NCBI GenBank assembly: GCA_030704615.1
Contig: CM060733.1
Coordinates: forward strand, 66,712,001 to 66,776,000
Length of the DNA stretch: 64,000 nucleotides
Direction: 5' to 3'
Source of the DNA: Takakia lepidozioides
Taxonomy: Eukaryota > Plantae > Bryophyta
The first letter of the stretch is position 1. Each line of letters opens with the position of its first letter. The position numbers and the translations under genes are program-made. Below the pieces are notes generated by a model, which was not told the DNA's origin, made no database searches, and worked only from the letters and a program-made list of their open reading frames with translations. This document shows, piece by piece, positions 1-64,000 of the stretch.

Positions 1-2598
1 TAAAAATTCAGGGGGAGAAGAGAGTTTGAGTCTCTAAGAGGAAAGAGGAAAAATAAAATAAAACACTAATAAAGGTTTCAAACCCGACCTACTCTCCCTC
101 TTCGGAGAGAGTTCGAGTTCCGAGAATAAAATTGTTTCCAATTCGCCATTCTCCCCCACCGGACTGGGTTCGAATCCCCTAGTGATGCTCGAAGATATGG
201 CCGGTGCAAAGTTGATTGTTTTTCTATTCTCACACGGCTTGGAAGGACTTTGAGCCTGAGGGGATAAAAATTTATGGGGAGAAGAGAGTTTGAGTCTCTG
301 AGAGGAAAAATGAAAAATAAAAAGAAACAGATAATAAAGGTTTCAAACCCGACCTACTCTCCCTCTTCGGAGAGAGTTCGAGTGCCCAGATATAAAAATT
401 GTTTTAAAAACCGCCATTCTCCCCACCGGACTGGGTTCGAATCCCCTAGTGATGCTGGAAGATATGGCCGGTGCAAAGTTGATTGTTCTACTCTAGCAAG
501 GCTTGGAAGGACTTTGAGCCTAAGGGGATAAAAATTCAGGGGGAGAAGAGAGTTTGAGTCTCTCAGAGGAAAGAGGAAAAATAAAAATAAACAGATAATA
601 AAGGTTTCAAACCCGACCTACTCTCCCTCTTCGGAGAGTTCGAGTGCCCAGATAAAAATTGTTTCAAAACTCCCATTCTCCCCCACCCGACTGGGTTCGA
701 ATCCCCTAGTGATGCTGGAAGATATGGCCAGTGCAAAGTTGATTGTTCTACTCTAACAACTTGGAAGGACTTTGAGCCCGAGGGGATAAAAATTCAGGGG
801 GAGAAGAGAGTTTGAGTCTCTGAGAGGAAAGAGGAAAAATAAAAATAAAACCATAATAAAGGTTTCAAACCCGACCTACTCTCCCTCTTCGGAGAGAGTT
901 CGAGTGCCCAGATAAAAATTGTTTCAAAACCGCCATTCTCCCCCACCGGACTGGGTTCGAATCCCCTAGTGATGCTGCTCTGAAGATATTAACCAGTTGA
1001 AAGTTTGATTGTCTATTCTAACAAGGCTTGGAAGGACTTTGAGCCTGAGGGGATAAAAATTCAGGGAGAAGATAGTTTGAGATCTCTAAGAGGAAAGAGG
1101 AAAAATAAAAATTAAAACAAATAAAAAGTGCCCAGATAAAAATTGTTTCAAAACTGCCATTCTCCCCCACCGGACTGGGTTCGAATCCCCTAGTGATGCT
1201 CGAAGATATGGCCAGTGCAAAGTTGATTGTTCTACTCTAACAAGGCTTGGAAGGACTTTGAGCCTGAGGGGACAAAAATTCAGGGGGAGAAGAGAGTATG
1301 AGTCTCTGAGAGGCCATGAAGTTAGGGAAGAGCACCAAACACAAAAAACACACTTTTTACTGTTTGGGGGATGGTAGCCATCGTTCCACAGCCCTTTGGA
1401 AAGCCTCACACGCCTCCAAACCACTTGCGCATATCACCAGGTACTTGCAAATGAAGATTTGAAAAGAACAGATAATAAAGGTTTTCAAACCCGACCTACT
1501 CTCCCTTCGGAGAGAGTTCGAGTGCCCAGATAAAAATTGTTTCAAAACCGCCATTCTCCCCCACCGGGACTGGTTCGAATCCCCTAGTGATGCTGGAAGA
1601 TATGGACGGTGCAAAAGTTGATTGTTCTACTCTAGCAAGGCTTGGAAGGACTTTGAGCCTAAGGGGATAAAAATTCAGGGGGAGAAGAGAGTTTGAGTCT
1701 CTCAGAGGAAAGAGAAAAAATAAAACTAAACACATAATAAAGGTTTCAAACCCGACCTACTCTCCCTCTTCGGAAAGAGTTCGAGTGCCCAGATAAAAAA
1801 TGTTTCAAAACCGCCATTCTCCCCCACCGGACTGGGGTTCGAATCCCTAGTGATGCTCGAAGATATGGCCGGTGCAAAGTTTGATGTTCTATTCTAACAA
1901 GGCTTGGAAGGACTTTGAGCCTAAGGGGATAAAAATTCAGGGGGAGAAGAGAGTTTGAGTCTCTGAGAGGAAAGAGGAAAAATAAAAATAAACAAATAAT
2001 AAAGGTTTCAAACCCGACCTACCTCCTCTTCGGAGGAGAGAGTTCGAGTGCCCAGATAAAAATTGTTTCAAAACTGCCATTTCCCCACCGGACTGGGTTC
2101 GAATCCCCTAGTGATGCTCGAAGATATGGCCAGTGCCAAAGTTGATTGTTCTACTCTAACAAGGCTTGGAAGGACTTTTAGCTGAGGGGACAAAATTCAG
2201 GGGGAGAAGAGAGTTTGAGTCTCTGAGAGGCCATGAAGTTAGGGAAGAGCACCAAACACAAAAAACACATTTTTTACTGTTTGGGGGATGGTAGCCATCG
2301 TTCCATAGCCCTTTGGAAAGCCTCACACGCCTCCAAATCACTTGCGCATATCACCAGGTACTTGCAAATGAAGATTTGAAAAGAAACAGATAATAAAGGT
2401 TTCAAACCCGACCTACTCTCCCTCTTCGGAGAGAGTGCGAGTGCCCAGATAAAATTGTTTTCAAAACCGCCATTTCCCCCACCGGACGGGGTTCGAATCC
2501 CTAGTGATGCTGGAAGATATGGCCAGTGCAAAGTTGATTGTTCTATTTTAACAAGGTTGAAGGACTTTGAGCCCGAGGGGATGGGGATTAAAAATTCA
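1..2598. repeat. Tandem repeat (satellite), ~258-bp unit, about 9 units, open at the window start
   Basis: TAAAAATTCAGGGGGAGAAGAGAGTTTGAGTCTCT recurs near 1, 265, 529, 787, 1054, 1272, 1669, 1929 and 2189. A ~150-bp extra block occurs at ~1312-1465 and ~2229-2385. Confidence 0.95.
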
Positions 2599-2784
2599 GC
2601 GCTTCCGCCCGCTGACGCGACCAACGTCACATCAGTTTTGCCGAAAAATCAGTAAAACATGAGTTAGGTGAAAAATATGTCACGAAGGTGGACACGTTGT
2701 ATTCCAAGCGCCACCTTGGCAAGTGAATGAATTATTTTATATACTCCATCCGCCAATATTTGTAAAATCATTATTGTTAAATTG

Positions 2785-3275
2785 GTGCGACCTCCAAATG
2801 GTGGTTGGTCATAGATTTATCTTATTTTTTAATTTGCGACCACCAGAGAGGGGTGTGTCGCAGCCATTTTTGTTTTTAAAAAATAGATGCGACCACCACA
2901 GGGGTGGTGGTCGAATTTTTTTCTTTCTTAAACAGTTGCACAACCAGTACTGTGGTCGCACAATTTTTATTTTATTTTAATAGGTGCGAGCACCATAGGG
3001 GGGTGGTCGCAACTTTTTCTATTTTTTAATATCTACGACACCAGCATGGGGGTGGTCGCAGCATTTTTCAGTTTTTAATAGGTGCGACACCAGCAAGAGG
3101 GGTCGCAGGCAATTTTTGTTAATATGATAATAATAATTTCTAGGACCAGAGCATGGGGTGGTCGCACACATTTTTCTTTTTTTAATAGGTGCGACCACCA
3201 AAAAGGAGGGTGGTCGCAACATTTTTCCTTTTTTTTTAATATCTGCGACACCAGCATGCGGGTGGGTCGCAGCAG
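2785..3275. repeat. Array of imperfect palindromes GCGACCACC-N7/8-GGTGGTCGC with AT-rich spacers (hAT family 1, upstream of the transposase)
   Basis: About 10 copies at ~50-bp spacing (e.g. 2837, 2889, 2938, 2986, 3035, 3083, 3190, 3246). Confidence 0.85.
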
Positions 3276-3729
3276 TTTTTTCTAAAACATAACATTATGA
3301 GTTTTTCGTGCAACCTGGAGCGTCGTCTCGTTCCGTCGTTAGCATTGATTCTGATTCGTCGAGCGTTTGTGAGGCTTGGAGGTGGAGGGGATACAAGGTT
3401 GGTCCCAATGCCCTTCACTCTTTTGTAGCAAACACTTCTGTGGCGAGTGAATGTTCTCTATTCCTTGGCAGAGTGTAAGCCAAGAGGAGGGTGCGATCGT
3501 TGCTGTGGTGGCTTCCACCAGAGCCACTGCAACAAATTGTCGAAAAGCACAATACTACATGGTGCATTGATCCACTTGGATTGATGCCGTAGTGTTGGGC
3601 CATTGCATTCTGTTCTAACTTCTATGCTCTTGACAAATCTACCAAGTACACTAGTGTTTCTTCGTTCAACCTTAAGTCTGGATTAGGGTTTGGGTGTGAT
3701 GATGAGGGAGGAGTAGAGGAGGTAGACCC

Positions 3730-6690
3730 TTGGTTCCGGAGACCGCACAAAAAAGGATGGTGTTCAATGTAATTTTTGTGATTGAAAGCTGGCGGGTCGC
3801 AAAAGACATGGATACTCACGGGCTACAGAGATGGGAAGAATGTAGGGTTAGTTGTGCCCCAAAAGCCTCCATACGAGTGAAAGCCCCACTTTGCCCAATG
3901 TGGAGGCGATATCCCACATCTCTTGATGTTGGCCCGCGGCTTCTGAGCCAAAACACTCCAGGTTCGAATCAAAATGTCCCTCAGAGTTACCAGGAGGATT
4001 CTTGCGATAATCAAAATGTCCCTCAGAGTTGTACCCAGGAGGATTCTTGCGATGCGTTTGCTGTTCGTGGAGAAGCCGGTGGGTCAGGAGCAACACTCGA
4101 TTGTACGCCAGCACTTGTACGGACCAGACCATTGAGACAACAATCAATGCAAGAAGGCTTAAATTTGTCGCACAGAGGACTCTGGATAAGAAGTGGGCCC
4201 AATTTTTTTACGAGGCCAATATTCCGTGAGGCTTCCTGCGTTTGTGGCTGCTGTCAAAACCACGTCTGATTCCAAGTCCACCTACACACCTCCGAGTTAT
4301 CGTGATCTCCGCACAGGATTGCTAGAAGAGGCTATGTCTGACCTCACCCAAAAGGTGAATCCGGAAATATGGAAGCACTATATGTGCGGACGGTTGGAGT
4401 TCTGTTACTAATCGACCACTGTTCAATGTCATGCTGGTCTGTCCTACGGGGGAACAATTTTTGGGATCCATTGACACAAGCGGGGAGAGAAAAGATGCAC
4501 GTTATCAAGCAGGGTTGTTGACGAGTTTCATCGATAAAATTGGAGCTGATAAAATTATCCAAGTGTGCACGGACAATGCATCTATGGTTATGGCCGATAT
4601 TTTGATGGTATGATATCCTCATCTATATTATCAAGGGTGTGCTGCTCATATCTTTGATCTCCTTTTGGAGGATTGGGGAAAAGAATCATGGATGAAACAA
4701 CTAGTAAAAAGGGCAAAGTCGGTTGTGACGTTCATTTGTACACATCACATCCCTCTAGCATTGTTTAGAAAGCATGAACCCAAATACAGCTTTAGGAACC
4801 CGGGTGAAACCCGCTTTACCACAAACTTTTTGATGGTAGATCGATTGGTGACTGTGAGGGCGGGTATGGAGCAGGTGATCATTGACCCTCAATGGGATGC
4901 ATATGTGGGCACCTTACGCGACTCTCGCAAGTCCAAGTCTATGAACAAAAGTTGGAGGGTCCGCGCAATCATTCGCTCCAACAATTTCTGGGCGAAATGT
5001 GCAAATTTTGTGTACATGGTGGAGCCGGTGTTGATTGCTTTGCGGGAGTTTGATGGAAAACAACCAATAATGGGTAAAGCATAGTTCATATTGGAAAACC
5101 TTGATAAGCACGTGCAATCCTTGAGGCGTCATCCATTTTCTATGGGCGATGATTTGGCGGCAAGGACCGATGATGCATTTTACGACCGCAAACGGATGGT
5201 TCGCACGGACTTGTATTATGCGGGGGCCTTGCTGAATCCATTCTTACTGGACAATACGGATTTGAGAGACGATGTGGATGCCAAAGCCGGGCTTGTACGG
5301 GTCATTATGCAACTTGCGCCATTGAACATAGCAGAGCGAGCTTTGTCCGAGTACCAGTGCTTCTCGGATCGCCAGAATCTTTTCCGTGACATGCCGGATC
5401 CAAAAACAATGAACATGTTGCCACATGAATGGTGGGATCTGATTGGAGCTGGAGCAAGAACGTTAGCTCCCATTGCAAAGCGTATTCTTGCTCAAGTGTG
5501 CTCTGCCTCGTTCTGTGAGCGGAACTAGAGCAGTTACTCGTTTGTTCACAACAAGATTCGCAATAGGTTGAATCCTGCCAGGGCTGACAAATTGGTTTAT
5601 GTCTACACGAACTGTAGGCTACTGCGAGAGATGACAGCAAATGACGCATCTACATGGTACAAAAAGAATCTGTTGTCTGAAGAATCTGCCTCAAAGGTCC
5701 AATCTAGCAACAATGATGACACCGACGCCGCGAGGGACTCCGACTCCAACGGTTGGGATGGGTCCGATGATGTGGGCAATCCTCCACATGACCCATATGA
5801 ATTTAATGATGATGATGCTGCAATGTATCCATCCTTCGATGACCTTGTTGTTGATGAACTGCGACATGGTGTCATCCCAATTGCGGACCTTCTTCCCCCA
5901 GTGGAGCACACTCTCAACAATGAAGTTGCGGTCAACTCTCCCCCACCACAAGTTTCACGGACTGCGGGAGATGTGTAGGTCGAATCGTCGGATGATGACA
6001 ACCGGCCGTTGTCATTCCTTCACCGACATCGTGCCCCTGTGAACCGTGCTTCATCTCATGCCGCTCCATCTCATGTTTCTCTTTCTCAAGCCGGTCCATC
6101 CCAGGCTGGTCCATCTAGTCTCTCTCCCCCTCATGTAATTCCTTCCATTGCTACTCCAATCCTGGGAGATGCTTCTTCTGCTGCGGGACTTCTACAAGTC
6201 GAACCATCGGATGACGACAACCGGCCATTGTCGTTTCATTTGGCCCGACGACGTCTGCATGTGAACCGTGCTCCCTCAACCCTCGTTGGTCCTCTCATGC
6301 CCCTTCCTCTCATGTCGGCCCATCTGCTATACGTGCGAGTAGCCTTCCTCATACGAGACTTGCTCCAAGGCCACCACGAAATCCGAGACAAGACCAGAAA
6401 CGGCAAAGAATTGTGCAGCCTTTTGTTGGTGACCGACTTGTGAACAGGCCTGATACCTTAGATGGTATTCATGATAGGAGTGGAAATTGACGAGAGAGAC
6501 AACTGAACGTACTCCGAGGACGACTACAGGTCCAACGGCCAGTTGCCTCTGGAAACGGAAGAACAGATGGAGATCATGATTCTAGCACTGATCATGGGAA
6601 CGGGGGTGAAGTAAGTGGGGACGAAGATTTTGTACTAGGCGTGAGATCATACCATCATCGTCGTGCCAGACGGAACTAGGTACATCTATA
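3730..6690 (+). pseudogene. hAT-superfamily transposase pseudogene (degenerate BED-like finger, DUF659, hATC dimerisation domain, long acidic/low-complexity C-terminal tail)
   Basis: Pieces DKKWAQFFYEANIP, ICADGWSSVTNRPLFNVML, IIQVCTDNAS, YYQGCAAHIFDLLLEDWGK, PGETRFTTNFLM, HEWWDLIG..LAPIAKRILAQVCSASFCERN*SSYSFVHNKIRNRLNPARADKLVYVYTN. In-frame stops near 4611, 5082 and 5526, plus frameshifts. Confidence 0.93.
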
Positions 6691-6939
6691 ACTTCTGTCA
6701 CATGATGTGTAGTATGTTTCCATGGATATCCATGTTTCAGTTTGGGTACATGCATACGTGTACGGAAATACTATGGTGGAATATGTGTACCCAACAAAGG
6801 GTTTGGTGGTTGTGCGTGTGTTTGTGTTTCGTCATTACCTTTATATTGTTGATTTCCTATTATGGTTTCGAAAGCCACAAAGGCCAGGTGCAGCTCCCAA
6901 CATTCATCTTCCCCTTCACAAATCCCACCCCCCTACAAC

Positions 6940-7230
6940 CACCCCCCTGCTAGTGGTTGCATCTATTAAAAAAAAAGAAAATAGTGCGACCACCAGCAGG
7001 TGGTGGTCGCACCTATTTGTTTTAAACAAAATTTCTACGACCATCTCCCTGCTGGTGGTCGCGCATATTAAAAATAATAATAATTATGCGACCACCTCCC
7101 TGTTGGTGGTCGCACCTATTAAAAAAAAAAAAAATCTGCGACCACCCCCCTGCTGGTGGTCGCACATAATAAATAAAAGAAAAATGATGCAACCACCCCT
7201 TGCTGGCGGTCGCAGTGGGGGTGGTCATAA
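6940..7230. repeat. Second GCGACCACC/GGTGGTCGC palindrome array, between the transposase and the RING gene
   Basis: Copies at ~6987, 7037, 7089, 7138 and 7189, period ~50 bp. Confidence 0.85.
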
Positions 7231-7244
7231 CTATTACTAGCGCG

Positions 7245-7310
7245 CGCCCCGAGTGTGGGGAGTTTATAAGGCCTTGGAGGCCATTCTCTCCCTCACTTTT
7301 CTCCACACCA
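7245..7310 (+). promoter_or_regulatory. Putative core promoter of the element's second gene (G-run, TATA-like TTTATAAG, CATTCTC-CCTCACTT Y-patch)
   Basis: The same module (G-run-ATATAAGCC...CATTCTCCCCTCACTT) lies at 17708-17770 ahead of the homologous ATG in the second family, and at 11985-12050. Confidence 0.5.
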
Positions 7311-7632
7311 GGTTTTGATGGGCGATGAGATGTTGTATTCCTTGTCATTGAGTCCAAGTGGAGAGGGGTGCTATTGGTTGGGTGGGGGGTATTTTGGGCC
7401 GTCGGTTTCTACGAAATCGATGCTGAGTACCTCCCGAGAAGCCCTCCTCTCGCACCCATGTTTTTTTCATTGCACATTGCGTCATATCACCTAGAACTGC
7501 GGAGGGAGTGACACGTGCCTCTAGTACTTGGGGAGGATTCATTAGGGAGTAGGATTAGGTACAATTTAGGAGGGTTGGGAGAGCATTTTTCTTAGCAAAC
7601 ACCTGTCAAGTAGGGGTAAGCCAGAGCCATAA

Positions 7633-10169
7633 ATGGCGGAGGAGGAAGACAGAGGAGGTCATCCCAGGGATGACGATAATGAATTTGGACCTCCCAAAAA
7701 AAAACCAAAAGGGGCCAGGCACGAACTTCGTTGGGACATATATAATGACCCCAACATTCTTGCGGAACCAGGTTGGGAAGTTTGGAGGTTGGGGCAGCGG
7801 TGGTTGCTTAGTGTTTGTAGGAAATTTGTGATTGGTGTCACATAAATCGTTTGTGGCCCAGAGATAGGCATGATCCACAAACCAAACAAAATCAAGCTAG
7901 CTTGCATTCCTGCGCCAACCCGCATTTCCGCCACGGGGCAGAGGAGGTACATACAACATTGTGGGGTCAACCGCTCGTCAACAACAAGGTCCCGTATTTA
8001 TTTGCGGCCATGTTGTACACAGAGTTGATTTTATTGCGACCAGTAGATTGACAAATTGCCACTGCGAGACAACGTACTAGACTATGCATGTTCTCTGATA
8101 TCCCAGACTTGTATATACGTCAGGGGCATGACATCATACGGTTGGATGGAAACGACGAGGTGGAAGAAGGAGGAAAGGCAGACCAACCTCCAGATTATAC
8201 GCCGCAACAGGTCTCCGCAGCCGGGCCTTCAACGTCTGAGGTGGAGGGGGGCGAGGTACGCTTTCAGTTGGAGGAGCAGTTGGCCGCACATGAATAGCAC
8301 ATCAAGGACCTGCAGAACATTGTTCATTTGCAACGGTGGCAAATAGCGAAGCTGCCGGAAAGAATGGGGTTGGGGACTCTAGACAGCGTACGCGGTGTGC
8401 TTCAGGACCCGAGGCCAATCACCAACGAGCAAGACATATTGGGGCGTTTGAATATGCCACCAATGAACATTGACCGCGTCATCGATAGGGTTGACTCAAT
8501 CGGGCATGGGAATGAAGTGCAAACGCCTAAACTGGACCCGGCGAGGGTTGAGGAAGAAAGACTTGCGGCGGAGAGGGCAAGAAAAGGGAAGGACCCCATA
8601 GTGGAAACTGGGGAATGTTCAGCCGTGCAAATTTCATCGGCCCGGGAACAGGAATTAGAGCAGCCTTTGTGGGGGAACGCGAGCAAGCTAGGGCTGTTGC
8701 ATATTGGTACTCAAATGCCATGCAAATCCGATCGTGGCCATGGTTGAAGGGGAATTGGCGGAATTGGGTGACATGGGTGGGCCATCTAACATCGCGGGAA
8801 ACACGGATAGAAGAAGCATTGTCCTCCCTCCAACGTGCAGCACATTTGTCGAATCAAAGCGTAGACATCATCTTTGCTAATTTGCAAAGGCACGACACTG
8901 TGCGTGATGTATTCACGTCGAAGTACACTGGATTCACCACATGGGGTGATGTGGATGCCATGTTTGAGCAGTGTGTGTATATAATTTCCGATATCAATAA
9001 AAGCATAAACTGGGATTTGGAAGTAGAGGAGGAGTGGAACAGCAAGCCGAGGATGTCATCCAACATTCATGAGGATGAACGGACGTGGATACCACGGAGC
9101 AATCCAGCGTCATGGGTAACAGATGGTACGGTGTGCACAATGTGCCTAAGCCCTTACGGACCGGAGGGAGGCTATATGCTTGGTTCATGTGGCCATTTGT
9201 TCCACCCCGCATGTCTCATATCGGCAGCCATGCGAGCCAGCCAATGCCCTGACTGTCGTGGACCAATCCATCGACGTTTCTACGAGTTGTTTAGGTTGCT
9301 AGACAATATGCCCACGGGATACGAGTACAACCGGTACAACATGCCATTGGATGTATCGCCTTACGATTTTTTAAATTGGCAGCACTGGGGGGGGGGGGGC
9401 AATGACATGGGATGCTCCAAGAGAGATGCACACCTTGGATGCTATGACGTTAACTAGGGTTAAAGATCCGGTGACCTTTTGGGTGACATCCAACTGGGAA
9501 ATAACCGTGCGTGCTCGAGGCATACGGGACCCAGTCCAAATGAAGCTTTTTTGCCGGAACTTGGGAGGGCATTGGAGCTGTACCAGACAAAGATTCTTCC
9601 GACTGCCTGAGGATCCGTGGGTGCCAGCGGAAAACGACCCATACAATAGCGAACCGATTGGGAGAGACCTATTTCTGAGGGAGTTGGAGGCCGCTAGCAT
9701 CCGTTGGGAGGATATGAATGAGAGGTATTGGGTGCCTCGTCGGGATGAAGGGCCATTTCCTCCAGAGTTGCGCAGAGACCCCCAGCAGGAGGAGGTGTTG
9801 GACAATTTCAAGGCTGCCATCACGAGTGTTGTAAAGTATTGGCAGAACACATGGCGTGACCAAGTTGCCCATATTCCAGGGTTGTTCTTGCCACTTCCAA
9901 ACATATCGGATTTAATTGCAAAATTGCATAAAGCCGTAGCAAGAGCGACAAACCCGGCTGTGGCAAATGTGGAAGAGAGTCAGCACTCGCCTAGAACGCT
10001 ACGCATGATGGCAAGGGTGGACCATACAACACTGGGTCCCTCTTTGACCACTCGAGCCCAGGTTCGAGCTCTCCGTACTGGTGGAGGCACGTCCTCTACA
10101 CCCGGAGCATCTTCATCAACATCTGGAGATGACGACAACGAAGTAATAAATCTAGATGAAGATGACTAG
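7633..10169 (+). pseudogene. Transposon-borne RING-H2 protein (~840 aa when reconstructed): N-terminal NLS, RING-H2 finger, C-terminal SIM-like motif; disrupted
   Basis: Consecutive ORF pieces 7633-7845, 7851-8051, 8088-8297, 8328-8747, 8615-9457 and 9402-10169. CTMC-x14-CGHLFHPAC-x10-CPDC at 9134-9256 (C3H2C3). PPKKKPK near the N-terminus; ends ...EVINLDEDD*. Stops at ~8049 and ~8295. Confidence 0.85.
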
Positions 10170-10294
10170 AAATGTTAGAAACGTAGGGAGTAGGCCAAAG
10201 GTCTCAAGTTGCGAAAACTTAAATGTGCAACCCACTGTATAGTCTACGTAATTTTTGGAAATACGAGGTTCATCCTTTGAACCATTTTTTGAAT

Positions 10295-10910
10295 GACCTC
10301 ATACTTGTTCGGTACCTGTTTGACGGCATGTACAATATATTGGCAAAGTTTCAAAACAACCAAAAATTGCTGAATGAATATACCATTGGTTCATCCATTG
10401 CAATATTTTAAATCAAACTCATACTTGTCCGGTACCTTTAAGAGGGCATGTACAATGCAATGGCAAAGTTTGAAAGCATTCAGAAATCGGCACATCAAGT
10501 AACCATTGGTTCCTCCTATGAACCATTTTTTATTGATCTCATACTTGTCCGGTCCATGTAAGAGGCATGTAGAACATACTGACAAAATTTCAAATCATTC
10601 AAATTTTTTATTTATCAATGAACACTTGGTTTATCCTTTTCACCATTAACGATTAATCACGAATAAATGAACAGACAAATAAATCATTTGCCTCGAAAGG
10701 ATTTTGGTTCGCTTTGAGACTTGGCCAGTATGTTCAATGTACCATGGAAGAGGCCCCAGAGTAATATGAGATGAACCGAAATTTGTTCAATGGGCCAGCG
10801 GATGTCCAAATGATTTTCGTTCGCTTTGAGACTTGGCCAGTGTGTTCAACGTACCCTCTGATAGGCCCTAGTATAATATGAGATCAATGGAAATTCGTTC
10901 GATGGGCCAA
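10295..10910. repeat. Subterminal-type ~120-bp tandem repeats (two families)
   Basis: CATACTTGTCCGGTACC..GGCATGTACAA..GGCAAAGTTT at ~10300, 10420 and 10540. GATTTT.GTTCGCTTTGAGACTTGGCCAGT.TGTTCAA at ~10700 and 10812, with an inverted copy at 12650-12720. Confidence 0.8.
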
Positions 10911-11275
10911 TGAGGCGTTCAGTTGTCATCTGGTTTTTGTTCATTACGAAAAAGAAATCCTGCAATGCGTGCACGACACCCATTGAACGGATGTGGTTGA
11001 AGCCCCTTTATTGCCCGCATGTGCTTGAACATGTGTGCAACACATGTGCGGAGACACAACAGACGAATAAATCATTTGTCTCCCCATCGACACCAAGCCA
11101 TTCCATAATGTAATTGAATTTAAATTAATTTTAAGCCAATAAATAGGTTTGCACTGCCTTTCATTGGGGGTATCTGGCACGTATCGATTTTATTTTTGGC
11201 TCAATTTTGTCTTGCGGCTTCAAGCATCCCACTGCTACTTCCCCGCCAGAATTTGGACCAATAAAAAATGTCCCA

Positions 11276-11932
11276 AAAAAAAAATGTTCTCTTCGCTCAC
11301 CATTGCATAACTCTCTATGAAGAGTGCATGAAGTAGAGCACAAATCAAGTTTGGAGTGCAAAACGGGCAAGAAACTAAGGTCTTTGGGTCCAAATGAATT
11401 TTGATCGCTCCCAAATTTGGCACGCACGTTGCATATGAGTCATTACACGCCCCATTCAAAAGATCTGCTTCGCCACGGAATTCACTCTTTCTGTTTGGCC
11501 GTCCGTCGTAGGTCGGAAGACGGTGCTCATCTCCTCCAAAAAAAAATGTTCTCTTCGCTCACCATTGCAGAACTCTCTATGAAGAGTGCATGAAGTAGAG
11601 CACAAATCAAGTTTGGAGTGCAAAACGGGCAAGAAACTAAGGTTTTGGGTCCAAATGAATTTTGATCGCTCCCAAATTTGGCACGCACGTTGCATATGAG
11701 TCATTACACGCCCCATTCAAAAGATCTGCTTCACCACGGAATTCACTCTTTCTGTTTGGCCGTCCGTCGTAGGTCGGAAGGCGGTGCTCATCTCCCCCCA
11801 AAAAAAATGTTCTCTTTCGCTCACCATTGCAGATTTTTCTATGAAGAGTGCATGAAGTAGAGCACAAATCAAGTTTGGAGTGCAAAACGGGCAAGAAAAT
11901 AAGGTTTTGGGTCCAAATGAATTTTGATCGCT
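11276..11932. repeat. ~262-bp tandem repeat (2.5 copies) containing a captured Ty3 integrase fragment
   Basis: Units start at AAAAAAAATGTTCTCTTCGCTCACCATTGC (~11276, 11538, 11800). The first two units carry the reverse complement of 39011-39076 ([21 protein letters not shown]). Confidence 0.9.
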
Positions 11933-12054
11933 GGAGCGATCGCCAAGGTAACGGTCGGTTCTACGAGGTTTGCCCTACGTGTAGAACAAGGAATGAGGCC
12001 GGGGGGGGGGAGGGCATATAAGCCCCCAGTCATTCTCCTCTCACTTCCATTACT

Positions 12055-12320
12055 GGCAGTTTTTGTTACTAATCGGGGCATCCTGACGGGAAGATGGAGT
12101 GTTTTGCTCAGAGGTCATGTCCAGATCCAAAGACATTGGAATATTGCCTCCACACTGGGCAAAGTGGTTTTTTATCCGCATAGATGCTTTAGCGCATAAA
12201 CCCACCCCAACGCTCTTCACAACTTTATAGCCGAGGTGAGCGAACAACCGATCCTTACGATAAGAAAACTTTAATTCACATAGGTTGCACTCAACACTAC
12301 TAGTGGCACTAACAGCCAGC
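12055..12320 (-). pseudogene. Displaced N-terminal (BED-like zinc finger) fragment of hAT family-2 transposase
   Basis: VECNLCELKFSYRKDRLFAHLGY..VGLCAKASMRIKNHFAQCGGNIP aligns with the degenerate 3760-3930 segment of family 1. Confidence 0.75.
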
Positions 12321-12994
12321 AACAGTGAGCGAAGAGAACATTTTTTTTTTTGGGGCATTTATGATTGGTCCAAATTTTGGCGGGGGAGTAGTAGTGGGAT
12401 GTTTGAAGCCGCAAAACAAAACTGAGCCAAAAACAAAATTGATACGTGCAAGATACCCCCAATGTAAGGCAGTGCAAACCTATTTATTGGCTTGATAATT
12501 GTTATATAGGGTTCTACCAGTAAATGACACTCATTTCCAAAATCGGTCAAAGAGTGCACTCCTGCACCATCCAGAACCGTTCGATTGTGGCCATATCGGA
12601 TATCAACGGCGCCGGAAATTGATCTGCAAGACAATGTATCGCATTGTCCCTCATATTACTCTGGGGCCTCTTCCATGGTACATTGAACATACTGGCCAAG
12701 TCTCAAAGCGAACCAAAATCATTTCGATGGCCAACCATCCATTGAGCCATTGAATGAATTTCGATTGATCTGATATTAGTCCGGGACCTGTGAGAGGATG
12801 TCTCAAACGTACAGGCAAAGTTTGGAAGCAAACAAAAATGATTTGGATGGGCAACCATCCGTTCACCCATTGAATGTATTCTGTTGGATCTGCTATTACT
12901 TTGGGACCTGTTGGACTGCGTTTCGCGTGCTCATGTTTTTTTTTTCATTCCGTTTTTTAATGGGGCGTGTAATGACTCCATATGCAACGTGCGT

Positions 12995-13570
12995 ATTACT
13001 GGCGGTCGCTGCATTTTGAAAAAGAACAATTACAGCGACCCCCAGTAATGGCGGTCGCTGCATTTATAAAAACAAAAAAAAACTTCAAGCGACCGCCTGT
13101 AATGGAAGTGAGGGGAGAACGAGTCGGAGCCCTTTCCCCCCTGCCTCACTCCTCGCTCCATGTGCAAGACACACTTCGTAGAAGCGACCGCCACCTTGGC
13201 GGTCGCTCCATTTTTATTTTCAAAACAATTAAAATAAAAGCGACCGCCATGTATCCCCCCCCCCCCGGTCATTCCTCGCTCCACGCGCAGGACAGACCTC
13301 GTAGAAGCAACCGCCACCTTCGCGGTCGCTCCATTTTTTTAAAAACAACGACCGCCAGTAATGGCGGTCGCCCCATTTCCAAAAATAAAAAAATAAAAGC
13401 GACTGCCATAGTGACGGTCGCTGCATTTTAAAAAATAAACATTACAGCGACCACCAGAATGGCGGTCGGGGAGAATGACTGGGAGCTTATATGCCCCCCG
13501 CCTTATTCCTCGCTCCACGCGCAGGGCAGACATCGTAAAAGCGACCGCCAACTTGGCGGTCGTTCCATTT
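12995..13570. repeat. GCGACCGCC/GGCGGTCGC palindrome array (family 2), inverted relative to 16540-16750
   Basis: 13200-13470 is the reverse complement of ~16540-16745, including CTTCTACGAGGTCTGTCCTGCGCGTGGAGCGAGGAATG. Confidence 0.85.
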
Positions 13571-13828
13571 AAATAAAAATGAATGCACAGTTGGAAGCAT
13601 GGCACAATTGTTCTCCATTCCACAAGCAAATCACCGAACACAAACATGAGCAAGTGACGGCCGACATTTTGGCTGGTATACACATGGGCAATATCTTTTA
13701 TTTTCCAACACATACACAACAGCAATACAATTACTCATAGTGACAATGATCACACTGGTATTACTTCACTACAGAAATATAAACATGTCCACTAAAATGT
13801 GCTGATGCATGCCTACAGCTGTTTTGCT

Positions 13829-16535
13829 TCAATTTCTACTGCTTCCACGGCGGGACGAAGAAGATCCTAATCCTAATGCTCCGATGGGTTGAAGATCCGG
13901 GTCACCCTCGACTTCACCACCGTTGCCATGATGAGTGCTGGAATCGTCCTTCCTATCCGACCTCATATGTCCAGGCCTTTGAATCTGCAAGCGACCTCGA
14001 ACCTCATTTAGTTCTCTCTGAGGTCGACTCCCACTCCGGTCTTGAATATTATCCACAGTATCTGGCCTGTTTGTGGGCCGATCGCCTACAAAAGGTTGGA
14101 CTATTCTCTGTCGTTTATGGACTTGGGACGCAATCGAAGGTGGTCTTGAATGAGGTACCGGATGGGGGTATGCCCGAGATGGACCGGCATTAGATGGTCC
14201 GGCATGTGAGGAACCACGGGTCTGCTGCGCAACACTTCGGTTAAGGTGGAATTGTAGTGACAGGTTATCATCATCCAAGGCTTCAACTTCTGTCCGGTCC
14301 AATGCAGTAGAATGATGCGTGCGTGTAGAAAACAGATCAATCCTATTGCTCCTTAATGCCCGCTGTGTTGATGGAGAGCTAGATCAGTTTTGGCATTGTG
14401 GTGGAGCTGGTCGTATCGGTGAGGCATGATCCCGTCCCGTTGACTGTACAATGGGTTCGATACCATCGTTTGTATGAACAGGGTTGCGTACATCGATCGA
14501 TCCTGGCAGCACATCACCCCTAAGCTCCATTGGGGCACTACCGGTGGCTTCAGCGTGTAGTGGGGGGCGAGGGTCGACCCCGACTTCATTTTGAGGACCA
14601 TGTTCTGGGGATGACACAATTGCAGCTTCACCTTCATCTGCGATACGCACTTATTCAAAAAGGTCATCAAAGGTCGGCTGGATATAAGCATCCTCCTCTG
14701 TGAATGTAAACGGGTCATACGCATTTTCGGGAGCATCATCGGATCCATCTTCACTATCGGAGGCAGATGATTCCCTCTGAGATGATTCTCTCTGAGGCTC
14801 AATATCGTCACTCATCCAATCAGCCTCAGAAGCAGAGTTTTCGGAATGCAAATTTCTCTCATACCATGCTGCAGCATCATCCGCTGCCCTCTCACGTAGC
14901 AGTCGGCAATTGGTATACACATACACCAATTTGTCAGCCCTTGCGGGATTCAACCTGTTGCGAATCTTGTTGTGAACAAATGAGTAACTGCTCCAATTGC
15001 GTTCGCAAGATGAGGCAGAGCACACTTGAGCAAAAATACGCTTCGCAATAAGAGCCAATGTTCTTGTTCCAGCTCCAATCAGATCTCACCATTCATGTGG
15101 CAAAATATTGAGCTCTTTAGGATCCGGCATGTCCTCAAAAGGATCGCGGCGATCTGATAAGCATTGGTATTCGGATATAGCTCTCTCTGCATGGTTTGGC
15201 AGAGCCAGTCTGCCTCCTATATATTGCCAAAGGGATGTGGTGTGTACGGATGAACGACACAACAGTCTTCGCTCGCTTGACAAGCACGTCCAATCCTTGA
15301 GGCATCATCCCTTCTTCTTGGAACCTGAATTTGCGGACAGTGTTGAGGATGCATTTTATGACGATGGTTCGAACGGACTTGCATTATGCGGGGGCTTTGC
15401 TCAATCCATTTTTACTCGACAATACCATGCTCCGAGACGACGCTGATGCCAATCGAGGCGAAATGTTTTGTCACTAACTTCTTGATGGTGGATCGGTTGG
15501 TGACGGTGAAGAGCAGTCTGGAGCACACCATCATCGATCCTCAATGAGATGCGTACACACGGACATTGCGGGACTCCAGAAAAGCCAAGTCATTGGGCAA
15601 AAGTCGAAAAATTCGAAATAACATTCGCAGCGATGATTTTTGGAAGAAATGTGAAAACTTTGTTTATATGGTAGAGCCGGTGTTAATCGTCTTGCGGGAG
15701 TTTAATGGAAAGCAACCAGTAATGGGCAAGGCATGGTTACTAATGCAAAATCTTGAGAGTTGTTTCACCCACTGTTCTTTTCCCCAATCTTCCAAAAGGA
15801 GGTCAAGGATATGAGCAGCACAACCTTGATAGTACATATGGGGATAACGTGCCAACAACATGTCTGCAGTGTTTCTCATGTTAGCGGCATTGTCTGTGCA
15901 TATTTGCACGATTCTATCACTTCCGACCCGTTCGATGAAGTCCGTCAATAGTTGGCATTGATAACGTCCATCTTTCTTCTCGCCGCTAGTGTCGACCGAT
16001 CCCAAGAATTGTTCCCCAGCTGTACATACGAGCATGACATTGAACAACGGTCTGTTTGTAACAGAACTCCAACCATCGGCACATATAGTGCTTCCATATG
16101 TTCTGATGCACTCACCCGTCCTATCATTGACCTTTTGGGTAAGTTCGGTCATGGCGTCTTCTAGCAATCCTGTGCGGAGATTGTGATAAGTCGGAGGCAC
16201 GTACATGGATCTGGACTCCGAGGTTGCTCTAACGGCATAAACAAATGTCGGAAGCCTTGCCACATTAAATGGTATGTTGGCCTCGAAGAAAAACTGCGCC
16301 CATTTTTTATCCAATTGTTTTTTCGTAGACAAGTTAAGACCTTTCTGCATGGATTGTTGTCGTAATCCTCTACTCCGTTGAAGTGTAGGGGTACAAAGAG
16401 GTGTTGAAGCAGGTGTTGCTCCGGCACAACCCACTTGTCCAAGGACACCCGAAGCCTCACAAGAGCAAGGGCAGGGTGTTGGGTTCAGCGAGATTTCTCA
16501 CGATTACACTTGGTGGGGAGCAGGTGTTTCATGTA
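13829..16535 (-). pseudogene. Second hAT transposase pseudogene (family 2), internally scrambled
   Basis: ORF 15664-16434 (DKKWAQFFFEANIPFN..ICADGWSS..VQICTDNAAN..GCAAHILDLLLEDWGK) and ORF 14651-15058 (CSASSCERNWSSYSFVHNKIRNRL). The C-terminal tail 13829-14650 is homologous to 5930-6690. 15272-15755 is in plus orientation. Confidence 0.93.
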
Positions 16536-16539
16536 GATG

Positions 16540-17690
16540 GCGACCGCCATTTCTGGCGGTCGCTGTAATGGTTATTTTTTAAAATGCAGCGACCGCCATT
16601 ACTGGCGGTCGTTTTTTTTTTTCTAAATGGAGCCACCGCGAAGGTGGCGGTCGCTTCTACGAGGTCTGTCCTGCGCGTGGAGCGAGGAATGAGGCGGGGG
16701 GGGGATATACATGGCGGTCGTTTTTATTTTAATTATTTTGGAAATGAAGCGACCGCAGTTACTGGCGGTCGCTTTTTTGTTTCTTGGAGGAAAATGGGGC
16801 GACCGCCATTAGGGGCGGTCGCCGGTATTGTTGTTTTTTGTAATTGCAGCAACCGCCATTATTGGTGGTCGCCGATATTGTTGTTTTTTGTAATTGCAGC
16901 GACCGCCATTAGTGGCGGTCACTTTTTTAAAAATTTGGTTGGAAATGGAGCGACTGCCATTTGTGGCGGTCGCTTTTATTTTAATTATTTTGAAAATGAA
17001 AAGGAAGCAACCGCCATTACTGACGGTCGCTTTTATTTAAATGTTTTTGTAAATGAAGGGACCGCCATTACAGGCGGTCGCTTCTCTATATTTTGGAGGA
17101 AAATCAAGCGACCGCCATTACGGGCGGTCGCTGCAATTGTTTTATTTTTTGTAAATCCAGCGACCGCCACTACTGGCGGTCGCTTTTATTAAAATTTTGT
17201 TGGAAATGGAGCGACCGCCATGACTGGCAGTCGTTTTTATTTTAATTGTTTTGAAAATCAAGCAACCGCCATTACTGGCGGTTGCTTTTATTTTATTTTT
17301 TTTGAAAATGTCTGCTCAGCTGTACCTTGGTGGTTCTCACAGACCAATCGGACATTATCTGATTACAGACATAAGCAGTACACACAAGAGGTCCTTTTGG
17401 ATTGATGGTCGGTCAAATCCTCCATGGGTCATGACACAAGGTCAAGGACAATGTGGACCGCCATTACTGGCGGTCGCTTCAATTCTTAATGTCTCCGTAA
17501 ATGTAGCGACCGCCTATGTTGGCGGTCGCTTATTTATTTTATTTTCGGAAAATGGAGCGACCGCCTGTTCTGGCGGTCGCTTATTTTAATTTTTTCCGGA
17601 AAATGGAGCGATCACCAGTTCTGGCAGTTGCTTATTTTTTAATTTTCCGGAAAATGGAACGACCGCCAAGTTGGCGGTCGCTTCTAGAAG
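16540..17690. repeat. Long array of 24-bp palindromes GCGACCGCC-N6-GGCGGTCGC with ~26-bp A/T-tract spacers
   Basis: About 19 copies, e.g. 16749, 16799, 16849, 16899, 16950, 17007, 17058, 17108, 17160, 17211, 17262, 17506, 17557, 17608, 17659. Confidence 0.92.
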
Positions 17691-18050
17691 ATTCGCCCTG
17701 CACGTGGCCCGAGGAATGGGGGGGGGGGATATAAGCCAAGGGAGGCTCATTCTCCCCTCACTTCCTCTCCACACAACTTTTGTGTGCGTGACACTTCATT
17801 ATTCCACGACACGTAGTCACGTAGAGAAAGAGGACATTGGTTGGGTGGGGGGTATTTTTTGCCGCGATTTCTGTGAGGTCGTTGCAGAATGCTCCCATAG
17901 GCCCTCCTCTGGCTTCCAGGATCATTTTATTCTACAAAATTAGCTTTTAGGAACTATTTTGACACCTACTCAAACCTACTTAACGGGGGAAGGGTTTAGA
18001 GTTACGGCTTATTAGAAAACCTCGTTTAGTGTTGCTTCGATTGTTGCAGA

Positions 18051-18325
18051 ATGGCAGAGGGCTAGGACGATGACTGTCATGGAAGAGATGATCCCAATGA
18101 ACATGGACCGCCCCCTAAGAAAATCAAAGGGTCAAGGCAAGACTTGAATTGAGAAGTATATAGTGACCCTAGCATACTAGTAGAAGAGGGCTAGGAGGAT
18201 GTTCCGGAAGAGTTTAGGTGGCCGATGGCGAGATGCAAAAAATTCGTGAAATGGTACCACATCAATCGATTGTGGCCTTTGGATAGGCATGACGTGCAAA
18301 CCCAAAACAATTACGCAGAGTCTCC
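18051..18325 (+). pseudogene. 5' fragment of the family-2 homologue of the RING-gene N-terminus
   Basis: MAEG*DDDCHGRDDPNEHGPPPKKIKGSRQDLN*EVYSDPSILVEEG*...CKKFVKWYHINRLWPLDRHDVQTQNN matches MAEEEDRGGHPRDDDNEFGPPKKKPKGARHELRWDIYNDPNILAEPGW...CRKFV..HINRLWPRDRHDPQTKQN at 7633. Confidence 0.85.
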
Positions 18326-18668
18326 CAGTTGTACTGTCAGGAAATGCAGGTTCATTCTCTCAACCATATGACTTTACCCACCTATCTCAGCAACAGCGAT
18401 AAATCCTACATATTGTTTAGCCACCATCTTCACAGTACTTTTTTTAACTGACCAATTTCAATAAGCAATCTTGAATTCCATAAGATCAAAAAGAATGTGT
18501 GTCATCTTTGTGCTCAAACATTGCTGTTAGACCCTCAGGCATGGAACTTAGCAAGGCATTTTTCAAGCTCACTCTCGCTTTACGAAATCAATGTGAACCT
18601 CTGGAAACTTGAACGTCTGCAGGCCTATAATTCTGGAAATAATAATCAAAATCTTTATCCATGTGCAG

Positions 18669-19873
18669 GTTTTTGAGTGTGAGAGACGAAATTCACAGTA
18701 TGGAATATCTGCATACGCACTCGGGACCTTGCTATCATGCCTGCCTTTCCTTTTCCTGATGTCTCTGGTGTCCTCATGCATAGTGTACTTCCTCGTGGAG
18801 CTGCATGCAGGATTTGGGCACTTCATGTATTTCGTTTGTATTCTCTTCTTCAGTCTGCTGGTAGTTGAGAGTTTAATGGTGGCCATCGCAGCTATAGTTC
18901 CAAACTATTTTGTGGCCATGGTTGTCGGAACTGGATTTCAGGTATGCATCATGCTAGTGTCTTCGCCATAGAACATGCATTGAATTTCAACTACCAGATC
19001 TCAAGTGTTGTTTGCACATCTGTAGTAGGGGACATCATCGCTACAACATAAGCCACATGTTGAAATTTTTTGGCAAATCATTTCTATTGTGCTTAGAACA
19101 TGAACTGAACAAAAAGCTCACCACAGTTAAATATGTAAATCTGTGTGCGGTAGTCTTCAAGTTTTAGCATAACCTCTACAAATGCCAACACAATTTCTAA
19201 ATAGACATTGCAGAGCATATTTATGCTAGTTGGGGGCTATTTCTGACTTGCCCGTGACATTGCAAGGCCTATTTGGACATATCCACAGTCATACATCTCC
19301 TTCCACACATATTCTATTGCGGTAATTCTCAGCCCCATCTTATGCTTTGCTTTGCCAGATATATTATGAAGGGCTTAGCTCTATTCTGGTGGTCTGGGCT
19401 GTGTTTTATACTTCAGCAGGCAAAGGCTTTTTCTAATTAGCACTCCATCCCCAGTTTGGTTTGGGCAAAAAGAGGAAAAGTGGTGTGAGAATACAAAGAA
19501 CTGAATTTCAGGCACATCCCTATTGCAGAGAGAAACCCACAAACTTTTCACTGTCCACATGGATGCCATTTTGGATTTGACAGGGCATGTTTGAGAATGA
19601 ATTCAGGGGCTTAACGGATCTTCACAACAGTCTCCAACTTCCAGGCGCTATGTACAAATTGGAGCGTCCTGGAAAGTGAAAAGATGTGGTTATTATCTTA
19701 TGCATGGCTGTATTTTACCATGCTGTGTTCTATGCATTCATTTCTCTATACCAGTACACCCAGCCCCTGCTGGATTCCTTCAAGCTTCAACGACAGCAAA
19801 GATGGAGACCCTGAAGCATGGTTACTTTCCTGGCTCAAACCACTGTTGCTTTCTGGTGAAACTAGACCATTAG
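18669..19873 (+). pseudogene. ABCG half-transporter (WBC/ABCG11-like) 3' exons, pseudogene
   Basis: GT-AG exons: 18669-18941 (VFECERRNSQYG..LVVESLMVAIAAIVPNYFVAMVVGTGFQ), 19214-19321 (SIFMLVGGYF*LARDIARPIWTYPQSYISFHTY, TGA at 19244) and 19584 onward (GMFENEFRGL). The NBD exons are absent. Confidence 0.85.
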
Positions 19874-20309
19874 CAGTCAGGAATCCGTATATTACAAAGA
19901 GTGTAGTCTCAGGTGCAAGAATATTTATAGAACAAGTTAATTGTTTGAAAAAACACTCCAAGAACATCTCGAAGATCTTCACTTTGGTGATCACACAATC
20001 CATTTCGAGAAATAGTTGGGCTATGAAAGCTATGAAAGCTCCTTTAAAAGTATCAACCTTTGGGAATGTCTTCCATGCTGAGCTTGGCAGAGAGGCAACA
20101 TTGTTATCCCTTCTCAAACCTCAAAAAAGATAAAAGAAACACGTAGTATAGAGAAATCATTGCACCAGATACAACATGTGGTCATTGTGGGCAATCCACA
20201 TGGTCAATGTGTCAATGGATTGACCATGCACATTCAACCTTTCAATGTGCATATTTTATTTTCTTGCCTCACGAAAGTTTAGGCTTCATTTGTCAACATA
20301 GAAGATGAC

Positions 20310-21340
20310 TGTCGCGCACCTCACTTCGGTAAACTCCCCTTCAAGTCGTAGTTACTCGCTTTGATTCGCGCGCCTAACTCCCAAACTGGCCGCCGGGCCA
20401 ACTCGGAGCTTCGGCTGCTCACCGGGGCATAACGGTCCCCCTTGCACCTCCAAAAGACCATCCACCACTTTGGGCCTAATATCAATTCCCTTTGATAGAT
20501 GGCAGTCCGGAATAGCTCCCCACACCTTGGTCGCTTTTCGGCTCGCACGCTTACTCACTAGCTTTTGGTCACCAACGGGCTTGCACCGTTCTCAGGGTTA
20601 CTACTCCCTATATATACTTTTGTAGGTGTCCGCGGGGGTTCCACAACTAGCCAAGTCCAAATCTGGTGCACCACCACCTAGACCCTCGACCTCTTGTGGT
20701 GAGTCGCGATGAGTCTTGGCCCACCTACCACGGCCCCAATGGACCGCGGTGAGTCCCAAGACTCCCCACGACTCCCACCACAAAGCCTCAGCCTCATGGT
20801 GAGTCCTATTCCACCCCCACTACGACTCCCTAAGCTACCACCACCCCTCGTGGAGCCCCCCCACCGCAACCCGGTTTGCGGGGCTCCACCTAGTGAGCGC
20901 CTCCATCTCCGGCACTCAAGGGTGCTTCAGCCCCTTTTCCTATTCGCTACCGTTGCCCCCACCACAGGGGCAGCCCCTCTTGTGTCCCGACCCCCCGTCC
21001 TCAAGGCGAAGGGCCCGCGACACACACCCTTATCAACGAGGAATCGATGTCCTCATCGACTTGTCCTTTTTTTGTGGAAACTAACATCCAAGTTGTGGCA
21101 TCCCACATCAAGGAGTTTGTTTCCGTACATGGCGTCCCATGACAAAGAATCAAACCCTCACTTGACTCTACTCCCCACTAGCTAGTTTGGCCGACTTCCT
21201 CCAAGTCATGGCCAAGGATGGAGCTTCTCAAACTCCACCCAGTGCACTCTTCTTGGCCCTCTTCATGGCCAAGGAACGATCCTCTTCGGGGATCGAATTG
21301 CCTTATTGCAACAACATTGTTTGCGACTGGTTGTGATGCC
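20310..21340 (-). mobile_element. Truncated Ty3/gypsy 3' end (LTR 20310-21022, PPT, part of the 3' UTR), same family as 34491-41458
   Basis: Diverged reverse complement of 40420-41458, with TGTCGC...GCGACA termini. Confidence 0.9.
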
Positions 21341-22965
21341 TATGGAATACTATTTGGGCGGTGACGGGCACGGTGTCATGGTGACGGCTCACAACGTCCA
21401 TCACCATGTGGGACGAGCCACGAAAGCCGTCACCATTAACGGCGACGGACTCTCTGAGCTGTCTCCGTGAATGTGGCACAACTACCAAGTAATGCCAAAA
21501 ATAATTTACATGTAACTTATAGATTTTAAAGCAAGATTTTCTCCTGCTCGGGTACATGAGAATTGCTGCCCAGAGGGAACATGAGGAAAAGAAAACGGTT
21601 GTATATGCAAACGTGCATCAAGGTGCAGATGCAGGGCGCGCAGACTCTAGCATTCCTTGTGAATCGACAGCGACAAGGAATCTGTGGGTAGATGTTCTTC
21701 ATACTAGCTCTCTGTTTCCCAGACCGCACACCAGGTTATCAATCACTATGTTCGGTTGCTCTGTGGACACTAACTAAAAAGAAACTAGTCTGGAGGAGGA
21801 CGCAGTTGCTGTCGTCTGAGTCCCATCACGGCCATGTCTGTGCACTATCGCTGCCTTTCTCGGCGCTGGCCTCCTCTTTTGGGATTCAGATTGCATTCCA
21901 TTTCTCGTCTGGCGCACTTTTTCTCTGTTGTTCCTCAAATACAGGTATTACGCACGCGCTCTCTCTGTCTCTGTCTCTCTCATTTCAGTTCATTTTATTA
22001 CTCGTGTGTGATTTCTGGAGTGCATCGTGGTACTATCAATGTCTACTCCCCTCAATGCACCTGCTTCGTGTGTGGTGGAGCACAATGTAATTTGGATCGG
22101 ACGATTAGCATACAGTTTTGTTCAAATTCTACAGAAACCATCCTAGTGTTTGTGTGCACCTGTACAACGCAATGTTGACTACGAAATTCTTGCCTGCCCT
22201 CTCCGTTTTATAATGTCAGATCGGAAAGTTGAGCAATTTTGAAGTGCGAGGTTCTAGAAGGGTTACCACTTTTGGTAGGGAGTTGAGGGGCCAATCTTCT
22301 TAAATCTTTTTATGTGACTAGCTATGTAGGTTGCAGAATCTTTTTGCGTTGGCCCTAAATCTAAAAGGTTGCAGGGTTTGGGGTTTAAGGTCTGAGTGCT
22401 CTTAGAACATTCACAGCCTGCATTAGCTTTCGTGTACACTAACGTGTTAGATAGGAGTGCCCTTCAGTGTGATGATGCCATGTTCAAGAGCTGTCCATTG
22501 GATTTCCTGGCTTACAGGTTACCGAAAAGTCTACTTGTTGTCGAGATGTTCCCTACCTGTGTTAATGTGTGTCCACTTCTAGTTCACAATGTTGATCTCG
22601 TTTTGTATATAAGCTGCCTGGTTGCCCTCTCATTTTGATCATGCTGCATAAGATCGCTATACATTCGACTTTTGTGCCTCAACAACTTCCGAGTTGCAAG
22701 ATTTAGGGTTCAAGGTCTTCATGCTCATTGTATTGGTTATTGCTTGAAGATCTACCTCGGGAATTCAGTAAAGACTATGTGCATACTTCATGGAGATTTC
22801 AAGTATCATTTGAATTGCTAAACCATCTGTTTGAGTCTTCAATTTGAGGGCCTGAAATTTCTGGATTACAGACATGAAGAAACAAATGATGTGGTAGTAG
22901 GGGGCTGGCAGCAACTGTGGCAACAGGGCTGCCCACCAGGACTCTCATTCGGAGGTGGTGACAAG

Positions 22966-25666
22966 TGAGAGATGGAAAATTGTGCGGCGTCCTGGACATA
23001 GAACTGCGCCGCTATGCTCAGTCCCCAGTAGTGCCACAAGCCCTTGTCTTACATGATCCTCGTGGTGTGGGCAAGCGTATTTCCATCGAAGGTTAGCCTG
23101 GCCTTCATATATATGCAATTTATACTTTGGTTTTCTTTATACATCTCTTTGTACTGTGCAGATAGGATATACGGTGGCAGAATCAATTCATTCCCAGAAC
23201 TGTTGCTCAAAATGCAAAAGTGATACTTGTATTCCCGGTGAATCTGGGAAGTTCCTGCTGTATGCTGGCCAGTGCCACTGTGCCTGGTGTAGGTAATGCT
23301 GCATAGCAGCACTCCTGGTTGAAGAATCTGACAAGGATGAGCAGTCTCTGAAATAGAGTGGTGTCTCCCTCCCTTCTTATAGTATGATGGGCAGGAGAAA
23401 AGGGCTGTCATTCTGCTGCACTTCATGTTATTTGCCTACTGCTCATATCTTCTGTGTCTGTATGTGAGGGGGAGAGAGAAAGAAGAAACTTCATCACTTC
23501 CGGGGGCCCAGCGGAGGTGGGAGAGAGACCCTTGCACGTCCAAGAACACTTCGCTTTGATGCAGCTGACTGCCAGGAGTGGAGAAGGTCCATGCTGTTGC
23601 ATATGTCGACCTCTGTCCACAACAAAGAGCTCCAAGTGAAGGAGGCTGCACTCCTCCATGGATGCTGACCAAGGAAAGTGTTGCCTTGACTGAAGATGGG
23701 ATATACAAAAGCCAGTATGACTTAGGGAAGGTCCGTCAGCACCTGGAGCAAGCCCTTGAATCTCTTGCACTAGAAGCAGTGGAAGCGGGTTGTCTGAACA
23801 GTCAGACGGTTTTGAAGGGGCTTCTTGATCATCGTGCAATTGACGGGGCATTGTCCCGATTTCTACATCGAGCCACGAATGGTGTACACTCCGATGACAT
23901 TGGCTCCATTAGTACGAAACGGATGTGGAAGGAAGCTCTCAGGCCTATGTCAGCAATCTCAGGTCACCTCCCAACAGTGGCAGGGACCCAAAAAATGCGC
24001 TGGAATCTAGAGTCCACCTAAAAGGTATGGTTACAAGGATACTCTAGCTGTGATTTTGTCTTCTAACATGGATGGCAAGGTCAGTATCTTTTACACCCCT
24101 TGTGCTTCCTCATACTGCTGCCTGTTGGTAGACAGACTGACAGGCTCCTAAACAAAGTCCCCTGGAGCTCTCTTCTATACAGCTCTCTTCCCTTGCACTT
24201 CTTTAGCACATGAGAGCTTAGTCAATTGATGTGACATGGGCCAGCCGAAGTTGGTGATTCATGCTATGGATGTAATGCGGAAAGCTGCACTGGATAGAGG
24301 AGGTGTGGATGGTGCAGCATATCATGACGGTTTGCTGCTGCATCTCGTTAGAATGGGCATCACCCAAGGCTGCCTTCCTATCATTCTTGTCTCATCCGAC
24401 AGGTGCACCCCCATCATGGTTCTTGAGTCCCACAGAGTATTTTCGGACAGGATGTGTTCTCTCTCTGTCCGTCTTTCAGTATGATTGGCAATACAACCTT
24501 TCAAGGGTATGCCATAGCCATCATTCAGGGGAATGTCAATGAGGACATTCTCTTGCTCCCTCTCCTTTTCCACCAGCATGCTTACAACCTTTCGTTTGGA
24601 CTTTTTAAAGCACTGCACACTAAGAAAGGGTTCAGCTTAGGGGCCAACAGAACTTTCTACGAGGCTGTGTATAGAAAGTGGACTCACAACTTTTTTATGG
24701 CGTGCAGTTATTATTCGTGGCAGCTATATGAAGATTTTGGTGACAATGATGTGTTCATTTCTCGCGAGGTAATGCTTTCTCCAAGTTGTTGATAGACAGA
24801 AAGTGCAGATATATCTGGAAACTGGATGGAATAGAGGATGGAGGAATACTTGTTAAATTGATTGATTCATAGAGGGTGTGGATATTTACCAAATAAGGTG
24901 GTGATTAGAGGGTAGGAGATATAAAATAGTAGGGAAAATTTTGTATCCTGTGAGAGAAGGACATATACAGTTTGATGTCGAGGTAGGGGATTCCATGCAT
25001 ATAAGAGTTTTTGGAATACAGGCTTTGGATTTCTTTGGCGACTTGAAGCCAAGCTATCCTTATGTAATCTGGCTCAGCTTGTTATTCATATGTTCTTGGG
25101 CTTGCGGGAATCCTTAGAGTGGACTCAGGAAGGATCTGTCCAAGGCCTGGGCAAGCTGTGAGACATGCCTTTTGGATGTGTAATTTGCCAGACTGGGCGT
25201 CATCTGCTTTGGAATCCCACTGTGGGCATTGGCAAGCATGCCATGTTCGATATTCTCCAGTTTGGAATAGGGTTCTCGTCATGGAAGTCCACAATACTTT
25301 TTGCAAAGGGAAAAGGGATGTGCAGGTTTTTGGATGGACCGCGCAAGAACCAGCACTTCATTTGGTCCCTGGTGTGGTCAGTGAAGCTGAGGTAGGTCTT
25401 TTCTTAGTCCCACTTTCTGTTAGGGCTCTCTGGAATCACTTGTACAGGATAATTTTTTTTGGAAAACTTGAGTAGACAGAAGGATCCAAGCAAGTTAATC
25501 TGATGGTTTGAACTTGAGGTGCTATGCAATCATATGTGAAAGGGACAAGAACTGACCCAGTTGTGAATTGGATTGTGCAGTGGCGAGCTGTGTCAGGTGT
25601 ATTGGGCCCCAATCCACGCCATCTCGTAGAGCTACAGTCCATAAGACAAAGTCATGTCTTCTCTGA
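22966..25666 (+). pseudogene. Pseudogene of a conserved plant P-loop NTPase-like protein (3'-truncated)
   Basis: Exons ~22966-23091 (RWKIV.RP..VPQALVLHDPRGVGK, degenerate Walker A), 23565-24402 (VAYVDL..QPKLVIHAMDV..YHDGLL..CLPIILVSSD), 24708-24768 (YYSWQLYEDFG..FISRE), 25326-25391 (VFGWTAQEPALHLVP) and 25581-25666 (WRAVSGVLGPNPRHLVEL). Matches my recollection of an angiosperm protein with VPQPLILHGPRGVGKT..QPKLV..CLPVVFVTSDSYYS..FISRETFGW. Frameshifts and stops present. Confidence 0.78.
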
Positions 25667-27570
25667 GTATGTGACACGTCCCTTTGTTAAACCAATGACC
25701 CCCCTTTTAATGTGGTTTTTGAACCAGTGACCATTGCAGAGAAGCATGCATGGGTAGTCCCGAGAACAGCGAGCAATTTTGCCAAACCTGACATATTCAT
25801 GACTTTCATTCGTCAAGAATGCACAGGACAAGTTTCTCCCAGCCAAGCCCGTTATTTTGCCAAGCCAGTTAATCTGATGTGGCTCCTCGATCACAGTTAG
25901 CAAGTGAGCAGGTATGGAACATTTTTAATGGCCAAAATCGCAGCACACTGTCAATAAGAAAGATGAGCTCTCACCCAGCATGCAACATAGATCGGCTGCA
26001 GATAAGCAGGGGAAAGCATGGATTGCAAAATACCACATGCATTCCATAACTACCGCGATATCCACCAGTAGCCAGTGCCTTAAATCACACCCGTGCGGAG
26101 GTTATGTTTGAAATGTAGTGTTCCTCATTTGACTGATTTTTCATACACACTGGCTTAGTTTTGTTTTGGGGTGTTATATTATAATTGATTTGTCTTGATA
26201 TATCTTCAAATTATGTCTACGTACTAAGTGACATTGACCATTGTTGACTTTAGGATTGCAAAGGGGTTACCATCAGTGTTACTATTATTATTTAAAAACA
26301 GGGGACAGAGGCCCTGAAATGCATCAACTGCATTTTAGGATACATCAACTGCCACCAAGCCTTTTTGGCTAGACTTCGAAAAGGGTTTTTCCCACAAAAT
26401 AAAATCTTTATTACCTAGTATTATGGCTAAAGCTGGATAACGGTTTATCCACAAAAACAAATAAAAAAGTATTACTTGGCATGATGGCTAAAGCTGGAAA
26501 AGGATTTGGGAACAAGTATAGTCCACACTAGCAACTCATTTTACTTTGGGTTTGAAACATAGTTTGATCCATTTTTTTATTTTTTTTAATTGTTCCAAAC
26601 CAAATTCTTACTCTTAAGGTTTCATTTAAGTTTTTAGGTTCTTAAAGTATTTATCTTTAAGTATTCAATCTGGCATTGGGTGTTGGTACTGATGTGAGTC
26701 GCGGGTGTTTCCCTTTTCTGAAAAACAAAAAAACAAAAAAGGTACTGATATCATGATGTTGCATTCGAAAAATTGTAGCTTTTGAATATTTTTAGTATTT
26801 GTATCTTCTTTATGTTATGTCCTACCCGTCTTCTAAAATCTAATCTCTACTAAATACACAAATATACCCTACTCAATTGTTTATATTTTCCTTAAGCTTG
26901 GGCTACACTATATGCCCATGGGTATCAGTATGTTCAATTAGAAATTGTACAGGTTTTCAAGTTTCTTCAATGTTTGTTTCTCTTGTCATAAACCCTAAAA
27001 CCTAATTCATGATCCTAATCACAAAACCCTAGATCCTAAAACCCAAATCTACCGTATTCAGCTTTCATATTTCATTGCAGCCTTGGGTTGATACTTGATA
27101 CACCATATGGATGGGTATGGGGAATTGGAAATTCTATAGGTTTTCAAGTTTCTTCAATATCTGTTTCTCTTGCCATAAACCCTCTTGGCTCTTCCTAGTC
27201 ATTATATACCGTAAACCCTAAAACCTAAATCTACCATATTTAGTATATTCAGCCTTGGGTTACACCATATGGATGGATATGTTGATTTGAAAATTTTATA
27301 GGTTTTCCAGTTTCTCTAATATATATATATATATATATAATCTTGTTTTAAGGTTTAGGGCAAGAGAAACCCTAAACCATAAAATCTAATTCATAATCGT
27401 AATCCTGATGAATCCTAATCCCCGTTCCCATTGTATTAAGCTTTTATAATGTATTTTCAGAAACAAAGTTGAAGTGTTAAAAAGTTTGGTTTCTTGGATA
27501 TTTTATAGCATTACAGTGACTTAGATGATAAATGATAATCCCTATTCCAATTGTACTAAGCTTTTATAAT

Positions 27571-28943
27571 CACTAGAAAGAAAATGCTGAATAACCACTC
27601 TGGTAACCACTCATTTTCAATGGTAAAAGGCACCCAACCACTCTGGCCCCAGAGTGGTTAAGAACTAGTGGATCTTGACGTGGCAGTGGTAAAAGACATG
27701 ACGTGTCCAAAGTGGTTAAGGACAATGGTTACGATCACTTGCCCACCTGTTTGCTGACATGTCACAGTGGTAAACTAACCACTTCACAACATAATGATTC
27801 CAACCACTTCTACCGTATGCGACGTGGACGCAGCAAATCCGTCGATCATACTTAGCAATGGACGGATGTCCTTATTCACATGATACGTGGACGAATCCAG
27901 CTAGACGGTTATGTTGACCATTAGCTGGACACGTGACCATATTACAAATGAACATGTGTCATATTTTAGGGATGTGCTGAAAAATGTAATGACTTCACAC
28001 AAACAACTCTGTGAGTGAGCACTAAATGACTCCAATAGTCATGAAATAAGAATAAACAATGTATATTATCGCTAAATGAGTGGTTCTACCAGTATTGATG
28101 TAGTGGTTAGGTTGTGTGCTAAAGCCAGTACTGACTGACTAAGTAGGAACCATGTATTTGAATTATTACTACTAGAGTGGTATGTAAGTGATTAGGGCTG
28201 CATCTGGAGGAGTACAACCACTCTTGCCTACTGTCACAGTCTTATATATACCACTAAATGAGTGGTGTGTAAGTGATTCATACATTCCCATACAATTCCC
28301 ATACATTCCAAGTGAATCTGCAAATCCAAATACTCTTGAAGATTCACCATTCAAAAAACAAAATAAAATCCAAGACAGTAAGTGCAAAAGGAGTGGTGAT
28401 GAAGGATCATACAGATGGACTCTGTCTTTCAACTTAAACTGCACCCAACACCCACCACAAAATGCATATGGATCAACCCATGAAGACATACATGTACTGA
28501 TGGTATTGAAAACTAGAGAACGAGGAAACGTCAACTACAATTAAAAACTGAAACTGTAGAGTACTTTTGGTAGCATAAGTGGATCTGTGACAGTGGCGGG
28601 GGATTGAAATTTGGGGGTTGGCTTTGATGCAGGCACAATTGGTGCACTGCATGTGGAATATGAAGAGCAGCTTTCTCAGCTTGCAAACATCACCCCCAAC
28701 ACCCATTAGCTGTCACATTCAGCAATGCCTTGTACCGAACATGGCTAAATGACTCCCACCTTATCCTTACTCCCACTAGATGCTGGTGTTATGTCGCCAA
28801 TTGCATCAGTTATTTTCAAAGTCTCTTTGGCAGCAGTGGCCCAGGTCACCAAGGTGTCTTTAACCACTAACGGTCTACCACTGTACCCGTCCACGTGGTA
28901 TATTATATTTATTAACAGCAATATATTACCAAATGATAAATCC

Positions 28944-28974
<31 letters not shown>

Positions 28975-29154
28975 TACACGTGGAGTACTAAGTGGTTGGA
29001 ACCACTTCCAACCACTCCATCTAATGCCACCGTGGCATTTCATCGGGATTAACCACCGGCCAGTGATTATCATTACTGGGGAGTGGTTTATAGAGTGGTA
29101 AAAGACATGAGTGGTTAAAGGGGCCAGTGGTTATTCCGCGTTTTCCTTCTAGTG
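27571..29154. mobile_element. Non-autonomous CACTA element
   Basis: TIRs CACTAGAAAGAAAATGCTGAATAACCACT / AGTGGTTATTCCGCGTTTTCCTTCTAGTG, 3-bp TSD AAT (27568-70, 29155-57) and AACCACT/AGTGGTT subterminal repeats. The neighbouring repeat at 27441 shows the empty site. Confidence 0.93.
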
Positions 29155-29549
29155 AATTTATTTTCAGAAAACGAAGTTGAAGTGCTAAAAAGTTTGGTTT
29201 CGTGGATATTTAATAGCATTACAGTGACTTAGATGATCCCTTACTGGCATATTTATGCAAAATTACACAAGTTCAAACTTCTTCAGCAAAGTTTTGAGAT
29301 TTGGCCAAGGAAATTACTCTAAATTACTTTTCATTTCAACTTGGTACACATTGTGCTAGTCAACATCGTACTCACTCGTGCTAGAGCCTAGTACAAACCA
29401 AAATCGAAAATAAATTATAAGAGCTTAGTATAATTGAGATAGGGTTTAGGACCTTGGAAAAAACAATTAAAATACAAATGTGAAAGAATATTTTAGAATG
29501 CACGTGATGGTACAAACTTTTCATTTTAACATGGTACGCAATCAATCAT

Positions 29550-30223
29550 TAGGGATAAACCTGCTCTCACATTTGAATGTTCACCACTGGCTAATAGGGG
29601 GTGACTTTAACATGGTTGAGGAGGAGACTGACCGTTTGGGCCAATCCACACACAGTCTGTCTACTGTCGAAATAAACTTTTGGGATGCTTTGTGTATGGC
29701 CGTTGGTCTGTTAGATGCTACTACCCCAAGGCAAAGGGAGCTCAAGCTCACCTGGTCAAACAATAGAAACCCACCAAGCTTATGTCAGGCCCGTCTAGAT
29801 AGATTATATTGCTCTGCCGCTCTGCTGGGATGGTCAAAAAGTGTACCAATCGAATCAATCCACCCTGGCTTTGACCACTCCACCATCCACATCCTGCTGC
29901 ACACCATGGGCTCAAGAGTCAGAGGCAGGGGCTTCTTCAAATGAAACCCATCCATCTTGGAAGACTCGCCGGTGGTCCAAACTTTGCAGAATGCCTGGTC
30001 ATGATCTACAGTCCCCCCCTTTCTCCTCATCCACTCTACTCTTCCTCTCTAAACTCCAAATTCTTAGAAACCTATGTCAAGAGATCTCCAAGAAAAAAGC
30101 ACAGGAGAGGTCCCGTAGGAAGAAAGCCCTAATAAAGTGTCTGCAAGTGTGTCAGTACCAGCTACAATTGGGGCGTGAGGACCCACCGACATAGGTTTCA
30201 TACATCACGGCCAAAAGGAACCT
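29550..30223 (+). mobile_element. LINE ORF2 remnant, APE endonuclease end
   Basis: WLIGGDFNMVE..LTWSN..QARLDRLY..FDHSTI..FFK motifs. Confidence 0.85.
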
Positions 30224-31920
30224 TGTCGTAGGGCATACATATCGCTACACAACTACATCATTGTCCAAAACCACACAACATATGTGCACACCAAACACTA
30301 GTCTATCACTAGTCCACCACTAGTGCACCACTAGGCTGCCACTAGACAACCACTAGTCACCACTAGTACAGTCACTAATCCACCACTAGGCTGCCGCTAG
30401 CCACCACTAGTGCAACCACTAGGCTGCCACTAGCCACCACTAGTGCAGCCACTAGTCCACCACTAGGCTGCCACTAGCCACCACTAGTGCAGCCACTAGT
30501 CCACCACTAGGCTGCCCCTAGCCACCACTAGTGCAACCACTAGGCTGCCACTAGCCACCACTAGTGCAGCCACTAGTCCACCACTAGTGATGCCACTAGT
30601 CCAACCACTAGGCTGTCACTAGCCACCACTAGTGCAACCACTAGTCCACCACTAGGCTGCCACTAGCCACCACTAGTGCAGCCACTAGTCCATCACAATG
30701 ATAAGGAAAGGAATGATACAAGCATACAAGCTCTCTCAAACTCACACACTTGCACATGAAAACATCACTCATATATTAAGTCGAACCAAGTGCACCCCAC
30801 GCCATGGGGAATCCATACTACGGCGCCATAGCTAGACGCGGTGAGGTTCAACTCGAGAAAGATGAGCCCACCGCGATCTGCCGTGAAGATAACAACGCCA
30901 GGTGCCCAAACATGTATTGGCCTCTGGATTGACACTTGGGTCAATCCCAAATATCAATATATAAAAGCTAGCTATTTCCTAGCTAACTTCACACCAGTGG
31001 TAAAATAACTTGACAGCTGTCGTGCGCATACATATCGCTACACAACTACATCGTTGTCCAAAACCACACAACATATGTGCACACCAAACACTAGTCTATC
31101 ACTAGTCCACCACTAGTGCACCACTAGGCTGCCACTAGACAACCACTAGTGCAGCCACTAGTCCACCACTAGTGCAACCACTATGCTGCCACTAGGCTGC
31201 CACTAGCCACCACTAGTGCAGCCACCAATCTCCATCAGGAACCCTCTCAAGAGGTGGTGTCAAGCATCCCATGTGCCAACCTCTTGAGCATCGATCACAC
31301 ACCAGCATAGTGGCGGCACCACGAGCATGCCCACATAGCATGCAACGCAACCTTGCAGGTACCACTGCAAGGGTGGGATCTATCCTCTCATCCACATGTG
31401 GAAGGTGACATGGCGCACAATTGCGCACATGATCCTTCCATACCATGCCATCTCGACCCTCCAGAATCAACACTCCTGAAGGTAACACCTCCCTGACCCT
31501 TAGAATCACACGTCCTGCTGTGACATCCAAGGTCGTAGGCGTTGTCTGCTGCAGATACACATAGTCTCCACGGTGGAAATGCCGAACACCTGGCCGATAT
31601 CCCTCTCCACGTATAGTGACATACCTCAATGTGTCTCGGTGTTGGGCAATAGCAAGATTCTCAAAAGCCATAGGCATGACTCTCTTGAACAACTCTGCCC
31701 ACTGGGCACATGCTTGTGTCCACACATCCGGATCATCAAGGTTGAGGACTACTGCAGCCTCCCTGCGAATAGACGCAAGCAAATCTGGCTCTCGGCCAAA
31801 GAGAATGAAGTATGGTGAGAAGGAGGCAAGTGATGCTTGCTTGCTAAACCCGTAGCCCATGGCTAGCCAAGGTACCTGAAGATCCCAATCTCCTAGGTGT
31901 CCCTTTTGCAAGCCATACTG
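30224..31920 (-). mobile_element. Ty3/gypsy fragment: integrase C-terminus with PHD finger, partial LTR (31018-31220) and full LTR (30224-31015) with CCACTAG minisatellite
   Basis: ORF 31213-31911: WDLQVPWLAMGY..SPYFILFGREP..CMLC..MLVCDRCSRGWHMGCLTPPLERVPDGDWW (PHD). LTR bounded by TGTCGT...TTGACA; 31018-31210 repeats 30224-30420. Confidence 0.85.
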
Positions 31921-31924
31921 CTAC

Positions 31925-32250
31925 AGGCAGGAGAGTCCCATACATTGCTAGGGCATCAAATGGGGCCGAATCTTTCCCGGCATAGTACAATGAGTGATGT
32001 CACCTCAAAACTAAAAAAGAAGCTTGCCTTTTGGAGCTCTGCTATGCTATCTATTGTAGGGCGAGCTCTAGTGGTCAACCAGGTACTACACGCCTCCATC
32101 TGGTTCTTTGCTGCTGTCTGGACCCAGAATCCACCCTGGTCAAGGAGATAAGAAACCCTCATTCGAAACTTCTTGTGGGGAACCACACCCGCAGCCCCAG
32201 TAAGGCGGGCATTAGTTTCATGGGACCAGCTCTATCAAAAGAAAAAGCAA
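31925..32250 (+). mobile_element. LINE ORF2 remnant, post-RT region
   Basis: KLKKKLAFWSSAMLSIVGRALVVNQVLHASIWF..IRNFLWG..VSWDQL, typical of the L1/Tx1-type post-RT segment. Confidence 0.8.
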
Positions 32251-32435
32251 AGCCTACTCGCTTGTGTTAATATAAACCAAAACTGAAAATAAATTGTAAG
32301 AGCTTAGTACAATTGAGATAGGGTTTAAGGTAAGTAGAATATAAATATAATTTAGGAATTTTTCACGTGATGGTACAAACTTTCATTTCAACATAGTACT
32401 CAATTGTACTACATATTATAACCCACACTTGAAAA

Positions 32436-34060
32436 TCAATATATGAATCGAGACGTTTGTTTTGTTTGTTTGTTTGTAGCGTCATTGAGATCTCCCAAAC
32501 CGTGAGGCCCCGACGCTAGTGCTTGGTACCGTTGGAAAGCCCTCGATGAGGAGGGCGGCTTGGTCTCATGATTTTTGGACCAGCGGTGTGGGAGATGTTG
32601 AATTTCAAGTAGTTTTGGTCTCTGGAAATTCACAAAAAATAGCAAAGTGGGCTTTCCTGGGACAATGATCGGAGCCTCGACAGAAGAGATATCAAGGAAA
32701 AGGTCTCCGGTTCAAATCAGGTCGTAGGTTCTGTTAAAAATGATTAGACTTAGATGACTTAGTGACTTTGGACACTTGGGCCAACGGCACATGCTACCCT
32801 AGCAAAGTGGACTTTCCTAGAACAATGATTGGCCCTTCATGTGGGAGATTTGGAATTTCAAGTACATTTTGTCGCTGGAAATTCACGAAAAATAGCAAAG
32901 TGGATATATCAATAAATGAAGCCTCGACAGGGGAGATTGCAAAAATAGCAAAGTGGGCAATGACATGGAGATCTCCCAAACTGTAGGTCTTCAAGGATAC
33001 ATAGGGGATTGCACTTGGACTTAGATCACAGTTGACACTGGAGGTCACACTTATGCCTCTACATGGGAAAAGCACTTGGATACATAGGAGATTGCACTTG
33101 GACTTAGATCACAGTTGACACTGGAGGTCACACTTATGCCTCTACATGGGAAAAGCACTTGGATACATAGGAGATTGCACTTGGGCTTAGATTTCAACTA
33201 GGGTAGCCTGTGCCGTTGGCCCAAGTGTCAAGTGTCATCTAAGCCCAAGTGCAATCTCCAATGTATGCAAGTGCGTCTCAAATGTCGAGGCCCAAGTGCG
33301 ACCTCTAGGGTAGCCTCTGCCGTTGGCCCAAGGGTCCAATGTCATTTAAGTCCAAATGCATTTTTTTTCCACAAAGCCTATGACCAGATTTGAACCGGAG
33401 ACCTTTCCCTTGATATCCCTCCTCTCGAGGCTCCAACCATTGTCCCAGGAATTCCCACTTTGCTATTTTTCGGGAATTTCCAGCGACCCAAAGTACTTGA
33501 AATTCCACATCTCCCACACCGCATGTCCAAAAATCACGAGACCAAGCCCGTGCACCTCTCCTCGTCGAGGGCTTTCCAATGGTACCAAGCACCAGGGCTG
33601 GGGCCTCGCGGTTGGGGACATCTCAAATCTACAAAACAAACAAAATAAAACAAAACAAACGTCTCGCTTCATATATTGATTCCTCACATATGGGCCAATG
33701 GATGTAGGCTACCCTAGATCTACCAAACTTTAGGGTCTCTATATACATAGGGGATTGCACTTGGACTTAGATGACACTTGGGAAACTTGGGCCAATGGCA
33801 CAGATAGTCTACCCTCAATATATGAAGCAAACCAGTTTGTTTGTTTGTTTTGTTTGTTTTGTCACGTTGAGATGTCCCGAACCGCGGGGCCCTAGCCCTG
33901 GTTGCTGGTACCATTGGAAAGCCCTCGATGAGGAGGGGTGCACCGACTTGGTTTCATAATTTTGGGACTACGGTGTGGGAGATGTCGAATTTCAAATACT
34001 GTTGGTCGCTGCAAATTCGTGAAAAGTAGCAAAGTGGACTTTCCTGGAGCAATGATTGGT
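32436..34060. mobile_element. Cluster of short non-autonomous Helitron-like repeats in both orientations
   Basis: Copies 32436-32802 (+), 33305-33679 (-) and ~33815-34060 (+, cut by the LTR). They start TCAATATATGAA and end GGGCCAACGGCAC..GCTACCCTAG, with internal GGTACCRTTGGAAAGCCCTCGAYGAGGA. Confidence 0.6.
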
Positions 34061-35214
34061 TGTCGCGCACCTCACTTCTGTAAGCTGCCCTTCAAGTCAT
34101 AGTTACTCGTTTTGATGCGCGCACCTAACTCCCCGACTGGCCGCCGGGCCAACTCGGAGCTTCGGCTGCTCACCGGGACATAACGGTCCCCCTTTGCTCC
34201 TCCAACGACCCTCCACCAATTGGGACTAATGGAAATTCCCTTTGGTAGATGGCAGTCCGGAATAGCCCCCCACTCCTTGGTCGCTTTCCGGCTCGCTCGC
34301 TCACTCACTAGTTTTTGGTCACCAACGGGCTTGCACCGTTCTCGGGGTTACTACTCCCTATATATACTTCTGTGACTGTCGCGGGGGTTCCACAAAACAA
34401 CACCATCCTTTTATGGCGAACCACCACGAAGACCCTCGATTCCCGGTGATGAGTCGCGGTGAGTCTTGGCCCACCCACCACGGCCCCATTTGTCGCGGCC
34501 CTTTGCCTTGAGGGCAGGGGTCGGGACACATGAGGGGCTGCCCCTGTGGTGGGGGCAGCGGCAGCGATAGGTATGGGGGGCTGAAGCACCCTTGAGTGCC
34601 CAAGGCACTCAAGGAGGCGGAGGCGCTCACTAGGTGGAGCCCCGCACACCGGGTTGCGGTGGAGGTGGCTCCACAAGGGTGGTGGTAGCTTAGTGGGACT
34701 TAGTGGGGGTGGCATAGGACTCACCATGGGGTGGAGACCTCGAGGTGGGAGTCGTGGGGAGTCTTGGGACTCATCACGGTCCATTGGGGCCGCGGTGAGT
34801 GGGCCAAGACTCACCGCGACTCACCACCGGGAGTCGAGGGTTTTCGTGGTGGTTCGCCATAAAATGGCATGGCTGGTTATGAAACCCCCGCGGACAGCTA
34901 CAGAAGTATATATAGGGAGTAGTAACCCCGAGAACGGTGCAAGCCCGTTGGTGACCAAAAACTAGTGAGTAAGCGAGCGAGCCGGAAAGCGACCAAAGAG
35001 TGGGGAGCTGTTCCGGACTGCCATCTACCAAAGGGAATTCTCCTAGTCCCAAATAGGTGGAGGGTTTAGAGGGAAGCGGAAGGGGACCGTTATGTCCCGG
35101 TGAGCAGCCGAAACTCCAAGTTGGCCCGGCGGCCAGGTTGGGAGTCAGGCGCGCGCATCAAAGCGAGTAACTATGACTTGAAGGGGAGTTTACCGAACTG
35201 AGGTGTGCGACACT

Positions 35215-35226
35215 TGGTATCAGAGC
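35215..35226 (+). other. Primer-binding site complementary to initiator tRNA-Met
   Basis: TGGTATCAGAGC, 2 nt after the 5' LTR. Confidence 0.93.
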
Positions 35227-35267
35227 TTAGAGTTCAGTACGCGATCGTCCTTGGGATTGGCCTCATC

Positions 35268-38200
35268 ATGGGGTCGGGCAAGCCGAAGCGAAAGCGGAAC
35301 GGCCCAAAAGATGATGATCCCGGTGAGCCCGATGGGGGCGACGTGTCACCGAGGCGGCCGTTTGAGGAAGCGATTAATGTTTCCGAAAACGAGGCCGCTC
35401 AGGAGCGGGAGGAATCCGAGGAGTCGGAGCCCGAGGAATCTTTGAGAGCTCCGACAAACCAAGAGATGCCTCCCATGCCGGCAGCCTTTTGGGAAGGGTT
35501 GTTGGCGCAGTTTGGCGGGACGTTGAAAGACGTGTTGAAGGCGGCTAATGCCACTTCCACCAAGGCAAAGTTTAAGGTGAAGCCTAAGGAACCCGGCACC
35601 TTCGAGGGCGTTCGAAACCGGAAGGCACTCAACACCTGGCTCCTGGAGCTAGAGCAGTACTTCCGGGCGGCCAAGTTGAGTGACGAGGATCGGGTGGAAG
35701 TGGCTCCCACCTATTTGAGGGGCTATGCTCAACAATGGTGGCAGAAACGCCTTCACGACCGAGGCCCAAGCCCGGAAACCTTGAACTGGAGTGAGTTCAA
35801 GGAATTGATGAAGAGACAGTTTGTGCCCCTCAACGCGTCCTGGCTTGCCCGGGACAAGATGAGGAATTTGAAGCAAACAGATGACATTCGGGGGTATGTC
35901 CAGGCTTTCAATGTGCTGTTGCTCGAAGTCGCGGACATGGCAGAACCAGAAATGGTCTTCAACTTTGTGGCGGGACTGGCCCCATGGGCTAGGCGGAAGT
36001 TGGAGGAGAAGCCACCCAAGACTTTGAACGAGGCAATTGAGAGAGCTGAATGTTTCTCGGATGTCCCTAGGGGTGAGAGACAAGGCCGTACGGAGCTGAA
36101 CCACAAGAAGACCCGGCGGGAAGGTGACTCCTCCCGACCGGAAAAGAAGTGGGATAGGCCACGCGGCGAAAATGGCACGTGGAAATCGAAGGGAGGTCCT
36201 TCACACGTCAAGGCGGCACCCGGTGCTTCGAAAGGAAAAGCGGGTGGAGCGACTTATGGCGGACAGAAGGCGACCTTTGATGGAGTGTGTTTCAATTGCG
36301 GGGAGCCCGGGCACATGGCCAAGAAGTGCACGAAGCCCCGGCAATTGAACATGACTCGGGCGACCACGGAGCTGTCGGAAGATACCATCAGTCGCTTGGT
36401 GGAAGCGGTGGTCGCCAGGACTTGCAAGGTAGGCAAATTTTCTTGTGAGTTGTATCAGGAAACTGGCGCCTTACGAAAAGGGAGTCAGTTATTGTTCGTG
36501 GATGGGATAATATCCGGAACTAATGTGTCGTTGTTGGTGGACACAGGAGCGTCGCACTCCTTCATGACGCCGGCGGCGGCGCGAAAGTTGGGACTCCCGA
36601 CAAGTGACGTGGGGGCCTCTATTGAGGTGCGCTCTGCCAAAGGAGAACCTCAGTTGGCGACAAGGTTGGCGTTTGATGTTCCTCTTCAACTGGGGAGTTG
36701 GGAGGGACGTGAGAACTTCACTATCTGCGAGATCGATGGAGTGGATCTCATTTTGGGAATGACCTTTTTGAGCAAATCCGGAGCGGTCATAGATGGCCGC
36801 AAGAGAGTAGTCACGCTGCCATGTGGGAATGGTGGCGAGGTTTTACGAGTGTCGGAAACGCCCAAATCCGTGGGAGGGCGAATAAACCTTCTATCAGCAA
36901 AGGAGTGGGCCGTGGAGGAGACACACGAGTCCCAGTTTTTGCTTTACATTAGAGAAGTGAAAGGAGAAGGCGATGGGGAGCCGAGCCCAGATTGGATCAA
37001 GGGGATTTTGGAGAAATACCAGGATGTGATGCCGGAGGATTTACCAAGCGGCTTGCCACCGCGAAGAGGAGTTGACCACAAAATTGAGGTGATACCGGGA
37101 TCGGAACCGCCTGCCAAGGCGCCCTACCGGTTGAGCCCAAAGAGTTGGTCGAGCTGAAGACTCAGCTCAAAGATCTAATGTCAAAGGGGTACATCCGGCC
37201 GAGTAAGTCACCTTACGGAGCCCCGGTGCTATTTGCAGACAAGAAGGATGGACGCTGCGGATGTGTGTCGATTACAGGGCTCTGAATAAGGTGACTATCA
37301 AAAACCGGTACCCTTTGCCAAGGATCGACGACCTCTTCGATCGGTTGGCAGGAGCGAAGTATTTCAGCCGGATCGACTTGCGCTCCGGCTATCACCAAAT
37401 TCGGGTGGCGGAAGGAGATGAGGAGAAGACCGCGTGCAGGACAAGGTATGGTTCATATGAGTTCTTGGTGATGCCTTTTGGGCTCACCAATGCACCAGCG
37501 ACATTTAGCACGCTGATGAACAGCCTTTTCCAGGAGTGGTTGGATGACTTTGTGATCGTGTACATCGACGACATCTTGGTGTACTCGAAAACAAAGGAGG
37601 AGCACCTGGAGCACCTCAAAAGGGTGTTCCAAAAATGCGAGAAGGGAAGCTGTATGCCAAAGCTTCAAAGTGCGAATTCGGGGTCACAAAAGTGGAGTTC
37701 TTGGGGCACGTGATTACACAGGATGGGATCAAAATGGATGACAGAAAGGTGAGGGCGATCTTGGACTGGGAGCCTCCGACTTCGGTCCCGGGAGTGCGAT
37801 CCTTCCTAGGACTCGCCTCCTATTACCGGAAGTATGTGAGAAATTTCGCCAAGATCGCGGGGCCGCTGTCGGACCTTCTGTGTAAATCCAAAGTCTGGGT
37901 ATGGAACACATTTTGTGGCCAAGCTTTTGCTGAATTGAAGCAGCGGATGACGGAAGCTCCAGTCTTAAAATCCCGGAGTTCGATCGTCCGTTTGAGATTC
38001 ATACAGATGCATCGGACTTCGCAATTGGGGGTGTACTTATGCAAGATGGACGTCCAGTGGCTTACGAAAGTAAGAAACTGAATGAAGTGGAGCGACGGTG
38101 GCCGACGCACGAAAAAGAGATGAAGGCGGTGGTACATTGCCTTGAACTCTGGCGCCACTATGTTGGTTCCAACCCAGTGAAGGTGTTCACGGACAATGTC

Positions 38201-39827
38201 ACGGTGAAGTATTTTGCCACGCAGCCCAAGTTGTCCCCAAAACAACTTAGGTGGCAAGATACTTTGGCAGTGTTCGACGTGGATATCCAGTACAAACCGG
38301 GACGGGACAATGTGGTGGCCGATGCTTTAAGTAGAAAGCAGCAGCTCTTGTTGGTGTACAAGGGCGAGACGGCGCTCCAAAGGAAGATCCGGAAGGCTTG
38401 CCGGAAGGATGAGCTGGCAAAGTGCGTGATGCAGAACTTGAGAATGGGGGTTAAATCGCAGTTCCACTTGCAAAACGGACTGCTCCGGTATAAGCAAAAA
38501 CGTCTCTATGTGCCAAAAGGGAGGGATCAGGGATAGTCTCTTGAGAGAATGCCATGATAGCCCGCTTGCGGGCCACGGTGGAGCCAAGCGCACTGCGGCA
38601 CTCTTGAAGAAAGAGTATTTCTGGCCCAAACTGAGGGAGGAGGCAGAGGAGTATGTAAAGACATGCACCACATGCCAACAAAACCGGAGCGAGTATAAAA
38701 AGCAAGCGGGGCTGTTACAACCCTTGCCGATTCCAGAGGGGACTTGGGAAAGCGTCTCGATGGATTTCATGACTGCTATGCCGCTGTCAAAAGGATTCGA
38801 TGCAATCATGGTGGTGGTAGATAGGTTCAGTAAAATGGCCCATTTCATCCCCACCAAGGAGACGGCAACTGCGCAGGAGACAGGGCGACTTTACTTCGCC
38901 CACGTCTTAAAGCATCATGGAGTCCCGAAGGATATTGTCTCGGACCGCGACCCAAAGTTTACGAGTAAATTCTGGAGAGCACTTTGGAAGAAGATGGGGA
39001 CGAGGCTGAAGATGAGCACCGCCTTCCGACCTACGACGGACGGCCAAACGGAAAGAGTGAATTCCGTAGTGAAGCAATTCTTGCGGAATTACGTGTCGGC
39101 AGACCAATCAGACTGGATGGAACACTTAGACGCGGCAGAGTTCTGTTATAATAACACAGAACACTCCGCGACGGGAGTTTCCCCTTTTGTGTTGGTCTAT
39201 GGAAAAGCACCTCTGGTGCCGACAAGTTGGGCCGCCCAGGACGTTGAGGAACCGGCAGTAGCGGCGGTACTGGAAGAACGCGAGCGTTTGTTGAAGCTCG
39301 CAAAGTACAACATTGCCAAAGCTAGGAAACGGTATGAAAGGCAGGCGAATCGGAAGCGGAGGGAAGTGAAGTTTGAGGCAGGCACAGAGGTCTGGTTGAA
39401 CATCAAGAATTTTCGACTACCTCCGGAAATGAGTCCGAAGTTCGTACCTCCGTATGCGGGTCCCTTTCGCATTCGGAGGGTTATGAATGAGGATGTGTAT
39501 GAATTGGAGCTGCCAGCAAACAGCAAGGTGCACCCAGTATTCCATGTCTCCCTTTTGAAGCCTTACTTCAAAGATGAAGCACGTCCGAATCGGCAGCAAG
39601 TGTTGCGTCCGCCACCTATGCTGTTGGATCATGAAAATGAACCCGAGTACGAGGTGGAGGCAATACTTAAGTCGAGGAGGTTCAAGAACCGAGAAACGGA
39701 GTATCTCGTCAAATGGAAGGGCTATCATCTTGTGGAGGCATCTTGGGTGCGTGCCTCAGAAATGGGAAACGCATCCGAGGCAGTTGCAGCGTTCGAAGGG
39801 CGACCTCAAAAGCGGAAGAAGCGTTGA
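35268..39827 (+). CDS. gag-pol polyprotein (gag, CCHC, protease, RT, RNase H, integrase, chromodomain), broken by five single-base indels
   Basis: [14 protein letters not shown]; [10 protein letters not shown]; [21 protein letters not shown]; [12 protein letters not shown]; [13 protein letters not shown]; [20 protein letters not shown]; [19 protein letters not shown] (chromodomain with aromatic residues). Confidence 0.95.
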
Positions 39828-42450
39828 TGGGGACATCAACCTTGGAGCGTGGGGAGGAAATGCATGCTTAGCCCGGTTTAGCTAGCTCAGGAATCCGATT
39901 GCAAAAACTTGTATTGTACAAAAATTTGTGATAAAGGAAATGGGTTCCAAATATTGTGCGTCCTATTGTGTTTGGAATGGTGATGCATGGTGTGGTTGGC
40001 TGGTGTGTAGAATGCATGCTAGCTTACAAAAGTGGGAGAGGTAAATTGGGTTAATCGTGTGTTTGCGCAGTGCCGAAATCGGGTGACTCCCATCCAAGGG
40101 GCAAGGAAACTTGCGCCTTATTTGGGAGTTCAAGTGCTAGTGCGCACCTGGCGCGTGCGCGTACTATAACTGCGCTACCGAGGGGGTTGCCTTGTAGTGC
40201 GGGCTAACGCGGAAGCTACGTGCTTCCGTTCACGTACTATAATCGTGTAGCCTCGGGACGAAGTCGTAGTGCGGCTTCGGCGTGTTCCCGTACCTCAGGC
40301 CAGCATTCCAAGGCGGACCCAATTGTAGTGATTGGGGCGCACGGTTGGTTCAAGGTTATCTTCCTAGTCAAAGAGGGTTCCAGGTGAACCCTTGCTCAAG
40401 GTGATGCCAAAAGCGGCATCATGAGCGATCGCAAGCAATGTTGTTGCAGTAAGGCGATTCGATCCTCGGGAAGGATCGTTCCTTGGCCTTGAAGTAGGCC
40501 AAGAAGAGTGCACTGGGAGGAGCTGGAGAGGCTCCACCTTGGCCGGGACTTGGAGGAAGTCGGCCGAACTAGCTAGTGGAGAGTGGAGTCAAGTGTGGGG
40601 TTTGGTTCTTTGCCATGGGACGCCATGGTACGGAAACAAACTCCTTGATGTGGGACGCCACAACTTGGATGTTCGTTTCTACAAAATGGACAAGTCGATG
40701 AGGACATCGACTCCCTGTTGGTAGGGGTGTGTGTCGCGGCCCTTTGCCTTGAGGGCAGGGGGTCGGGACACATGAGGGGCTGCCCCTGTGGTGGGGGCAG
40801 CGGCGGCAGCGATAGGTATGGGGGGGCTGAAGCACCCTTGAGTGCCCAAGGCACTCAAGGAGGCGGAGGCGCTCACTAGGTGGAGCCCCGCACACCGGGT
40901 TGCGGTGGAGGTGGCTCCACAAGGGGTGGTGGTAGCTTAGTGGGACTTAGTGGGGTGGCATAGGACTCACCATGGGGTGGAGACCTCGAGGTGGGAGTCG
41001 TGGGGAGTCTTGGGACTCATCACGGTCCATTGGGGCCGCGGTGAGTGGGCCAAGACTCACCGCGACTCACCACCGGGAGTCGAGGGTTTTCGTGGTGGTT
41101 CGCCATAAAATGGCATGGCTGGTTATGAAACCCCCGCGGACAGCTACAGAAGTATATATAGGGAGTAGTAACCCCGAGAACGGTGCAAGCCCGTTGGTGA
41201 CCAAAAACTAGTGAGTAAGCGAGCGAGCCGGAAAGCGACCAAAGAGTGGGGAGCTGTTCCGGACTGCCATCTACCAAAGGGAATTCTCCTAGTCCCAAAT
41301 AGGTGGAGGGTTTAGAGGGAAGCGGAAGGGGACCGTTATGTCCCGGTGAGCAGCCGAAACTCCAAGTTGGCCCGGCGGCCAGGTTGGGAGTCAGGCGCGC
41401 GCATCAAAGCGAGTAACTATGACTTGAAGGGGAGTTTACCGAACTGAGGTGTGCGACACCATTGGACTGTGATGAGTCCCAAGACTCCCCACGACTCCCA
41501 TCACAAGGTCTCCGCCCCATGGTGAGTCATATGCCACCCCCACTAAGACCCACTAAGCTACCACCACCCTCGTGGGCCCACCCCACCGCAACCCGGTGTG
41601 CGGGGCTCCACCTAGTGAGCGCCTCCGCCTCCTTGAGTGCCTTGGGCACTCAAGGGTGCTTCAGCCCCTGTACCTATTGTTGCCACTGCCCCCACCACAG
41701 GGGCAGCCCCTCTCGTGTCCCGACCCCCTGCCCTCAAGGCAAAGGGCCGCAACACACACCCCTACCAACAGGGAGTCGATGTCCTCATCGACTTGTCCAT
41801 TTTGTAGAAACGAACATCCCAGTTGTGGCGTCCCACATCAAGGAATTTGTTTTCGTACCATGGCGTCCCATGGCAAAGAACCAAACCCCCACTTGACTCT
41901 ACTCTCCATTAGCTAGTTCAGCCGACTTCCCCCAAGTCCCGGCCAAAGGTGGAGCCTCTTAAGCTCCACCTAGTGCACTCTTCTTGGCCCACTTCATGGC
42001 CAAGGAACGATCCTCCCCGAGAATCGAATCGCCTTACTGCAACAACATTGCTTGCGACCGCTCATGATGCCGCTTTTGGCATCACCTTGAGCAAGGGTTC
42101 ACCTTGAACCCTTTTGACTAGGAAGATAACCTTGAACCAACCGTGCCAATCACTACAATTGGGTCCGCCTTGGAATGCTGGCCTGAGGTACGGGAACACG
42201 CCGAAGCCGCACTATGACTCCGTCCCGAGGCTACACGATTATAGTACGTGAATGGAAGCACGTAGTTTTCGTGTTAGCCCGCACTACAAGAAAACCCCCT
42301 CGGTAGCGCAGTTATAATACGCGCACGCGCCAGATGCGCACTAGTACGTGAACTCCCAAAGAAGGCGCAAGTTTCCTTGCCCCTTGGATGGGAGTCACCC
42401 GATTTCGACACTACGCAAACACACAATTAATCCAATTTACCTCTCCCACT

Positions 42451-42805
42451 CCGGAAGGTTATGAATGAGGATGTGTATGAATTGGAGCTGCCGGCAAACA
42501 GTAAGGTGCACCTGGTATTCCACGTCTATCTTTTGAAGCCTTACTTCAAAGATGAAGCGCGTCCGAATCGGCATCAAGTGTTGCGTCCGCCACCCGTGCT
42601 ATTGGATCATGAAAATGAACCTGAGTACAAGGTGGAGGTAGTGCTTAAGTCGAGGAGGTTCAAGAATCGAGAAACGGAGTATCTCGTGAAATAGAAGGGC
42701 TATCATCATGTGGAGGCATCTTGGGTGCGTGCCTCAGAAATGGGAAACGCATCCGAGGCGGTTGCAGCTTTCGAAGGGCGACCTCAAAAGCGGAAGAAGC
42801 GTTGA
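42451..42805 (+). mobile_element. Diverged copy of the pol 3' end (chromodomain), inverted relative to its own UTR/LTR
   Basis: Similar to 39474-39827, with a W-to-stop change at ~42692. Confidence 0.9.
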
Positions 42806-43049
42806 TTCTTCTGGTGAACATCCATGATGCTCCCGCACATACCATACATGTTCGCATCGGTGATGAGTAAGAAAACATTTCGCATGGATCCGCTTTGGAT
42901 GCTATGGGTGTGCACCTGCTTTCCGGGCCTTTTATCCTGATGCACTGAAGCAAAAGACAAACATACGTATGTGGATATGCTGCAATGTCTCCTTGGTTCA
43001 AAATCAGAAGAGCCTCTTCCAGTCTGTCTGCCTCACGAAGCATCTTCAC
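42806..43049 (-). pseudogene. PPR gene N-terminal fragment
   Basis: READRLEEALLILNQ..TYVCLLLQCI resembles CKAGRLKEALHVLNQ..TYVCLLKECI at ~56290. Confidence 0.7.
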
Positions 43050-44189
43050 ATCCCAAGAATGGGTGCCGACAAGCAGTGTTCACGACGTAGCCACGTTCCC
43101 ATGCAAGGGCTTGGTATGTTAATAACGTCTAAATGGATGCAATGGATAGAAAGGATGGATACAATGGATGTAACACATCCAGTCTGCATTGCCTGGAAAA
43201 GGCTGATCAACCCGCGGTAATAGGTGCCACCCGCGGTAATAGGCCCTGCATGTTCGCTCTGGCATGCTGACGTGGGCTCACGGGCTCTTGGGCTCACAGG
43301 CTCATACCTCCAGGCTCACGGAATAGCACCCCCTTATCCATGGAGTGTGGGGAGGAGGGGTTTGTAGAAGAAATACTTGTTGGGGGTGTCCAGTGTGGTT
43401 TGCCAGTCGACTGACACATGCTCCGGGGTACGCAGCCATCTGCCTGGGGCGCGGGTTCCCATTTCACTTCCTTCATAGCTGCCTGTTTCTCTCTGGAACC
43501 AAGGGTACTCCACGATGCAGGGTTGCCAGCCGTGGGCCATGCAGTTGGGGGTGCGAGGTTGGATGACGAGATCTGGTCTTCCGGGCGGCATTCGTATGCT
43601 GTTTTGGAGATCGTGGTACATGTGAATTGGAGCTGTTCGTAGGGCAATGTTGAGGGAATCTCCCGTTGATGTCAGTGGGGAGACTGTTCTTCGTCATTGC
43701 ACTGTTCTTCGTCATTCTCTTGTGCCGAAGAGTCGACATAACGGGGTAAAGCCAAAGACATGAGGAGGAGAGGATGAGCAGGCAGAGAGATAAAACTTTG
43801 GGCTGTAGGGTATCACTGTGGGTGGGCAGAGTCGCGTTACTTGCCGCCGAGGGGTTCTGCCTCCTGACTGTATCTGTGGAGTTGGGGGTGGTTCTTGTGA
43901 GTGTTGTATGCTGTGTGCTGGCCTTCCTAGTGGCGCTTGTGGACGCTATTGAGGGAATATTGTTGATTTGTGCCCCTGAGCGAAGAAAAGTAGTTGTAGT
44001 GTTGATGCCAGTGGGGCGAGTCCCTATGAGATTTGTCGCCGAGGGCTTGGGGGAGTGTCTCCGAAAGCAGCCATAGCTCTGTCCACCGTTTGCACTGCAA
44101 TAAAAAATGAAGCCTTTGTATTGCGAACCGTTCCAAAACTGGTGCCACTGGTGCCATAGAATGAAGCAAAGATCTTGAAAGCAGGCAAA

Positions 44190-44690
44190 GAGTCGGAAAG
44201 ACCTGGTTTGTGAGTGGATTAAGACCTGAATTACAAAAGAAAGTGGATATGCTACCCCATAATACAGTGGAGGAGGCATTTGAAACAGCCAACAGCAGAT
44301 AAATAGGGATAGAGTACTTCCCAACGAGGAGTAAAAGCGCCGCTGCAAAATAAAGAACCATGAGCTCAGGAGAGAGAAAGGGATGATGAGGACTCTGAAG
44401 ATGAGTCACATGAGGAAGAAGAGCAAGAGCTCAAGAGGAAGAGTAAGAAGAAGGAAAAGTTGAAGAGGGAAAACTATGAGAAAAGACTGGAGGAGATCTT
44501 GAAGAAGTATGCCATAGAGGCTGAAACACATTGGAGGAAAGGTGTTTGGTGTGCAAAATGCCAGAATGAATGCCATACCATAGCTGAATGTCACATGAAG
44601 GAGAAACACTGTACTATCTGTAAAATGGATAACCATTCTACTGAGAATTGTTATTACAAAGGACAGCTGCAAGAGAACCTAGGCAAGTAA
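44190..44690 (+). mobile_element. LTR-retrotransposon gag remnant with two CCHC knuckles
   Basis: WFVSGLRPELQKKVDMLPHNTVEEAFETA at ~44204-44290; CAKCQNECHTIAEC and CTICKMDNHSTENC. Confidence 0.75.
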
Positions 44691-45886
44691 GGGTGCATCA
44701 AGTGCAGCCCTAGCCAAGAAGAAACAATGGAGGCACTTAACTGAAGAGCTAAAAAGACGAGATAGCTAAAAAATTGGCAAAACCCTATAAGATTAGTCAT
44801 AACTAAAAGCACTGCTAAAGCATGGGTATGGACACGGGGGGAGGGCGGAGCTCCGCTCCCTCGAGCTCCAATTCGCCTCGACCAACATTCCTGCAACCAA
44901 TGTATCGTTGAAAAACAACTCCAATTTCAGGGAGGGAGCCAAGATAATTGTTGGGAAGAAAAGAAAGAGCCAAAATGCGTGGCTTGCAAGAAACTCCACC
45001 CTTGTGACCCCAGCTAGGGACCAGGGAAAAATGAAAACACGAAACCCATAGACCTATAGATGTTGAAAGTCAAAGCTTTGGCTGTAGCCTCAGCTGTGGA
45101 GAACATAACAGAAAAGAATACCCTTCCGAGTGACAGAATTGTTGCCTCAAATCTCCTTCACTACCCATGTACTCTATAATCCAAGACCTGACCCAATCCC
45201 TGTTTCTGGGATGTCAGGGAAAATGAAACAAGAGACCCATTTTTTCTATAGAGGCAGTGCCAACAGTAAATCTATCCATATTCAGAGCTGTCACCAGGAG
45301 AGAGTCATCAGCTGGAGGTCCAACGACATTCCAAAGGAGCTCCTCAGCATCTATGATGGGAACCTCGGACTCAGATATGGATGTTCCCACCCCAAGGATA
45401 GAAGGGAGATCTGCAGCTTGGGCTGAGACCGAGTCCCTTGTGTGTGTCCAGACCCTTCTACCTTTAGAGCCCCTACCATTTCCTCTCTTTCTACCAGCTT
45501 TGGATGATTCTCCATGGAAGGCCATTGAGCTGAGGCCGACAAAGACAGTAAAGCCAGAAAGAGAAGAGAACAAAGAAGGTTCGGGGGGAAAGAGCGAGAG
45601 CAAGAGAAAGAGAAAGAAACAGTGAAAAAGAAAGAGAGAAGTTAGAAGAAACACTTCCGTGATTCGAGGGGGAGGCAGCCGAGTCACATGAATACCAGTC
45701 CCGAGTCGCAGGCTGCGCTTGATTGTGGAGACACCCGCATGGATAAGTTCATCGCAGTGAGATGAACAGAAGGCCGACGAATAAATGGACTGCGTCCAGC
45801 TGTAGGGAAACGAAGTCAGGAATGGCTTGGAAACAACGGAGACACAAGAAACTAGTGCACATGATTCAGTGTTTATAAACGTATTG

Positions 45887-46123
45887 CACATAAAAGCCTG
45901 GAACCAGAGAGGGAAGCTTCCCCGATAAGCTTAGCGGAAAGCAAGAGCTAAGATCGAGAAGCAGGGTGCATTAAACCTAGGCACTTTGACGTGAGGAGAG
46001 AGAAACACATAAAAGCCTGGAGCCAAAGAGGGGGGTTTTCTCGAGAAGCTCAGAGGAAAACATGAACTGAGTTCGAGAAGCAAAGCGCATTAAACATACA
46101 CGCTTTGGCGTGAGGAGAGAGAA
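45887..46123. repeat. ~119-bp diverged tandem duplication
   Basis: CACATAAAAGCCTGGA.CCA.AGAGGG...CTTTG.CGTGAGGAGAGAGAA occurs twice. Confidence 0.8.
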
Positions 46124-46256
46124 GCTTTTATCTATTTATGAGTTGGAGATAATAATAATAATAATAATGGATATCATACACAAATTAATATCCTCATAAA
46201 ACACGAAATAATGTCATCAAATTTTGGTGACACTAAAATAATAGGAATCTAAGGTA

Positions 46257-46597
46257 CGGTAGAACATCCTATGACCATTATAGTACGTTAGGTCGCATGA
46301 GCGACCATTGCCGGGCCCAAGACTGCTCAGTTTTGCCACTTGGCAAACAGTTGTTTGAAAGAACCCCCAAAAAATGTGATTGGTCATAGGGCTAAAAGTT
46401 CACACAAGCATTCTAATTGGTTCAACTTTGAAACCCCATAACTTTGTGTGGACTTCATGAAATCACGCACTTCCAAGTGTGTTGGGATGCCCCCCCATAT
46501 AGGGCATCTTATCAATTTTTTCCGGGATAAAAACGACAAAAATTCACCGTTAGATCTTCCGCCATCTCTAGATGAACGGTCATAGGATGTTCTACCT
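46257..46597. mobile_element. MITE (~340 bp) with TA target duplication
   Basis: TIR GGTAGAACATCCTATGACC (46258-46276) / GGTCATAGGATGTTCTACC (46578-46596), with TA on both flanks. Confidence 0.85.
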
Positions 46598-46619
46598 TAT
46601 ATCAGGGGGCGATGGTCAA

Positions 46620-48110
46620 CCTGCTACGCCCTCTTGATGCTCTAGCATCCATTGCACGTGTGCGTCTCTAAGCTTGACTCGCCTCCAACCTCAGTGTATT
46701 CTCTTCTGCATGTCTTGCCTCCCACTCCACTATGCTTGGGGTGTTTTTCAATACAAACTCATGTGCTTGCTCCATCATGGTGTCTGATGGTTTCACCCTC
46801 CTACACTCTTTTGGCAAAACCATGTTCTTGCACCTTACATCCTCTTCTTCCTTCCACATTGGAGGGGCCTCTTTATCCACCCTTCTCATGTACTCCGTAC
46901 AGAAGACCATAGCCTCTTGCAAGGTGTACCCCTCCGCCATGCTACCCTCGAGATGTGTCATTTGCCGCACGTGTCCCTTCAAGTCTTTCATGTAATGCTA
47001 AAAAAAATACAATCATCGAACGTGGACGGGACCGACAATCTCGACCTCCTCCACCAAGTATATTTGAGTGTCAAAGAAAGAAGGAGGAAGATGCATCTCC
47101 AACATACACAACACCGTTGCCGCCTCAACTTTCATTTTTGCAAAATCCTTCTCATCAATCTCCTTAGAACAAATCCAACTGAACAAATCACCCAATCGAT
47201 AGATGGCTTTCCGAATGCCATCATAGAGTGCCCTCGTATTGCAATGGGAAGGATGTCTTGCAAAATGTTATGGTAATCATGAGACTTCAAACCATTCATA
47301 ATTTTGGCGGTGTTGAGTTTGTGATGTAGAGATGCACCATACCCGGTTAGGGTCCGGATAGCTCGTATTGTCTTTCGGACTTGAGTGTACTCCTCCTTTG
47401 TCCATTGCCAAGGTGGCGCCATATACCTCCACTTAGGAAGACCGTCCTTGTCCACACCATCTTCTCGAGGCCACAATGGTCCAATACGATTTTGGTCTTG
47501 GAGCTCTCATCTCACATCGAGCAAATCGCCTTTCTTCCCTATGCCCATGTTTGACAATACTTGAAGAAGTGCTGTAGACACATTCTTCTCAATATGCATG
47601 GGATCAAGAAGATGTCGGATTGTGAGATCGTGCACATATAACAAATTAGAATGCATTATATTCAGCATCATTTTATAATATTATCATCAAATCAAGCATC
47701 ATACTATTGTTTGTAGCAAAAAAACCATGCAAGAAACATCTTTAGATCTTACATACATGACGATGTCATGACACTCAAGGGAATGTAATTGTGGTCAAGC
47801 ACATCTTATATTTGTACCTCCCAATATGGCGATTCATAGAAGATTGAAAGCGGCTTCGTGCGACTGTCCTTCTTCGACACCATCCTCTCCTGCACCTCCT
47901 TCCACCGATCTTTCCAAAACTTACCGGATGTACGAACCAAAGAAGGCCCCAACCCCTCAGATCCATCAAATAATTTTTTGCCTCTCGTTCTCCATGGATG
48001 GTTGAGGAAAAAACTTCTGATAGTTGGGATAGACCATCTTTTTGAGGTGATGAGAATAGTGTGTGTCAAGGTCATCACCACAACATTGACATCCTCGGTA
48101 TCCTTATGTG
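46620..48110 (-). pseudogene. CACTA/En-Spm Tnp2-type transposase remnant (DUF4218 region)
   Basis: RHLLDPMHIEKNV, GLKSHDYHNILQDILPIAIRG, LPPSFFD..GPVH, MKDLKGHVRQMTHLEGSMAEGY; frameshifted. Confidence 0.9.
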
Positions 48111-50657
48111 GCAAGTCCCGAACAAACCGAAAACCCTACACAATTGGATTTACTTAACACTTGTATAATGATATAACTCCACCTAGTGTCACCTTGTGTT
48201 TTGTGTAACTTCTCTTGGTCCATTTTATACTTAGTCAAATTTCGAGACCAAGTGTGAGTTATGCCAACTAGAGTTACACTCCCTTCCATGTAATCAAATG
48301 TCACCCTAACTGGAGTTACACTCCCTTCAACTCTTGAAAGAGGGTGGGAAAGATTTGACATGCCAGAAACTAATCATAAACCGATATATTTACTGTCTAT
48401 CATATTATCATTCTTTTTAATAAGAACTTATATTTTGTAATTAGACATGTAAGGGTGGAGCCATTGCACGACTAGCCGCTTGTTCACACAATGGTAACTA
48501 TCAGCGATCTTCATACCTTATAACGACCTGTGTTATGGAGCTGTAAAACTTCTGTTGGAAGACTGGACATTCGCACCTACCTTTCTGATCCATGAGTCTC
48601 CGTTAGTCTCTCTCCTATCTGTCTGGGATGAAGAAGAGAGGAGATAAGATAAAGATAAAGATTCTTTAACGTCCAGTGAATTTACAGAGCCTACTGCTCA
48701 ACACACATGCCATCGAGGGCCCAATGGACGGTCTGAAGGCACATGTTGAAGGATTGAACCCAGGATCACCTAGGTTATGCACAGGCAAGGCACAAACACC
48801 CAACCAGTGGGCTACCTGCTCAAGTACAGATGACAGAATGTAGCATGTACTACTGCAGGCCCTGCAACTAGCTGAACACCAAAGCAACCAGTCAGAGTAG
48901 AAAGCGAACTGATATATTTTTCTGAAATGGATAAGTAGAAACAGACAGTGTTACCTGTGCCAAGTTCTGCTGCTGCTGGTACATGACGACCTTTGGAAAT
49001 GCACAGGGAAGATTCCCTTTGTTGGCATAGATATTTGCTGCACTAGTAATGGCACTGCCTTTGTCCCTTGCTGCCAACTGGGATATATTCGCTTCTGCAA
49101 AGAATAAACCCTTCCTAAGTGAGAAAGATGTACATGTCTCGTGTATTTGAGATTTCTCAAAATGTATGTGACAAATTCCTTACAAACTTGTCATAAAGAT
49201 GGTCATATACTCTGCTCGCATGTAGAAGCTGCCGGAGTGTAAAAAAAGGTTGATGGGGAAAATTTCACAGGAGAATACCTGGAAAGGATGCCCTTTTAGT
49301 ACTTTGACCAGATTTTGCCTCCATCATTGGGACTACTTCGTTCATAATCTTGCCAGTCGTTGGATCTCTTCTTGCTGTCTCCCCGCTTATCACCATTTTG
49401 GAACTCTCTCTCTCCACGGAAATGGTAAGCCCCTTTCCCAAAGATAGCTTTGCATTGAGACTTTGCCATGGTTCTCTACGGATAGAGTTTGGTGGACCAT
49501 CAATCCTCCCACTAGTGCTTGAGCTGTCCACATCTGCACTCCTTGACATCTCTGAAGCTCCCATCTTGTTGCCTTCCTCGGAAACTGCTCAAGATTATGA
49601 GGACCGCCAGTGTGAAAGTGCTCTCTCTCTCATATACAGTCGCCATTCTCGAATCAGATTAGTACTACAGGCAGAACAGACGGTCACCATTGGGGATGCA
49701 GTGACTACAGACTCATTACCCCGCAGCATGAGAGCAGTAAACAACAACGGGAGAGGTACAGGGAGAAGGATCCCCATGCCTTCCGTCTGCTCCCTCAATC
49801 TCTGGACACAAAAGACACCCGCAGCCGTGTGAGAGATTAATGGAAGACTATGACACCCTCTTCTCTGAAACGCGGACACCATCTGCAAAGGAGGTCAGCC
49901 GCTTCATCGGGAAACGAAATTCCATACAACATGGCGCACTCATCCACAAATCACCAACGCTCCCGCTGTAAATTACTCCACGTCTCGCAAACATGTAGCG
50001 AGTAGAAGAGCTTCTGACCGTGAGAGCCGTGGAGGCGGATATTTGAGCTGCGCGTGGGCCTCCCGACAGAGGCTCGTATGCCTGTGGGGTTATTGGGGCA
50101 GGTCAAAAAACTGCATTCGTGTGGGCAGGAGCGTCTGAAGAAGGCAGTGCAATATGCCTACCGCGACCGAACATGCGTGGCCTCTGGATTCAACGCATCA
50201 ATGCTCCTTCTCACTGTTCCTCTCCATCATGGGCCCAATGGACTCATTTCAAGGTGTGGTAGTATATGTCCTTGAGGGCAGAGGATACTATAACTCTCCT
50301 GGAGCCTATCGGTGGGTTTAATAACCAGGGTATTGGAACTTAGACCGGGATCGCCATAGCGTTAGGAACCCGGCAATTTCTTATCTCTTCTCCTTAGCGG
50401 AAGCTCTCACGTCATGCGCCAGGGCCTTTGGATTGAGAGCGGGTCAAATCCCCGTTTGGTGAAAGCACACGGAGCTGGCATACAATGTCTAGCACAGCCT
50501 GGTGCCGGAGCGAATATCGATGTATGCCATGGAGCTCCAAGTGAACAACATAACAGGTACTGTTTTGTTTTTATGGTTTTCACTCAAACTGCTACAAATT
50601 GAAGTTGTTACATATGTATGACGGTTGTTTTTTCTGCGAGTTTGAGTATCCCGTCTA

Positions 50658-53600
50658 GGGAATTCCAAATAGGCCTTGATGTGAAATGCAGCGCAATTCA
50701 CTTGATCAGATGCCAATTCAATTGAATTGCGATGCCAATTCAATTGAACTAACCCTAATTTGCAATTCAATTGAATTGTAATCTATAATTTTTAACGCAG
50801 TTTTGTATATAATATATATAATATATTATCATGTGTATGTATATGTATATGTATCGTATACACATATACATACGAGAGTATAAGATGAATATACATGCTG
50901 GCCCGTCTATTCCTGCTGCCCGTCCATCCTTTGCTTGTGGTAAGGCCTAAGTCACGACATGAGTCGCGTACACTAAAGGAGAGATATATACTACAAATAT
51001 ATACTAGTCGAGGTATCGTCATTAGGTTGTAGCCCTGTTTGATATATCTACAGAGGTATAGTATTTCATTTTACAAGAAAAGTTGGCCAAATTAATCTAT
51101 ATTTATGCGGAGGTATCGTCATGAGACAGTAGCCTTGTTTAGTATACCACCAGAGGTATAGCGCATGACTTACAAAGAAACCTGGTCAAATCAGCCTATA
51201 TGCAGGTTGAGGTATCGTTATGAGGTAGTTGCCCTGTTTAGTATACCTACAGAGGGATTGGCAACGTACGCATTCTTATCTCTGTTTTTATCCCAGTCCT
51301 CGCTTGTTAGATTCTACGGCTGTTCATCGCGTAGCACTTGGCTACATGATGTCTATTGTTTTTGGTTTACTCAATAAGAAGAGTGGGATAGAAATGTCAA
51401 GTGAGTTTTTCATGGTACGTGTCATGGTTGGGTGGACAGGAAGAGGCCAAGGAAGAGGCAGCAGCAGAGCTGACACATTTGATAAGGCAACCGTGTCCAT
51501 CCTGAGTATGAATGATGCTGCACCCTCGGAAATACAAGATGCTTCAAGTAAGTTCAAAGAGCTTTCTTCTCTTTCTGGTGTGCTGGATATGTATGCGGAG
51601 GACAACTATGGCAGAAGAGAGTACAAGAGATCCTCAAGGACCTCGACCTGTATCCGCAAGGCTTGACCCTGCTGGATAAGTCTGACTTAGAGGCTCTTGT
51701 GTCCTCAGCCATGTCTGTTGCCATGAGATTGTCTGATGAAAATGAAGTTAGGCAGAAAACTTCCCTGAACTTGTTTCCAGTCTGTGACATGGGGGAGGAC
51801 ATCTTGGATGACCTCAAGGATAAGAGTAGGTGTGAAAGTTACTTGACAAGCTTTTGTGCAAATTGTAACAATAGTCAGGGTTTACTGTGGGTACAGGGAA
51901 GCTACATGCACCACTCGTGACAAGGTACATATCTAAATCAATCTGAGACATGCTTATTTCAGATGTGGTGTTCAGCATGGTTAACAATGTTAGGAAATGA
52001 GTTTAGGGAGTTGGTTGGCTTCATTTTGTTTCTGCTGTCATTTCCATTGGAAGGGTGTGACTTGAACCTTGCTAGCCAGCAACATGTGTTTGCAGTGCTT
52101 GTATTCTTTGAAAATGTGAGCAAGAAGGCCCTAACTGGTAAACTAGTCTGTGAGCAAAACACATGAAGAACAATTGGAGTGAAGGGGTTACTGTTTGTGT
52201 CATGGCTGGTCTGTAATGCTTGGAATTAAGTTTAGGTTGATGGTCAGTGTGACTGTTGAGTGTTTATTGTCTCCGCAATATTAGGTTGCTGGCCAATCTG
52301 CTAAAAATAGAGCCACATCTGAAGAGCTTGCATGCAGCAGTAGACAACTTCAGGGTGTGTTCTCTGCCCTATAACAACATTGTCTTTTTGTGAAGATAGG
52401 AATAGGGGTCCAGTGCTACGAGCTCGGAGCACTGAGCTTTTCAAACAACATTGTTTTTTCCAGGAGATAGGAAGGTATCTAAACATGGGAAGATCCAACA
52501 TAACAGGGAAGCGTATCAAAGTGAAGTCAAGACGTCATGAAGCCCCTTCATCTTGCGTTGTGTCTGTTGTAGCAAACAGTGACGTCGTACCAACTCCTGT
52601 TACCTCGACAGAGCCGGCGCGTACAGGAGGAGGGCAAGGAGTGCTAGGAGGGCAAGGAAGTAAGTTCATGCTTATTTACAACTCTTGGGACTCCTAGGGG
52701 ATTCCTAGTTTCAAGTACATTTTCATTCTTTTATTGCTTGGATTGTATGCAACGTCTTTACTTCCACAGAGGTATTAAAAGGTGTCTTTTCTGTACAGAG
52801 GTATGTGCATTATGTGCAGGATAGGTGTAGTGCTAAACACAGAAGTATAATAGATGCCTAGAGACAAATATCTTTACAAAGGTATCATCATGTAGGTGAA
52901 TCTCCATTTCTAAAACCCTGGTATGCCTAATTTCACACATCCACTATCTATGTTATTTAGGTGGTTCGTTTGCACAAAAGGGGGTGCACTACAAATGGGA
53001 GAATGGACATTGGTTTTGTTTGATCTGCGGCGAAGGACCTTCCATGGGTTGGAAGGACAAACATAACTTCCAAAACCACCTTGTGGTCTCCTCGGAGGAT
53101 GAAGAAGGGACAAACAATGATGGAGGAGATGAGGGAGAGGAGGAAGAAACAGATGACGACGATGCAGATGAGGAGGAGGAGGAGGAGGAGGAGGAGCATG
53201 ATGATGATGAAGAGGAAGGAATGTAGAACAAATCGAATCAGGGCCTCTTTTTTGGCTACCTTCACCTTGTAAGTATGGAGAAAATTCTGAGACTTGTTTG
53301 TGTGTTTCTTCTTACTCTCTTTTTGACATTCTAGTTGCCTAAGAAAAGTGCCCAAATAATGGTACAAAGATACGGACTACACTACTCCATTGTAGGGAGG
53401 CTATGTCGCTATTGTCCTACCAAGAGGAATGTGGTTTGCAGGCTGTGTAGGCGCCGGGTGGTTTTCCTAGCCTCAACTATAGCTCCCAGGAACCTTTGCT
53501 AAATGGGTGCATACAACATAAAAGTTGTAGGCCGAGGCTATGTACATATTTTGAGGCTGTGGATACAGTGACTGCTTTAGGATTAAGCATGTAAATGGGT

Positions 53601-56114
53601 ACATTGGGAGTCCAATTCACTTACTCTTTGGCCATGTTGCTGATCTGGTGCTTGTGCATTTGTAGGATTTTAAGCAGAAGTATCCAGACGTGATTGTGCC
53701 AAACCCACTAGAAGCCATTCAACAGCTGCGAAACAGGCAGTCGATGCTTCAGGATGTGGCCAATCTAGACCTTTGTGACTATGTGGTTGGTTTAAGGCCA
53801 GTACACAGTGCCTTCAACCAGCTCTTATATCTATTTGACCTGGAGTTTCGGTTTAGGGGCATCAATTTAATCAATTTTACTCACACTGAGAACCAAATTT
53901 TGAGTAACCAGTCATATTGCAGACTTAAGTTAATTTAAATCTCAGTGATTGAGTGAGTGAGTCCACGGCAATGCCTGGATACATGAGAAGTTGACCTGCA
54001 TTTTGTTGTTTACCATTTCTTGCAACTTTTGGAATTTGAATATAGTCCTAGACGACCATCCAATCTGCTTCCTTCTTTTCATAGCCCCGTGTTTTCATTT
54101 TGCTCGTGTTGTTTGCAATCTGAGTATCCCGCAACAAAGAGGAAGATTTAAAGAACTTAGTTGATGAATTATGTTCTGCATGATTCCCACATCTGAGGAA
54201 CAACGGAATCACCAGTCATGAAGCAGGTTAGAGGTCTGCTACAAGTGGTCACTTGCATATGGGCTAATATGGACTTGGTAGTGATCTTCCTGTGCAGACC
54301 GTTGTCCATGTGCTTTTCAATCAATCTGCGGTTCCAGTACAAAAGAATGTAGAGGTATTGACCACAAGGGGAAGCAATATAACTTGGCATAGGGGCCGAT
54401 ATGGACTTGACATTGATCTTCCATGTGCACACCTCTCTCCATGTGCTGCTCATCCACCACTCTACCCACTGCCTGCGTATCGCTGGTTTGACTAAGTGAC
54501 TGGTCACTAGATCACCAGTCACACCTTCATAGGAGTGGGCATGTGGCTTGCAAGTGTTGGGCTGCCAATAACAAACCTACTACAACGTTGCACTACAACC
54601 ATAATTTCATCACTATTGTAGAACTCAGCATTCATGCTCTCGATTCCCACTCCAGCCTTTCAAATTCCTCAACTTCCATTCAGCATCCCATGAACCCCAC
54701 ATGCAGCCCGAGTGTTATTACAAGCACGTTATGTGCTTTTGTAAATACTGTTGTTGGAATGAGGCAAAGCCCTCAAACCTTGGCCAAATGTTTATGCAAA
54801 CCTCCTTAAACTGCTTGTGAGCTAAATGGGTTTGATGTGCATGCCAGGGCTAGCTCCATCTCATTTTTTGGGGGACCCTTTGGGAGACAGATGGCTTACT
54901 CAGAAGTGCTTCAGCTTCCTCTGATTCACTGGCAAAAGATATATGGCTACCTTTGAAAGAAACAAACAATTTCAAACCTCACAATTGATGAATGGCTTCC
55001 CCTGCATCATCATGTACTCCCCTGGCACTAGTATCTGGCCCCCATGACACAACCCCAGAGAAAACAAAAGACATGTTCATTTCGAGAATTATCTCCAATA
55101 ATCTTGTTTCGATACCCTTGCAAAGGTATCATGTTGCAATTGGGCTGTGTGTTCGATAGAGAGTTTAATATATCAACTCTTAGACGTTGATACTCTTACA
55201 GTGGTATCATGTTTGGTATATGTACATAGCCATATATTGGCACTATAAGGGCTTGGCAGTATGAAATTGGTTAGTGTCTCAAGGTGCAGATGAAACATGC
55301 TAACATATTTAGATTGTAAGCAACACCCACCAGTCAAACTCATCCTCAGAAGAGATTGATACACAAAAATTTCTCAGGGTCGTTGGTGCGCAGGCTATCC
55401 TAAAATGTATTAGCAAACCACAGTACACAGTGTGGGCAGGTTGAAGACAAACCATGTGATCAAGCTCTTTCTTTCAGTGTATGTGTTGAGGAGCGTTTGG
55501 TAACCCACTCTATTACCCCTAAAGTTCTCTCCTCAAAACTCATGAGTCACCTGCACGTACACAAGAACTACAGCTTTAGCTAAAATGATATCTTTATCAA
55601 TGATTGGGGAAACTCATGCCAATATGGGAATGTGCTTACTCATGGGCAGATCTTGTCATTTGGTGATCCAAGAAGGCTTCCATCATACATAGCGCCACCA
55701 CCGCTCAACCCTAAACTTGTTGTTGCATTCTTCTCTCGTTACTTCTCGTCCTCCAACTGATTTGATCCTTTCACTTTTAGGGCACCTCTGCCCTAAAAAG
55801 CCTCCTTACCACAAGCAAAGGATGGACGGGCAGCAGGAATAGACGGGCCAGCATGTATATTCATCTTATACTCTCGTATGTATATGTGTATATGATACAT
55901 ATACATATACATACACATGATAATATATTATATATATTATATACAAAACTGCGTTAAAAATTATAGATTACAATTCAATTGAACTGCAGTCAGCAATTCA
56001 ATTGAATTGCAAATTAGGGTTAGTTCAATTGAATTGGCATCGCAATTCAATTGAATTGGCATCTGATCAAGTGAATTGCGCTGCATTTCACATCAAGGCC
56101 TATTTGGAATTCCC
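50658..56114. mobile_element. Mutator-like element with ~290-bp TIRs and degenerate internal coding remnants
   Basis: 50658-50945 is nearly the exact reverse complement of 55804-56114. The flanking direct repeat TATCCCGTCTA (50647-57, 56115-25) is a TSD of 9-11 bp depending on where the ends are placed. Confidence 0.9.
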
Positions 56115-56152
56115 TATCCCGTCTAGTAATTAGGATTTTTTAGTCCTGCAGG

Positions 56153-58469
56153 ATGGCAAGGTTGAATCGGGAAGAGTCGTATGTCGGACAGCAGACTGGC
56201 GGAAGGGGTAGCACCTCCACCACCGCCACTTCTTTCGAAAAAGAGGGAGTCAACAGAAAATTTTCTGCCTCTTTTCGGGAGGTGAGGACACTATGTAAGG
56301 CAGGACGATTGAAAGAGGCGCTGCACGTCTTGAACCAAACAGGCATTCCAGCTGACTCCAATACTTATGTCTGTCTTCTGAAGGAGTGCATCAATATGCA
56401 AAGCCTGGCTGAGGGAAAGAAGGTGCACGCCCACATTAAGCAGAGTGGATTCAGGCCAAACATCTTTGTGCTCAACAACCTTCTCAACATGTATGCCAAG
56501 TGTGGAAGTGTGGTGGCTGCACGTGCAGTGTTTGACAAAATTCCTGAACGAGATAAATTTACATGGACTGTAATGGTGGCAGGATATGCTAGGCACGGCT
56601 GTGGTAGGGAGGCTTTCAAGATCTATGAGCAAATGCAACACGAAGGGGTGATGCCCAATAGGGTCGCCTTCATTTGCATTCTCAAGGCATGTGGCAGCCT
56701 ACGAGCCCTTCAAGAGGGCAAACAGGTCCATTCTGACATCATCAAAGCTGGAATCGCCCCAGATATCATTCTGGAGACTGCCCCTGCCGATATGTATGCC
56801 AAATGCTGGAGCATGAAGGATGCACGCCACGTGTTTGACAATATGGCTCAAAGAAATGTTGTTTCTTGGAGTGCAATGATTGCAGGGTATGCCCAGCAAG
56901 GGTGTAGTAGAGAGGCTTTTGAGATCTATGAGGAAATGCAACTGTTTGCGTACTCAATGCATGTGCCAGGCTAGGAGCACTGGAGAAGGGCAAGGAGGTC
57001 CATGTGGACCTTGGCAAAGCTGGAATCCCCTTATGTGCAAGCTTGGAGAATGCCCTTGTGGATATGTATTCCCAATGAGCACATCAAGTGTTTGACCATA
57101 TGGCTCAACGAGATGTAATCTCATGGAACTCCATGATGGGAGGATGTGCTCAGCAGGGGCTTGGTAGCAAGGTTTTCGAGATGTACGAGCAGATGCAATG
57201 GGAAGGGGTGACACCTGGCAAGGTCACATTCATTTGCATTCTGAATGCCTGTGCCAGCCTTGGGAGCCTGGATAAGAGCAAAGAGATCCATACTGACATC
57301 ATCAAAGGTGGGCTTGTGCCAGATATTATGCTGGAGACTGCCCTTGCTCATGTGTATGCCAAATGTGGGAGCATGACAGATGCACGGCAAGTGTTTGGCA
57401 ATTTGGCCTATCGAAATGTGGTCTCATGGAGTGTGATGATTACAGGATATGCTCAGCATGGGTGTGGTAGGGAGGCTTTGAAAATCTATGACCAAATGCA
57501 ATGGGAAGGGATGCAATGGGAAGGGGTCATGCCTGACAAGGTCACGTTTGTTTTTGTTGTTAATGCGTGTGCCAGCCTAGGAGCACTGGAAAAGGGCAAA
57601 GAGGTCCATGCCGACATCAGGAAGGCTGGAGTTACGTCATACATTAGTTTGGAGAATAGCCTTGTTAAATGTATGCCAATTGCGGGAGCATAAAGGATGC
57701 TCGTCAGGTGTTTGACAATGCGGTTCAACGAGATGTAGTCTCTTGGAATGCCATGATTGCAGCGTATGCTCGAGGCTGGCATGGTGGACCTTCTTGGCCG
57801 TGCAGGGCGATTGGACGAGGCAGAGGATTTCATCAACAGAATGCCAATTGAACCAGGTGCTCCGGTCTAGGGGGCCTTGCTTAGTGCTTTTAGAATTCAT
57901 GGGAATTTGGGGTGGCTGAATGGGCGGCAAAATGCCTTCTCAAGTGGGACCCCCAAGATGCAGGAATTTATGTGCTGGTGTCAAACATCTATGCTGCAGC
58001 TGGCAGGTGGGATGACAAAGCGAAAGTGAGGAAAATGATGGAGGACGGAGGCGCCAGAAAGGAGCCAGGACACAGCTGGATTGAAGTGGACAACCAGGTT
58101 CATACATTTTTTGTTGAAGACCAGTTTCACCCAGAAAGTGAAGAAATCATGCTCAGCTGCAGAGACTGTCTGAGCCGATGAAGGAGGCTGGATATGTGCC
58201 TGACAACCGCTTTGTGTTGCATGATGTGGAGGGGGAGCAGAAGGGGATTTCTCTTGTCCACCACAGTGAGAAGCTGGCCATTGCTTTTGGGCTGATCAGG
58301 ACACCCCCTGGGACGCCAATCCGCATCATCAAGAACCTACGGGTGCGGTGACTGCCACACTGCAACCAAATTCATCTCAAAGATTGTTGCACAAACAATT
58401 GTTATGCGGGATGCCAAACGCTTTCACCACCTCTAAGATGGGGTTTGTTCTTGTGGGGATTACTGGTGA
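56153..58469 (+). pseudogene. PLS-class PPR protein with E/E+/DYW domains (organellar RNA-editing factor), disrupted
   Basis: Repeated MYAKCGS..ARxVFD..R.VVSW..M..GYA motifs, YVLVSNIYAAAGRW, KEPGHSWIEV, HSEKLAIAFGL, frameshifted LRVCGDCH, and CSCGDYW* at 58469. Multiple frameshifts, stops and internal deletions. Confidence 0.93.
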
Positions 58470-58477
58470 AACAAGCC

Positions 58478-59290
58478 TATGTATGCAAAACGTGGCAGTA
58501 TAAACCATGCACGTCAAGTGTTCAACAATATAGCTAAATGAGATGTGGTGTCATGGAGTGCAATGATCACAGGATATGCTTGGCATGGAGTGCAGGGTGG
58601 AGACATATGAGCAAATGATGCACGAGGGGGTGACACCCAACCAGGTTACGTTCAATTGCGTTTGCAATTCATGTGCGAGCCTGGCAGCCCTGAAAAAAGG
58701 GCAAAAAGGTTCATTGTGACACAACGAATGTTGGAATTGTATCAGATGTCATTCTTGACACTGCCTTCATGGACATGTATTCCAAATGCAGGAGCATCTA
58801 CAATGGAAAGGGAATGTTCAACTTGAAGGAAATGAAAATGGACCAGCCAATCAAGAAAGATCTTTTCACAGCCAAAAGATTTCTGGCCCACAAGTAAGGC
58901 TCATCAAAAGATTTGAAGTCAAGTGCATCACGTCATTGAGACTTTCTACTTGTTGTAGGGAGGCTCGGCAACTCTCACATGTGTTCTCTCTGCATGTAGC
59001 TACATTGGTTTAGTGGATGAAGGCAGATACTACTTCAATTTCCTAAGTCAAGATCATGGCCTCACTGCTACAGTGGAGACTTTGGCTGCATGGTTGGTGA
59101 TTTGATGAGGCAAAAGGATTTGATCAACAAAATGCCAAGTGAAGCAGGTGCTGTGGTCTGGAGTGCCTTGCTTGGTGCCCACAGAATTAATGGCAGTGTG
59201 GCAGTGGGGAAGGGGAGACAAGTCAATTCTCAACTGGGATCCACAGGAAGATGGCCAGTAAGATCTACTTGAGGCAGGGAATTGGAGTGG
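58478..59290 (+). pseudogene. Further highly degenerate PLS-PPR fragment
   Basis: MYAKRGSINHARQVFNN..VVSWSAMITGYA and INKMPSEAGAVVWSALLGAHRING. Confidence 0.75.
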
Positions 59291-59559
59291 GTGCAACAGG
59301 GTCAGACCTCATTACGTTAGTGGCTCCGTTGCCAGCGACTGCCTGAAGCAGCTAGACAGCATCGACCTTTTGTTTTGAGAGAGAAGACTCCAGTCGAAGC
59401 CGGCGTAACTAAGAGCCACTTCGCCTTGCGGCTACTGCCCTTTTCAGGGGTGAAGCGAAAGGAAGTCCGCATGTGCACAGATGCTGGCCGTGTTCCGCAA
59501 CCGGGCATTCCCTAGTGCCGCTTTTGTAAAAGCAATCAGCACATTGTGCAAATTCAATT

Positions 59560-59923
59560 CCCCTATGCGTGCATATTGCTTTGGCAGGAACTCTTCAGCA
59601 TGGGCATCTGTGTGCACCTGGATACTGAGCTTTGTTGAATGACTTGTTTGTCATTTACAAGGTTATATTAAGACCAAAGTTGCGAACGATGCCACCGATT
59701 GCTGTGATTTTGACAGTGGACACAATTAATAGGAGAAATTGGGGGAATGGAGCTCTAGTGGCAGGTTATAGTTCTTGATTTGTACACTTCAAAAACAAAG
59801 CCCAAGTCCCCTATGCATGCATATTGCTTTGGCAGTAACTCTTAAGCATGGGCATCTGTGTGCACCTGGATACTGAGCTTTGTTGAATGACTTGTTTGTC
59901 ATTGACAAGGTTATATTAAGACC
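59560..59923. repeat. ~115-bp direct duplication
   Basis: CCCTATGC.TGCATATTGCTTTGGCAG...GGTTATATTAAGACCA at ~59560 and ~59808. Confidence 0.8.
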
Positions 59924-60606
59924 ACTGGTTTTGAACTGGTTGGAGATGATCGCGCAGACTTCAGACAGTATAGTATGCAGGTCAGTTCTACGTAATGGAA
60001 GCTCTCATATATCAAACTTCACATCACACGATCCCTTCCTCAACTTTTATTGAGAAGGATCCTGTAACACACCCGCCAGCCTGGCGCGGGCGTTCCCCTC
60101 TGGCACTCCAGGTCCCAACGAGTTAGGATTCACCAATATAAGCCCACGCAAAGAACAACGGAAATATTTGAAGCGTTGTTTATGGTGGAGGAAAGATGCT
60201 CTCTTTCACCTAGGGCTTCACTCAGTAGGCGTGTGAAGATTGATTATGGTGTTCCAGTGGATACATGCCAGCCCTACTTAAATGCTGATTGCTGCATTCC
60301 CCCAGTCCCCTCTGCTTCTGTTTCCTGCCCTTGCAAATTTACTCGTCGCGCTCCAAAGGGCCAACGCCGATTCTGGAATTTGAATTTATACCGCCAGTAT
60401 TTAAACCGTATAGTATACGATACAGTGTATGCCAACATATACTGTCACCCATGTCGCTCGGGGGTGGATTATAGATGAGAAGATATTTCATCCATCGCCT
60501 TCAGATTCGATATATACCATATTGTTTTTAATATTTACCAATGTACCACTGGGATACGATAGACGGATGAATGAATGCGAGGATGGATGGATAGAGGGAA
60601 GGCTTG

Positions 60607-60615
60607 AAACCCTAG
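60607..60615 (+). promoter_or_regulatory. Telo-box (AAACCCTAG) upstream of RPL36
   Basis: Lies ~80 bp before the ATG. Telo-boxes are typical of plant ribosomal-protein genes. Confidence 0.65.
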
Positions 60616-60693
60616 CGGCGAGGAATGGGAGGTTCTTTTTTAGCTCGGTGGAGGAGGTGGCGCAGCAGCGAGGGAGGAAAAGGAAGCTGAGAG

Positions 60694-61026
60694 ATGGCGC
60701 CCAGCGTTGCAGGGACCGGCATCGCGGTAGGGCTCCACAGAGGCCATGCTGTGACCAAGAGGGAGCTTTCCAAGCGCCCATCTTCGAACAAGGGAAAACT
60801 GGGCAAGCGTGTCTCGTTGGTGAGGAAGTTGATCAGGGAGGTCGCTGGATTTGCTCCCTATGAGAAGAGGATCACCGAGCTTCTGAAGGTGGGCAAAGAC
60901 AAGCGTGCCTTGAAGGTCGCTAAGAAGAAATTGGGTACCCACTTGCGCGCCAAGCGCAAGCGCGAGGAGATGACCGTGGTCTTGCGCAAGATGAGGGCAA
61001 CTGGCGGTGGCGAGAAAAAGAAGTGA
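60694..61026 (+). CDS. RPL36: 60S ribosomal protein eL36, intact and intronless CDS
   Basis: 110 aa: [61 protein letters not shown]. Confidence 0.97.
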
Positions 61027-62479
61027 GCTTTGTGGTTGTGACATGTAGGGTTGATTGAAACTTGTTGGTTTTCGGGTCCATCCACAGTGTGGTCACCTGT
61101 AGAAGATGGGGGAGAATAGCGTCTTAGTTGGGTATGGTCTCCGTGCAGTTTCTTACTGGGTTACTGGGTTTTGAAGGGCTGAGGGCACAAACTACGACCT
61201 AAGGATATCTCTGTGCTGAAGTGTGAAACCTGCAATTTCGAGCTAGGCACTATTTGGAGCTTGCTTTTAGGTTTCTTGTGGGTTTTGCGACCTATCTCTC
61301 TTCGATTCATTACTATTTTCTTGAACCTGTACTTCTATGAGTTGATGAGTTGATTCCTGAACAGATGAAATGGAATGGAAGGTGCATGGTTGCAATGAAT
61401 ATGCTGGGTGTAGCCTGAGAGAAATATCGCACGTACTAAATGAAAATATGGCTACAGACAGAGAAAGAGACAGAGAGAGGTTGTGCGATTTCTCTCCATC
61501 CAGGTTTTCTTTGGTCAATGTTGCACACCTGATTGGTAGTTATGGTTGAAAATTTTCTTGGGAAGATACGAAAGACCGAAATGAGGATCAAAATGAGGAT
61601 CATACTTACCAGCAATTTCCGATATGTTGCAACGAGCTCACGATGATAGTGGCTCGCCCACGACTCGTCCTTAGCCTCCTCTCTTTCTGCATGCAAACCT
61701 GGTGTGGGGTCCTATTGCCACCAACAGAAATTAAAGTTCAATTTATTTGTGATCATCGGTGTGACTTGATGGGTTACCAGCAGTGGAGCATCGCTCAATA
61801 TTGCCGAAAGAGAACCTGCGGCGGCAGAACAACACTAAAATATTTCTTGCCTATGCAGTCATCATTGTCCCATTTGTGGCTGAGGGAACAGCTTCGAGTG
61901 ACTCTTACAAAACGGTGGGTATCATCTGCGAGAGCTCGTGATGATCTTGCACCTGAGTGAGAAGTCTGTGGCGTCATCTGTGATTCACTCTCATTTTTCC
62001 ACGATTACCGCCACGGGAGTGAGCTTTCTGATCGCAGTATTTCGCAGGCCTCCTCCTTGTCCGAGGGTGTTGTACATCCTAGTGTAAGCGTACAAGGCAA
62101 GTTAAAGCAAATTGATGAGTGCATTTTTGCAGAGTGCAAGAGACCCAACTCGTACGTCTCTTTCGTCATAAAGATGCTGGTGGTCCGGCTCCACAGATGC
62201 GGTGTGTCAACAGGACATGGCGGATGACGTCCTCATACGTAGTGTACACATCTTGACATCTTGGTCGCAAGGCTAAAACTAAAATCAGATCCGGGTAGCT
62301 GCCAGCGTTTTATGTACTATAGAAGATTGTTCCATGCATGCCCGCCCTGGGCGCCCTCATGGGAGGGCGCGCCTGGCATAATCTGCCCTAGGTGGCCCAC
62401 GCCCTCCCTAATGTAAAAACTAAAAACCTATAGGATTTTTCCCTTTGTATTTGCAGGGACCTTATCTGACAGAATAGCT

Positions 62480-63478
62480 TCTCATTGTTGAATAGCTTCT
62501 CATTGTTGAATAATTGGGAGTTTAAGGCTCACCTGTGCGCCAGGCAGCGGGCCCCACGCATGGACCCTTGCTGCGGGAGACCCCGCAGCTGCGCGTCAGG
62601 CGGGGTCTGCTGGCCCCTGACCCTGAGGGTTTGCTCAGGTAGAATCCACCCTCCTCCTACACATCTGGGCACATTGAACGTTATATGCCCTAGTTACAGG
62701 GCGACTATAATTTTTGCAGGGATGGTGGTTGGAACACGGTTGGGACGGTACTACGAGACATGGCAGAGATAGCCTGGGGCAGGCCCGCCGCTAGATCACA
62801 ATCTGGGCGCGTTGACCGAGGACATCATATCGCATTAACTTCCAAATAACTCACAAGTTTAATGTAGCGTGGTTGGTGGGGTCCAGTATAATTGGAAAAA
62901 GTGTCGGGCAGGAGGCAGGATTAAGGCGGGGCTGGCAGCAAATCTGCCGGGCTGAGCCAACCATGGAGCACTTTTTTGGACCCCGCGCCGGTAGATTGCC
63001 GTTTTGGGGCAAGTACCGTGGCACCATAGAGATGCTCTAAACAATAAAAAAAACAGGTGGGGTAGTAGCAAACAGCGGTTAGTGTGGTGGTTGGGCGCTT
63101 CGGATGGTGTCCATGAGGTTGCGGGTTCAAATTTGGCTGGCGCTGTGGTGCATTTAATGATCTACAGTGCATTAATGATGATCTATTTTACGGACGAGTT
63201 TCCCCGGAAAAGTTTCTAAGTCCCGAGAAGGCGGGGCGGTCTGCGGCGGGTTTGCGGCGGTAGCCCTTACCGAGAAGATCCGGACCCGCCATTGGACGCC
63301 AGCAGACCCCGACCCGCCAGTAGACCCAGCAGACCCGGACCCTCGAGCAGACGCGAGCAGACCCACCGGGTGGTCTGGGGCAAAGTCGGGGGCGACCCGA
63401 TGTTCGTGCGTCCGTGCGCTGCCTGGCCCACACGTGAGCCTTAAACTCCCAATTATTCAAAAATGAGAGGCAGAATAT
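62480..63478. repeat. Inverted-repeat-bounded ~1-kb element with GC-rich subterminal repeats (probable non-autonomous DNA transposon)
   Basis: TTGAATAATTGGGAGTTTAAGGCTCAC.TGTG.GCCAGGCAGCG at ~62506-62550 and its reverse complement at ~63417-63460. CAGCAGACCC/GGGTCTGCTG repeats lie inside. Confidence 0.65.
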
Positions 63479-64000
63479 CACGTCAACAGCTGGCAGGGGG
63501 TGGTCCCAATATATGGATGTGGCTTGATTTTATTGCAAGCGTGTGAGCTGACGGGTACGGCCTGCGAGGTACAGCCGGGGAACCCCGCTCCGGCAGCCTC
63601 GTCGGCGAGCTGGATGCCCCATGTCAAATCATCCCACACACCCCCCCCCCCCCGACCCCTCTGCCCGTTGCCCCCCTGACCCCCGCCCCACCGCTGGCCA
63701 CACGGCGCCCCACAGCACCGCCCGATCTCCAGCCACGTGGCGGCCCCCTGCTGTGGATCCCCTCACTGGGTTGATCCCCCTTCTAGTGCCGAAGTGATCC
63801 CCCACCCCCATCTCCAGCCACGTGGCGCTACCCCGAACCGTCGATCCCCTCCCCATCCATCCAACCTCAATTAAATGGATGACGGCCGGATGAAGGCCCC
63901 ATGACGCGCCCATCGCCACGTGGTGCTCCCGCCGCCGTCGATCCCCTCCTCCCATCCACGGCGCGCTCCCCCGAGACGTCGCTGCTCCCCCCGACGCGCC

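Follow-up and report, generated by a model that had tools for sequence, protein, structure and literature searches.

A RING-H2 gene as a probable accessory gene of a DUF659-type hAT transposon lineage, present in two decayed copies in Takakia lepidozioides

In its textbook form, a hAT element is a cut-and-paste transposon of one gene, normally encoding a transposase only. The stretch of Takakia lepidozioides DNA analyzed here (64,000 nucleotides; hereafter, the window) raises the question of whether one hAT lineage has a second gene of its own. Two diverged families of element lie in it, each with a transposase, motif arrays and the N-terminus of a gene that, in the longer copy, encodes a RING-H2 protein. 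A first-pass annotation of the window had proposed both this two-family structure, which we confirm, and the inheritance of the RING gene together with the rest of the element. We find that the window holds two decayed, rearranged copies from a DUF659-type hAT lineage with a RING gene, and the sequence comparisons below suggest that this gene is probably an integral, co-inherited accessory gene of the lineage, kept by selection.

The features of the two copies are collected in Table 1. Family 1 carries its genes in tandem. Its transposase matches the DUF659 profile (5.8e-12) and, weakly, Dimer_Tnp_hAT (0.067); it is 42-45% identical to the intact transposases of three relatives (L004, L006, L007) and is broken by at least three in-frame stops and two frameshifts. 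The RING gene retains a complete C3H2C3 RING (zf-RING_2 match, 3.4e-7), a PPKKKPK motif, IIRLDGNDEVEE (at 8133) and a terminal VINLDEDD, and has suffered at least three frameshifts and a stop, with the frame shifting near 7830, between 8048 and 8675, and at 9392. In family 2, the transposase (DUF659, 9.4e-36; Dimer_Tnp_hAT, 8.4e-5; 63% amino acid identity to that of family 1) is encoded on the minus strand (16488-14657) and is thus divergent from the RING remnant, a point absent from the first-pass annotation, as are its internal inversion and the displacement of its N-terminal part to 12304-12089. The remnant is homologous to the N-terminus of the family 1 gene and is cut off before an ABCG exon at 18609. 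The arrays, the transposases, the RING and the three motifs just named were all found where the annotation had placed them. Its assignment of the elements to hAT also stands, as the two transposase domains are found in family 1 (the second weakly), in family 2 and in intact relatives. The stops and frameshifts in the family 1 genes and the three stops in the family 2 remnant agree with its view that both copies are dead; neither encodes anything functional now.

Table 1. Features of the two element copies and the scrambled region between them (window coordinates)
Feature	Position	Strand	Remarks
Family 1/satellite junction and candidate left subterminal region	2597-2785	+	Homology to 264-bp satellite stops at 2599
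Family 1 palindrome array L	2786-3280		Hairpin units TGCGACCACC..GGTGGTCGCA, ~50-bp period; 5' of transposase
Family 1 hAT transposase pseudogene	3730-6443	+	Core homology 4125-5888; DUF659 and Dimer_Tnp_hAT
Family 1 palindrome array R	6938-7215		Opposite orientation to array L; 5' of RING gene
Promoter-like module of family 1 RING gene (G-run / TATAAG / CTCACTT)	7240-7305 (approximate)	+	Conserved with other module copies
Family 1 RING-H2 accessory pseudogene	7633-10169	+	~840 codons, broken
Parts of family 1 RING gene	7669-8048; 9134-9256; 10143-10166		N-terminal domain; RING; acidic SIM-like tail
Tandem repeats, 120-bp and 112-bp	10267-10909		3' of family 1 RING gene; inverted copy 12650-12854
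Third copy of array unit and TATA module	11932-12050	+	In scrambled region
Displaced N-terminal (zinc-finger) part of family 2-type transposase	12089-12358	-	tblastn: L004 transposase residues 21-108 map here
Family 2 array A	12997-13583		GCGACCGCC / GGCGGTCGC units
Family 2 hAT transposase pseudogene	13829-16488	-	Segment 15195-15757 inverted internally (HSP order and strand)
Family 2 array B	16525-17733		Between divergent transposase and RING remnant; then TATA module near 17715-17775
Family 2 RING gene remnant	18051-18431	+	Basic patch and N-terminal domain only; first ~115 codons; three in-frame stops

The annotation had proposed asking how often the two genes co-occur. In nine distinct external loci, all of them metagenome contigs, an intact RING gene and an intact DUF659/Dimer_Tnp_hAT transposase (966-1048 aa) are 0.5-1.2 kb apart; complete copies of the RING gene encode 1039-1184 aa. 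The pair is convergent in L004/L005, L006, L007, L011, L012, L015, L017 and L018 and divergent in L010, and gene order and orientation vary over the whole set: tandem in family 1, divergent in family 2 and L010, convergent elsewhere. Two clade-1 contigs, L013 and L016, show no transposase match in 0.85-1.0 kb of downstream flank, and four short contigs of a second, deeper RING clade (787-896 aa) have none within flanks of at most 1.9 kb, too short to be informative. The description “two-gene” fits L010, which looks like a ~9-kb two-gene element and appears to be without the kinase ORF described next, but not L004, where a RING-less paralogue lies inside the repeat unit. Also on the L004 contig, at a distance of 5.5 kb from the RING gene, is an ORF with a weak likeness to kinases (8.2e-5 to Pkinase, which does not reach the cut-off, and 3e-3 to PDB kinases), a weak candidate for an element gene at most; kinase homology was looked for in the window, and none was found.

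Short GC-rich motifs form an array in front of each gene. In the window, the array units are palindromic and lead into a shared TATA module conserved among family 1, family 2 and the third copy, and the array cores of the two families are confined, over the 64 kb, to the arrays of Table 1, save one stray match at 36407. Motif arrays are likewise found 5' of both genes at the external loci. We rejected the idea of one motif per element, as L004 and L006 use the CGACCGCC class before some genes and the CGGACGGC class before others.

The extent of the mobile unit is best seen in L004 and L005, which share a 98% identical block of 10.3 kb (L004:4712 to 15051) spanning the transposase, the RING gene and a further 2.5 kb up to the start of the L005 contig. 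Identity breaks directly after ...GACGTCCTGACAACCCTG, and the block has a hAT-type terminus (…CAACCCTG) that lies farther out than the array upstream of the transposase; this is the one proven end of the L004 element, the left end being off the contig. The flanks of the two loci differ, as expected for separate insertions. This unit speaks against the alternative that a one-gene hAT (array, transposase, array) has an insertion preference that lands it repeatedly beside RING genes of the host or of other elements. Such a history could account for the layout of the window, where both transposases sit between mutually inverted arrays with the RING gene outside the pair, and where families 1 and 2 differ in the orientation of the transposase cassette with respect to the RING gene. 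However, recombination between inverted arrays explains this flip equally well, the L004/L005 unit contains both genes with the hAT-type end beyond the array, and the two genes co-diverge (see below); we consider repeated insertion beside unrelated RING genes very improbable.

The ends of the window copies are less distinct. The proven end of L004 runs from the terminus through ~190 bp, an array and ~450 bp to the transposase, and the left side of family 1 is laid out alike, which suggests a candidate left end near 2597. A check of the adjoining satellite (1-2599) for tRNA genes found none. The TIRs of hAT elements are short and in most cases begin with (C/T)AG. Neither window copy yielded a definable TIR or 8-bp TSD. 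The right end was searched for in the window with the candidate left end in reverse complement, with the L004 terminus and with (C/T)AGGG(G)TT patterns, and nothing convincing came back. We also weighed TTTAGGGGTTAA, which recurs in L010, L006 and L004, as a TIR, and its flanks had no matching TSD. The 120-bp and 112-bp tandem repeats are at most a putative, not an established, part of the element.

Substitution patterns in the relatives, which the annotation had suggested comparing, suggest that both genes have been maintained. Between L004 and L006, dN/dS is 0.32 for the RING gene (dS 0.72) and 0.29 for the transposase (dS 0.57), values that point to similar purifying selection on the two, and in other pairs the ORFs remain whole despite saturated dS. 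Pairwise identities of the two proteins are correlated (r = 0.79) in a table for which frame-pieces of the window's broken genes were concatenated, with X at most joins and in-frame stops read as X. In a tree built with two frame-pieces of the window RING gene abutted at the frameshift, this gene is basal in a 100/100-supported clade containing every linked locus. These observations leave it highly unlikely that in the RING gene the element carries a host gene it once captured (a transduplicate), a passive passenger that does nothing for it. Capture of host genes by DNA transposons is known, and the fungal ToxhAT is an example of a hAT with cargo. Here, however, ORFs of ~1000 codons are full-length and uninterrupted at saturated synonymous divergence and under the constraint just given, each with an element-type array upstream, and no source-named host-gene homologue was found, the family being recovered only from unannotated assemblies. 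Because the linkage at nine loci, the shared repeat unit with its hAT-type end, the similar selection and the basal position of the window copy all agree, we conclude that the RING gene was probably inherited by the hAT lineage and is not a chance neighbor, as the annotation had argued.

What the protein might do is suggested in part by its RING. Pfam zf-RING_2 matches all 21 members, and 19 of 21 relatives, like the window, keep the C3H2C3 pattern unbroken; the eight zinc ligands are all there, as are the proline of CPxC and an Arg following the final Cys. The RING model superposes on solved RNF165, RNF4, gp78 and Ring1b at 1.3-2.0 Å over ~48 residues, and both the ligand spacing and the predicted cross-brace fold are those of a canonical RING-H2 domain. 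The annotation had expected the SIM residues to be conserved across copies together with those of the RING, which is where its “STUbL-like” label loses support: a C-terminal SIM-like motif occurs in ~8 of 26 members, and internal ones such as IIRLDGNDEVEE occur in several members at positions that are not homologous. As a SUMO-targeted ubiquitin ligase, the protein would bind SUMOylated silencing factors or the transposase through its SIMs and ubiquitinate them through its RING, in the manner of RNF4, Slx5/8 and ICP0. The canonical RING-H2 with its Arg, the RNF4 and Arkadia-type RINGs among the structural matches, and the internal motifs and PIAS-like hydrophobic-acidic tails of some members (VINLDEDD in the window, DIVDLTD in P0047, and those of P0151/P0152, P0153 and P0012) would all suit such an enzyme. 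But the structural matches are generic to RING-H2 domains, and the C-terminal motif is absent from all the external linked loci in which it could be examined (L004, L006, L007, L010), all with intact genes under selection, so that we find this role quite unlikely.

Outside the RING, Pfam returned nothing in the RING proteins, and a protein atlas gave generic RING clusters only; searches of Pfam and of solved structures found no match to two conserved regions. The N-terminal domain, shared with the RING-less paralogue and preceded by a basic patch in most members, is confidently predicted (pLDDT 87), and its fold found nothing in the PDB by Foldseek, a best VIA-align Z of 3.5, and TM of at most 0.43 in the ESM Atlas. 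The post-RING domain yielded generic helical-bundle matches only. A short [AGV]GPS motif recurs in many of the RING proteins, in the paralogue and in the C-terminal tails of the two window transposases, and hints at a shared partner. Since the two genes have also stayed closely paired while diverging deeply, the protein might serve transposition itself, as a cofactor or autoregulator of the transposase or transpososome (e.g., through transposase stability), and not act on host silencing. We judge this unlikely, as the transposases of other hAT elements (Ac, Hermes, Tol2) work alone and the GPS motif is absent from those of L004, L006, L007 and L010.

If the RING gene is an accessory gene kept by the element, as we favor, the element would be producing, to its own advantage, an E3 ubiquitin ligase that is active and nuclear. 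Its likeliest tasks would be the removal or disabling of a host silencing factor, or the control of transposase turnover, with targeting through the N-terminal or the post-RING domain; any one specific role can be assigned only tentatively from the sequences. One version, in our view unlikely as it stands, is that a chromatin-directed E3 is recruited to the element's own arrays and destroys host silencing factors in cis. Recruitment might then occur through the unmatched N-terminal domain or through the transposase, and the inverted arrays would let gene cassettes flip between lineages.

Among known systems, the elements resemble Ac/Ds-type plant hATs (Ac, Tam3, Tag1) and other DUF659-type hATs in their DUF659 and hAT C-terminal dimerization domains. 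The relative L004 ends in CAGGGTTG..., comparable to the CAGGG/TAGGG ends of Ac, and has repeated short motifs near its end, as Ac has subterminal transposase-binding repeats. They differ in having a conserved RING-H2 second gene (in some lineages also the paralogue and the kinase-like ORF, whose membership is putative), in units of >10 kb, and in having arrays before every gene instead of at the ends alone.

Accessory genes are familiar elsewhere, such as the Myb-like ORF2 of PIF/Harbinger, TnpA/TnpD of CACTA, and Ulp1 in some MULE and CACTA elements. These elements and ToxhAT likewise hold a gene beyond the transposase within a mobile unit, yet a hAT that has a RING ligase as a conserved gene is, to our knowledge, not among them. 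ToxhAT carries passenger cargo, whereas the RING gene would be a lineage-wide accessory. The portions of the literature covered by our search, including a 2026 TE-protein atlas, contained no description of a RING-carrying hAT.

With STUbLs (RNF4, Slx5/Slx8, Arkadia, ICP0), the protein shares a RING-type E3 domain, the Arg after the last Cys and, in some members, acidic-hydrophobic SIM-like motifs; it differs in that these motifs are not conserved across the family, and it is far larger, with its two unmatched conserved regions. Herpesvirus ICP0 is a precedent for a genetic parasite that turns a ligase of this kind against silencing.

VANDAL Mutator-like elements with VANB/VANC have several genes, and short motifs specific to each lineage are arrayed in their non-coding regions (Hosaka et al. 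2017, PMC5735166; PMC10398659); their accessory protein is thought or has been shown to counter silencing, VANC being a DNA-binding anti-silencing factor without a RING (PMC5735166; PMC10398659). The likeness lies in a multi-gene DNA transposon with short-motif arrays, although VANDALs belong to the MULE superfamily and not to hAT, and VANC binds DNA, whereas the arrays of the RING-carrying hAT are candidate binding sites at most. Selection on the RING gene through deep divergence suggests that accessory genes for counter-defense or regulation exist in hAT too, besides MULE, CACTA and Harbinger. In this lineage, possible use of the ubiquitin system by a plant transposon could be put to the test, with putative cis-acting motif arrays simple enough for binding assays. 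Degradation of silencing factors in cis, if true, would make this hAT a transposon counterpart of herpesvirus ICP0 and its RING protein a protein-degradation analogue of VANC.

The two hAT-type copies in the window, fam1 and fam2, carry the features that the first-pass annotation had ascribed to them (see table), and its judgement that both are dead holds: the fam1 transposase has at least three nonsense codons and at least two frameshifts, the fam1 RING gene at least three frameshifts and a stop, and the fam2 RING remnant three stops. In the fam1 RING gene the C3H2C3 RING (9134-9256) is complete; PPKKKPK forms a basic patch, and VINLDEDD is the tail. The array core of fam2 (GCGACCGCC) differs from that of fam1, and within the 64 kb the cores are confined to the fam1 and fam2 arrays, except for one stray match at 36407. 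Both transposases are bracketed by mutually inverted arrays, and the N-terminal part of the fam2 transposase is displaced to 12304-12089. A promoter-like module is common to the two RING genes and recurs as an orphan third copy at 11932-12050. No TIR or TSD could be defined for either copy in the window.

Features of the window, with one region of metagenome contig L004
Feature	Position	Strand	Remarks
Satellite	1-2599	.	262-264-bp period, ~10 units, ~90% identity
fam1 array	2786-3280	.	~10 hairpin units TGCGACCACC..GGTGGTCGCA, period ~50 bp
fam1 hAT transposase	3730-6443, core 4125-5888	+	pseudogene
fam1 second array	6938-7215	.	hairpin units as in 2786-3280, orientation inverted
fam1 G-run/TATAAG/CTCACTT module	near 7255	+	
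fam1 RING gene	7633-10169	+	~840 codons
fam2 arrays	12997-13583 and 16525-17733	.	
fam2 transposase	16488-14657	-	inverted segment 15195-15757
fam2 RING remnant	18051-18431		first ~115 codons left, ABCG exon beyond
ABC-2 type transporter membrane domain ORF	18609-18971	+	PF01061, 1.6e-15
Integrase-like fragment	31213-31911	-	C-terminal PHD-finger-like Cys/His cluster (CMLCGH...VCDRCSRGWHMGC)
Ty3/gypsy retrotransposon	34000-43000	.	gag-protease-RT-RNaseH-integrase ORFs; integrase tail chromodomain-like
Tandem pentatricopeptide-repeat ORFs	56153-57693	+	internally repeated DNA 56489-58797
[AGV]GPS region	6009-6443	+	
[AGV]GPS region	8088-8297	+	
[AGV]GPS region	13829-14302	-	
[AGV]GPS region	L004:3786-4823	-	

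An exhaustive profile search with the window's RING piece recruited a specific family of 58 cluster representatives (E < 1e-10), whose full-length members are single ORFs of 787-1124 aa. By looking up the encoding sites of members, we found metagenome contigs in which the RING gene adjoins a transposase (L004/L005, L006, L007, L017, L018), and a pattern scan of JGI metagenomes yielded L010, L011, L012 and L015. In the linked loci, an intact RING ORF and an intact ORF with DUF659 and Dimer_Tnp_hAT domains are 0.5-1.2 kb apart. With L004/L005 taken as one and L013 and L016 left out (flank < ~1 kb), there are nine distinct linked loci, a count that takes in L017, whose RING-adjoining truncated 976-aa ORF had no hAT-domain check. 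L004 and L005, which come from different samples, are 98% identical across 10.3 kb that includes both genes; the identity breaks off immediately past ...GACGTCCTGACAACCCTG, the complement of which, CAGGGTTG..., reads as a typical hAT end. This shared block and its break place RING gene and transposase in a single repeat unit that ends in a hAT terminus.

Selection and divergence data agree with a RING gene residing within the element. Between L004 and L006, dN/dS, a check that the annotation had proposed, is 0.32 for the RING gene (dS 0.72) and 0.29 for the transposase (dS 0.57); dS is saturated in more distant pairs, yet the ORFs of both genes are whole. Pairwise identities of the two genes correlate across non-independent pairs (r = 0.79). 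On a maximum-likelihood tree built from the RING region, the gene of the window (entered, as in the identity table, as concatenated frame-pieces) branches first within a clade that has 100/100 support and holds all linked loci, so the linkage spans the deepest split of that clade. A second, deeper RING clade (787-896 aa) is found on contigs of at most 4.9 kb only, and flanks that short showed no transposase. The nine loci, the shared L004/L005 unit, the similar dN/dS and the co-divergence thus support the earlier proposal that the RING gene is an inherited part of the element.

The description of the element as two-gene applies to some lineages only. L010 looks like a two-gene element of ~9 kb, with G+C falling from ~0.48 to ~0.30 near 9000, but the L004 contig also holds a RING-less paralogue, which has its N-terminal domain in common with the RING protein, and a weak kinase-like ORF (Pkinase 8.2e-5, which misses the Pfam cut-off; PDB kinases ~3e-3); kinase homology is absent from the 64-kb window. 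The L004 element exceeds that of L010 in size, its left TIR lying outside the 15-kb contig, and its end shares a GGACGTCC subterminal motif with the left edge of L010. Gene orientation is variable: tandem in fam1 (transposase, then RING), divergent in fam2 and L010, and convergent in the other loci. In all cases, the genes have short GC-rich motif arrays of the CGACCGCC or CGGACGGC class on their upstream side, with arrays near the end as well, and recombination between mutually inverted arrays could flip gene cassettes, which would account for the three arrangements.

Within the AT-rich flank of the L010 element (L010:9517-12905), TTTAGGGGTTAA recurs several times, in either orientation, and the element's CGGACGGC array forms a small island at 11322-11500; such pieces may have arisen from the element by deletion, and no matching TSD was found in that flank. 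L003, another family contig, resembles a transcript and has the remains of an adapter at its start.

Judged by its ligand pattern, intact in 19 of 21 relatives, the RING domain is canonical; its first loop bears the family signature FGPEG, and it has the CPxC proline as well as an Arg that follows the last Cys. Its AlphaFold model superposes on the solved RINGs of RNF165, RNF4, gp78 and Ring1b at 1.3-2.0 A over ~48 residues. Most members have a basic patch ahead of an N-terminal domain (~120 residues, pLDDT 87) that had no structural match in the PDB or ESM Atlas; the conserved post-RING region (WNLPLDQ...FCRNFGGHW) matched nothing in Pfam, and structurally only generic helical bundles. Disordered stretches of the element proteins repeatedly show a short motif [AGV]GPS, frequently as xAGPS[TN]S; 13 of 24 RING-family proteins have it, against a mean of 0.79 and a maximum of 5 after shuffling. 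The window's RING gene carries AAGPSTSE, the paralogue has the motif at its C-terminus, and both window transposases double it in their C-terminal tails (QAGPSQAGPS, HAGPSNAGPS); it may be a common docking or phosphorylation motif.

The surroundings of the copies are eukaryotic and plant-like, with a 264-bp satellite, a Ty3/gypsy element, PPR genes and an ABCG exon. The satellite runs right up to the start of the fam1 element region, and ARAGORN found no tRNA gene in it, although a GGTTCGAATCC-like stretch is present. A scrambled block (10690-12860) separates the two hAT copies; its inverted repeats (10693-11306 and 12319-12854), which reach 99% identity, enclose 2.5 copies of a 262-bp tandem unit with a Ty3 integrase scrap, the orphan TATA module and the N-terminus displaced from the transposase. 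The transporter ORF, which starts directly 3' of the cut-off fam2 RING remnant, is either a gene fragment or a host ABCG gene that the element has disrupted. The Ty3/gypsy element has repeated LTR-like blocks (34061-35213 and 40415-42071); a solo piece related to them occupies 20310-21340. The pentatricopeptide-repeat ORFs and their repeats are typical of a land-plant PPR gene.

The protein had been called STUbL-like, that is, akin to SUMO-targeted ubiquitin ligases, a label that the family does not sustain. Acidic-hydrophobic tails resembling PIAS-type SUMO-interaction motifs occur in the window (VINLDEDD), in P0047 (DIVDLTD) and, in similar form, in P0151-153 and P0012. However, such a tail is confined to ~8 of 26 members, the intact proteins of L004, L006, L007 and L010, which are under selection, do without it, and internal SIM-like motifs sit at non-homologous positions; a STUbL mechanism is therefore possible but unsupported.

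Most likely, the RING protein is a predicted element-encoded nuclear E3 ligase. Full-text literature searches returned no publication that describes a RING accessory gene in a hAT lineage, and a term search of a 2026 atlas of Arabidopsis TE proteins returned no mention of one. The ligase might act on the transposase, but we prefer host silencing factors as its putative target, by analogy with viral ICP0 and with the VANC protein of VANDAL elements and its motif arrays (PMC5735166, PMC10398659).
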